DNA of 64,000 nt from Octopus sinensis (GCF_006345805.1 NC_042998.1:134478001-134542000), one strand, 5' to 3'. Positions 1 to 64,000 are shown, counted from the first letter of the stretch. Notes: generated by a model from the sequence alone, not told the origin. Translations and numbers: made by a program.

Positions 1-394
1 CTTATCTTGTCATCTCACGCTAATAGAAAACAAATGTCGCCGTCGTACAAACGGTGTCGTTTGTATGCAATCTTCGGTGGACTTCTGTTTTACGTACACA
101 CGGGAATTCACACGACTATAAAAAAGGGGAATTTTTTTTTTTAATGTTTCGAATTTTTCGGGGATCTTTACCTTTTGACCAACAGATTTAAAAAATACTT
201 TTTTGTAACTAAACACCTTCAAACTGGTAGAATGTGTCACATAAAACATCTTTTACTCTTGTAAATTCTGTATTTTGGAAGTTATTTCGTGTTAATGTTG
301 TCGTATTTCGGTAATTTCAACCAATCAATGACGTGTATTCAGCTGAATAAAATTACTGCAGTGGTTTGTCAACAACAACTATCGGCGGTGTATT

Positions 395-625
395 TTTCGT
401 TTGTCACTGTTATTTATGACATCGTTCGTGCGTTTGTACTGGTTTTAGCTTTAAGGTTTTAAGGTTAGGGTTTTAGGGCTAGGGTTAGAGTTACGGAAAA
501 AAATGAAAAATGAAGCACGAACGATTATGGTGGTGTCATGAAGTAAACATGCTTCAGATACACTCGTTTATTCATACAAAAGTAACTGAGATTAAATATT
601 TTATAAATAACAGTGACAAACGAAA
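395..625. repeat. Inverted-repeat-bounded segment containing a degenerate TTAGGG-like tract, probably part of a non-autonomous DNA element
   Basis: Perfect 23-bp inverted repeat TTTCGTTTGTCACTGTTATTTAT (395-417) / ATAAATAACAGTGACAAACGAAA (603-625). Inner 11-bp inverted repeat ATCGTTCGTGC/GCACGAACGAT. Tract GGTTTTAAGGTTAGGGTTTTAGGGCTAGGGTTAG at ~455-490. Confidence 0.6.
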
Positions 626-1357
626 TAAGGAAAATTTTTTAAAGTTTTCGAATTAAAAAAAAAATTATTGCTTCGAATTTTTTTTTTTTAATACGGACTG
701 TTTCGAATTTTTGGCTTAAATCCCAGCAATAGACTATTAAATGTGTTTATGGGGCGATAGATATTGAAAAACATCAATATGTCGGAGTGACAAAGAAACG
801 AGGACGGTATGAGGTGGTTGTGAAATGTGCTAAAAAAAGTAACAACTAAATTCTCCTTAAATTACACGATTTTTTTTCCTTTTTAGTTTTTGCAGAGTCA
901 TGAATTCACGAGTGTAGAACACAAATTCGTAAAGATTTTCTGAAAATTCCCAAAAAAAAAATATGATGAGGGGCTATATGCGTGCGCAAAACAGAATTCC
1001 GCCCAGTCTCCTACGAAAACTGTCCGGACTAAGGAAAAAATAGTTACCCTCCTTGGAAATAGGTGCGAGTTACCGACAGGAAGAACAACAGGTGGCAAAA
1101 AAAAAAAAAAAAACAGAAAAGAAATCAACGAATTTTGTCTGACCCATGCAGTCATGGAAATGTAGACGTTAAAACAATGATGATGATGTTGATGATGATA
1201 ATGATGATATGAAGTTGTACATACTACACATACACACACACAATCTATGTATGTGTAAATATATGCGTGTGTGTATTTGCGCAGGCGTGTGTAAATATAT
1301 GGGCAGTTCTACATTCATACATAATAAAGAACCACAGTCTAAAAATACACACACAAT

Positions 1358-1371
1358 CGCGCGCGCGAAAA
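1358..1371 (-). promoter_or_regulatory. Candidate E2F-type site in the CpG-richer region upstream of the first gene
   Basis: Minus strand reads TTTTCGCGCGCGCG, matching the TTTSSCGC consensus, ~0.9 kb upstream of the ATG at 2249. Motif match only. Confidence 0.25.
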
Positions 1372-2248
1372 TGTGAATATCCTGTTTCTCTTACAACTTG
1401 TCTAGTTATCTCCCCACTCCATTTTCACGCCAATCCACCAGGTGTCGCGGTAGCATTTTTTAATATATAAACCAAGCCGAGTCACTGTTAATTATTTGTT
1501 CTACTTTTCTGTAGCTGGATGATCAATGCATTAACTGCTACGCTTGTTAGAGATAGATGCACGTTTTTAGCTTAGTCCTCGAGTCTTGTTATATTTTTTA
1601 CAAGTCAAATACAATAATACGGCATATCTATCAATCAATAACTTGATTAACTGGCATTTATTTTGCTTTTAACTAAATTAATAACATCTAACCCCTTTTC
1701 ACACACGAACACTATAAAATCCCAGCGTACTTTTCTCAAATAAGCAACCGCCCGTATAGTAAACAAAGCAAGTGGTTTCGGTTTCTACAGTTGCTGAGGT
1801 TTTAAATCTACTTTAGTTGCTATTTTTATTATTTTATTTTATGTGCTGAGTTTAAAAGGGACGCTGATCGTATCCTTTGTTTACATTTTCTCCTCTTTAC
1901 CGGTAACATTCATTCGGTTACAGGTTTGATCGATGCTTCGTTAATAATAGCTATTGTGTAAACTTTTATATTTTTATTATCATTAACACCATTCGTGCAA
2001 ACAGAAATCTTCATCCCTAATGTTTTACCAGCAAGATATATAAATTCAAACTGAGGATACTTTTTCTTAACAACTCTAAAACAAAGAAATACACCTGTTG
2101 TACATATATAAATATTTCTATTTATGTTCACTACTTAAATACCATCTCGCTTATATTTCTTCATACCCAGAACTGTTAGAGGACCCACGCATGTTTTGTT
2201 AAGAATCTTTTAATCGATATTTTTAATAATATTAACACAGTTACCAAT

Positions 2249-2344
2249 ATGTACGATCTCAAGCGTAAATCGTGTGTTTTATCGAGCTGCGATACTTTTG
2301 CTGGAGACAACAATACCAGGAATGGGGACTTCACTACTTTGGCT
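2249..2344 (+). CDS. Coding exon 1 of the C10orf143-like gene (32 aa)
   Basis: ATG at 2249, open frame to GCT|GTAAGT donor at 2345. An acceptor-like ATTAACACAG at 2231-2240 suggests an upstream non-coding exon. Its link to the exon 29 kb away rests on phase compatibility and the KRK...AKKQR basic motif. Confidence 0.6.
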
Positions 2345-2632
2345 GTAAGTAGAAAAAACAATTTTATCTTTATTCCTTCCGATTTTTATTGTTAATTTAT
2401 CTTCATTCTTCGTGTGCATTTTATGCGTAAGCTCGGAAATAAAAATTATCCAAACGAGGGGTAGACCGAAAGCTTCTCTTCAGGCTAAGGATACCTTGAT
2501 TACATGAAGTTTACATTGTCGTTAGGAGATCCTGTGTTAACACGCAGGGTATTCGATCTATATATTTAAAGGCGAAAGTCAGGTGTAAGCACCCCTACCC
2601 CGCCTTTTTCCCCCCTCAAAAATACCGCCTAT

Positions 2633-2716
<84 letters not shown>

Positions 2717-5700
2717 CAAGCATTGTTTTAAAAGCTTTAGGTGAACTCCGATCCAGATGATACTTTTCGGCTGTGAACAAACAATTTTAGTCATCGGCCC
2801 AAGTCATAATACATTATAGACCCCAGCAGTCCCCAGGCAGCTTGTGCTGCGTGCCCATACTGCAAAACTGCAGGACCCTTCTTATCCAACACATCGTTAG
2901 CTTTCTAAGACAATAGAGTGGGAGATTTGTAGCAAGTCGAGCGTCAGCGTAAAATTGCTTTTGTTGACATGTGTTTACATCCGAGTTTCCGTAAAACTGG
3001 AAAATGATCTTATTTTCACGCTTTCTTACTCTTCTATAATTCTGAGTCTTGTTCCCAAACAAAAATAAATCCATATTTAACGGCGGAGGTAAAGAATACT
3101 TATACTACCCGTTTTCGGCGTAACAAAAACCCTAATCACCCGGGTGTGCGTATTCTTTACTGTAGCCAATTTAACAGTAAAGAAACAATGTGCTGAGCAA
3201 CGTGCAGATTGTTGATATATCAACTTGGTTCCAGCCATACCTTTTCTACTTTAGGCACAAGGCCCAAAATTTTGGTGGAGGAGCCAGTCGATTAGATCGA
3301 TCCCCAGTACGCAACTGGTACTTAATTTATCGACGCCGCGAGGATGAAAGGCAAAGTTGAACTCAGAACGTAAACAAAGACGAAATACCGCTAACCACTT
3401 CGCCTGGCGTGCTAACGTTTCCGCCAGCTCGCCGCCTTTTGGTTCCAGTCGTATCGTCAACGGTTATATCAACTTGGCTCCAGTTATATCGCGAATATCC
3501 TTTCACCATTGTGGTTGTTTGAAACTCTGTATGGGATATTCAGAAAAAGAGGCCAGGTGTTTTTAAATGCATAAAAAAAAAATTTTAACTGGATAAAGGA
3601 CTCGTACATATGTTAATCTGCTATTATAATTTGTTGAGAGTGACATCAAAGTTTTATTAGCAGTTGATTACTTAAACTTTTGGACAAGCCACTGCCAACA
3701 AATCTTCCAAGTCAATGCCTATAAATTATATACATATTCGTTCTACGTCTATTTTCCACACACACACACACACATCAAGATGATGGACCAAAATAACAAA
3801 AGGGCATTGAAGTAGGGTTAGCATAGATGGCATGCAGTTAAAGGATTGTGTAATGACAAGTGAGGGGTGTCCTCTCCTAAGTGCAATAACTACAGAAGTT
3901 CTTGAGTTTATAATTAAGAGGTCTAAAATTAAAACCTAGCAAAGACAAAAAGTCTTAGTAAGAATGAACATGGAATTTTTCTGCTATCTAAAAAATGACC
4001 AAGCTTCATATACAGAGAAGGATTTGGTAAAAATTCTATACTGTGTATCCACTGTAAATTTGGGGTGCACAAGAGATGGGCTGTGGATTCTTCTTCTTTA
4101 CCTAATGATATTTGAAAACTTTTTTGAAAGGCCTGTTTATGCAGGTTTTTCAGATTGAGTTACAGGTGTCCCTTTTCACTCTCACCTTCAGAATGCACTG
4201 AACTAAAGATTGACCAGTTGGAAGCCATTCCTTCACCTAACTGTGTTCGGCAGAAACGTTAGCACGCCGGGCGAAATGCGTAGCCGTATTTCGTCTGCCG
4301 TTACGTTCTGAGTTCAAATTCCGCCGAGGTCAATTTTGCCTTTCATCCTTTCTGGGTCGATTAAATAAGTACCAGTTACACACTGGGGTCGATGTAATCG
4401 ACTTAATCCATTTGTCTGTCCTTGTTTGTCCCCTCTGTGTTTAGCCCCTTGTGGGTAGTAAAAAAATAGGTATTCTTGGAATGTTTTTTCTTATTATTAT
4501 GAAGAGCTCAGTACTTATGCTTTATAAAAGCACTTTTCTATTTTGATGACGGGATCTGATGTTGCCAAGGACTGTATTGGAGCATGATGCAGCTCTTGGA
4601 CACATTGTATCCTGTGAAACTGTCCAACTCAAGCCAGCATGGAGCATGGACAATAAATGATGATGATGATGAAAAGGAATTTTTTTCTTAAATCTAATAT
4701 AATAAATGCAAAAACTAATTTGTGTGCCAGTGTGTCACACTTTGACCCCACTCTCTCTGTTTAATGACACTTTACTATTCCTCATGCTGGGGTGAGAGTA
4801 ATAGTAAGCATAAAGACAGTCAGGGCAATGGTGAAGACAGAGAGAGAAAGTATGAAAAAGAGAAGGAGAGAAAGAGAGACAATAAAATTTAGGGAAAGTT
4901 GATTCTTTATTAAAAGTAGTAGTGTTGATGATGGCAGTGGGAGTAATAATAAGAAAGAAAGAAAGAGGGACTGAACACTGATGGTAATGGGGTGATAGTA
5001 ATAGTATGAGCTGTTATTGTGATAGAGGCAGAGGTAGCAGTGATGATGATGGTGGTGGTGGTAGCCAAGGTGACGGGGATGACGGTGAGAGTAAGCAATG
5101 TGAAAGACAGAGGTGGTGGTGGTGGCGTCAGAAGTCTGAATGGTGTATATGGAGGAGATGGTGGTGGTACTGTTGTTTATCCTGCAGCTTTGCAATAAGT
5201 TCCAAGTTGACAAACTATGTCATTGTTTTAATGAAAATTGTTCATTGTTTGAAAGATATTGTTCAAGTTTGATAAAATTTAATATGTATTCAATGCATGA
5301 AGTTTCATTGTTGGGCCCAAGGCCCAAAAGAAGAGCCCTCCGCAGCAGCTAGCTTAAAAACCACCTGAAATCGGTATCAAACTCACTGGTCATGGGCACT
5401 GCCCTTCCCTCCCAGCTCAAAAATTAAATAAATAAATAAATAAAGGTATGGTATAGCTGTGAATGAAGTAGATGAAAGCATATATGACAGTAATAATCTT
5501 TCCATTTATGACTGCGTGGTCAGCACTTTAATCTCACAGCCATAGTGGCTCATTAACTTTGCCTTTGTTCATCAGTAATAGTCAGCACTTAATTTCTAAC
5601 CTCATATTATTGTTGGTTTAAGTAGTCATATTATGTTACAAACATTTGATTTGTGGTGAATATGTTAACTGATTGTAATTGTTGAGTACAAGTGTCTGGA

Positions 5701-7728
5701 TATATTTTGAATATCCTACATTATGAGAGAACATCCATGGCAAACAATTTAGAGAGATATAGAGTGATGTTAAGAAAAAAGTATACAAGATAGAAGCCTG
5801 AATGATGTTTGAGAGACAAGGTTCTCGAAAGGGTGACGCTGGGAAGCTATTGTTGATAGTCATAAGTTTTTTGAAGAGTTTTAGATTGTCAGATAAGCTT
5901 TCTAATGGTCATCTCTCCCCCATACATCTTGCTAACCCATTAATAGTTTCCATTGCTGCATGAAAGAGGTAGACCTAGGAAGATGTAGAATGAAGTGGTG
6001 AGAAAGGATCTTTGGATGCTGGGCCTCACTGAGGAAATGACGAAGGACCTGGAGTTGTGGTGATTTGCTGTATTTGAAAAGATGCATCAAGCTAAGTAAA
6101 ATTGCTGTCCTCCATACATACAGGTTTGTCCTTTCAGGTGCCAGTACCACATAAAATGCACCCATGCTGGTACTGTATAAACACACCTGTACCAATGGCA
6201 TATGAGAGAGGAACAGCACACTCTGTAAAGTGGTTGGCATTAGGAAGGGTATCCAAAACAGATGTTTAATGATAAGTTTGTGGTGTGCCTTTTTTTTTGA
6301 TGCCCATGTGTTGACTACTGTGTCTCTAGCAGTGACCAGCCAGTTTCATTCATTTGACTGCTATTTTCTTGTTCAGCCTTAGTTGCTTATTCTGCAGATA
6401 CTCCAGCATTGTGCTGTAATATCCTTTGCATGGCAGGCTCCTGGGACTAGCATTGAAAATGAACTCAACAATCATATAGAAGCTGAGCTTGCTATGTTGG
6501 GGTTAGGTTGGAATTTCACTTTCAGAGCCCTAAGTGCAAGCATCTTTATCATTTTGAAGTTTTACTCTAATGCAATGGTTCTCAATCAGGAACCATATGG
6601 CTCCTGAGGTTCCATATAAGATTTTGGCTGGGTCCACATAACAAAATAGTAAATTGAGGATCCACAGTAGTATTTTAAGAGCCCTCTGAAAAAATTTTGC
6701 TTTAGATGTATGTGTTGGTATATACTGCAAGAAACAGCTAGGTTTCTTTGTCTAATGTCTTCAACCTGCACAAGTTAATGTGTGAAAAACTAATTTGGAA
6801 AAAAGTTTCTATAAAACTAGTTTTCAAACATCAAATGGCTATGGGGATTCACCAGTATAAGATAGTAATCAAAAGGGGTCCATGAATAAAAAATGGTTGA
6901 AAATCCCTCTCCTAATGGCTTTTATTTAGTTATCTACTTTGTTGAATGAATAAGTCCTTCATAAAAAATTTAAAAAGTAACATGAATCAATATTGTGACA
7001 AAATTCATTTCTCTTTCAATGGTGAACATAATTATAGTTAGATTCATTTACTAAAAGTAAAATATTTTACTTTTCGTTAATGATTCTAACTATATGTTCA
7101 CCGCAAATGGTTACAATCCACTGAATGAACCTAGTTAATGGGAATATGAAATTATGATCAGATACTAAAAGATCTATATATAAATTATTATTGGTACTGC
7201 CATAGAAGAGGGTTTTTTGGGTTTTTTCGCCAAGCAAGAAGGGTCCTCGATCCACTTGGAACTGTTTCAGTTACATTGTAAAAATTAGATAAGTAAATAA
7301 ATAAAATTGTTGAAAGGAAAGACATAAACATCACAACCTCTCCCAAGTTTCTCTGTGAATGTAAGATCTCATGTATACATAAGATTGGTTTTTATTAAGC
7401 GGGGAGTGTCATAGGGAAGTTAGATGACTGATAAGCCTGACTTTAATCTAATTTAGGCCCACAGCCTGATTTGATTTCAGTTCTTGAATATAGCTATTTT
7501 GTTGGTAAAATGTAATATATATATTCTAACATTGTTAGAATTCTTATTTCTCATTGCCATTCTGAAAAGAATTTCCCCATACTCTGAAATTTTACACACA
7601 CATAAAAACATGTTTACATGCATACAAACAAAACAACTAATGTTATAATGTTGTTATTCTTCCTTTATAACTTACACACACATATATACATTCATGTATG
7701 TATGAATGTACATGAGTGTATGTGTTTT

Positions 7729-7765
<37 letters not shown>

Positions 7766-9162
7766 GGCTGTGTGGTAAGTAGCTTGCTTACCAACCACAT
7801 GGTTCTGGGCTCAGTCTCACTGCATGGCACCTTGGGCAAGTGTCTTCTACTATAGCCTTGAGCTGGCCAAAGTCTTGTGAGTGGATTTGGTAGATGGAAA
7901 CTGAAAGAAGCTCACCATATATATGTATATAATGACTACTCGAAACAGCTGTAAACCAAATTTGCTCAAATACTGGAATTATATGTAATGACCTTGTTTT
8001 ATATATATATGTATATTCTTTTACTTGTTTCAGTCATTTGAGTGTAGCTATGCTGGAGCACCGCCTTTAGTTGACCAAATCAACCCCAGGACTTATTCTT
8101 TGTAAACCTAGTACTTATTCTGTTGCTCTCTTTTGCCAAACCACTAAGTTATGGGCACGTAAACATACCAGCATTGGTTGTCAAGCGATGATGGGGGGAC
8201 AAACACACACACATACATATATATATATAATGGTATTTTTATATAAGCTTAAACCATTCACACCTATATATATATATACATATATGTGTGTGTTTGTCCC
8301 CCACAACATCGCTTGACACCCGATGGTGGTGTGTTTACGTCCCCATAACTTAGCAGTTTGGCAAAAGTGACCTCGACTAAAGGTGGTGCTCCATCATGGC
8401 TACACTCAAATGACTGAAACAAGTAAAAGAATATATATATATGTATGTATATATAGGCACAGGAGTGGCTGTGTGATAAGTAGCTTGCTTACCAACCACA
8501 TGGTTCCAGGTTCAGTCCCACTGCATGGCACCTTGGGCAAGTGTCTTCTACTATAGCCTCGGGCTGACCAAAGCCTTGTGAGTGGATTTGGTTGACAGAA
8601 ATTGAAAGAAGCCCATCATATATATATATATATATATATGTGTATGTATGTGTGAGTGTTTTTATGTCTGTGTTTGTCCCTTCACCCCCACTATCGCTTG
8701 ACAACCGATGCTGGTGTGTTTATGTCCCTGTAAGCTAGCGGTTCAGTAAAAGAGACTGATAGAATAAGTACTAGGCTTACAAAGAATAAGTCCTGGGATC
8801 AATTCATTTGACTAAAGGCAGTGCTCCAGCATGGCCACAGTCAAAAGATTGAAACAAATAAATGATAAATAAAAGAATATATATATATAAAATCACAATA
8901 AGGTTGAAAACAATTGAATATTAATGAATAACATCAATTTAAAACACCAAGTGGCCTAGCGTAAAAGAACTGGGATACAGTAAAAATTATTAATACAAGT
9001 AATAAGAGAGAGAGACCACATGTAGTCACTCTAACGCTAGAAATAGATCCGCAAAGAGAATCGACCACTAAAGAATTATTCTCAAGCATTAATTCAACAC
9101 GCCAAGAATGTAAACGGGCAGGACAAATGAAAAATAACAAAAAAATAGATTAACTCTATACA

Positions 9163-9204
<42 letters not shown>

Positions 9205-12200
9205 ATATATATAAAATTATTTTTATCTTTTACACCTTATGCAGAATTTATTTCTCTGATGCAGACAATAACTATTTTTATACAACTTGAAGAATTCTAA
9301 TGTTAAATTAATGTAAATGTTTCAAATTTACTGGCAAAATTAGTTTAAGACCATGTAATATGTATGCAAATTTTTTTGCCAGAATGGGAGGTCACACAAC
9401 TTGCTTAACTGCACTATATAGTTTTATAATTTAACGTTATTATACAATTGATTAATAATGGGAAAACAACGTAGCCTTAGTCCAGTCACGAGAGCAAAAA
9501 AATCATATTACTCCACCAGCAAAAAGTTTCCTTTTCGAACATCAGCAAGCAACTAAAGTGCAGTAAAACGGCTTGCTTGCAAGTGTGGAGGTTATACTTG
9601 GAGACTGATCAATATAAAGATTGGCAAAGGACTGGTGCCCCAAGAAAAATGACAGCACAGTTGGACCGTCGAATCTACCGACTTTTGGAATGCAACTGAA
9701 TGCTGACAGCTATTGACATTTATAAACCATGAGAATGGTGTTCTTTTTACACCACAAACCATCTGCAACCATTTGAGAAAATTTGGACTACATGGACGAA
9801 TTGCTTATATAAACATGGTTTAAGCTTATATAAAAATACCATTATATATATATGTGTGTTTGTCCCCCCATCATCGCTTGACACCTACATTGCTAATCTC
9901 AAAACGTGATGTAACTGATACAATTTATAACACATTAAACAAAACAAATAAGTTTTCCTAAGATGCAAGTGTCTGTTTCCTAATTAGGCTCCTATAAATC
10001 TTATGGTGGTATTGGTGGTGGATGGATGAAAGGATGTTGTAATAATGATAGTGAAATTTGATAAAGGAAAATGATAGAGTACTATCTTTATAATTAAGAT
10101 TGTGAAACTAGTTTATAATTAGGTATTATCAGTTAGTTGTTTCTTCACTGACAAACATTCCATGCCAGCATGGAAAGGAAAAATGAAAACATTGAAATGT
10201 TGAAAGTATTTATTAGAGGCAAAGATATACTGAAGTAGCTACTATCAGGGCTTGTATCTTGGAATGCAAACCAGTTCTTTACACTTAACTTGTCAGAGGC
10301 TAACATCTGCTCTATAGTCCTTGATAAATGCTGAATTTCAATGCCAGAGTGTTTTGTAACTTTTTGAGAAGGGGAAAATAGATAAAACTGAAAGAATTTT
10401 AAAATTTAGATTCCAAAAACTACCTTTGAATTTGTTGATGTAAAAACTAGAAATAAAAGAAGACTAAGTGAAAACTTCAGAACAAAAGTGCTTATTATTG
10501 ACCATTTAGTGATACCATATGATCTTAGAGTGCATGATATTAATGAATTGGGTTGATGCCATCACATCACTAAATTTAATATTTCCAGCATTTAAGGTGG
10601 TGAGTTGGCAGATTGTTACTGTGAAAGGGCATTTAGTCTGTCTTTATGTTCTGAGTTCAAATTCCACAGAGGCTGACTTTGCCTTTCATCCCTCCAGAAT
10701 CAATAAAATAAGTATCTGTTGAATACTGAGACCAATGTTATTGACTTATCCTTCCCTCAAAATTTTGGCCTTGTGCCAAAATTTGAAATCAATATTTCCT
10801 GCATTCACTCCACAAGGTTATCTCTATATATATAAAACTGAGAATGTGTGTCTGTCTGTCTGTGTGTTTCCCTAAAACTTGAGAACTACACAACCAATTT
10901 CATTAAAATTTTACACATGCCTTATTTAGGGTCCATGTAGTTTCATGGGCAAAAAAAATGTTCAACTTCTTGCCTAGGGCGAGCCCATAGCAATATCATA
11001 TCTTCTACACTATTTCAGTATTACGTGTTAAAAGTGAAACAAAAACATTTCTTTATTTTATGTCAGATACTTTCACTTTAACAAAAATTAGGGATAATAA
11101 TAACAATTGAATTATATGTAGTAAGTAATAATTAAACTCAAACAAAAGTATAATATAATCATAACATAACAAAAGTAAAAATAGCAATTGGTATAAAATT
11201 GCATCAATGACTTGAACTTGAATAAGTAATTTCACATGAATGGGAATAAATTAAAAATAAAATTAGCGTGCAGAAATGGAATAATCCAGATGGAGTTGTG
11301 CACATACCATTTACCAGGGCTTTTACATTAGATTATCTGCTAATTAGCTAGCATTAAGTATCTATATGATGTTTGGCTGTATGTAATGTCTGTTTTCTCG
11401 AACAGCCGCTTCTACTGAGTACTGCTGTTGGTTTATTTCTTATACATAAAGGACTATAGCTTCAACTGCATACTGCTTTTTGATTCACCGTAAGGTTTGT
11501 TGTTATTATTATTACTGTTTAACTATTGTTATCACGTTTGTTGGTTCCTCGTAAGAGAAACATTGTTGTGTTGCATTTGTTAAATAATTGTAAACTGTAA
11601 CCCTCCCCCTTTGGGAGAAGGAGCTTTGGTTATTTAAAAATTGAATTGTGTCCCTGTTTGGGGAAATTGACAATATTTTCACCATTTACACGGAAGCATT
11701 TTTGTTAGAATGCCTTCAATAGAAGAAAGTCCAAAAATGAATTTCACTGCAGCCGTCGGCGGGGCAAACTCATTAAAAATAAAATGGAAGAAATACAAAC
11801 CTATTTTGGATTGATCACCGACAAAGACGGTGAATCTAGGATAACACCACCAAACGAAATAAAAAATTAAATTAAAGAAAAGACTAATGTAGAGAAAAAA
11901 AAAGATTTGAACACCTGGAGGAAAGCACCATCGAAAAGTATTTTGGTGTGACTATGAAAGATATCTAACCAGAGGTGGTAAATTCACCACAATAGAAGCA
12001 AGGTTCAAGTCAACGGAGTGTGCAAGGGAGTACTTGACTCGAACCTTGCAAAGTGGAAATATTTTATTTTTACCTCTATATCTGGGACGTAGGACATCCC
12101 GGATAAAAATTTAAAATGTCCCCCCAGAAGTAGAGGTAGGCTGGATTGTAGCCACACTTCTATACAAGAGGGAGGACAAGATACAATTGATTGAAATTGC

Positions 12201-15200
12201 AAGAGACGGGCCTACAGTTCCAGTCTGTTATATATTTTGAGTATTGTTATCACTAGTGATATCAAGATATAACTTTGTATTTTGTATTTTATGCATAAAT
12301 GTATATATATAGATGTACATGTAATATGTACACATATATACATGCACTAGCACTATGACCCGGCAATGACGGGTCATAATGCTAGTTTTTATATAAAAGT
12401 CACACTGGGTTTGACTTGTATGCTGTTTCTGTTGTTTGTTTATATATCATCATAATCATTTAATGTCCGTTCTCCTTGCTGGCATGGGTTATATATCATC
12501 ATAATTGTCATCATCATCACCATGTGTTAGGCGGTTTGACAGAGAGCTGCACTACACCTCAGTCTGTTTTAGCTTGGTTTCTATGGCAGGATGTCCTTCC
12601 TAACACCAATCACTCTACAGAGTGTACTGGAGGTCCTTTACATTTCACCAGCACAGGTACGTTTTACACGTCACCAGACAGGTGCCTTGTGTGTGTCACC
12701 AACATGGGTGCCTTTCATGTGTCACCAGCACTAGCCACAACCACAATTTCACTTAACGTAAAGTATCTTCTCAAGCAGAGCAGATCACCACAAGTCTGTC
12801 ACTTGTCATTGTCTCAATTAGACTCAATATCCAAAGATCACATTTCATCACCTCATCTCACGTCTTCCTGGGTCTACCTCTTCCACAGGTTCCCCACCAC
12901 AATTAGAGATCATTTCTTCTTTATGCAGCTATCCTTGTCCATACACATCACATGACCATACCAACGCAGTCTTCTCTCTTGCACACTACATCTGATACCC
13001 AATTTTTCTCTTAAGACACACTCTGTTCTATGTTGACAGAGCACATCCAGTGGTGCATTTTAGCTTCATTTCTTTCAAGCCATCACTTGTCCTCTGCAGC
13101 CAAAACCCACATTTCACTGCTATGTAGCATGGCTGTTTACTCACAAGTATCATATGATCTGCCTTTCACTTTGAGGGTGAAGCCCTTTGTGACCAACAAA
13201 GGTAGAAACTCTCAGAACTTTGGGCATGGTATTTCGTGTGCTAATTTAAAGGAGCAGAAACTAATAGAAGAAAGGAATCAGAAAAGAATGTATGTGTGAT
13301 ATAGAGGGCAACATCATCATAATTGTCATGAGTTTGACATCCATCTTTTTCATGCTTGCTTGGGTTAGACAATTCATTGTGGCAGATTTTCAATGCTTGG
13401 ACAGCCTTCCTATCACCTTTTCTACTATAGACACAAGGCCTGAAATTTGGCAAGAGGGGCCCAGTCAATTAGATTGACCCCCAGTACGAAACTGGTACTT
13501 TATTTATCAACCCTGAAAGGATGAAAGGCAAAGTGAACCTTGGTGGAATTTGAACTCAGAACATAAAGACAGACAAAATACCTGAGATTATCACATAATC
13601 TGCCTTTCCGTCTGAGGGAGAAGCCCTTTGGGCATAGTATTTCGTATGCTAGTTTAAGGGAGTAAAAACTAGTAGAAGAAAGGAATCAGAAAACAATGTT
13701 GGAGGCAACATCATCTAATTTTGACATCCATCTTTTCCTGCTAGCTTAGGTCAGACAATTCATTGTGGCAGATTTTCAATGCTTGGCTAGCCTTCCTATC
13801 ACCAACTTTCACCTGTTTCCAGAAAAGTTAATATTTTATCTTGGTCAGATATTTTCACTGCAAACTGGAACTGAATAACACCACTTGCAAGGCAGTCACA
13901 CTCATTTACAACTATGGTGCAATGCCAAAACAAAGAGATACATACGTAATAGTTGACTCGGTAGAATTTGAACTCAGAACATAAAGATGGACAAAATGTT
14001 GCAGAGCATTTTGCCTGGCATGCTAACAATTCTTCCAGCTTGCTGTCCTAGCTTAAATACTCAATATTGTCTAAAAAAATATTCAGTTGTTGGCTAAGCA
14101 GTTGAATTTGAAACATAGAATTCTGCATAAATTTGTTATTTCAAATTGTTATTTATAATAGAGAGAGATTTTCATATTTTACCATTTAAGATATCACATG
14201 CATTTGAATAATAACTCACAATAAAAATAACACCAAGGTATTCCAGGTGTGACAATTTAATCAATATACAGGTTTCATACAATGCACCATTCACTCTGTC
14301 TTTTACATACGTGCATGTATATATATATACATACATATATATATGTGTATCTGCACAGGAGCCAGTCCAGCAGCACTAGCAACAACCTCGCTTGAATGTT
14401 TTTTTCACATGCCACCAGCACAAGTGCCAGTAAGGTGACGCAAGTAACGATCACACTCGAATAGTGTTTCTTTACAAGCCATTGGCACGGAGGCCAGCTT
14501 GTTGCTCTGGCAACAATCAGGCTTGTATGGTACTCTTAGCGCTCCACTAGCACAGATACCAGTCATCAAATTTGATTTCGAGGAAATCGAAATCATATTC
14601 GATGACTGGCATTTATGCTAGTGGAACACTAAGAGTACCATACAAGCATGATATATATATATATTAGAAGGTTTGGAGATGATGTACAGGCATTTTATAT
14701 TAGAAGAAATGAGGTACTCAGAAATTCGGATGGTTTTATATTTACAGATATTTATTTGTATATTACATGTTTTTATACATCATATAACTTATATCATATA
14801 TATATATATATATGCATGCATGCACACACTCACACATACGTACACACAAACACATATTAAGCAGAGGGAGAGAGAGAGTTCAGAAGATAGACAAGTAGAG
14901 AGGGAGCACATAATCTAAATGAATTAACAGGAAAAGAATCCAGAATCAGTTTTTGTTTTTTTTAAGTAGATATACAATTCAAGTATCTTATTTGCAGTAA
15001 TTGGTGCTTTGTGGTCGCCCATACTAGCTTCACAGAAGTTTTTAGTGCAGCTATGGGCACCAGCAATACAGTGTGTGTGTGGTTATCCTAGTGAATATAT
15101 CATACCATTTACTCTATTTTTCAGCATACGAGTTACATATATAGTGTATACAAGCAGAGATACCCGGCAAGATACCTTGCTTGGGATTAAGACAGCATAG

Positions 15201-16870
15201 TTTTTTACTATTTTACTTGTTTCAGTCATGGGACTGTGGCCATGCTGGAGCACCACCATTGGTTGAACAAATCGACCACAGGATTTATTCTTTGTAAGCC
15301 TACTATTTATTCTAACAGTGTCTTTTGCCACACTAAGTTATGGAAATGTAAACGCAGCAACATCAGTTGTCAAAAAATGGGGTACAAACACACACACACA
15401 CACACACAAAATATACGCATATATACGACAGTCTTCTTTCAGTTTCCATGTACAAAATCCACTCACAAGGCTTTTGTCGGCCTGAGGCTTTAATATGTAT
15501 ATGTATATCCACATATATATATAACATTCCACTGGCACGAGTGCCAATCAGGCGGTACTGTTGTTGGCCACATCAGCAATTTAGATTTTGATTTCACTTG
15601 CCTCACTCGGTCTTCACAAGCAAGGTTTATTGTCCAATGAATGAGGGATATATATATAATAATAATAATATTAGGGAGTAAATCCAAACTTACAGGGGAA
15701 AATTAGATTTAAGATTAAATCCAATTTACAGTATAAATATAAATTAAATTAGAGATAAAACCACTATTAGGCAAATCAAACAGGGAAAAACATAAACCAA
15801 AACATAGAAATAAAATTAATTAATATAATATACAAAATATATAAAATATAAAAATCAAAATTTAAATTTAAAATTAGTAATTTATATTTATAAATTTTAA
15901 TATATATATATATATTTGTATTTATTTATTTTTTATTAAATATATATAACTATCAAAAAGTATTAAAAAGTTTAATATAAGATAAAAAGTAAAACCACTA
16001 CGATTGTTTCATGCCCATAACCTAATTCGAATAACAATAATTTAAATTTAATTAATAATTCGAATTATGGTTATAGTCAATCTTCAGGTTAATGATAATA
16101 GTTAAATAAATAATCAAATATATTTAAACAATATTTTTTTAAGAAATAAATAAAATAATAATTTTTCTTATAAAAAACTCTATTATCAAACTAGAAACTT
16201 TAATGATTATGATTATGTCATACAATCGATTATAATGTTAAATATTAATTTTTAAGGTAAGAATAGATAGAAAATGTATTTATCTATTCAGATATAATAT
16301 GGCTTTAAAAAAACATAATAAACTCACAAATAATCTAATCTCAGTCATATATCTAATTACCTAAATGTTTAATAATCAAAAAAAATAATTATATAATATT
16401 TGAATAATAACTAAATTATCAATGAATATATATAAATGTATATAAATATAAGAATTAGGATCTAAACTTATCTCTATCAATAAATATATATGCACGTATA
16501 ATAAAAACCTAATAAATTAATTATTCATTATTACTTATGAAATATATTAAAAATTAAAAGATTAAAGATGAAAAAGCAAATTGTAAACAAACAAACTATC
16601 TTAAAAGAACCCTATAACTAATTAACAATCCATATATCTCGTTGGCTAATTAATAACTTACAAAAACCGTATTGTTAAGAACTAAAATGAAATAATGAAA
16701 TACATATCTTCAACAGCTAAATACTTATACAATGAAATTATCAATCCGTAGTTATATAGTATCCAATAAATACTACGAATATATTATATTAATTAATTTT
16801 ATTTCTATGTTTTGGTTTATGTTTTTCACTGTTTGATTTGCCTAATTGTGGTTTTATCTCTAATTTAATT

Positions 16871-16904
<34 letters not shown>

Positions 16905-17178
16905 CATGTTGAATCGCTAGCTTTTGCACGCATTTTTTTCTCTCCTTGTTTCTCTCCGTGTTTCTTTTCTGTGTATCTTTCTGTTGAAGAGCGTAGGCTC
17001 GAAACGTAAAAGACTTGTTTTATTTATATTCCTGAGCGCCATACTAATACAATTGTTTGTTTGTACTCCACCTGCCTTCGTCTTTTGTTTATTTTCATAA
17101 AGCTTCCCGTTATATATATATATATATATACACACACACATATATATATATACATATATAACACATGTACATATATTT

Positions 17179-17216
<38 letters not shown>

Positions 17217-19917
17217 ATGTATATATATATATATATATTATATATATATATATATATCCCTCATTCATTGGACATTAAACCTTGCTTGTGAAGACCGAGT
17301 GAGGTAAGTGAAATCAAAATCAAAATTGCTGACGTGGCCGACAACAGTACCACCTGATTGGCACTCATGCCAGTGGAACGTTAAAACACATCCAAACGTG
17401 GGGTGTAACTAGCCCACTTATGAGTACCCCTCAGTCATTGGACAATGAACTTTGCTTGCGAAGACCTATTAAGGCAAGTGTAAACAAATCAAAATTACTG
17501 ACGTGGCCGATGACAGTACTGCCTGATTGGCACTCATGCCAGTTGAACATTAAAAGAAGCATATCCAAGCGTGATTGTTGCCAGTGCCATGGATTTGCTC
17601 CCGTGCCAGTGATATGTGAAAAGCATCATTCAAGCGTGATCGTTGCTAACGTTACCTTACTGGCACATGTGCCGGTGGCATGTGAAAAACAACTTTCGAG
17701 TGTGGTCATTGCCACTACTGCCAGAGTGGCTCCCATGCAGGTAGTAAAAACACCTTTTGAGTGTGGTTATTGCCGGAACCACCTGACTGACCCTCATGCT
17801 GGTGGCAAGCACCCACTACACTCTCGGACTGGTTGTCATTAGGAAGGGCATCCAGCTGTAGAAACTTTTACAGATCAGATTGAGCCTGATGCAGCCTTCT
17901 GGCTCATCAGTCCTCAGTCAAACCATCCAACCCATGCCAGCATGGAAAGAGGACATTAAACGATGATGATGATGATGATGATATATATATATATATATAT
18001 ATAAAATATATATATATGTGCTTATACATATACATATATATGTATACATACATATCCATACATAAACATGAATAGATATACATACATACATATATATATA
18101 CATACATATATATGTGTGTGTGTATGTGTGTGTATATATATGTATATATGTGTATATATATGCATGTATATGTATGCATATATATATACATACCTAGCCA
18201 AAGATAAACCTCTGTACCTGGCTTTCGTTGACATGGAGAAAACCTTTGACAGGGTCCCCGAATCCCTTATCTGGTGGTCAATGAGGAAACTAGGGATAGA
18301 TGAATGGTTAGTGAGAGCTGTGCGAGCCATGTACAGGGATGCTGTTAGTAAGGTGAGGGTTGGCAACGAGTACAGTGAAGAATTCCGGGTAGAGGTTGGG
18401 GTCCACCAAGGTTCAGTTCTCAGCCCCCTCCTATTTATCATAGTCCTCCAGGCAATAACGGAGGAATTCAAGACAAGATGCCCTTGGGAGCTCCTCTATG
18501 CTGATGACCTTGCTCTAATTGCTGAGTCACTATCAGAACTGGAGGAAAAGTTTCAGGTGTGGAAGAAAGGATTAGAATCGAAGGGCCTTAGAGTCAACCT
18601 AGCTAAAACCAAAGTTCTAATAAGTAGGAAGGTAGACAAATCACAAACGCCTTCAGGTAGATGGCCCTGCTCGATCTGTAGAAATGGCGTAAGTAGAAAC
18701 TCTATAAGATGCACCAAGTGTAAGCTATGGACACATATGAGGTGCAGCAATGTCAAAGGAAGGCTAACTAGGAAGATAGTTTTTGTATGTAGCAGATGCT
18801 GAGGAGCAATAAACACTGAAAATACGCAGAGACCATCTTCCACCACATTCCAGGGAGAAAAACTAAAAATAGTTGATAGCTTCCGTTACCTAGGTGACCA
18901 AGTCAGTAGCGGGGGCGGGTGTGCTGAAAGTGTAACTGCTAGAGTAAGAATAGCCTGGGCAAAGTTCAGAGAGCTCTTACCTCTGCTGGTGACAAAAGGC
19001 CTCTCGCTCAGAGTAAAAGGCAGATTGTATGATGCATGTGAACGAACAGCCATGCTACATGGCAGTGAAACATGGGCCCAGACTGCTGAGGATATGCGTA
19101 AGCTCACAAGAAATGAAGCCAGTATGCTCCGATGGATGTGTAATGTCAGGGTTCATACTCGACAGAGTGTAAGTACCTTGAGAGAAAAGTTGGACCTAAG
19201 AAGCATCAGTTGTGGTGTGCAAGAGAGACGTTTGTGCTGGTATGGTCATGTGGCGAGAATGGCTGAAGATAGTTGTGTGAAAAAGTGCCACACCCTAGCC
19301 GTTGAGGGAACCTGTAGAAGAGGTAGACCCAGGAAAACCTGGGATGAGGTGGTGAAGCATGACCTCGAATTTAGGTCTCACCGAGGAAATGACTTGAGAC
19401 CGAGATCTTTGGAAGTATGCTGTGCGTGAGAAGACCCGGCAGGACAAGTGAGGCCATAACCCGTGGCCTCTACCTGGGATGTAGCCAGTCCACTTATGCA
19501 TTCCTTTCCTTCTTGGGACACAAAACTTTACTTGTGAAGACATGTTGAGGCAAGTGAAAATCAAAATTGTAATCGATCAACATCAATGGAATTTGTAGCT
19601 GTGATACCAGTGCCGGTGGCACGTAAGAGAACCATCCGAACGTGGCCGTAGCCAGTGTCACCCTGACTGGCCTTCGTGCCGGTGGCACGTAAAAAGCACC
19701 CACTACACTCACGGAGTGGTTGGCATTAGGAAAGGCATCCAGCTGTAGAAACACTGCCAGATCAGACTGGGCCTGGTGCAGCCTTCTGGCTTCCCAGACC
19801 CCAGTTGAACCGTCCAACCCATGCTAGCATGGAAAGCGGACGTTAAACGATGATGATGATGATATACATATATATGTATATGTATATAGATATATATATA
19901 TATAATATATATATAGA

Positions 19918-19954
<37 letters not shown>

Positions 19955-19955
19955 A

Positions 19956-20002
<47 letters not shown>

Positions 20003-20009
20003 TATTGTA

Positions 20010-20044
<35 letters not shown>

Positions 20045-20178
20045 GATATATATATTATATTATATATCATATATATTGTATATATATTAGATATATATAA
20101 TGTATATATATATATACATATATATTGTAGATAGATATATATAGATATATATATATTAGATTATTATACTATATATTG

Positions 20179-20216
<38 letters not shown>

Positions 20217-20483
20217 CATATATAGTGTTATATATATATTTATATTAGATATATATATATATATATATACATATATATTGTATATATATATATATATAAT
20301 ATATATATAGATATATATAGATACATATATCTATATATATACATATATATATATATATACACATAGATTGTATATATATTACATATATATATATTATATA
20401 CATATATATTGTAGATAATAGATATATATACAATAATATATTGTATATATATACATATATATTGTTGTATTATATACATATAT

Positions 20484-20525
<42 letters not shown>

Positions 20526-20603
20526 TATTGTATATATATATATACTATATATTGTATATATACATAGATATATATTATATATACATATATTTGTATAATT
20601 ATA

Positions 20604-20649
<46 letters not shown>

Positions 20650-23600
20650 ATTATATATATAATATATATTATATATATGTAATATATATAATATTATATA
20701 TATATTGTTATATATATATATATATATATATATTGTATATATATATATATATATACATATATATTTATATATTATATATATATATATTATAATATATATT
20801 GTATATATATTGTATATATATATATATATAGATATATATATATATATATAGAACATATATATTGTATATATATTATATATATAATATATATATATATATA
20901 ATATATATATATATAATAATAAATATTAGGGAATAAATCCAAATTTACAGGGAAAAAATCAGATTTAGGATTAAATCCAATTTTATAGTAAAATATTATA
21001 AAATATTATTAGAGACAAAATCACTATTTTGCAAAACAAACAAGGAAAGACTTAATCAATACATAAAATTTTAATAAATAGTCAAAAAAAACCGCCACTA
21101 CAATTGTTTCTTGTCTTGATCGACAATCTTCAGGTGGACTTCCAACTAAAATATCAATATTTTAAATATAAAAATAATAATTTTAAAATAATTAAGTATG
21201 AATGAAAAAATATAAATATATAATCATATATAACCTATATATAATCTATATATAATCATATAAAACAATATATAAACTAAAATAAACCTATCAACATTAA
21301 ATATAAAATATAAAAAATATAAAATATAAAATATAAAACAAAAACAAAAATAATAATAATATAATAATAAACTATATAACACCCATACACATATACCTAA
21401 TTATATATAACCATATCTAACTACATACACTAAATCACACCCCTATATATATATCCCTATACATACACATAAAAACGTCTAGGCAACTATAAATAAATAA
21501 AATAGCTAAATACTTCAACACAAATACTTATTCATACTCCCACACACACACATACAACCCACATTCACGCTCTAGAAAAAAAGAAAACGGACTCACTAAA
21601 ATTATGAACGGAGAAATGGAATAAATGGAATTAAAAATTATATTCACTTGGTTAAAACGAACACTACTTAAAAATTATGAATGAAACAATGCGATAAACA
21701 ACAGACATCGCAAATAGACACAAATTACTACGAATTCCTTAACAAACCTATCATGATAAACCAAAACTCATAAAAACATATAATGATAAAATCTCCCATA
21801 CTAAACTCTATAAACATACCTATATAGCAATCCCCCTAACCTAAACATTCACACACAAATACACACACGTAAACCACACACCCACGACATATACAAATAC
21901 CCACCACTTAACCATACCTATACATACATATAAACCTCAACATATACTCCAAAAACCCACTCAACCCCACACAGACAAATAAACACAAAAATTATGAATG
22001 GATTCTTTTATAAAACTACCATGATAAGCTAAAACTCACAAAAACATAAATGATAAAACCTCCCTTTACTAAAACATAAACATATTATATAGCAATCCCT
22101 TTAACCTATACATTCACACACAAATACACACACGTAAACACACACCCATAACAAATACAAACACCCACCCCACTCACACACACCCACAAGTACATATAAG
22201 CCTCAACATATACACCAAACAAATTACTTTACCAAGGAACTTAACATATGTATAAAAAGTATAACCGCTCTGGAAACGAACATCTTTTAAAATAATGAAT
22301 GGAGAAATGGAATAAATGGAATTAAAAATAATATTCACGTGGCAAAACGAACACCACTCAAAAATTATGAATGAAACAATGTAATAAAACAACCAACATC
22401 GAAAATAGACAAATTACCACGAATTCCCTTAAAAAAAACCATGATAAACCAAAACTCTTAAAAACATATAACGATAAAATCTCCTTTGCTAAACTCTATA
22501 ACAAACCTATATAGCAATCCCCCTAACCTAAACATTCACACACAAAAAACACACACGTAAACCACAGACCCACGACTTATACACATACCTATACTAACTT
22601 ATAAACCTCAAATACACCAAAAACCCACTCCCTCCCCACACAGACAAATTAAACACATACATCCCAAAACCTAAAAAAACAAACCCATATACACATTCAC
22701 ACACAAACACACACACACGCAAAACACACAACACAACAGATACATATACTCCCTCACATATACGCATATACATACTCACTAAATCGATATATACAACAAT
22801 ATTTACACACCCACACTCATACAGATAAATAAATATACAACTAAAAACTCACACACAATCTCATACATAAACACTCCAATAAAAACAACATTAAATACAT
22901 CGTAATTAACCAGAATATCAAAAATAACAATATGACATAAGGAGAAATAAAATACATACTTACAAGTCAGTTTCAAATTATGAAGTGAAATTAAATTCTT
23001 AGCCGTTAAAAAAACCAAACCAAAATTACGTTACCATAGAAATATAACTTATGTAAAAAAAAAAAAAAAAGAATACGCGCCATGGAAAGTAAACGTCATT
23101 TAAAATTATGAATGGAGAAATAGAATAAATGGAACTAAAAACTATATCCACGTGGCAAACCAACACTACTTAAACAAAATTTATTATGAATGGATTCTTT
23201 AATAAAACTACCATAATAAATTATTATATACAATTATGAGCTTTAGCTCATCTTAGCAGCTCTAACAAACAATAAAGAATCCATTCATATAAATTTTGTT
23301 TAAGTAGTGTTGGTTGCCACGTGGATATAGTTTTTAGTTCCATTTATTCTATTTCTCCATTCATAATTTTAAATGACGTTTACTTTCCATGGCGCGTATT
23401 CTTTTTTTTTTTTTTTACATAAGTTATATTTCTATGGTAACGTAATTTTGGTTTGGTTTTTTTAACGGCTAAGATTTAATTTCACTTCATAATTTGAAAC
23501 TGACTTGTAAGTATGTATTTTATTTCTCTTATGTCATATTGTTATTTTTGATATTCTGGTTAATTACGATGTATTTAATGTTGTTTTTATTGGAGTGTTT

Positions 23601-25458
23601 ATGTATATGAGATTGTGTGTGAGTTTTTAGTTGTATAATTTATTTATCTGTATGAGTGTGGTGTGTAAATATTGTTGTATATATCGAGTTTAGTGAGTAT
23701 GTATATGCGTATATGTGAGGGAGTATATGTATCTGTTGTGTGTGTGTGTTTTGCGTGTGTGTGTGTTTGTGTGTGAATGTGTATATGGGTTTGTTTTTTA
23801 GGTTTTGGGATGTATGTGTTAATTTGTCTGTGTGGGGAGGGAGTGGGTTTTTGGTGTATATTGAGGTTTATAAGTTAGTATAGGTATGTGTATAAGTCGT
23901 GGGTCTGTGGTTTACGTGTGTGTTTTTTGTGTGTGAATGTTTAGGTTAGGGGGATTGCTATATAGGTTTGTTATAGAGTTTAGCAAAGGGAGATTTTATC
24001 GTTATATGTTTTTAAGAGTTTTGGTTTATCATGGTTTTTTTTAGGGAATTCGTGGTAATTTGTCTATTTTCGATGTTGGTTGTTTTATTACATTGTTTCA
24101 TTCATAATTTTTGAGTGGTGTTCGTTTTGCCACGTGAATATTATTTTTAATTCCATTTATTCCATTTCTCCATTCATTATTTTAAAAGATGTTCGTTTCC
24201 AGAGCGGTTATACTTTTTATACATATGTTAAGTTCCTTGGTAAAGTAATTTTGTTTGGTGTATGTTGAGGCTTATATGTACTTGTGGGTGTGTGTGAGTG
24301 GGGTGGGTGTTTGTATTTGTTATGGGTGTGGTTTACGTGGTGTGTATTTGTGTGTGAATGTATAGGTTAAAGGGATTGCTATATAAGTATGTTATAGTGT
24401 TTAGTAAAGGGAGGTTTTATCATTTATGTTTGTGAGTTTTAGCTTATCATGGTAGTTTTATAAAAGAATCCATTCATAATTTTTGTGTTTATTTGTCTGT
24501 GTGGGGTTGAGTGGGTTTTTGGAGTATATGTTGAGGTTTATATGTATGTATAGGTATGTGTAAGTGGTGTGGGTTTGTATATGTGTGGTGGTGTGTGTTT
24601 ACGTGTGTGTATTTGTGTGTGAATGTTTAGGTTAGGGGGATTGCTATATAGGTATGTTATAGAGTTTAGTAATGGGAGATTTTATCATTATATGTTTTTA
24701 TGAGTTTTGGTTTATCATGATAGGTTTGTTAAGGAATTCGTAGTAATTTGTGTCTATTTGCGATGTCGTTGTTGTTTTATCGCATTGTTTCATTCATAAT
24801 TTTTAAGTAGTGTTCGTTTTACCAAGTGAATATAATTTTTTAATTCCATTTATTCCATTTCTCCGTTCATAATTTTAAGTGATGTCCGTTTTCTAGAGCG
24901 TGAATGTGGGTTGTATGTGTGTGTGTGTGGGAGTATGAATAAGTATTGTGTTGAAGTATTTAGCTATTTTATTTATTTATAGTTGCCTAGACGTTTTTAT
25001 GTGTATGTATAGGGATAATATATAGGGGTGTGATTTAGTGTATGTAGTTAGATATGGTTATATATAATTAGGTATATGTGTATGGGTGTATATATAGGTA
25101 TTATTATATATTATTATTTTTTGTTTTGTTTTATATTTTATATTTTATATTTATATTTTATATTTAATTGTTGATAGGTTTATTTTAGTTATATATTGTT
25201 TATATATTGATTATATATGGATTATATATAGGTTATATATGGATTATATATTATATTTTTTCATTCATACTTTATTATTTTAAAATTATTATTTTTATAT
25301 TTTAAAATATTGATATTTTAGATTGGAAGTCCACCTGAAGATTGTCGATCAAGACAAGAAACAATTGTAGTGGCGGTTTTTTTGACTATTTATTAAAATT
25401 TTATGTATGATTAAGTCTTTCCTTGTTTGTTTGCAAAATAGTGGTTTTGTCTCTAATA

Positions 25459-25528
<70 letters not shown>

Positions 25529-25942
25529 GCATATATATATATTATATATATATATACACTTGCGTCAGAAATTAATTAGCACTTCTCAAATTTCTACATT
25601 AAATAGGTTAAATCAATTAACCTATGAGCTGTTCAAAACGTCTTACGCGATGAGAAAACTTAGTATGGTGTGATTTCGGTCCTTGCGAGGCGCTACCTAT
25701 ATCTATTAAACAAAGGAAGTTTGTCTGCATCCGCACTCCAAGTTGTTGTTGCACTGCTATGTCAAATCATAAGGCTGTAGACTCTCAAACTGCTCTGCAA
25801 ACAAAGTTACGTCATCGTTCTGCGCAACAGTAAACTCGCAACAAAGCAATAGTTCGAGATATGGCCACTAGGTGACAGCACATACCTTGAGTGAAGAGCA
25901 AATCAAGGGTTGCTAATTAATTTCTGACGGTAGTGTACATGC

Positions 25943-26016
<74 letters not shown>

Positions 26017-26046
26017 GCATATATTATATATATTATATATATATTT

Positions 26047-26081
<35 letters not shown>

Positions 26082-26112
26082 TATATAATATATATATATA
26101 TATTACACATGC

Positions 26113-26207
<95 letters not shown>

Positions 26208-27267
26208 CAAGAATAAATATATACATATACATATACTATAGATATAGATATATATACATATACAAATACAAGGTGAATATATAAATACAAGGTGAAAGTA
26301 TTATCTCCCATTACAATAGAGATGGTATTGTTTCACTTTTGACACTTAATACTGAAATAGTGTAAGAGATAAGAGATTGCACCAGGCTCCCGTTAGGCAA
26401 AAAGTTGAAAACTTTTTTGGTCCATGTCACCACATGGAACCTAAGTAAATTTAAATTTAAATATCATTAAGATCTCTAACTATTTCTATGATATTTAAAT
26501 AACATTTATATACTACATATATACTAAAACAAGAAATTAGTATATTTTTCCTGAGTTACAACTAAGTATAAAAATCAACCACCACTATTATATCACATTA
26601 CAATAGCGATGTTATTGTTTCACTTGTGACTCATAATATTGAAATAGTGTAAGAGATTGCTTCAGGCTTGCATTACAAAAGAAATTGAAAATCTTTTTGG
26701 CCCATGACAATGCATGGAACCTAAGTAAGGCATCTCTAAAATTTGAATGAAATCGGTTGGTTAGTTCTTGAGTTTTAATGATGCACACACACATACACAC
26801 ACAGATAGGCAGACAGACAGACACACTTTCTCAGTTTTATATATATATATAGATATATATGAAACTGAGAATTGTGTGTCTGTGTGTCAGTCTGTATGTG
26901 TGCATCACTAAAATTCTAGAACTACCCAACTGATTTCATCAAATTTTACACATGTCATACTTAGGGTCCATGCATTGTCATGGGCCAAAAGGATTTTCAA
27001 TTTCTTTTGTAATGCGAGTCTGAAGCAATCTCTTACACTGTTTCAATATTATGAGTCAAAAGTGAAACAATAACATCGCTATTGTAATGTGATATAATAG
27101 TGTCACTATTATATGGTTTCAATTTCAATTACATTCACTATGTATATATATTACTTTCATTTCTATTAGTTTCACTATATTGATATATATATGTGTATGT
27201 ATGTATGCATTTATATCTTTGTATATATATATATGTATGTGTATATATATATATATGTGTGTATATA

Positions 27268-27301
<34 letters not shown>

Positions 27302-28103
27302 GAGGCGCAATGGCCCAGTGGTTAGGGCAGCGGACTCGCGGTCATAGGATCGCGGTTTCGATTCCCAGACCAGGCGTTGTGAGTGTTTATTGAGTGAAAA
27401 CACCTAAAACTCCATGACGCTCCGGCAGGGATGGTGGTGATCCCTGCTGTACTCTTTCACCACAACTTTCTCTCACTCTTACTTCCTATTTCTGTTGTAC
27501 CTGTATTTCAAAGGGCCGACCTTGTCACTCTTTGTGTCACGCTGAATATCCCCAAGAACTACGTTAAGGGTACACATGTCTGTGGAGTGCTCAGCCACTT
27601 ACACGTTAATTTCACGAGCAGGCTGTTCCGTTGATCGGATCAACGGGAACCCTCATCGTCGTTACCGATGGAATTATATGTGTATATATGTATGTATGTA
27701 TGTGTACATATATATATACACTGATATGTATGTATGTATATATATATATTTATATATTATAGCCACAGGCCGACCAAAGCCTTGTGAGTGGATTTCATAC
27801 ACGGAAACTGAAAGATGACTGTCATGTATATGTGTATACTTGTGTGTGTGTGTATGTGTCCGTGTTTGTACCACCACCATTGCTTGACAGCCAATGTTGC
27901 TGTGTTTATGTTCTCATAAGTTAGCGGTTCGGCAAAAGACACTGAAAAAATAAGTACTACACTTCCAAAGAACAAATCCTGGGGTCCATTTGTTCGACCA
28001 AAGCCGGTGCTCCAGCATGTCTGCAGTCACATGACTGAAATAAGTAAAACAATAAAAAAAATCTATGTCATTTTAATCCCAAGGAAGGCCGGGTATCTCT
28101 GCT

Positions 28104-28147
<44 letters not shown>

Positions 28148-30503
28148 TATACAAACATATATAAATACATAATGAAGCTAATATAAATGAAACATATATA
28201 TATATATCACCGTGACCGACCAGGCTATCAGATGTTGTTACACATCACTGGTCACAATGCGTTTCGCATTGTTTTAGGCAAGTGTCTTCAAATGACGCCA
28301 CCCCGCTGGCTAAGCAAGCAGGCCAACAGAAGAAAGAATGAGAGTAAGTTGTGGCGAAAGAGTACAGCAGGGATTGCCACCACCCCTACCGGAGCCTCAT
28401 GGAGCTTTAGGTGTTTTCGCTCAATAAACACTCACAACGCTCGGTCTGGGAATCGAAACCGCGATCCTACAACCATGAGTCCGCTGCCCTAACCACTAGG
28501 CCATTGTGCCTCCACACATACATATATATATATAAGGTAAGCTACTTACCACACAGCCACTCCTGTGCCTATATATATAAATATATATATATATATATAA
28601 TAATAAATATTAGGGAATAAATCCAAATTTACAGGGAAAAATCAGATTTAGGATTGAATCCAATTTTATAGAAAAATATAATATAATATTAATTAGAGAC
28701 AAAACCACTATTATGCAAATCAAACAAAGAAAGACTTAATCCAATACATAAAAAATTTTATATAAATTAAATATAATTAAGATATCCACTACGATCGTTT
28801 CTTGTCACTTCTATTGACATTCATCAGGTGGTTTCAAGACCTTCTTTGCCATTTTTAAACTATGAGTTTAAACTATGACTCATAGTTTTAAAATGGCAAA
28901 GAAGGTCTTGAAACCACCTGATGAATGTCAATAGAAGTGACAAGAAACGATCGTAGTGGATATCTTAATTATATTTAATTTATATAAAAATTTTTATGTA
29001 TTGGATTAAGTCTTTCTTTGTTTGATTTGCATAATAGTGGTTTTGTCTCTAATTAATATTATATATATATATATATATATAGGTGCAGGAGTGGCTGTGT
29101 GGTAAGTAGCTTGCTAACCAACCACATGGTTCCGGGTTCAGTCCCACTGCGTAGCATCTTGGGCAAGTGTCTTCTGCTATAGCCCCGGGCCGACCAATGC
29201 CTTGTGAGTGGATTTGGTAGACGGATGCCAGGCAAGGCTGGCAACGGACACGAAAGGGTGGTGCTTTTACGTGCTACCGGCACGGGGGCCAGGTGAGGCT
29301 GGCAACGGACACGAGCGGATGGTGCTTACGTGCCAACGGCACGGGGGCCAGACGAGGCTGGCAATGGACACGAACGGATGGTGCTTTTACATGCTACCGG
29401 CACGGGGGCCAGGCGATGCTGGCAACGGACACGAGCGGATGGTGCTTTTACGTGCTACCGGCACGGGGGCCAGGCGAGGCTGGCAACGGACACGAGCGGA
29501 TGGTGCTTTTATGTGCCAACGGCATGGGGGCCAGGCGGGGCTGGCAACGGACACGAGCGGATGGTGCTTTTACATGCTACTGGCACGGGGGCCAGGCGAG
29601 GCTGGCAACGGACACGAGTGGATGGTGCTTTTACATGCCAATGGCACGGGGGCCAGGCGAGGCTGGCAACGGACACGAGTGGATGGTGCTTTTACATGCC
29701 AATGGCATGGGGGCCAGGCAAGGCTGGCAACGGACATCAGTGGATGGTGCTTTTACATGCCAACGGGACGGTGGCCAGGCGAGGCTGGCAACGGACAAAC
29801 GATCGGATGGTTCGCTTAACCACAGCTGCAATTTCCACTGATGTTGATTTGGTTTGATTTTGACTGTTCTCACTGGTCTACATCCCAGGTAGAGGCCACG
29901 GGTTATGACCTCACTTGTCCTGCCGGGTCTTCTCACGCACAGCATACTTCCATAGGTCTCGGTCTCTAGTCATTTCTTTGGTGAGACCTAAAGTTCGAAG
30001 GTCGTGCTTCACCACCTCGTCCCAGGTTTCCTGGGTCTACCTCTTCCACAGGTTCCCCCAACTGCTAGGGTGTAGCACTTTTTCACACAACTATCTTCAG
30101 CCATTCTCGTCACATGCCCATACCAGCGCAGACGTCTCTCTTGCACACCACAACTGATGCTTCTTAGGTTCAACTTTTCTCTCAAGGTACTTACACTCTG
30201 TCGATTATGAACACTGACATTACACATCCATCGGAGCATACTGGGTTCATTTCTTGCGAGCTTACGCATATCCTCAGCAGTCTGGGCCCATGTTTCACTA
30301 CCATGTAGCATGGCTGTACGTACACATGCATCATACAGTCTGCCTTTTACTCTGAACGAGAGGCCTTTTGTCACCAGCAGAGGTAAGAGCTCTCTGAACT
30401 TTGCCCAGGCTATCCTTACTCTAGCTGTTACACTTTCAGCACATCCACCCCCACTACTGACTTGGTCACCAAGATAACGGAAGCTATCAACTACTTCTAG
30501 TTT

Positions 30504-30542
<39 letters not shown>

Positions 30543-33500
30543 TGAAAGTAATTGAAAACCAATTAATAGTGAAAGTATTATATCACATTACAACAGAGAT
30601 GTTATTGTTTCACTTTTGACAATAAGAGATAAGAGATTGCACTGGGCTCATGACACTCCATGGACCCTAAGTAAAATTTGAATGAAATCTGTTGGGTAGT
30701 TCTCCAGTTTTAGTGATGCGCACATACAGACTGACAGACAGACACACACACTCACACATTCTCAGTTCTATATATATAGATTTGTAGTGTTAACAGTCAA
30801 ACATATTTGGCTGCATTTTATGTGGAATTTTGGGCTGTAAACTTTGATTTGAAAAATTTGACTTGATTACTGGAAAATGTAGATCTTGACAACTTGCTGT
30901 TTTCTGGTTAACTGTTGGATGACATAGACTAGGGGAGTACATTCTAAGAGAACATGAAGCTGCAGCAGTCACTTTGTGGGGGCAGTGTCTGATAGATTCT
31001 CTATAAGTATCACAAAGTAGAAGTAATATATTTTTCCAAGCGGCCGTAGACATTGTAAAATTGACAACTAAGTTCATTAGCTTTCAGTAAGTACTAAGTT
31101 CAACTCTACAGATTGACTTTAATGCTTATCCATATTTGGAACATTACAGTAGACATTCATGCTTATCCATATTTGTATCGTTATATCTGTTTCTAATCTC
31201 AATTAAAGGATTAAAATTGATTAAGTGTTCTTAGAACAAGATAATGAAATAAACAAACAAAACAAAACCAAAACATTTAGTCTCACTTTTCTTTTTCTGA
31301 AAATTTCTTCTTTTGTCTTTTCATTGCAGAAGAAACAGCGTCCTTCATCTAATAAATTTATATCTACCTGTGTGGAGTCTGGTGCCGATAACAAGCTATC
31401 ACTGGATAACATCAACAGCTGTGCTGTTGTGACTAATTCCTGTTTACCTCAGGTGACTCAATGAATTTCCATTATTGGTTTGCTTTTATTATCCACATGA
31501 TGTTGATTTTTCGGTTGTTGTTGTTGTTGTTGTTTAGTTCTAATCATATAAATGATGTAAACCTACATTCACTGGTGTTCCAGCCTAAACCATCTTTTTT
31601 TCTTTCCAGCCGTAGTATTTTTAGGACTATGTTATCTAATGTATACTTTCATTTTTAAGACCCTTCATCATTTCAAGAAATGTAGTTTCTATTTCTCACC
31701 AATCAAGCAACCATGTACAACAATTCTGCCAGTTTACTATGTTAATTATGTGAATTATATACGGTTTCCTTGTTGTAGGAGTGCTGTATAATTCATGTGT
31801 GTTTTATTAGCTTGTAGTTCTGTGTTCAGCTCTTCATGTGGTTGTAGCTTATAAAAGCAACTTGATCAAGTGAATATGGTATTGAGACACCACCTTATAG
31901 ATGGACTACCAACATAGATCTTGTTCAAATCTACTCTATGGGTCTCTTTGTGTATTTGTGTAATTCACTCATTCACATTACTTTGATTTACTTAGTTGTC
32001 AGAAATAGATACTAAATCAGTTACAAGTGTTATCCAAGAGAGACTGATATTCTATCCAGGAGTATTTTAATCTTTTATCTGCTTAATGTGATGAAACTAG
32101 AGCTAAGGCATCAGTCCATAAAAGCCAACTGGTAAATTTACATTTGCATTACATGAATAATATAGGGTCTTCTAGGTTGACATGCTTTACATAAACTACA
32201 TAGAATCCTTATCCCACTAATCAAATGGTTTGTTTGTTTGTTCTCATTTTGTTATAAATTAGTTTGATGAAGTGGGAAAGTTCCTGTGGATTTTTGCTAG
32301 CACTTCTTGGGTGGTAAGAATAGGAGTAACTAAGATGGCATGAATTAAGTTAAATTTGAATCTAGCAGTTAGGTTGGGAGAAAAAACTTGAGTGACAGAT
32401 ATCTAAAAAGATGGTGCCAAGCTGGAGTAAGATGGATTGGTAAAAAGAGGAGGAGATGTGAATTCATTTCATTGCTTTACATCCTGGTTGGTCCTGGTTA
32501 AACATACTTATGATCAAAAGCATTCTAATCATGACCATCTTGCCTGTATTTTCAGAAACATTGTGTCTTGGATTCTACATTATTCAATGTGACTATTAAA
32601 GTGATATGATGGAGATTTTGCTATCAGTTTGAGTGATCACATAGAGCTGGCAACCTTTTTTGAGAAGCAGGCCTCATGAAACATGGTTCATATTAAGGTG
32701 GGCCACACTACTAAAACAATTCATGGTAATTTTACATTAGATATACCATTCAGAGAGTCCTGTAGGCCACAGTTTGTCCATGACTGGCACAGAGGTTTTC
32801 TCATTGGTTTGAGGATTCATTAAATTAATATGTAGGAGTAGTGTGAATAGAGGAAATGCAGGGCAGACATATGTTGTTGATGGATCAAAGATTGTAGAAT
32901 ATTGATGAGTAAAGCAAGGCAGACATATTTTGTTAACTGATTAAAGATTGTAGAATATTGATGAGTAAAAGTCTTTCTATCAAGTGACTAACTTTGTTTG
33001 TACATTGTTTAGAAAATATCTGTATGACAGAATGTGTGATGAATAATCTTTCCAGATGTAGGAGCTATACTTGAGTGTAGACTATCACTTAGACTATACA
33101 ATGTCCTGTGTGTGAATTCTATCTTAGCCCTGAAGAGTTTTTTAAGGACTGGTACTTAGTCCAGAGTTTCATGGTATTGAACAGGCAAGTGAGAAATATT
33201 TCCATGGATAGGACCACAGTCTTTCACTGATAACTTTACCAGGTTCTCTGATATCTGTTCCTGACTGTTGAATGTACTGAATCATTGCATGTATGTATGT
33301 GCATTCATGCACAAATATTCATATTTACTTACAGAATTAGTACTTTTTGGTAAATATTTTTAAAAAATCAATTTTATATTTTTAATTTGTATCTGCTCTC
33401 TATAAGACACCTGTTTCTGAACCTCTGTTACACTCAAACTTCTCATCACCCGGCACAGGGCCACCTTCTCTAGTACATCACCCCCTCAAGGGATCTTTGT

Positions 33501-35882
33501 CTTGCAAGTTACTTAGTAACCCCATCAGTGCTGGAGCCATGTAAAAAGCATCCAGTTCTCACTATAAAGTGGTTGCTATTTGGAAGCGGTGGTGGTGGAG
33601 GATTATACATCATAAAATATTAAATAGAATATTTGTTTCACAGGGAATTTGTAGAATGTCTCCTCCTTGAAACTTGTACTGGGATGATTACAAACATCAG
33701 CTGACACTACATTACTTCCTCTTTTGAAATTTTTTAAAAAATGGCCCACTCTAGCTAGTTGGGAATAAGAGCAATTAGCTGAACTTTTGACACATGACTT
33801 GTTAATTTGATATTTTTATCTTGTATTGCTAGGTTTAGCTATGACTATGATTGCAAGAAGTTTCTTAATACTCAACTTTGGTTTGGAATCTCATTTGGTT
33901 TGGATTTGCTACTAGGTGACAAGAGTTTAAAGTGTGAGTGAAGGGAATGGGATCAGGGCAGGTTTTTGTAGAGGATCTGCATGGCTACTCACATTTAGTG
34001 GAAGAGAGGGAGAAAGAGGAAAGAGAAATGATCAATAGAAGTTGCAAAGAGATAGATAGTGGCAATGGGATGCCCAGATGGCCCCTCTAGGTACAAGGTG
34101 AATAGAAGTGGGTGGATGGGTAGGTGATTTCAAGCTCTTTATGGGGAGCAGGAAATGAAGGGATAGGAAAGCAAGCAGCAACTGTAAAAATTAGGTAGGG
34201 TTGCAGACACTAGTATAGTTAGGGGGTTGGTAGGAGCAGTCCACCCTGGGTAGCACTTTTAGGTCTGCTGTAGGCAATGTGTTTTTTGGGGTGGGGAGGG
34301 GTGGCAGATGGAAAGGCTGCTCCAGGTAGCACACACTCTAGCTATGTTCGTGGTTGCAGAGTGGATATTCAGTGAGCCATGAGTTGGGTAAGATAGCAAG
34401 ATGCAGAAGAGTGAGGGACAGGGAGTGAGAATGGTAAGATAGTAATGATGGTACAGTTAAGAAGGGGAGGAAAAAAGAGAGAGAGATGACGTGGTTGGGG
34501 TAATTTGCAGGAGCCAAGAGAAGCAATGGTCATACATAGATTATGATGGGAGGTAATTTGGTTCAGTGAGGAGTGGAATGAATCTTTAACATGTGGGTGC
34601 AGAGACCAATATATATTTAGCTTTTCCAGAACTCAGTTTCGCTGAGGAGGAGGTGGAGTCTTTTCAACAACCTCATATCTCCAGACATCCCAGTCCTTTA
34701 TCATCTTAGCCATGAAGCCCATAGTGATGAGGCCAGCCCTCACCACTTCATCCTATATCTTCCTGGGTCTCCAGTGCTCTAGTATGGTTTTAGTCATGAT
34801 GGCTAAAACGAACTAAAGAAATAAAGAATATATTATTGTAAGTCCCTGCTGCTTGCATCATGTGAAAAGCATACAGTTCACATTGTAAAATGGTTGGCAT
34901 TAGGAAAGGAGGTCCAGCTGTAAAAAAAAACAGGTCAAATCAGACAGTAGAGCTTGTTATGGGCTTCGGACTTGCCAGCTCCCTTCAAACTGCTCTGCTC
35001 ATCATGATGTCCCTATATCATTTCTAAAATTAAGAAATGGTATAAGGACCTATAGTAATTATCAATGTGCTAGGTTATGGATCTATTTCCATGATGATAC
35101 TCATATTTTAGTTTTAAGAGAGCTATTCTATTGGACCTCTGCCTAATCATTAAAACACTGATTTAATTATGAACATAGAAAGAAATTATACATTAATCCC
35201 TATTTTTGTAAGCAGTTGTATCCACAAAAAATTTTATTTGCAGAGAGCAAAAATTGAAGGAAGTTATATGAAATGGATGTTTGTGTGCATGTGTGCATGC
35301 TTGAGCATGTGTATGTGAGAGAGAAAGAGGGTGAGAAAGATAGATAGAGTGAGAGAGTGAAGGTATGTGTTGTGATGATTGATGTCTTTTATGGTGCACA
35401 CACATACATAGAAAATGTAAGATCATCATATAAAATTTTTACAATAGTTGATTTACATGGTAGTTAGACCTGGTAGAAATAGCAGCCAAATCTCCCTCAA
35501 AACACCCTACTGATTTAATCGAACAATTCTGCCTATTATGTAGTTTGAATGAGTAACTGTGACTAAAGATTAAGATTATTAAACTCACAAAGAGGTGAAA
35601 GTTTTGGCTGGCTGTCATCCTATACTCCCCTTGTTGCTAGTGAAACGGTATATGCTAGCTGTGTGAACAACTGGTTGTTTTAATGGCAGAACAAACGGGA
35701 ATTCCATTAGAAAAAGTTTTAATTTATTTTCTCGGTAAGTATGGGGGCTAGGAAAAATAATACAAACTGCATTCCAATCTATGCACCTGTCTCCACATGT
35801 GTGCCATTTTTCACGCGAATCCACCCAGCCATTTGGCTGTAAACCTCGAGACAAGAAAGAATACAATGATCGCCCATGTCCA

Positions 35883-35923
<41 letters not shown>

Positions 35924-36166
35924 ACGGGCTTCTTTCAGTTTCCATCTACCAAATCCACTTACAAGGCTGTGGTTGGCCCGAGACTATAGTAGAAGACACT
36001 TACCCAAGGTGCCATGCAGTGGGACTGAACCCGGAACCATGTGGTTGGTAAGCAAACTACTTACCACACAGCCACTCCTGCGCATATATATATTATATAT
36101 GTATGTTTGTATCAACATATCTATACATGTGTGTGTGTATATATATATATATGTATATATGTATAT

Positions 36167-36210
<44 letters not shown>

Positions 36211-39200
36211 ATATATGTGTGTGTGTGTATAGATAGATGGATAGATAGATAGGTAGGTATGCATCTTTTGTGTGTGTGTAGATAGTTATTTATGCATGTA
36301 TTCCTTTGTAGCAAGAATTGTTCATCTATCTTTGTGTCTTTCAAATTCTAAATTCTTCAACACACAGAAGCAATTGGAGCTATAGAAGTGTCAAATAAGT
36401 TGAGCTTCTGCGTTGTTGTTCGTTTTTGTGTCAAAATGTACTGGGTAAATATAAACAGTATTCTAATGAGAGAAGAGTAAAAACATGCTGCAACTTTAGT
36501 CATAGAATTTATACCAAACATTACACTCCTTAACATGATGTTATGTAAGAAAATTGTGACTAACACTACTTTGTCAACAAGCTCATCCTTATAAAAGGTC
36601 ATAATGGAGGTCATGCTAATACTTTCAGTTTCAAAATGGTAAACAGGAATGTGGGACAAACAATATCATATTCTATCCTTTGGCTTCTGACAGTCGTAAT
36701 TGTTATTTACTGAAAAGGCACTGTTGGATAGGGATTCAGTGCTGGTCTATTAACTCCAAATTTTCAGTTTCAACCTCTTAAATGTCATGACTAATCATCA
36801 TCATCATCATCATCGTTTAACGTCAGCTTTCCATGCTAGCATGGGTTGGACGATTTTGACTGAGGGCTGGCGAACCAGACGACTGCACCAGGCTCCAATC
36901 TTGATTTGGCAGAGTTTCTACAGCTGGATGCCCTTCCTAATCTTGTTGATTTGAATTATATATTTTTAAATGATTTTCAAGATATTTTTGTGACAATTTA
37001 AGAACAAGGTTACATGTTTATTTATCTCCTTAATAAGTACAATTACTTTTTTCCATAGTTTGTTTGATTGCAATCCTATTAGTTTATGCTTAACTCGGTG
37101 TGCCTTCAGATATAAAGGGAATCACTGTCTCTGGCCTAGAGGCTCCCTCATTTGCTCAGTTGGTGGGTTAGTGAAGAGAGATGCTCTCTTGTAACTGGTA
37201 TTCACATGTTCAAATACTCAACACTATTACTATCAAACTCCCTGGTATAGTGTTACATCAACACCAAGCTTCTGACATAAGAATAAGTTGATTGAAAACC
37301 AGTTGCAAGATCATATTCAGTTACTTCAAAACCAATTCAAACTAAATTAGATATCTTAGATGTATGAAAATTAAACAAAATTACATTGAAATTTTAAAAA
37401 GTATCACAAAGTTGTGTTGTTGACGTTTCATTGTTCTGAAATCAAGGAATTACACACCAATAATATATAGGCGTAGGAGTGACTGTGTGGTAAGCTTGTT
37501 TACCAACTACATGGTTCCAGGTTCAGTCCCACTGCATGGCACCTTGGGTAAGTGTCTTCTACTATAGCCTTGGGTCAACCAAAGACTTGTGAGTGGATTT
37601 TGGTAGACAGAAACTGAAAGAAGCCTGTCGTATATATGTATATATATATATATATATAAAGGGAAAGTTTATGAAAATAAACAAAAGACGAATGCAGGTG
37701 GTGTACAAACAAACAGATGTATTAGCATAGCGCTCAGGAATAGAAAAAGTCTTTTACGTTTCGAGCCTACGCTCTTCTACAGAAAGATACACAGAAAAAA
37801 ACAAGGAGAGAAAAAAATGTCTAATAGCTAAAGATCTATCATGGCATCTAACTATATATATGTGTGTGTGTGTGTGTTTGTCTCCCCAACATCACTTGAC
37901 AACTGATGCTGGTGTGGTTACATCCCTGTAACTTAGTGGTTCGGCAAAAGAGACCGATAGAACAAGTACTAGGCTTACAAAGAATAAGTCCTGGGGTTGA
38001 TTTGCTTGACTAAAGGCGGTGCTCCAGCATGGCCACAGTCACATGACTGAAACAAGTAAAAGAGTAAAGAGAGAGTAGTCTAAATTAATTAACACCTCAA
38101 CAAATAATAAATTTTATGAAGTGGTGGCAAATACTGTTAAGAGGTAAATACTTGAATGTCTTAACCCTTATGATACCATCTTGCTCAAGACCACTTCTTT
38201 TTTAGAATATTCATGTTTATCTTAAATCTCCATCCATCCATTTCTGTCCAGTATTCCTGGGCAGTTTGCTGGTGTAGAGTCCTGAAGCACCTCTTTCATA
38301 GAGTTCCTGTCAGGAGCAACTGTCATTAAACTTTACAGCTGCATTCCCAAATGTAACCAATTCAAACTATGGATTTTATCCAACCCTCATGTTCTTGGTC
38401 TACCCCTACGTCTCTTGCTGGTTGGCTTGCATAGAAGAATCTGTTTCATAATTTTTTCTGTAACATTCTAATCACATGTCCACAATAATGGAGTTACAAC
38501 CTCTCAATGCACAAAAATAGTGTCTCAACTTGGAGTGAGACTCGCTAATCTATGAGCTATGCACCCTGTTAATTATTGTTACCTCTGAGATCCTTCAGGA
38601 AAACCCCATTTTGGCCTCTTATATTCACATTTGTATTTTTTTGCTCATTACCCATCATTCATGACCATGAAGATAGGCACAAAAACTGAATTGAGTCTAT
38701 TAATGTTTTATAAGTAACTTTTGCTAAGGTACTTAAGTTTAAAAGCACCAGCTTTAATGATTGAAGTTACATTCTTTATTAGTTTCAATATTAATTAAAA
38801 CACACACGGCAGTGAGCTGGCAGAATCATTAGCATGCTGGCCTGGACAAAATGCCGCTAAGCATTTTGTCCATCTTCATATTCTGAGTTCAAATTCCGCT
38901 GAGGTCGATTTTCTCTTTCATCCTTTCGGAGTCGATAAAAATAAGTATCAGTTGAATACTTATTTCTTTATTACCCACAAGGGGCTGAACACAGAGAGGA
39001 CAAACAAGGACAGACAAACGGATTAAGTCGATTATATCGACCCCAGTACATAACTGGTACTTAATTTATCAACCTCGGCGGAATTTGAACTCAGAACGTA
39101 ACGGCAGACGAAATACCGCTAAGGATTTCGCCCAGCGCGCTCACTTTTCTGCCGGCTCAGCGCCTTATCAGTTGAATACTGGAGCCAATGTAATCAACTT

Positions 39201-42085
39201 AATCCACCTCTCCTAAAATTGCTGGCCTTGTGCCAAAATTTGAAATCAATGTCAATTAAAACACTTGTGTATTTTATTGGAATTACAGTTATGGAAAGGT
39301 TAATATCTACAGAAAAGATATAAATGCTGTAGCTTCCTGTTTCTCTCTCCTCTATAAAATAACCTCATTTTGTGCCAAGTTAAAATACACTATTATTTCA
39401 CTCTGGTAGAATAGGAGGAAATTAGTTTAATAGTCACTCGATTCCGTTATTGTCCAATAATGTAATTATTTGTATTTCTTTATTTGTAGTTTAATACAAA
39501 CATCTCCTTTGAATCGTCAACTCTCCCATCGCAATCAGAACCCAGTGATGACAATATGGATGTTTCATCTGCCCCATATTCATGCCCTGTCATATACTCT
39601 CAGCCTCGGTCATGCATCATGTGTGCTGCAGGAGACTCTGTAAGTATTATATTGATTATGGATTATAGCTTCATTTAGCTTCATTTTCAGTTTTTGTGGG
39701 TGTTTTTTTGAGGTCTGAAATAATTTTCTTCATATAGGTGCAGGCATTGCTGTGTGGTATGATGTTTGCTTCCCAAACACATGGTCCTGGGTTCAGTGTC
39801 CCACTGCATAGTACCTTAGGCAAATGTCTTCTACTATAGCCCCAGGTCAACCAAAGCCTTGTGAGTGGATTTGACCGATGGAAACTTAAAGAAGCCTGTT
39901 GCATGTGTATGTGTGTTTTCCATACTGCTGCTTGACCACCAGTGTCTGTTTGTTCACAACCTCATAATTTAGCAGTTTGGCAAGAGACCAATAAAATACA
40001 AGGCTTTTAAAAGAAGTACTAAGGTCGATTTTTTCAACTAAAAACCCTTCGAGTCAATGCCCCAGCCTGAGTACAGTTCAGTGACTGAAACAAGTAAGAG
40101 ATAGAACATATATATATATGTAAAAACCTTGCCAAGACTGACCTCACCTGTGCTGGTACCATGTAAAAACCATCCAGTTCGCACTGTGAAGTGGTTGGCA
40201 TTTTGGAAGGGCATCCAGCTGTAAAAACCATGCCAAAACTGACCTCACCTGTGCTGGTGCCATGTAAAAAGCACTGTCCACTCTGTGGGGTGGTTGGTAT
40301 TAGGAAGGGTCATCCAGTCGTAAAAAGCCTTGCCAAAACAGTCACAGTAGCCTGGAATAATCTTTTACATGGCCAGCTCCTGAAAAACAGCCCAATCCAT
40401 GCTAGCATGGAAGGCAGACGTTAAATGATGATGATGATGATTTCATCTGGTGAAAATTTCCCCTCTAAAGTAGGTAGGATGTAAACAGATTTTTAAACCA
40501 CTGCAAGCGATACATTGGCATCCTCGTGGATGGAATACTAGTGTATCAGGAAAAATTTGGTACGTGCTGCTTTAAAGCTACGGAGGATATGGAAAACTGT
40601 TATTGCCGACATTTTTTAAAAAGAAAGAGATGTGGTAGTGGTGAGGTCTTTTGTAATAAAAGACAACTCTAAACATGACTATTTTAATCGGAGTTGTCTC
40701 CCTCAACAATCTCAACTTTATCGATTTGTATGTAAACTAATGAAGATTTTTAAAATATAGCACAGATAGGGCTATGTAATTATGAAGTTCTATCCCAATG
40801 TATGGAACTTTAGGAAAGTCTCCTTTACCATTGCTTTACTCGACAAATTTTTCATGGCCAGTGGAAATCATGTAGAAACACTCATATATATATTAGTGAG
40901 AAAATTGATAAATTCAGAGCTTTTGAACAAAGATACCTTATGGTATATGCTCTGTCCGTGTTGCACTGGCACACCTTTATTACTCTCACTGCCATGCATG
41001 CAGTGAACCAGTGACTGGTTCTGTTCTGGACTACTGGACTACTTCTGTTCTTCAGTGATAGATTTATGTTCACACCACCAAAATCTGGACCTTTTGGCAC
41101 CTTTATCAGTCATACTGTTGTAAGAATTGGGCCAAGACTTCAGTCCTTTCTTCTTTCAACCAATCTCAAGAGCAGTGAGAAGTTTCATGGGCACTTCCCT
41201 TCTGTGACTAAGCAACAGAAAAAAGTTATTTGCCTGTAATCCACTACTCTTTAAAACATATTTTCCTGTGTTTATTATATACACAGTGATGATGATGGAC
41301 TGCCAGAGTCATTAGAGCATCGGGCACATTGTCATGTAGCTACAACTCTTTACATTCTGATTTCAAATCCCACTGAAGATTTTTGTCAAAGCTGTGCTGG
41401 AATTTATGCTATTAATGTGAGCTAAAACAGCAGAAGACTAGTAGAACTGGTGGCATGCTGGGCTAAATATTTTTGAATATTCTAACTCATCTCTTCATTC
41501 TGAGATTAAATCGTGCTTGATTCAACTTTGCTTTTAATTCTTTAGTCTTGAGGATGTAGGTACTAGTCAAGCAAGAGTAAATTCATTTGGCCTATATTTT
41601 CTTTACAAATTTTAGACCTCATGCTTATATAATTAAGTTTGGTATTGATGAACATCTACTACTACCTGTGCAAGATAACATCTGCTGTGTTTCAGTTAAG
41701 TATTGATAAAGAGATATGGGCATTGAATGTGGAATGCTGATGGATTTTGAGAGGAATGAATTGTGATGTGGTTCAACGAAATGCAACATTAACAAGTAAG
41801 GGAAAGGTGGACAAGGGAACTGAGAAAATGACCGGGTTTTAAAAGGCTTCGGCCATTATATGCAGGGGAGACAACAGTGTTGCTATTAACGTAATGTGAA
41901 TGGTGCATTGACTTGTTAAATAATTACTTTCTCTTGTGAATTGACATTAATGACGATGTTGACAACTGAAATTTACATCAGTTTATTAACTTTCTGCTTG
42001 ATATACACAGATTCAAATTATTGTTTTTCTTTTCACTTTTTTTTCTCTTGGCTTGCAGGGTCACATAAACCATATATTGAGGTGA
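2249..42085 (+). CDS. C10orf143: Spliced gene, 4 coding exons, 131 aa, C10orf143-like small protein (join 2249-2344, 31330-31452, 39490-39639, 42059-42085)
   Basis: All three introns are GT-AG and phase 0, and the joined frame is open: [131 protein letters not shown]. The C-terminal CxxCxAG[DE]SGHxxH matches the C10orf143 tail as I recall it (QPCPRCIAGESGHFSH). Orthology is not search-verified, and extra exons cannot be excluded. Confidence 0.7.
3241..3437 (-). mobile_element. SINE with a conserved central domain (Nin/Sauria-like CTTTGCCTTTCATCCT...GATAAATTAAGTACCAG)
   Basis: Reverse complement of the family also seen at 4248, ~10590, ~13395, ~13950 and 38808. Confidence 0.75.
4248..4470 (+). 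mobile_element. SINE, same Nin-like family
   Basis: GAGTTCAAATTCCGCCGAGGTCAATTTTGCCTTTCATCCT...AAATAAGTACCAG core with a B-box-like GAGTTCAAATTC. Confidence 0.8.
5925..6260 (-). mobile_element. Degenerate RTE LINE 3' fragment
   Basis: Homologous to the 3' end of the RTE copy at 18190-19863 (GTTGGCATTAGGAAGGG; CTCACTGAGGAAATGAC). Confidence 0.6.
6573..6909. mobile_element. hAT-type MITE relic
   Basis: Ends CAATGGTTCTCAATC and GGTTGAAAATCCCTC resemble the CAGTGGTTCTCAACC-type hAT TIR. Flanks CTCTAATG / TCCTAATG are a degenerate 8-bp TSD. Confidence 0.55.
7765..8880. mobile_element. Cluster of CORE-type tRNA-derived octopus SINE copies in both orientations, with internal (TA)n
   Basis: Repeated head GGCTGTGTGGTAAGTAGCTTGCTTACCAACCACATGGTTC...CACCTTGGGCAAGTGTCTTC (7765, 8455). 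3' parts ending GACTGAAACAAGTAAAAGA at ~8015-8215 (minus), ~8285-8430 and ~8665-8880. Confidence 0.8.
9465..9830 (+). pseudogene. Decayed Tc1-like transposase N-terminus
   Basis: Translates to [19 protein letters not shown] and [16 protein letters not shown], resembling the Tc1 GRPRKTT and L..AGL.GR motifs, with stops and frameshifts. Confidence 0.55.
10821..11075 (+). mobile_element. Non-autonomous Helitron-like element, 5' part
   Basis: Starts TCTCTATATATATAAAACTGAGAATGTGTGTCTGTCTGTC. The same family occurs at 26285-27140 and 30540-30781. Class is inferred from the TC start and GTCT microsatellite. Confidence 0.6.
11390..12235 (+). mobile_element. 5' UTR and decayed ORF1 N-terminal half of an L1/Tx1-like element
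   Basis: Translates to ...[43 protein letters not shown], overlapping LAAILYNSEEDAQVLKISR of the copy at 50752-51900. The upstream TTGTTGTGTTGCA motif is shared with that copy. Confidence 0.55.
12346..12386. repeat. 41-bp palindrome resembling a Helitron 3' terminus on both strands
   Basis: ACTAGCACTATGACCCG-GCAATGA-CGGGTCATAATGCTAGT: CCCG/CGGG hairpin followed by CTAGT in either direction. Confidence 0.55.
12445..13235 (-). mobile_element. Decayed RTE LINE 3' fragment
   Basis: Homology to the RTE C-terminal coding region ([20 protein letters not shown]) and to its 3' tail. Confidence 0.7.
14521..14647. repeat. 127-bp palindrome (61-bp arms, 5-nt loop) in an RTE 3'UTR relic
   Basis: Left arm 14521-14581 and right arm 14587-14647 are reverse complements with about 7 mismatches, mostly transitions. 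Confidence 0.85.
15205..15490 (-). mobile_element. CORE-type SINE copy
   Basis: Reverse complement of the family tail (TTTTACTTGTTTCAGTCA...) and body (TTCTTTCAGTTTCC...AATCCACTCACAAGGC). Confidence 0.75.
15658..16872 (-). mobile_element. Penelope-like non-coding fold-back element A: ~80-nt unpaired end, hammerhead motif, 93-bp inverted copy
   Basis: Begins AATATTAGGGAGTAAATCCAAACTTACAGG like elements B and C. 15740-15832 is inverted at 16780-16872. Flanked by (TA)n. Confidence 0.7.
15995..16091 (-). ncRNA. Type I hammerhead ribozyme motif with a long (~21 bp) stem II and a weakened stem I
   Basis: Minus strand: TAAC-CTGAAGA-TTGACTATAACCATAATTCGAAT...ATTCGAATTAGGTTATGGGCAT-GAAA-C-AATC-G-TA-GTGG. 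Confidence 0.55.
16902..17110 (+). mobile_element. Short Penelope-like pLTR-type element carrying a minimal hammerhead-like motif
   Basis: A second copy in opposite orientation lies at 37658-37845. Both are embedded in (TA)n. Confidence 0.6.
16976..17013 (+). ncRNA. Minimal hammerhead-like motif with U at core position 6
   Basis: TCTTT-CTGTTGAA-GAGC-GTAG-GCTC-GAAA-CG-TA-AAAGA: 5-bp stem I, 4-bp stem II, palindromic ACGT in place of stem III. Confidence 0.45.
17255..17985 (+). mobile_element. RTE LINE 3'UTR fragment with an internal ~165-bp tandem duplication and (GAT)n tail
   Basis: Ends CCAACCCATGCCAGCATGGAAAGAGGACATTAAACGATGATGATG. Duplicated CCCTCA(T/G)TCATTGGACA...GGCACTCATGCCAG block. 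Confidence 0.75.
18190..19863 (+). mobile_element. 5'-truncated RTE-clade LINE (RT C-terminal half, PHD-like finger, 3'UTR, (GAT)n tail)
   Basis: [36 protein letters not shown] motifs. Premature TGA at 18800-18802 with the frame continuing to [16 protein letters not shown]. Flanked by (TA)n. Confidence 0.92.
19864..20914. repeat. ~1-kb degenerate (TA)n microsatellite expanse
   Basis: Directly visible; source of the spurious YI-rich ORFs. Confidence 0.95.
21095..21137 (-). ncRNA. Type I hammerhead ribozyme motif (antisense arm copy)
   Basis: Exact reverse complement of 25331-25373. Confidence 0.65.
25331..25373 (+). ncRNA. Type I hammerhead ribozyme motif, predicted cleavage after GUA at 25369
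   Basis: CCAC-CTGAAGA-TTGTC-GATCAA-GACAA-GAAA-C-AATT-G-TA-GTGG: full CUGANGA/GAAA/UH core, 4-bp stem I, 5-bp stem II, palindromic CAATTG stem III. Confidence 0.7.
25557..25935. mobile_element. Tc1/mariner-type MITE (379 bp)
   Basis: 25-bp TIRs CACTTGCGTCAGAAATTAATTAGCA / TGCTAATTAATTTCTGACGGTAGTG (2 mismatches), with TA on both flanks. Confidence 0.85.
26583..27140. mobile_element. Head-to-head inverted pair of the Helitron-like element around a short TA tract (third partial copy at 26285-26455)
   Basis: 26583-26838 is the reverse complement of 26861-27102, with diverged arms. Confidence 0.75.
27299..27670 (+). mobile_element. tRNA-derived SINE, second family, apparently full length
   Basis: GGAGGCGCAATGGCCCAGTGGTTAGGGC (A box) and GGTTTCGATTCCCAG (B box). 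A reverse copy of the 5' part lies at ~28270-28515. Confidence 0.8.
27765..28060 (+). mobile_element. CORE-type SINE, 5'-truncated
   Basis: GACCAAAGCCTTGTGAGTGGATTT...GACTGAAATAAGTAAAA. Confidence 0.7.
28786..28831 (-). ncRNA. Type I hammerhead ribozyme motif (antisense arm copy)
   Basis: Reverse complement of 28914-28959. Confidence 0.6.
28914..28959 (+). ncRNA. Type I hammerhead ribozyme motif, predicted cleavage after GUA at 28955
   Basis: CCAC-CTGATGA-ATGTCA-ATAGAAG-TGACAA-GAAA-C-GATC-G-TA-GTGG. Palindromic CGATCG stem III; A.A mismatch at the base of stem II. Confidence 0.62.
29080..29225 (+). mobile_element. CORE-type SINE 5' half, fused directly to the RTE 3'UTR array
   Basis: The family head ends abruptly at GGTAGACGGA, where the 61-bp array begins. 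Confidence 0.75.
29226..30502 (-). mobile_element. RTE LINE 3' fragment, same family as 18190-19863
   Basis: ORF 30009-30374 ([27 protein letters not shown]...GRGRPRK) is near-identical to ORF 18989-19429. Confidence 0.9.
29227..29812 (-). repeat. 61-bp GC-rich tandem repeat (~9.6 units) in an RTE 3'UTR
   Basis: Unit GCCAGGCGAGGCTGGCAACGGACACGAGCGGATGGTGCTTTTACGTGCTACCGGCACGGGG starts at 29227, 29288, 29347, 29408, 29469, 29530, 29591, 29652, 29713 and 29774. Confidence 0.95.
30540..30781 (-). mobile_element. Helitron-like non-autonomous element, 5' part
   Basis: Reverse complement of the 10821 family, ending CTCAGTTCTATATATATAGA on +. Confidence 0.6.
31330..31452 (+). CDS. Coding exon 2 of the C10orf143-like gene (41 aa)
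   Basis: Acceptor TTTTGTCTTTTCATTGCAG, donor CAG|GTGACT, 123 nt, phase 0/0, open frame. Confidence 0.75.
35920..36085 (-). mobile_element. CORE-type SINE 5' half
   Basis: Reverse complement of the family head. Confidence 0.75.
36795..36940 (-). mobile_element. RTE 3'-end fragment with (CAT)n
   Basis: CATCATCATCGTTTAACGTCAGCTTTCCATGCTAGCATGGGTTGGACG. Confidence 0.75.
37468..38035 (+). mobile_element. Full-length CORE-type SINE with a Penelope-like hammerhead element nested in its (TA)n (37658-37845, minus)
   Basis: SINE head at 37468 and tail to ~38035. The insert is the reverse complement of 16902-17110. Confidence 0.8.
37750..37787 (-). ncRNA. Minimal hammerhead-like motif with U at core position 6 (second copy)
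   Basis: Minus strand TCTTT-CTGTAGAA-GAGC-GTAG-GCTC-GAAA-CG-TA-AAAGA. Confidence 0.45.
38808..39245. mobile_element. Nin-like SINE (+) with a second copy nested in opposite orientation (~38960-39170)
   Basis: Two family cores, with CAGTTGAATACT repeated on both sides of the nested copy. Confidence 0.7.
39490..39639 (+). CDS. Coding exon 3 of the C10orf143-like gene (50 aa)
   Basis: Acceptor TTTCTTTATTTGTAG, donor TCT|GTAAGT, 150 nt, phase 0/0, encodes [13 protein letters not shown]. Confidence 0.8.
39735..40440 (+). mobile_element. CORE-type SINE (39735-40100) followed by an RTE 3'-tail fragment (40120-40440)
   Basis: Family head and tail motifs; CCATGCTAGCATGGAAGGCAGACGTTAAATGATGATG end. 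Confidence 0.7.
42059..42085 (+). CDS. Terminal coding exon of the C10orf143-like gene (GHINHILR*)
   Basis: Strong acceptor TTTTTTTTCTCTTGGCTTGCAG. In-frame TGA at 42083-42085 completes the conserved motif. AATAAA at 42233 and 42561. Confidence 0.8.
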   Translation, partial: GHINHILR

Positions 42086-44284
42086 TATGTCCCAGTGATG
42101 AGAAAATCTACAAGAATCCTCATAACTACAACTTTTACATGAAGGACTGGTCCTTCTCTTTTCTTTTTTTTTTTTTTTATACTTTTTCATAACTGACTGC
42201 TATGTCAAACTGAAGAGGGAGGCAACAGCTAAAATAAAAAGCTAGTCACCAACTATTAAAATTTTCCCTGATTTCCCTTGCTCTATCACTTTTTCTTTTT
42301 TTATAACACCCTTTCATTCTCCATTCTTTTTCATTGTACATCCTTTTCATTCGCTTTGTCTCTCTCTTGTTCTCTACCTCTGTCCCTTTGTTTTTTATTA
42401 CTCATCTGTCTTATCTGATCTCATATATATATATATATATATACATATATATATACATATATATATATGTGTGTGTGTGTATCTTATTTTACATTTTTTC
42501 ATAAATATTTATCTCTTAATTCTGCAATATATTATTGAAACAGGAACATCTAAAACAAATAATAAAGAATGTGATAGTTTCCATTAATTATCATTTTGTA
42601 AATGATATCTTGGTCATTATATTTTTAAAATAAGATCATCTTCATTTTAGTTATGAATGTTACAGCTACAGTGCTTGATTCTCATAAAAAAAATTAGCTC
42701 CAAACAAAATTCGATTCTTGAGTTACAACCACTTATTTTCATTAATGTTATTATATCCTTGAGAAACACAAACATCACAACTTCTCATTACCTTTCTATA
42801 AATTTGAGGTTTCATATATGGAAAACTCATCTTTAAGTGTTTAATCAAGTTATAATATGGAAGACTTGTGATTTTGCCTTTTTTTTATTTCTTTTTGCTG
42901 TTATTTTTTTATTGGTTTATATACTGACATTTTGAAGAAATCAAAATGAGAAATTCAATTTTTTTATATTTTTATAATAAAGTTACTGGTTGATGATTAC
43001 CTGAATATCATAGTATTTTCTTGTTTACATACAAACTGAGAATTGTTATTGTTATTATGTTGTCCTCTACATTAACAGTGCCAGAACAGAGATTTTGTTG
43101 ATAAGATGCTCTCTAAGGAGAGGTTTGTCTAAAGTAATCTAATAGGTAATGAAACTTCAAGCTAATACTTTCTAATATTGTAGTATTCCTGCTACTTGTG
43201 ACTTGGGATTGGACCCTATTAACAACTAGGTAGAATTAATGTAAAATAAGATCTTGACTCTGAACACAATTTAGAGCCAGTGAAGGGATCTAAGCCATTT
43301 TCACTTTAACCAGCTGCATAATAATTACTTGATAAACTTATCTCTATGAAGTGCTGTGTGTATTTATGCTTTATCAAAGATAATGTAGCAGGTTACATGA
43401 TTTTGCATTTCATCGGTGATATCTTGTCACTTGAAATGAGTTTACTATTATGAGGGCAATTGCATCAGTCTTAAATCTCAAGGCAGCATGTTGTACAATA
43501 AAAATGGCTTGGTCATAACTAAATTGCCTATTAGGTAATGAAGCTTGATACAGGTCAGCATATAGTCTTTCTCTAGCAAAAATTCCTGCTCAAAACATTA
43601 GGCTTCTCCTTGCCCTTACAGCAACCTAACTTATTCTCCTTTGTAAACTTTTTATATTCCCTATTTGCCAATACAAACTGACTATCACTAGATTCCTTGG
43701 ATTCTACTGTTTCACTTAGCTGTGTGTGTTAAGTTACATAGCTTAGTGGTTAGGGTTTTGATCCTGGTTTTGATTCCTAGATCAGAAGTCCATTACAATC
43801 TTGAGCAAAACATTTCATTTCATGTTACTCCAGTCCACTCAGCTGTAGTGATTAATAAAAATTCTCATATCTTCCATCTGTGTCTCATTAACCAAATTTA
43901 TATATAGAGAGCGGGGGGAGATTAGGATAAACTTATTTGGAAATGGATGTGTGGTGTTCAATCAAATAATAATATAAATAATATATATATATGCACATAT
44001 ATATATACTTATGCATATCCAACGACTGATGAAGGGTCGTTCTTTGTGTTACTTGTCTTGTTTTCCATTTGTTTCTCTCGTTTGCGTATTGAACTCATTT
44101 GTTGCCGTATTTGATGTTGTATATGTGTATATATATATATTACAAGCTTACTTGCTAATTGTGACACCAGCACTTGTTTTGGTACTGATGGGAAAATGAA
44201 TCACCGCTATCTGTAGTGGTCAAAACAGAACGTCCATGTTTAAGTGGGGATAAATATTACCTCTTGATATATATTCCATTCTCA

Positions 44285-44885
44285 GCAGAGTGACTCGTCA
44301 GCAACTAAAGAAAGACTTTGAGGCATACCGGATGGAGAAGTTCTTGAATGCTGCAGAGGAAAAGAAGAGCCTCAAGAAATGCAAGAGGGACGTGGTACTA
44401 TATAGATCGGAGGTGACGGCCCTGAAGAATACAGATAGAATACTGGTCAACGAGAAGAGCGAGATGGAAAAAGTTTGCGAAGACTTCTACACCAAGCTCT
44501 TTAAGTCTACCAGAAATGTCCAGCCGTTACCACCACTCCAATAGGAAGAAAACGTACCACCTATCCTTGTCAGTGAGGTTGAAAGAGCCATCGGCTCGAT
44601 GAAAAACGGAAAGGCGCCAGGGAAAGATGGTATAACATCGGAGGTGCTAAAGTCAGGTAGAGAGCAGCTCTGGAAAATCCTCGCTGAACGATCTACGCAC
44701 TATCTAGACGAGGGAAGAATTCCCTCGCAGTGGAAAGAGTCAAATACCATCCTGCTGTATAAGAAGGGCAACAGAGAAGATCTAAAGAACTACCGACCCA
44801 TATGCCTGCTGTCTCACGTCTATAAGCTGTTCACAAAGATAATTCTGAACAGGTTATCATGTCGTCTCAACGAACAACAACTGAG
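44285..44885 (+). mobile_element. Internal fragment of a different RTE-clade LINE (pre-RT and RT N-terminus)
   Basis: MKNGKAPGKDGIT, WKESNTILLYKKG, KNYRPICLLSHVYKLFTKII motifs; one in-frame stop. Confidence 0.85.
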
Positions 44886-45291
44886 GGAACACTTATTTCA
44901 CTTTAAAAACATCTCTGATGTCTTTTAGAAATGCAGTATATTTGCCTTTGTTTCATATACTGCTAATGTTCTCCAGCTGAATATGAATGTCACTCATTTC
45001 TCACTGCCATCATTTATAAATTTGTGATTTTTTAACTGAGTAAAAAGTCTAGTATTTTCATCACCTGATACATATAATTGATAATCCTTAATAAAATTAA
45101 AATGTCAGTCAGACTGCCATAAAATCCAAAATATAACCTAGGAATTCTTTCTGATAGACGTTTAACAATTTGACTGACTGTTCCTATTTCATCTTAGATA
45201 TTCTTTAATTTACATTTTTTGACCATCAAAACCATTTTAATTAAAATTCTATAGATTGACACAAAACCATTAATTTTTTTTGTTTGGAGTA

Positions 45292-45322
<31 letters not shown>

Positions 45323-46549
45323 TTGTGTATTTGAAACCAAAGGAATGAAAGAAAAAGTAAACTTTGACAGGTATTGAACTCAGAACACTGAGGTAAGAGA
45401 AAAATTAATATAAAGCCTTTAGTCTAGCACTCTACTATTTCTTCCATTCCACTGCTCTGAATAACAATAAGCTGCTTTATTAGAAGCCTATTGATTCTAG
45501 CATATATTACATTTTGAAAATAGAAGTGCTGAAAATATGTTATGGTGACTTCCTGGCATGTCTCAGTCTGCAACTGTTTCTATTTTCAGTTACCTATTCT
45601 GCTAATGTCATTGAGGAATGATATGATCATCACAACTTCCTATTTGTCATTCTTTGAATAAAATTCTGTTTTGTTATTTTTCTAAAATAAAGATATAAAT
45701 GTTTGTCATTTGTCCTTTTAATTATTTTATATTACTTTTTCTCTATCTTGTGTTATTGGTTTTGCAAATTGTCAGAACAAGTAACTTCAAAGAATCATGC
45801 TCGTCCTATGATCAATGAAGTGGGAATAAAATCTTTCAGCCAAGCAGTCTGAGGTTAGCACAGTTGTGTAGATTGACTAGGAACACAATACAAAGTTTCT
45901 AATTAGATTAGCATTTTTTAATTAAAACAGGAAGTGATCTTAGGGTTTACCCCTGGATACACTTTTTGTCTAGAGTATCTATTGAATAATTTCATTCTAC
46001 ATTTGTCAATCTTTAGACAGATGTTCAACATCAATAACGATTATATTTAGTTTCTGCAGATTTATTTCAGCACCCTGTTGTATTCTTTCCATTTTTTGTT
46101 ATGTGAGATACGTGACTAGATTACATGTCTAATTCAATTCACTTAGAAAACTCTTATATCACAACTGGAGTTTTTATAAATTGAGTAGTGACATCAGCAA
46201 AAATCTAGTCAATGATATTATATGTAAACAACTGCTGGTTGTTTGAAGGATGATATCACCATGGATCTGTCCAGTTAGATTTGCTGTGAAGCATATAAAG
46301 GAAACTAGTTCTGAAATGACAGAGCTTCACAGGCAGCAGCGTGAATGTCAGGGGTTTAGTGTTGTAAGCTATAGAGTGTAATAGCTGGTAAATTCTTACA
46401 TTTGGCAAAGTTTCCACAGTTATGAATGTCAAAATGCTGTGTTGTAAAAAGAACCATCTGCATTGACGCTAGCACAGCCATATTCTTGTTTTTTTTCTTT
46501 CTTAAGACCTTCTACTGCTATGAAGAGAACTGATATTACTTTTTCTTTT

Positions 46550-47503
46550 CTTGGAACTGTTGCATTCCATACAAACAGTTCATAATGACATAGATGCCAA
46601 TTTAAAGAATGCCACAGTATTGAAATATGCAGACGACATCAACCTGTACCTTGAAATCAAGAGGACTGATCCTGATGTCTACAACTCTTTCCTGCAATCA
46701 GACCTAGACACAATGCAGCAATGGATCACAGACTGGCAACTGAAACTGGCTGTGGACAAGTGAACCACCATGCATTTTGGGAGAAAAAACCCTGCGTCCA
46801 CATACTCCCTCCACAACACTGATATCAAGAAATCCTCTTGCGAGCGTGACCTAGGCATCATTGTCAGCAGTGATTTGCATTGGACAAAGCATATCTCTAA
46901 AATTGTCAAGAAGGCCGAGGGTGTCTTGGCATCACTCAGCAAGACTTTTGTTAGCCGCTCTCCAGCCATCTATTTAAAACTGTATACAGCTATGGTACGA
47001 CCGCACTTGGAATTCGCATCATCAGTTTGGAATCCCTATCTTGCTCAGAACATTGACCTCCTGGAATCTGTCCAGAGACGTGCAACCAAACGCATACCCT
47101 CCATCAGACACCTACCATATTCTGAGCGCCTTGTTTCCCTGGGCATGGATTCACTGAAGCTCCGGCGTCTGGCGACGGACTTGGTAAACACCCACAAGGT
47201 TATCAACCACCTCACCAACAACAACACTGAACACCTTTTTGATCTCCATGTGTCTAACACACGTGGACATGCCTACAAAGTCAGAAAACAACACAGCTCC
47301 CATGACTTTCGGAAACATTTTTTCACGCTCAGAGTTGCTGAAGCATGGAATAAACTGCCTGCGTCAGTTGTTGACTGCCATGACACTGCATCCTTTAAGG
47401 CCCTCATGCTTTCCGAAATCCGCCGAAACTACACCTGATTATATATACACTTTAGATGAGTTGTAGTGCACCTGAGCACTGTACACAATTATTATTATTA
47501 TTA
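46550..47503 (+). mobile_element. CR1/L2-group LINE 3' end with (TTA)n tail
   Basis: KYADD, RDLGIIVSSDL, VRPHLEFASSVWNP, LESVQRRATK, TRGH, FFTLRV..AWNKLP motifs. One stop at 46761-46763. 3' hairpin GTGC-ACCTGA-GCAC, then ATTATTATT. Confidence 0.9.
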
Positions 47504-48419
47504 TAAACTTTTAACAATAAAATGGATTACGAATTGAAAACATACAAGTTCTCTTCTCATTCCTCCATCTTGTTGTGAGATCCACTTATTCATTTTTGTA
47601 ACTAGATGATTCGATTCCAGCTTATTTTTGGCAAAGCTGCAATCTACAGAGAAGCAATATATTATTCAAGCATTTTATGACATTACCTTTTTAAAAGAAG
47701 AAAATGAAGAAATTGTCTCATAAATTTCATTCACCTTGTGAGGAACAGTACAAAATATACAAACATATATATATTTTATGTTACAAAAATTGAGTTAAGG
47801 ATGTTGATTTATAGGGTCCAAATCTCCAAAGAGTACAGAAGAATAGACAACTCTCAAGCACAGCCTGTGCTACTAAAATTCATTTCTTTGAGTTCTGTGG
47901 ATTTCATCAATCCAGAAACTTTACATTCATTTTCTTTTGGGTGGTTTAGCAGAAGTTTTTCAAATAAATTGCAAAAAAAAAAAGAAAAGAAAGTAAGAAA
48001 AAACAGCTGCTGTTATCAGAAATCACATTACTTTCTTCATCAGGTGAAGAGAGCAAGATGTAGGTGTATACTTCTTCACAAGATTCAGATGCTGGTTCAT
48101 GACTATGAAGGTTAGAAGTATGAGAACATGAAACTTCAGTTTTCTTGGGGGTGGTTTTCTTGTTACAATCATTGATTAACTGAAAGATATTCAAAATTTT
48201 GTGTAATTTTCTGACACTTTCAAGGGATGATCCATTTGAAGTGAATCCCCAGCAAAGAACAGTCCACAAATTTCACATATCACAATACTCGTTGATCTTA
48301 GATTAGATAGGTTCCATAGCCTACCACTCCATCTGGGAAGTTGCTATATTTTCAAACACAGCATCCAGAAATATACAGCCCTACTTTACTCTGTGGGCGA
48401 CTGGGATGGACAAGTGAGC

Positions 48420-48780
48420 TGTTCCTAAGAGAGATGAGGGCAGTCACACCACTGCATAACTGCTTGACTATCTCCACCTATTTGTCCAGACATATATTTT
48501 GAGCAGAGTCCTCTCTTCTACCAGTATTGAAAGCCTTTGTAAAAGTCAATAAATACAAGGAAAAGTGAGACATGATGTTCCATTGCAAGGTGAAAATCAT
48601 ATTGTCGATAATGCTAGACACTTGCTTTTGAAAAGAATTTGCTGAAATATTTTTGCTAGAAAGGAAATTTATTGATAATTTTCTCACACTTGTCTATCAC
48701 CCTTCTTCTTGGAGATGGTCGCTATCTGTACATCATTGAAATGTTGGGGAAAGTTACTGTATTGCCAACATTCATTAACA
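48420..48780 (-). pseudogene. Heavily decayed RTE (BovB-like) RT fragment
   Basis: QHFNDVQIATISKKKGDR and IDNMIFTL...FTKAFNT remnants. Confidence 0.55.
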
Positions 48781-48794
48781 GGTTTGTCATAATC

Positions 48795-49075
48795 ATCATT
48801 TAATGTTCGTTTTCCAATGATGGCATGGGTTGGATGGTTTGACTGAAAACTTGTAAACTGGGGAGCTACATCAGGTTCCACTCTGATTTAGCACAGTTTC
48901 TATAGCTGGATGCCCTTTCTAACACCAACCACTCCAAGAGAGTAGTGGGTGTTTTTTTACACACCACCAGCATGGGTGCCAGTTGTGCAACACCAGCATC
49001 AGCCACAACTATGATCTTACTTGGCTTGACAGGTCTTTTCAAGCACAGTATATCACTAAAGGTCTCGGTCACTTG
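48795..49075 (-). mobile_element. RTE 3'-end fragment
   Basis: Reverse complement of the RTE tail (TTTAATGTTCGTTTTCCA...GGATGCCCTTTCTAACACCAACCACTC). Confidence 0.7.
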
Positions 49076-49359
49076 TAAAGGAAAAATTTAGGTGAAAGGA
49101 GGACAAAAATATTTTTAATAAAATTTCTCATTTTTTCACAAAACTAATCTTTCTCATTGAAAGCTAAAATCTGAAGGAAAGATAAAATCAGTCTCATTCA
49201 AAACTCAGAACATAGAACCATGTCACTAAGCATTTCATCCAGTACAATAATGATTCTACCAGACCAATAATAATATATCTGCAATGTCAGTTTTGACAGC
49301 ACCAGCTGGCAATAAGCTAAACTACTTGTTAAATTCAGTGGCCTTGGCCCCTGTTCTGG

Positions 49360-50389
49360 ATGACTACTGCAACCATATCCAAAATTTCCCCTACACATCC
49401 ATTAAACGAAAAATTTATCCTAACCTCAACAATCTAGAATGGAAAAATCTGACTGAACTAAAAAACGACACAGACCTGACAATTAAAGAAGCTGACAAAG
49501 GAAGTGCTGTAGTTCTGATGGACACAGAACACTATAAAAAACTAGTTATTTCCATATCAGAAAACGAGGCCTTCTACGAAAATATTATAAACTATAAACA
49601 ACAAAAAACAATGAAAAATCTTGCATCCTTAATTCTTCTACATAGAAAAGGCCTGACAGAAAAAGAAACAGACTACATCACGAACTTCAAATGTAAACCC
49701 AGTCTTTTTTATGGCCTCCCTAAAATACACAAGAGCAAGATAATCAATGAAGCCTGCAAACAATCACCAGGCAAATATATAAACATCCAAACGCCAGAAG
49801 ACTTGACTTTAAGACTCATTGTAGCTGGGCCAGCCTGTGAAACCCACCGACTAAGCAATTTTCTAGACATCCTACTGAAACCCTTGCTGAAATACATCAA
49901 AAGCTTCATTGGGGATGATCTAGACATGCTAGAACACCTACCAAAAACGATTAATGAAGAGGCAGTATTGGTCACCCTCGATGTTATCAATCTTTATACC
50001 AACATCCCCCATGACTATGGAATAAATACAATTAAATTCCATTCACGATTACATCACTGTACATAAATCCCCTACTAAACAAGGTCTTTTTTAAAACTTG
50101 TCTCTTTTCTGTACACATATTTATTCCCCACACATTACCGAAACCTGAACAGTTATCTCCCTTACTCACAACAATAACAATAATAACAACCAACTACCTC
50201 CCTTTATTTGTCTACTTGTGAAGCCATTCACTCGTGAATTTCATCACACACAACATGGACCAAATTTCTTCTTAAGAAAAAATATATATTCAAATAAATT
50301 AAACATAATATCATGAATAGCGATAGCGAAACCAGTCGATATATTAAAAATTATATTAAAATCATGTAAGTGTGCGTATTTTCCTTTTA

Positions 50390-50400
<11 letters not shown>
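49360..50400 (+). mobile_element. Penelope-like element: RT N-terminal fragment (to ~50035), then an A/C-rich 3' region with a degenerate hammerhead (50308-50342)
   Basis: IKEADKGSAVVLMD, FYGLPKIHK, LRLIVAGP, VTLDVINLYTNIP motifs typical of Penelope-like RTs. Ends in (TA)n. Confidence 0.85.
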
Positions 50401-50434
<34 letters not shown>

Positions 50435-50751
50435 TTCCAAGAAAGTTAGAGGTTGTGGATCCAACCAACAAAGGGATAATATCTATCCAATATACTGCTT
50501 GTAGAATACCCAATTATTAATACACAAGTGTTTTTATTGCATTGCAATTACATTACCGAGTGTACTAAATAGGTGAAGGTAAAGAGATATTTTACCATTA
50601 ATTTATAGAGCAATAAGAAAATGTTGTATCGCACATTCGACGTACGATATAACGGGATAATAAATAACGTCCTTGCAAATCGTTCTACTCAAGATATACA
50701 ATACACTCGACGATACGCAACTCTCGGCTTTACACAGATCACCGACTTTCT

Positions 50752-51900
50752 ATTTTATTTAGGCACTTGGTCTTTATAAAGAGAGGACACCACAAGGACA
50801 GACAAAACAAGATAATGGGGTACATAAAAACATATAACGAATGAATTATGAATATAAATGAAATGAGAATGGAATGGCTTTCCTACTTCCCAAAGTAAGT
50901 AGTTCCATTTTACTGTTTTTTAAATAAAGTAGTTACTTATCAATCTTGTATCTTGTTCACAATGTCACAAGCAAAAATTCCATCAAATGTTATCACTGAT
51001 GGCAAATCATCGTAACGAAATCGAATCCCTGTCGTCACTATCCTGTTGCCAAATATTTCCTGCAAACTTCCTGCTCTATCATCCTTCAACAACACCGCTT
51101 TCTCATTTCGATTTTCCAATTTTTGTCGGCCAGTTTAATCCTTATTGCATTTTCCATTTTTGAAATTCTCTTTTCTATCTCTACACTCTTTTTGTAACGA
51201 ACCATCATTCTTTCATGTTTCCCCTTTGGTAGCTCTCTCTGCTGTACCTCACCTCTCTCTACTTCTGTTGCTAGTATTCTCGTCTGCTTGTCCTTTTTTC
51301 TCACTTTCATGTCTCTTCTTCTTCCGTCCTTCCTCCTCCTTACTAGTTGAAGGCAACTGTCTTTGTGTTTGTTCCTCAGTTGGTTCCCCATTCCTTCTTT
51401 TCTCATTCTTGTTCTCCTCTGCCTTTTCTTTTTAGGTGGAGATTCCACCATTTCCTCCTCCTCTGAAGATGCACTTTCTTCTTCTTGACGCTCCTTCTCC
51501 ACCTCCTCCTGTTCGTGTTTCTGGAGATACTTTGCTTTCATGTGTCCCCTTATTCCACATGAGTAGCATATCGGAAGTCTCTCTTCTACGACGATTCTCA
51601 ATCTTGTGTCATCTGGTAGCACCAGCTCTTCTGCAATTTTATGAAGGTCCGGCAGACTAATATGGACCGAAATCTCCAGTCCATATTCCCATCAGTTCAC
51701 CTCCGTCGTTCTGGATATCTTCAACACCTGAGCATCTTCCTCTGAGTTATAGAGGATGGCTGCCAGTTAACAACAGCAATTGAAACAATTCCAGTTAACA
51801 ACGGTTTCAACAATTCAGTAAATTAACATTGCAACACAACAAAACTCATGGAGCGAACTCAAATACAACTCAAACCCAACGAAAAGATCAGCGACTCTGA
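50752..51900 (-). mobile_element. ORF1-only L1/Tx1-like element, copy A (internally deleted)
   Basis: VVEERLPICYSCGIRGHMKAKY zinc-knuckle remnant, charged tail, ends ...VNKIQD*. About 200-nt 3'UTR ending GTGCCTAAATA plus an A-rich stretch. No ORF2. Confidence 0.65.
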
Positions 51901-51904
51901 TTTC

Positions 51905-52660
51905 TTATATTTAGGCACATGGCCTTTATAAAGAGGCGACACAACAAGGATAGACAAAACAAGATAATGGGGTACATAAAAACGTATAACGAATGAAATG
52001 AGAATGGAATGGCTTTCCTACCCAGCAAAGTAGATAGTTCCATTTTACAGATTTTTAATAAAGTAATTACTTATCAGTCCTGTATCTTGTTCACAAGCAA
52101 AAATTTCGACGTATCTTCAAATGTTATCACTGATGGCAAATCATCGTAATGAAATCGAAGTCCTGTTGTATCTATTCTGTCTCCAAATATTTCCTGCAAC
52201 CTTCCTTCTCTATCATCCTCCAACAACACCGCTTTCTCATTTCGATTCTCCTCTTTGTAGGCCAGTTTATTCCTTATTATATTTTTCATTTTTGAAATTC
52301 TCTTCTCTATTTCTCCACTTTTTTTGTAACTAATCATCATCCTTTTATGTTTCCTCTTCAGTGGCTCTCTCGCTGCTGTAACTCACCATTCTCTACCTCT
52401 GTTGCTAGTATTCTCGTCTCTGCTTGTCCTTCCTTTTCACTTTCAAGTCTCTTCTTCCATCCTTCTTCCTCCTTACTAGTTGAAGGCAACGGTCTTTGAG
52501 TTCGTTCCTCAGTTGGTTCCTCCTTTCTTCTTTTCTCATTCTTGTTCTCCTCTGCCTTTCTTTTTTCTTTTTAGGTGGAGATTCCACGTGACTTCTCTTT
52601 CTTTCTACCACCTGTACATTTTCCCACCTTTCCCTCCTCCTCTGCAGTTGCACCTTCTGC
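51905..52660 (-). mobile_element. ORF1-only L1/Tx1-like element, copy B (5' end interrupted at the Gypsy junction)
   Basis: Paralogous to copy A (VESPPKKKK, ...LLVNKIQD*) with the same 3' end. Confidence 0.65.
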
Positions 52661-52664
52661 AGGA

Positions 52665-55600
52665 CCTTGTCTGAGTTTTTACGACAGATTCGTGAACTCA
52701 GCGACGCCGCACCTGAGGACAACTCGTTCGTTAAGAAGTTGTTATTCTGCCAAACAATGTACAGATGCTACTGGCTAATATGGTTGACGCAGGTATTATC
52801 AACCAAATTGCCACCTCAGCAGGCAGGATTTTGGAGTTTTCACATAGTTCTACCACGGCTGATAGAGTCGGTGCTTCTTCTTCTTCGTCTCCTACATCAC
52901 AGCCTCCCCGAACAGGCGAAGATGTCATGTTAAGAGCAATTGAATGTTTAACACGCGAAGTTGCTAAACTGTGTCGTGCACGTGCGACATTTCGGCATCG
53001 CTCACATAGTTGCTCTTCTCGCCGTCGTTCCAGTTCTTCACTGTGTTGGTACCACTGAAGGTTCAAAGAGAACGCACGTCGGTGTGTTAAGCCCTGTTCA
53101 TTTGGGGGCATCGATAAATTCAGTTTGGAGAGTTTAGGCACCTCAGATCTCTCCCATAACATTTCACCTTATCGTGCTTTTTTCATCAGGCATCTCGTCT
53201 CACACAAGTCGTTCATGGTAGACACAGGGTCGAGTTGTAGTATTTGGGCCTTAAGGTTCATCTCTACCAAGCCGAATCCTTTCGGCGCTTCTTTATATGC
53301 AGTGAATCAGTCTTCCATCAGGACCTATGACCAGATATCCTTATCGTTGGACTTATCCTTACATCGAGACTTTAAATGGATTTTTACTATCGCCGACCTT
53401 TCTCATCCTATCCTCGGCGCAGATTTCCTACATCATTATTCACTTTTGGTAAATGTCAGGAGCCAGAGACTTCTGGATAATACCACATCCTTATCTACAC
53501 CTACCCACGAATCTACCTCTGCTCTTATCAGTCTGTCATTCTTCGTGGCTGCTGCCGGAAACCAGTTTCACGCACTCCCCGCCACATTTCCCGGGTTGAT
53601 GAACCTTTCCTTCAAGCCTACCCAGGTAATCCACTCGACTCAACACCTCATCACAACGACTGGTCCACCTCTTTTCTCTTGACCACGACGGTTAGCTCCT
53701 GATAAACTCAAGATAGCGCGAGCTGAGTTCGAGTACATGCTCAAGCTCAGCCTTATACGACCTTCCACCAGCCCATGGACATGTCCCCTAAATTTGGCAC
53801 GCAAGGGTGACACTGACTTTTGCCCAGTTGGAGACTACAGACGTCTCAACGCCGTCACCACCCCTGATAGATATCCACTCTCTAATTTTCAGGATTTCTC
53901 ATCCGCTCGTCATAACTGCACGGTGTTTTCTAAATTGGACCTGGTACGAGCGTACCAGCAAATACCAATGAATCCAGAAGATGTTCCCAAAACCGCGGTG
54001 ACGACACCGTTTGGCTCATTTGAATTTCTATCTATGCCATTCGGACTGCGAAAGGCCGCTAGTACGTTCCAGCGCTTTATCGACGAAGTTACTCGTGGAC
54101 TTCCAGGTGTTTTTGCCAACATCGACAACATACTCGTTGCTAGTCCTACGGTTGTATTACATCAGCAGCATCTTTCTAAGTTGTTCCAGTGACTCTCACA
54201 GTACAACGTCAAAGTCAACCTGGCAAAAAGTGTTTTTCGCAAATCCTCATTTGAATTTTTAGGACACATCGTTGATTGCGATGGCATTCGACCATTGCCC
54301 GCTAAGATCCAAGCCATCCATTTTGCTCCTCCCACGTCATTCCGTCAGCTCCGACACTTCCTCGGTCTCATCAACTTTTATCGTCGTTTCCCACCTAATT
54401 GTGCTTGGAAATCATTGCCTCTAACTGAGCTTTTAAAGTACAGAACGAAAAAAGACGCGACTATTTCCCTTTCACCAGATGAATTGCTGGCATTCCAGAA
54501 AATCAAGTCAGACTTAGTTCAAATTGCTACACTAGCCCTTCCGATTCCTGGGGCACATCTCGTACTTACCGTTGATGCTTCAAATTTCGCAGTTGTTGTG
54601 ATATTACAGCAAATTATTAAATCAACGCCTACAACCCTTGGCATACTTTTCACGTCGGCCCGGGGATCCAGAAACGAGATACAGCACCTTGCGCACGAGT
54701 TGATAGCCATTTACTTAGCAGTCAAGCATTTTTACCATTTTCTCGTTGGGCATGATTTTGTGGTTTTCACAGATCACAAAACGTTGACATTCGCCCTTCG
54801 ACAAATACTCGCTACGTGAGGTCAGACATGTCGACTTTATCTCACAATTTACAAGTGATATACGTCACCTTTCTGTGGCAGACAACGTCCCTGTGGATGC
54901 ATTGTCAAGACTCCCAGTTTGTTCTTTGACTCCAGCTGCGATCGATCTTGTCACGCTTGCTGCCGACCAGCCCCTTCTGCAATCAATCGACACCTCGTCT
55001 CCACTATTCACTCAATGTCGTTTGGAGTACTTACCCTTGTCAACAACAGACGGAACTATCCTGTGTGACGTATCTACAGGATCGCCTCTCCACCTTGTTC
55101 CTAACAACCATCGCCGAAGCGTGTTCGATGCCTTGCACTCCTTATCTCATCCAGGTATTGCGGCCTCAGTCAAGCTCATCACGGCCCGCTTTTTTGGGGG
55201 GCCGGACATGCACCGAGATATCATGCTTAGTCTCGCTCCTGTCGTCAGTGACAGCGTTCCAAGATCCATACACACATTCGTTCGCAACTCGGAAAATTTG
55301 ACCAACCTGACAGTCATTTCCGCCACATTGATATCAACATCGTCATGCCGTGGCCTGTTAGTAACGAATACTCCTATATTCTTACCTGTTTCGACCGTTT
55401 CCCTGGATGGCCTGAAGCTATTCTCCTCGGCGACATCTCCGCTGAATCAGTCGCTTGCGCTTTGATATCAGGCTGGATATCGCGAATCGGTGTTCCCTAA
55501 AGGATTGCCACCGATCGGGGGGAATCACAGCTTTTCCGTGAATTTTCTCATCTCTTGGGCGTGCAGCATTTCCACACGACAAGCTACCACCCCGCTTCTA

Positions 55601-55765
55601 ACGAGATGGTAGAGCGATTCCACCGTCAACTGAAGACAGCTTTTCGTGCATCACCAGATCCACTAAGATGGACCGAGTACCTTCCCATCGTCCGTTTGGG
55701 TTGTTGGTCCTCTGTGAAAGCAGATCTGGGCTATTATTCGGCCGAATTACTCTATGGCACCCACA
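52665..55765 (+). mobile_element. Decayed Gypsy/Ty3 LTR-retrotransposon internal region (gag end, protease, RT, RNase H, integrase); no LTRs recognised
   Basis: FMVDTGSS (protease); DYRRLN, FSKLDLVRAYQQI, MPFGL, with the YxDD site degraded to NIDN (RT); TVDAS, FTDHK (RNase H); HSLSHPG, TTSYHPASNEMVERFHRQLK (integrase). Many stops and frameshifts. Confidence 0.92.
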
Positions 55766-57094
55766 GTTTCTCTGTCCCACGATATCCCTCTCATTTCCTG
55801 TTACGTGGGCTAAATTTCAGCTGGGCTTTTGAAATGTGAAGCTAACGGTTTAAGAAATACTCCTAATTTAAATTTTACGAATAGAATTAACGTAGTGAAA
55901 TCATAAATCCAGCTATCTGAGTCAATAACTCCGCAAAATATATGGAATGAAAAATACGTAAAAATACTAACATACAGTAAAAGCACAGAAAAATTTAAAC
56001 AAAACACGCGGGTGAAAAAAATCTCGTGGTGTCAAGAATCAAGGGTGAAAAATCAACATACACAACAGCGGCCCAGACAACAGTGAACCACAACACAGCG
56101 TGCGGCTGTCATGGTAACAAGCTGCTAATGCCATGCTGTCTGCTGATTGGCTAAAATTACCCAAACTTCTCGACTTTAATTCCAAATAACATCAGATTCT
56201 TTAAGTAACGAGATAAAGTTGATCGTAATCAAAATTCAGAGTTGCATCAATACACCAAAATTGAAAGCAATCTGAGCAAATTTATGGGAGGCTCATTTTG
56301 CGAATGAGACAGACTAGACTCCAAATGAATAACATGAGATTCAGCGTGAAAAATTACATCAATTTTCTCTTAATTTTAAAATTTCAAAAATGTGAAGCCT
56401 AACAGAGAAGATCCTGTTTTACTGTTTGTTGGATAGAGATGTTTAGGAATTCTTATTTGTAGTTACTGGCCTCTCAGATGGATCAGAAATTTAAAATAGT
56501 TCATCTAAGAATGGTAACTCTTTGCTGCTGTTTTGTAAAATTGACGTGAGCTTTGCTAACCGACAAAGATAAGACGAAGTCCTACCCCCAGAATAAAGAC
56601 TTTATCAGTAAATTAACAGAGTTATGTCCCTTCCCTAGTCCTTTACACAACTTGGATTTTATATTTCATGATTTTTTGTTTTGTTTCGTGATTTTTTCAA
56701 AGAGTGCTCTTTACCTCTTTGTAGAATCACTTAGATTCATGTAGCTACGCTCAGGTAGTTTGCAATTTTGAGGAAGAACAATTTGACAAATAATGTGACA
56801 TTTGTTAGAAGGTACACAGTTTTACAGCAGATAAGATTGGGCTTGGATGAAGATAAAATATCAATAGTTTAAGTTGTACCTGAGCCACTGGTTGAAGTGT
56901 GCTGAAGAATGACTATTGGCGAACCAATCAAAATGACTTGATGCTTGTGGGTGTACTGCAGTGCCGTCCAGATAGATATAAGAAATACACTGATTAAGGT
57001 GGGACTACACTTTGGCAAGAGTCGGAAACTGATGTAAGTGGGAATATTTTCTGGTTAAAACGAAACGCATACTTACAAGCGTGCCTCACCCACC

Positions 57095-58225
57095 CATCGA
57101 ATTTGTTCCCCATGATTTTCAGATAAATACGTATTTTTAATGAAACTTTCTACAAATACGCTTCAGAAGGTGTGAATTCCAATTATATCGGAATTCGTTG
57201 TGAAAAAAGTTTTTTCTGTGAATAGGGAGAGGGTTTGGGAAAATTTACACGAATTAGTTTTGTTTCCTCATAACTTTCAGAAAAATTGATATTTTTTTTA
57301 ATGAAATTTTCAACAAATACTTTTCGGAGTGTGTAGATTACGATTATATTGGAATTTAATATGAAAAGCAATTGGCGGACTTGTACATATACATTCTGAC
57401 GCACATCATATATATTTATGAAACGTATAAAAAAAATTTTATTTGGTAAGTAGCTTGCTTACCAACCACATGGTTCCGGGTTCATTCCCACTGCGTGGCA
57501 CCTTGGGCAAGTGTCTTCTACTATAGCCTCGGGCCCACCAAAGCCTTGTGAGTGGATTTGGTAGACGGAAACTGAAAGAGGCCCGTCGTATATGTGTGTG
57601 TGTGTGTCTGTGTTGGTCCCCCCAACATCGCTTGACAACCGATGCTGGTGTGTTTACGTCCCTGTAACTTAGCGGTTCGGCAAAAGAGGCCGATAGAATA
57701 AGTACTAGGCTTACAAAAAATAAGTCCTGGGGTCGATTTGCTCGACTAAAGACGGTACTCCAGCATGGCCGCAGTCAAATGACTGTAACGAGTAAAAGAG
57801 TAACATATAAACATGTACATCGTTTAGAATGTTATCATTTTATAAGATTTTGCTGGCAAATTTTTTAATTAACACAAACTTAAAATTTCGAAAAAATTGC
57901 ATTTTGAGTCAGTATGTATGCATGTTCACCAATTTTTTCCTCTTTTTTTTTTCCTATCAAATTACAGTACAATCGTCATCTACACACCTGAAAGATATTT
58001 GTAGAAAATTTCATTAAAAAAAGTATCCAGTTTTCTGAAAGTTACAGGGAAACAAAGCCGACTCGTGTGAATTTTCCGAAACTCCCCCATTCACGGAAAA
58101 TTTCACAATAAATTCCGATATAATGGGAATCTACACTATCTGAAACGTATTTGTTGAAAATTTCATAAAAAAAAATATTCATTTTTTTTTTTTGGAAGTT
58201 ATGAGGAAACAAAGTCAGTGGGGCA
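57095..58225. mobile_element. Fold-back/MITE-like element with ~250-bp modular imperfect TIRs, interrupted by a CORE SINE (57445-57800)
   Basis: 57107-57345 is inverted at ~57965-58215. Each arm has two copies of TTTGTTTCCTCATAACTT...ATGAAATTTTCAACAAATAC. Confidence 0.65.
57445..57800 (+). mobile_element. CORE-type SINE with CpGs largely intact
   Basis: Family body and tail. Confidence 0.85.
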
Positions 58226-58275
58226 TATTTGTGTCGGTATGCCAAAAGAAAATCGTAGTGTTTGCGAAGAGAGGT

Positions 58276-58364
58276 CATTGGAGACTGTGAGATCTAGTAA
58301 ACATTTGTACCATTTTTTGTAAAAAAATGGCACAAATGTTTACTAGGTCTCACAGTCTCCGATG
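58276..58364. repeat. 89-nt near-perfect hairpin
   Basis: CATTGGAGACTGTGAGATCTAGTAAACATTTGTACCATTTTTT-GT-AAAAAAATGGCACAAATGTTTACTAGGTCTCACAGTCTCCGATG. Confidence 0.85.
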
Positions 58365-59170
58365 TTATTTAGACTCATGCCCGTTCTGACTGAACAAAAA
58401 CATTTTAGTCATGACAATATCGTCATTTTTAAGACGGTAGGACATGATTCGGGGAACATGTAACTGTTATTTCTGGCAGGTCGAACAATCACAGAGTTTT
58501 CAGTTCATCGAAATAGTAAGTTTTGAGTGTATATTTTAAAAAATATTTGGCGTCTTCTGACAAAATGGAAAGAAGTTCACACAGAAATTCCAAATTGAAA
58601 CATTTTTATTAACCCGCTCTATTTGCCAATAAAAAAAATAATAAATCTAGAGAATTCTTAAGTAAATATCGTTAATCGTTGGCATAAAAATAAAGCATTC
58701 CACCAATATTCACTATAATACACGTGCACCAAAAAGAATCAAATAAATGTAAAGCAACTATTACTGTAGAATACTATAAATATAAATCTATAAATTGCTG
58801 AGTTGGTTAAATAGCGAAATCTTCTTAAGATGCGGGGGTTCTGTTAATGACGAGCGTATGAATAGAAACACTTAAGAAGCTATGTTATGAGTGGGTGGAT
58901 TACAAGCAAACAGAGATTATAAAGTATTTTGTTTTTATATAAAATTACAATTCATCAGTTTTCACGGCTTCCACGAGAAAATTTAGTTTTGTGAACTACA
59001 AGCGAAGAAAACTCGTGTTTGCATAGGAAAAAATTTGTTGAAACACCGGTTTATCCTATATAACTGTATCTAACACGATACATTGTTTTGACAGTCGTCC
59101 TTACTCACGATTAGGCTCAACTTTGGAGAACCAAACCAATATCAGACTAAATTTACGTATTACCCTTCTG

Positions 59171-59307
59171 ATGTCCAGATTTGTCGCAGTGGCCTTCCGA
59201 TCAGCATGTCGCCTTTTGAATACATCTCGACCCCTGACCTCCAAACGTGACACACAGTACACGAGTGTCAGGAATTTCCTCGTAACACAATCAAAAACCA
59301 AGGACAA
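59171..59307 (+). CDS. Probable first coding exon of a nuclear gene for a mitochondrial protein (continues downstream, likely beyond the window)
   Basis: MSRFVAVAFRSACRLLNTSRPLTSKRDTQYTSVRNFLVTQSKTKD: R/S/T/L/A-rich and nearly acid-free, like a presequence. Donor AA|GTAAGT at 59308, acceptor TTTTGACAG at 59086-59094, CpG-richer surroundings. No downstream exon identified. Confidence 0.5.
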
Positions 59308-59429
59308 GTAAGTAATAACGTGTGTGTTACATAAACTTTTTCCTTGAAATTTCGATACTTTTATTTTCAACATATGTGTATTGAAGGATGCCAAAACATA
59401 GTGTGTGTGTGTGTATGTATGTATGTATG

Positions 59430-59479
<50 letters not shown>

Positions 59480-59824
59480 AAAATATCGCGTTGACCTATC
59501 CCTTTAGGCGCTCAATTTCACATAAAATTCCTTCCTTTCACTTCAATTTTATCAAGATACTATGACCGGTTGAAAAGAAAATTTTGGAAGTCGTAACCTT
59601 CTTGTTCCTTTGATTTTTAACTTACTTTTTCTCTTACCTAGTTTTATTTTCAATACTTTTTGTGGACTACATATTTTCATACTTTTTTATAAAACCGCGG
59701 CAGTTATTTCGAAGTTTCGACCTGTTGATCTTTGTCGGACATTTCGACGAAAGCTGAGAGACCGAAACTTCGAAATCACTATCACTTTCTGTATGTGTTT
59801 ATTCATATATAATATATATAAATC

Positions 59825-60205
59825 TTGTTTGAGACATTTGACTGCAGCCATGCTGGGATACCGCCTTGAAGGGTTTTAGTCGAACACATTCATCTCTAGA
59901 ATTTTTTTTTTAAGCTTAGTACTTATTCTATCGGTTTTTTTTTTTTGCCCAACTGCTATGTTACGGGGACATAAACACACCAACACCGGTTGTCAAGCGG
60001 TGGTGGGAAACAGAAACAGACACACACAGATATATACATATATGTAACGACAGGCTTCTTTCAGATTCCGTCTACCAAATCCACTCAGAAAGCCTTGGTT
60101 GGCCCAAGTCTATAGTAGAAGGCATTTGCACAAAGTGCCATGCAGTGAGACTGAAACTGGAACCATATGGTTGGAAAGTAAGCTTCATTCTACACAACTA
60201 CGCCT
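59825..60205 (-). mobile_element. CORE-type SINE
   Basis: Reverse complement of the family tail and head. Confidence 0.75.
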
Positions 60206-60279
60206 GTAACTATATATATAATATATATGTGTGTGTGTGTATATATAGATAGATAGAGAGAGAGAGACACATACACACT

Positions 60280-60334
<55 letters not shown>

Positions 60335-60335
<1 letters not shown>

Positions 60336-60804
60336 CCTTCTTGTGACACTTGTGAAGACCTGTTGAGGCAAGTGAAAATCAAAACAAATCAAAATAGATG
60401 AACATCAATGGAATTTGTATCTTTGTGATACCAGTGCCGGTGGCACACAAGAAAACCATCCGAACGTGGCCGTAGCCAGTACCGCATCGACTGGCCTCCG
60501 TGCTGTGGGCACGTAACAAACACCATCCGATCGTGGCCGTTCGCCAGCCTCATCTGGCACCTGTGTCGGTGGCACATAAAAAACACCATCCGAGCGTGGC
60601 CGTTCGTCAGCCTCGTCTGGCACCTGTGTCGGTGGCACATAAAATCACCCACTACACTCTCGGAGTGGTTGGCGTTAGGAAGGGCATCCAGCTGTAGAAA
60701 CACTGCCAGATCTGACTGGCCTGGTGCAGCCTTCGGGCTCCCCAGACCCCAGTTGAACCGTCCAACCCATGCTAGCATGGAAAGCGGACGTTAAATGATG
60801 ATGA

Positions 60805-60808
<4 letters not shown>
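60335..60808 (+). mobile_element. RTE 3'UTR fragment with ~3 tandem units and (GAT)n tail
   Basis: ACCATCCGA at 60455, 60522 and 60585; canonical tail. Confidence 0.85.
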
Positions 60809-60843
<35 letters not shown>

Positions 60844-60859
60844 CGTTATTATTATAGAG

Positions 60860-61465
60860 TTGTCCAGACTTCTGTTGTGGCATGGTTTCTACAGCTGGAT
60901 ACCCTTCCTAATACCAACCACTTAACAGAGTATACTGGGTACTTCTTATGTGCCACTGGCATGGATGCATTTACACAGCTCCTGAAAGGACAAGCCTGTA
61001 TGTATGGAAGAGCAAATTTACTTAGCTTGACATGCCTTTTCAAGTACAGCAAATCACCACATCTCCCAGTCCCTTGTCATTTCCTCAGTGAGGCCCAGCA
61101 TATGAAGATCCTTTCTCACCACTTCATCCCATGTCTTGGTGGGTCTATCCCTTCCACAGTTTCTGCTCTTCTTTACGCAACTGTCCTCATCCATATGCAT
61201 CACATGACCAATCCAGCACAGTCTTCTCTCTTGCACACAATGTCTGATGCCTTTTAAACTCAGTTTTCCACTTAAATCATTTGCACTCTGCCGTGTGTAC
61301 ACAGACATTACCCATCCAGTGGAGCATGCAAGCTTCTTTTCTTTCAAGCCTTTGCAAGTCCCCTTTAGTCAAAGGCCAGATTTCACTGCCATGTAACATA
61401 GCTGTTCATACACAAGCATCATACAATCTGCCTTTCATACTGAGAGGCCCTTAGTTACCAACAAA
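60860..61465 (-). mobile_element. Decayed RTE C-terminal coding fragment
   Basis: [23 protein letters not shown]...RPTKTWDEVVRKDL. Confidence 0.75.
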
Positions 61466-62031
61466 GGTGTAGATATATATGGCAAGTTTGTTTATGGGAA
61501 TCGTTTTTGAGTATGCATTAAAAGCTCCTATTTTATTATGCAGGCTATGGCATAATGATACCAATTTGCAATAGTAGTTTCAAGGGGTTGTACTGAGCTA
61601 TGCCGATATAATGTAGGATAAATATAGTCATGATAATAATAATCTATGGATAGAATTTATGAATATTTTAATGCATTGCTATGAATGTGTTCACAAATCA
61701 CGTTTCTTACGATCATAGTCCATATTCCTGAGATGATTACTGTACAATCCATAATATCCATGGACATCTGGTGGATCTTAGTTCATGTGTTCATTTCATC
61801 AGGTGATACGGCATTAGAGTTAAAAGCAACGGATATATAATAGAAGGATGTTTATCAATTTTCACCTATCAAAAGGTTCATTGGGGTGTGTGGGCAGTTC
61901 TGCATGTATTTCACGTATTCCCTTCTCTTTGATATAGGAATATCCTTCAGTGATACATCCAAATTTATTCTTTCCAACCTGGAGTTTTGCATATAGTGAC
62001 TTATTTACTCAAATGGATTATACAAGTCTGA

Positions 62032-62720
62032 TATGAGGTTTGATGAATAGGTGTCTGGACTGGTGCTATAAAAACAAAACTACAACATGTACCAATTTGG
62101 CATTTAATCTCCTTCAAAGTAGTCCCCTTCAGAGACCACATACTTAATCCAGTGCTGTTTCCATTGATGGAAGTATTCCTGGAACTTGTTTTCTGGGATA
62201 ATCAGCAAATGCCTCATCGCATTCAGTTTGATTTCGTTGACATCCTGAAATCTTCCTTTCAAACGGGATTTGATTTTTGGAAATAGGAAAAAGTCACAAG
62301 GGGCAAGATCTGGGGAATATGGTGGCTGTCGGACCTGGGGAATGCTGTGTCTAGCCAAAAACTGCTGCACAATTGCACCATGACAACACAATGGGCAGGT
62401 GTGTTGTCATGGTGCAATTGCCACTCACCGGATGCATGCAATTGTGACGTTTTCTGGCGAATACCATCCCACAAACGCCACAGAATATTACGGTAGTACT
62501 CTTTGTTTACCGTCTCACCAGGTGGAGCATACTTATGATGAACAATCCCCTTGTAGTTGAAGAAAACAGTCAACAGTATCTTCACATTACTTTAGTCTCA
62601 GAAGTTGGGGTCTTCCACTGTGAAGGCTGAGCCTTCATTTTGGGGTTAGAGCCATAGATCCATCACCTATTATGACTGTTTTCCAAAAAGTTTTCATCGT
62701 TCTTGACACCAGTGGTAGCT
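62032..62720 (-). pseudogene. Mariner transposase C-terminal half (DDD domain) and 3' end
   Basis: KILLTVFF..KGIVHH, WQLHHDNTPAH, PYSPDLAPCDFFLFPKIK, GDYFEGD*; frameshifted. Confidence 0.88.
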
Positions 62721-63469
62721 CATAGATAAAATTAGTTGGGGTGCTGCTTCAGAAAATTTTTAGGTGTTGTTTTAATATTGTGTAAAAGGAAACAAGCATA
62801 TAAAAGGAATATTTATATATAAACTTGATCAGTTCACATTTTAATCACTGTGTTTAATTTGTTCACTGAATACCACTGCAAATTCCTTTTTCTTTTTTTT
62901 TTTTTTTTTTTTTTTTCAAAAATACCTCCTAAATCGCAAAATAAGGGGCGCAAATCTATCCTATTTTTCAAATCCTAGCAGCAACACTGAAGCTGGAAGC
63001 AGGATAATAATCTAATTCTACACTTTATCACATTCAAGAACATAAATATGTTTTTAAGCACAACACATGTGGTGTCAAAGAGACACTACCTTTCACCAGG
63101 CACTGTTGTTCACACAGTACTCTCTTTCCCTAGCTTGAAGCTTCCTATCTTGGAAATGTGAGCATGTGCACAACAGCCAAACCTCACGTCACTGGAACTG
63201 TGAAGTATACAGTTCTATACAAGGATTTTTGTATTTTTTCATAAACTAGGGGATGGCTACTGACATTAAGCTTAAGGATTATATAATCAACAAGTATAAA
63301 GAAAGAATTAAAGAAAAAAGGACTCGTTATATTGAATGTTATCGATAACATCAAGTGGAAATAGGGGGTGCTGCAGTTCCACAGTGCCTATACATTAGCT
63401 GCTACTACTCAACACAATCAAGGAGATCTTGTACAACTGAAACCTGAGTGTCTTTTTGGTCAGCTGAAA

Positions 63470-64000
63470 GCAGTTTTGGCACAAACTTGGCAGACATGCA
63501 TCACTTACCCAAGTCTTCAGTGAATTATCACTGAGCTGAGCCGTAACTAATCTGCACATCCTCTGATAACTCACGGATGGTGATTTGATAATTTCCCCTC
63601 ACAGCTGCATGCACATCTGTGATGTTTTTCGCAGTTCTGCTGGCTGTAGGTCTCCCAGAATGTTCGTCACTATCGACATTTTTTTGGCTATCTTGGAAAC
63701 GTTTGAATCATTCATACACTTGTGTGTGGCTCATACACTTCGACTCCATACACTTTCTGCAACTTTGTGTTGTGCTCTGAGCAGGTATTGCCAAGCTTCT
63801 GGCAAAATTTGATGCAGATTCTCTGCTCAACTTACTCTGTCATGGTCAATGCGACAATCACGTGCTACATACATTTCTTCCAAGCACTGCTGTGAACAGT
63901 GGAAGTGAGGTAGAACTTAGTGTGCATGCACAGCAGAGTTCAAGGTCAGTCTATGCCAAGCAGCTTCACTCTGCGTGCTTTAGCTTCGTTACTATGCCAA
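63470..64000 (-). pseudogene. Mariner transposase N-terminal (HTH) half and 5' region, probably the same element as 62032-62720 split by an insertion
   Basis: EQRICIKFCQKLG, FKRFQD, HSGRP, AKFVPKLL remnants in the expected order and orientation. Confidence 0.75.

What the first reader, a model, noticed from the sequence alone, without database searches (positions are those of the whole stretch)
25331..25373. Compact intronic hammerhead with a palindromic stem III, in the sense of the host pre-mRNA
Seen: CCAC-CUGAAGA-UUGUC(GAUCAA)GACAA-GAAA-C(AAUU)G-UA|GUGG has a complete catalytic core. Stem II closes with U-A rather than the usual G-C, and stem III is a single C-G pair around a self-complementary tetraloop (CAAUUG). 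Established: Penelope-associated minimal hammerheads use palindromic loop III sequences to cleave as dimers. Inference: on the + strand it lies in intron 1 of the C10orf143-like gene and could cut the nascent pre-mRNA.
Basis: partly seen in the sequence, partly recalled or inferred. Interest (0 to 1): 0.72.

Follow-up and report, generated by a model that had tools for sequence, protein, structure and literature searches.

The report
Transposon-borne minimal hammerhead ribozyme in octopus
The motif is a real, complete hammerhead ribozyme core, but it is one of five copies carried on both strands by a Penelope-like retrotransposon remnant in an octopus genome. It is an ordinary member of a known class and shows no sign of being a device of the host gene.

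Summary
The sequence at 25331-25373(+) is exactly as described: a type I minimal hammerhead with a full core, a 4-bp stem I, a 5-bp stem II closed by U-A, and a helix III that forms an 8-nt palindrome (ACAAUUGU).

It is not chance. A strict descriptor finds four copies in the window and none in 300 simulated windows.

It is also not unique. There is an identical mirror copy at 21095-21137(-), a variant pair at 28786-28831(-) and 28914-28959(+) whose loop is GAUC (still palindromic), and a decayed copy at 15995-16091(-).

All copies lie about 100 nt from the end of ORF-less elements. These elements are inserted head-to-head in (AT)n microsatellites and carry an extra ~83 nt at one end only, which is the published insertion signature of Penelope-like elements (PLEs). 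True RT+GIY-YIG PLEs fetched from Octopus sinensis and Argonauta hians carry analogous hammerheads in the same position and arrangement.

Cofolding predicts textbook double hammerheads for A+A and B+B, but not for A+B.

The Penelope/dimer reading is supported. The "intronic, cuts host pre-mRNA" reading is not: gene context could not be tested, and read-through RNA would bury the ribozyme in a perfect hairpin.

Verdict: new member of a known kind, with modest interest.

The parts
25331..25373 (+). Minimal type I hammerhead, copy A(+) (the finding). Stem I 25331-25334/25370-25373; core CUGAAGA 25335-25341; stem II hairpin 25342-25357; GAA 25358-25360; palindrome ACAAUUGU 25361-25368; A17 25369; predicted cut 25369|25370.
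25374..25468 (+). 3' tail of copy A(+). Ends ...GGTTTTGTCTCTAATAATATTTTATA and is followed by an (AT)n microsatellite at about 25469-25560. 80% identical to the tail of family B.
23273..25330 (+). Non-coding body of the right arm, upstream of the hammerhead. Has no ORF of 80 aa or more and contains degenerate internal direct repeats (for example 23815-24206 matches 24484-24900 at 83.5%).
23202..23272 (.). Asymmetric spacer of about 70 nt at the centre of the 4.4-kb palindrome.
20998..23201 (-). Left arm, the mirror image of 23273-25468. The arms differ by about 13 substitutions and about 60 mostly one-base indels outside the centre.
21095..21137 (-). Hammerhead copy A(-), 43/43 identical to the finding. 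Predicted cut between 21099 and 21098 on the minus strand.
20915..20997 (-). One-sided terminal extension ('ext', about 83 nt) beyond the end of the minus-strand copy only, bordered by (AT)n. 95% identical to the extension of family B.
   Evidence: (D12)
28914..28959 (+). Hammerhead copy B(+): CCAC CUGAUGA A-UGUCA-AUAGAAG-UGACA-A GAAA C GAUC G UA GUGG. Positions 10.1/11.1 are A/A and loop III is GAUC, so ACGAUCGU is an 8-nt palindrome.
28786..28831 (-). Hammerhead copy B(-), identical to B(+).
28681..29064 (.). Small head-to-head palindrome B. Arms 28681-28867 and 28878-29064 are 99% complementary with a 10-nt spacer. Each arm is 36 nt + hammerhead + about 105-nt tail, and (AT)n follows 29064.
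   Evidence: (I4)
28599..28680 (-). One-sided extension of element B, on the left side only.
15995..16091 (-). Decayed hammerhead copy C(-). CUGAAGA core; long interrupted stem II; GAAA; loop III CAAUCG (not palindromic, one step between AAUU and GAUC); stem I reduced to 2 contiguous pairs.
   Evidence: read directly
15658..15829 (-). Tail (15737-15829) and one-sided extension (15658-15736) of element C. A mirrored tail remnant on the plus strand lies at 16783-16880.
   Evidence: (I14)

Best explanation
The motif is the terminal hammerhead of an ORF-less retroelement of the Penelope-like (PLE) kind, in an octopus genome.

Shown:
- The window holds three insertion units (A, B and the decayed C).
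- Each unit is a head-to-head pair of 5'-truncated copies sitting in an (AT)n microsatellite.
- Each copy ends about 100 nt downstream of a minimal type I hammerhead.
- An extra ~83 nt is present at one outer end only.

Inferred mechanism:
- In element RNA the single ribozyme is nearly inert, because helix III is only 2 bp.
- Two RNAs of the same subfamily, or two sense copies on one transcript, pair their 8-nt palindromes (ACAAUUGU or ACGAUCGU). This builds a double hammerhead with stem I formed in trans.
- Each active site then cuts after A17 (25369|25370 here), leaving 2',3'-cyclic phosphate and 5'-OH ends.
- This would trim or unit-size element transcripts. Published data leave its necessity for transposition open.
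- The copy at 25331 is a dead-on-arrival, 5'-truncated insertion. Its orientation relative to any host gene is incidental.
- The palindromic form probably arose at integration, either by snap-back or template switch of the RT, or by priming on both cleaved DNA strands. The one-sided extension would reflect the two alternative RT start sites described for PLEs.
For: 1. The core and helices are complete, with four intact copies against 0 in 300 simulations.
2. Loop III changes AAUU to GAUC between subfamilies. Both changes preserve the palindrome, although the monomer hairpin does not need it. Copy C (AAUC) is the one-step intermediate.
3. The cofold minimum for A+A is -22.0 kcal/mol against 2 x -6.5, and for B+B -22.8 against 2 x -7.3. 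Both minima are the double hammerhead. A+B reaches -16.9 and is not hammerhead-shaped.
4. Architecture: the arms of A and B end at the same ...GTCTCTAAT(T)AATATT site next to (AT)n, and all three units carry the extension on one side only.
5. The literature describes the same features: inverted 5'-truncated copies, a tail at one end only, (TA)n targets and hammerheads in pLTRs (PMC8557442); min-HHR pairs on opposite strands 100-700 bp apart (PMC4209133); two RT start sites that explain the tail, cleavage and extension of both DNA strands, and a hammerhead cut site 85-92 nt upstream of the RT start (PMC11167929).
6. Argonauta hians locus L007 has an RVT_1+GIY-YIG ORF flanked by 887-nt inverted repeats. 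Each repeat carries a min-HHR about 89 nt from its outer end, borders (AT)n, and there is a 35-nt extension on one side only.
7. There are 8 such hammerheads in 259 kb of octopod PLE-RT loci against 0.03 expected. One is an O. bimaculoides head-to-head pair (L012) with the same CUGAAGA-UUG...AA-GAAA layout and compensatory changes in stems I and II and in loop III.
8. A PLE-type RT fragment lies in the window itself, at 49311-50039.
Against: - None of the five copies is attached to an RT/EN ORF.
- BLAST found no nucleotide homology between these elements and the 3' ends of the sampled PLEs. The autonomous partner is therefore unidentified, and PLE membership rests on architecture and analogy.
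- The extension is ~83 nt, longer than the published 30-40 bp.
- G10.1-C11.1, called highly conserved in PLE min-HHRs, is replaced by U-A, A/A or U/U. This may reduce or abolish activity.
- There is no tandem sense copy for dimerisation in cis.
- Rfam hammerhead models give no hit even at E up to 10. They also miss the hammerheads beside bona fide PLEs, so this is weak evidence.
- Published PLE min-HHRs cleave poorly in vitro. In Anolis the hammerhead was dispensable for insertion in vitro and left no RNA-seq ends.
- No cleavage data exist for this sequence.
Confidence: 0.75

Rival explanations
1. The motif is a catalytically dead relic. It derives from a transposon hammerhead, but this lineage, lacking G10.1-C11.1 and having only a 4-bp open stem I, no longer cleaves, even as a dimer. 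The conservation seen would reflect only recent copying.
For: - Positions 10.1/11.1 are U-A, A/A or U/U in the three variants. PMC4209133 lists G10.1-C11.1 as highly conserved.
- The A arms and B arms are near-identical because they are young, so they say nothing about selection.
- PLE min-HHRs cleave weakly in vitro and left no RNA ends in Anolis.
Against: - Subfamilies A and B are only about 80% identical in the flanking tail. They still keep all 13 core positions, both stems and a palindromic loop III through a double substitution.
- The O. bimaculoides relative keeps the same layout with compensatory changes.
- Non-G-C pairs at 10.1/11.1 recur in hammerheads next to bona fide octopod PLEs. 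This looks like a lineage trait rather than decay.
Confidence: 0.25
2. The motif is a domesticated intronic ribozyme. The plus-strand copy lies in an intron in the sense of a host gene and cleaves the nascent pre-mRNA to regulate it.
For: - Precedent exists in the conserved intronic hammerheads of amniotes (PMC6155905).
- The motif is intact on the plus strand.
Against: - No host exon or gene could be identified.
- The motif is multi-copy, lies on both strands and sits inside young transposon palindromes.
- Read-through RNA would sequester it in a long perfect hairpin.
- The monomer fold is not favoured, and no compatible sense partner is nearby.
- Rfam HH9/HH10 give no match.
- In Xenopus, related retrozymes are depleted from introns.
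Confidence: 0.04
3. The palindromes are not PLE insertions. They are either foldback or MITE-like DNA transposons whose long inverted terminal repeats happen to contain a hammerhead, or long-read assembly artefacts.
For: - Palindromes A and B have equal-length, near-perfect arms.
- The arm differences in A are mostly 1-nt indels, typical of long-read error.
- Craig et al. note that such structures trouble assemblies.
Against: - Arms of very different length (187 nt and about 2.2 kb) stop at the same element terminus.
- The extension is on one side in all three units.
- There is a 70-nt asymmetric spacer rather than a clean turnaround.
- The same head-to-head arrangement occurs around a real RT+GIY-YIG ORF in Argonauta, and in a different assembly of O. 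bimaculoides.
- The hammerhead observation does not depend on the palindrome.
Confidence: 0.08

Closest known systems
Minimal hammerheads of Penelope-like elements (Cervera & de la Pena 2014, PMC4209133; Lunse, Weinberg & Breaker 2017, cited in PMC6765202)
   Same: - Type I topology with a short open stem I (4 bp) and no loop-loop tertiary motif.
- Helix III reduced to 2 bp, with a palindromic 15.x-16.x stretch implying dimeric action.
- Multi-copy, including pairs on opposite strands a few hundred bp apart.
- Located near the element terminus.
   Different: - G10.1-C11.1 is replaced by U-A, A/A or U/U.
- Stem II is 5-6 bp rather than 7-8 bp.
- The copies here carry no RT/EN ORF and are arranged only head-to-head, never in the direct pLTR-ORF-pLTR form.
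- The host is a cephalopod, for which the paper library holds no hammerhead report.
Canonical EN+ PLE insertions (Penelope/Poseidon/Neptune; Craig et al. 2021, PMC8557442; Frangieh et al. 2024, PMC11167929)
   Same: - An inverted 5'-truncated copy abutting the main copy.
- An optional terminal extension at one end only.
- (TA)n microsatellite targets.
- A hammerhead about 90-100 nt upstream of the insertion's 3' end.
   Different: - No coding capacity.
- The extension is ~83 nt against 30-40 bp.
- Arms are of equal length (perfect palindromes), not a short inverted stub next to a full copy.
Metazoan non-LTR retrozymes (Cervera & de la Pena 2020, PMC7229834; bioRxiv 10.64898/2026.07.22.740005)
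   Same: Non-autonomous, AT-rich, hammerhead-bearing and probably dependent on PLEs. Some of their hammerheads also act as dimers.
   Different: Retrozymes are direct tandem repeats of roughly 170-400 bp with canonical hammerheads, expressed as circular RNAs. Here there are no direct tandems, and circular RNA was not assessed.
Amniote intronic hammerheads HH9/HH10 (RECK, CTCL)
   Same: Type I hammerhead that may lie within a transcribed gene region.
   Different: HH9/HH10 are single-copy and ultraconserved with tertiary contacts. This motif is young, multi-copy transposon cargo, and the Rfam HH9/HH10 models do not match it.

Membership tests
Hammerhead ribozyme (type I) | Conserved core C3 U4 G5 A6 N7 G8 A9 / G12 A13 A14 / A15.1-U16.1 / H17 | tested here: met
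   All 13 positions are present in copies A and B.
Hammerhead ribozyme (type I) | Three helices around the core, with open ends at stem I | tested here: met
   Stem I is 4 bp, stem II 5 bp, and helix III 2 bp as a monomer or 8 bp as a dimer.
Hammerhead ribozyme (type I) | G10.1-C11.1 closing pair of stem II | tested here: not met
   U-A in copy A, A/A in copy B and U/U in copy C.
Hammerhead ribozyme (type I) | Match to the curated covariance models (Rfam Hammerhead_1, Hammerhead_3, Hammerhead_II, HH9, HH10) | tested here: not met
   No hit at gathering score or at E up to 10. The models also miss hammerheads beside bona fide PLE ORFs, so this test is uninformative for the minimal class.
Hammerhead ribozyme (type I) | Site-specific self-cleavage after position 17 | not testable with these tools
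   Requires in vitro transcription or mapping of RNA ends.
PLE-associated minimal (dimeric) hammerhead | Helix III absent or 1-2 bp, with a self-complementary 15.x-16.x stretch | tested here: met
   ACAAUUGU and ACGAUCGU are both perfect 8-nt palindromes, kept through a double change. The cofold minimum is the double hammerhead.
PLE-associated minimal (dimeric) hammerhead | Short stem I (4-5 bp) without a defined loop 1, and a relatively long stem II | tested here: met
   Stem I is 4 bp and the next pair is a mismatch. Stem II is 5-6 bp, somewhat shorter than the published 7-8 bp.
PLE-associated minimal (dimeric) hammerhead | An unpaired nucleotide between A9 and 10.1, followed by G10.1-C11.1 | tested here: inconclusive
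   A variable nucleotide follows A9 (U, A or U), but it is matched by an extra nucleotide before G12. The next pair is U-A, not G-C.
PLE-associated minimal (dimeric) hammerhead | Location in the terminal repeat of an element that encodes RT + GIY-YIG | tested here: inconclusive
   There is no ORF in these copies and no nucleotide homology to the sampled PLE ends. The architecture is nevertheless the same as the Argonauta RT+GIY-YIG element and the published PLE signatures.
PLE-associated minimal (dimeric) hammerhead | Families of many copies per genome with covariation | tested here: inconclusive
   The window holds five copies in three variants. Related designs occur in O. bimaculoides. A whole-genome census was not possible.
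Metazoan non-LTR retrozyme | Direct tandem repeats of a ~170-400 bp unit, each with a hammerhead | tested here: not met
   Only inverted pairs are present, and no direct repeat contains the motif.
Domesticated intronic hammerhead (HH9/HH10-like) | Single-copy, orthologously conserved, in the sense orientation within an intron | tested here: not met
   The motif is multi-copy on both strands within transposon palindromes. The intron and the host gene could not be verified. Orthology could not be tested.

The most novel reading that the evidence does not exclude
Octopods may harbour a lineage of ORF-less parasites of Penelope-like elements with three linked properties. Their minimal hammerheads have dispensed with the G10.1-C11.1 pair yet still cleave. 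They use subfamily-specific palindromic 'dimerisation codes' (AAUU, GAUC, UAUA), so that only RNAs of the same subfamily activate each other. They integrate as snap-back palindromes, so read-through transcripts are long perfect dsRNA hairpins. In an animal with very active ADAR editing and small-RNA pathways, those hairpins could matter to the host.
Probability: 0.15. Interest if true: 0.55.

Novelty: new member of a known kind. Interest (0 to 1): 0.3.

Why it matters
It adds cephalopods to the animals in which Penelope-type minimal hammerheads can be shown, and it gives a clean natural experiment for the dimer model. Two subfamilies 3.5 kb apart differ by a compensatory double change in the loop that only the dimer needs.

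It also documents non-G-C 10.1/11.1 variants that recur across octopod PLE hammerheads, and equal-armed palindromic insertions that bear on how PLEs integrate.

For genome annotation, the lesson is that an intact hammerhead inside a gene region of an invertebrate should first be checked for being transposon cargo. It does not open a long-standing question.

Tried and rejected
- Rfam. The whole window at gathering score and 25200-25500 at E up to 10 gave nothing. The models also miss hammerheads beside true PLE ORFs, so the negative result was set aside.
- Monomer fold. MFE is -8.2 kcal/mol with z = +0.54, and the fold is not hammerhead-shaped. This fits a motif that works only as a dimer.
- Metagenome pattern scan. 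It returned only two chance matches in a coding repeat, so it yielded no relatives.
- BLAST of the element unit, tail, extension and 2-kb arm against 262 kb held from the fetched loci (259 kb of it octopod). Only microsatellite or weak matches appeared. The autonomous partner was not found.
- MAFFT alignment of the window copies with the Argonauta copies showed no nucleotide homology beyond the motif.
- MAFFT alignment of six PLE-linked hammerheads misaligned the 3' halves because stem II length varies. I therefore dropped the plan to build a covariance model from non-window sequences.
- Host gene search. ORF lists, Pfam and a repeat-masked ORF catalogue gave no recognisable host exon. A concatenated-ORF database search was judged not worth its cost.
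- Lunse et al. 2017 is not held in the library.
- Covariation counts across descriptor-selected sequences were not used as independent evidence, because the descriptor itself demands pairing.

Full report
**1. The observation**

The sequence at 25331-25373(+) reads CCAC CUGAAGA UUGUC GAUCAA GACAA GAAA C AAUU G UA GUGG. In standard hammerhead numbering every invariant position is present: C3-A9, G12-A14, A15.1-U16.1 and A17.

Stem I is 4 bp and cannot be extended. Stem II is 5 bp and closes with U10.1-A11.1. Helix III is A15.1-U16.1 plus C15.2-G16.2 around AAUU, so the eight nucleotides ACAAUUGU are a perfect palindrome.

The two core boxes at a suitable spacing are not rare in this window (40 matches, 16 +/- 11 expected). 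A descriptor that also demands the three helices is rare. It gives four hits in the window and none in 300 simulated windows. A 22-base version found only two chance matches in 241 million metagenome records, both inside a coding repeat.

**2. It is not alone**

The four hits are:
- the finding itself;
- an identical copy on the other strand at 21095-21137;
- a pair at 28786-28831(-) and 28914-28959(+), reading CCAC CUGAUGA A-UGUCA-AUAGAAG-UGACA-A GAAA C GAUC G UA GUGG.

A fifth, decayed copy lies at 15995-16091(-). It has a long interrupted stem II, a weakened stem I and loop III CAAUCG.

Variants A and B are about 80% identical in the adjoining tail. They keep the whole core, stem I and stem II. 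Their loop III differs by two substitutions (AAUU to GAUC) that together preserve the palindrome. The monomer hairpin does not need a palindromic loop; only a dimer does. Copy C carries the one-step intermediate.

**3. Folding**

- As a monomer the RNA is no more stable than shuffled sequence (z = +0.54).
- The hammerhead fold (-5.4 kcal/mol) is not the minimum (-6.5).
- Two A molecules cofold to -22.0 kcal/mol and two B molecules to -22.8. In both cases the minimum-energy structure is the classical double hammerhead: an intermolecular 8-bp helix III, stem II hairpins, and stem I formed in trans.
- The A+B pair reaches only -16.9 kcal/mol and is not hammerhead-shaped.

**4. What carries it**

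The finding sits in the right arm of a 4.4-kb palindrome. The arms are about 20998-23201 and 23273-25468, with a ~70-nt asymmetric spacer. They differ by about 13 substitutions and about 60 mostly single-base indels outside the centre.

The B pair forms a small palindrome, with 187-nt arms 99% complementary and a 10-nt spacer.

Despite the tenfold difference in arm length, the arms of A and B stop at the same place. This is ...GGTTTTGTCTCTAAT(T)AATATT, about 100 nt after the cut site, abutting (AT)n.

In all three units an extra ~83 nt continues beyond that point on the left (minus-strand) copy only: 20915-20997, 28599-28680 and 15658-15736. This extension is 95% identical between A and B, whereas the tails are 80% identical.

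The arms contain no ORF of 80 aa or more. They do contain degenerate internal direct repeats.

**5. Whose genome, and which element class**

A reverse-transcriptase fragment at 49311-50039(+) is 90-92% identical to Octopus sinensis proteins. The window is therefore octopus DNA. The species is not proven, because these are paralogous copies.

Using those proteins I fetched 259 kb around related genes in O. sinensis, O. bimaculoides and Argonauta hians.

Two loci hold intact ORFs with RVT_1 plus GIY-YIG, the defining pair of endonuclease-positive Penelope-like elements.

The Argonauta element (L007) is flanked by 887-nt inverted repeats at 99% identity. Each repeat carries a minimal hammerhead (CUGAUGA U-ACAAA...UUUGU-U GAAA CUAG UU) about 89 nt from its outer end. 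The repeats border (AT)n, and a 35-nt extension is present on the inverted side only. That is the architecture of the window's units, with an ORF in the middle.

Further hammerheads with a palindromic helix III lie at these positions:
- about 1.1-1.3 kb upstream of, and inverted to, RT coding sequence in L009 and at a second site in L007;
- downstream of the full-length O. sinensis ORF in L002;
- as a head-to-head pair in O. bimaculoides (L012).

The L012 sequence is GAAC CUGAAGA UUGCA UAAA UGCAA GAAA G UAUA C UA GUUC. It has the same layout as copy A, including U10.1-A11.1, with compensatory changes in stems I and II and in loop III.

Eight such motifs occur in these loci against 0.03 expected.

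**6. Fit to the literature**

- Cervera and de la Pena (PMC4209133) described minimal type I hammerheads in PLE terminal repeats. These have a short stem I, a vestigial palindromic helix III and dimeric action, cleave weakly in vitro, and include pairs on opposite strands 100-700 bp apart.
- Craig et al. (PMC8557442) describe PLE insertions with an inverted 5'-truncated copy at the 5' end, a tail at one end only, and a bias for (TA)n.
- Frangieh et al. (PMC11167929) show that a PLE protein cleaves and extends both DNA strands and starts reverse transcription at two internal sites, which explains the optional tail. In their element the hammerhead cut site is 85-92 nt upstream of those starts, matching the 89-108 nt seen here. 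They also found that the hammerhead was dispensable for insertion in vitro and left no RNA-seq ends.
- The library holds no report of a hammerhead in octopus.

**7. Interpretation**

The best-supported reading is that the motif is the terminal hammerhead of a non-autonomous or truncated Penelope-type retroelement. It would be competent, if at all, only as a homodimer with RNA of its own subfamily.

Membership in the PLE class is argued from architecture and from analogy with neighbouring bona fide elements. It is not argued from sequence homology to an autonomous partner, which I did not find.

Deviations from the published consensus are the missing G10.1-C11.1 pair (a tested feature, not met), the longer extension and the equal-armed palindromes. 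The equal arms suggest a snap-back or template-switch event at integration. That is inference.

**8. The host-gene idea**

I could not find any host exon or confirm a 'C10orf143-like' gene. The region from about 14 kb to 31 kb is a nest of LINE, SINE-like and tandem-repeat sequence.

Whatever the gene context, one copy of each head-to-head pair is sense to any transcript. A read-through RNA would pair the ribozyme with its upstream antisense copy. The B palindrome folds into a perfect hairpin of -291 kcal/mol with z = -45.

The only other plus-strand copy has an incompatible loop. The claim that this copy cuts the pre-mRNA is therefore unsupported, though not formally excluded.

**9. Verdict**

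- The Penelope/dimer interpretation is supported.
- The intronic regulatory inference is not supported.
- This is a new member of a known kind, of modest interest.

The points worth a bench test are whether hammerheads without G10.1-C11.1 cleave, and whether loop III acts as a subfamily-specific dimerisation code.

Noticed in passing
window 49311-50039 (+): N-terminal fragment of a Penelope-type reverse transcriptase (motifs FYGLPKIHK and DVINLYTNIPH). It is 90-92% identical to Octopus sinensis 'uncharacterized' proteins and ends abruptly after the early RT motifs. No hammerhead lies next to it.
   Followed up: partly
window 18005-19426 (+) and 30009-30587 (-): LINE-type RT with a PHD finger (Pfam RVT_1 and PHD), plus an inverted partial copy that is 94% complementary over 478 nt. 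The two bracket the hammerhead-bearing units.
   Followed up: partly
window 29221-29858: Array of about 10 copies of a 61-nt G+C-rich tandem repeat, preceded at about 29085-29220 by a tRNA-like SINE-looking sequence (GGTGCAGGAGTGGCTGTGTGGTAAG...GGTTCAGTCCCACTG). Similar repeat-derived ORFs recur elsewhere in the window.
   Followed up: no
window 20915-20997 vs 28599-28680: The one-sided ~83-nt extension is 95% identical between elements A and B, whereas the adjacent tail is 80% identical. This could reflect a constrained RT start or recognition region, or recombination between subfamilies. It is unexplained.
   Followed up: partly
window 20998-25468: The two 2.2-kb arms differ mainly by about 60 mostly single-base indels, against about 13 substitutions. 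This looks like uncorrected long-read error, so the arms may be identical in the animal.
   Followed up: partly
window 53059-55836 (+): Frameshifted pol region of an LTR retrotransposon. Pfam RVT_1 matches 53683-54189. The protease-like, RNase H-like and integrase-like stretches were read from the ORF translations only.
   Followed up: no
window 44254-47435 (+); 62107-62591 (-): A second LINE RT remnant (weak Pfam RVT_1 hit on 44545-44925 only, below Pfam's cut-off) and ORFs that look like mariner-type transposase remnants. No Pfam hit was found for 62107-62406, so that call is by eye.
   Followed up: no
L002 13213-13257 (+): In a full-length O. sinensis PLE there is a possible U3-A8 covariant-core hammerhead: AUUU UUGAUAA A-GUUC...GAAC-C GAAA CAUG UA AAAU. 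It lies 0.6 kb after the RT+GIY-YIG ORF and about 65 nt before an (AT)n tract. In such AT-rich sequence it could be a chance match.
   Followed up: partly
L012 70-110 (-) and 482-522 (+): In the O. bimaculoides head-to-head pair, the two copies share sequence only from about 4 nt upstream of stem I. The 370 nt between them are not palindromic, unlike the window's units.
   Followed up: no
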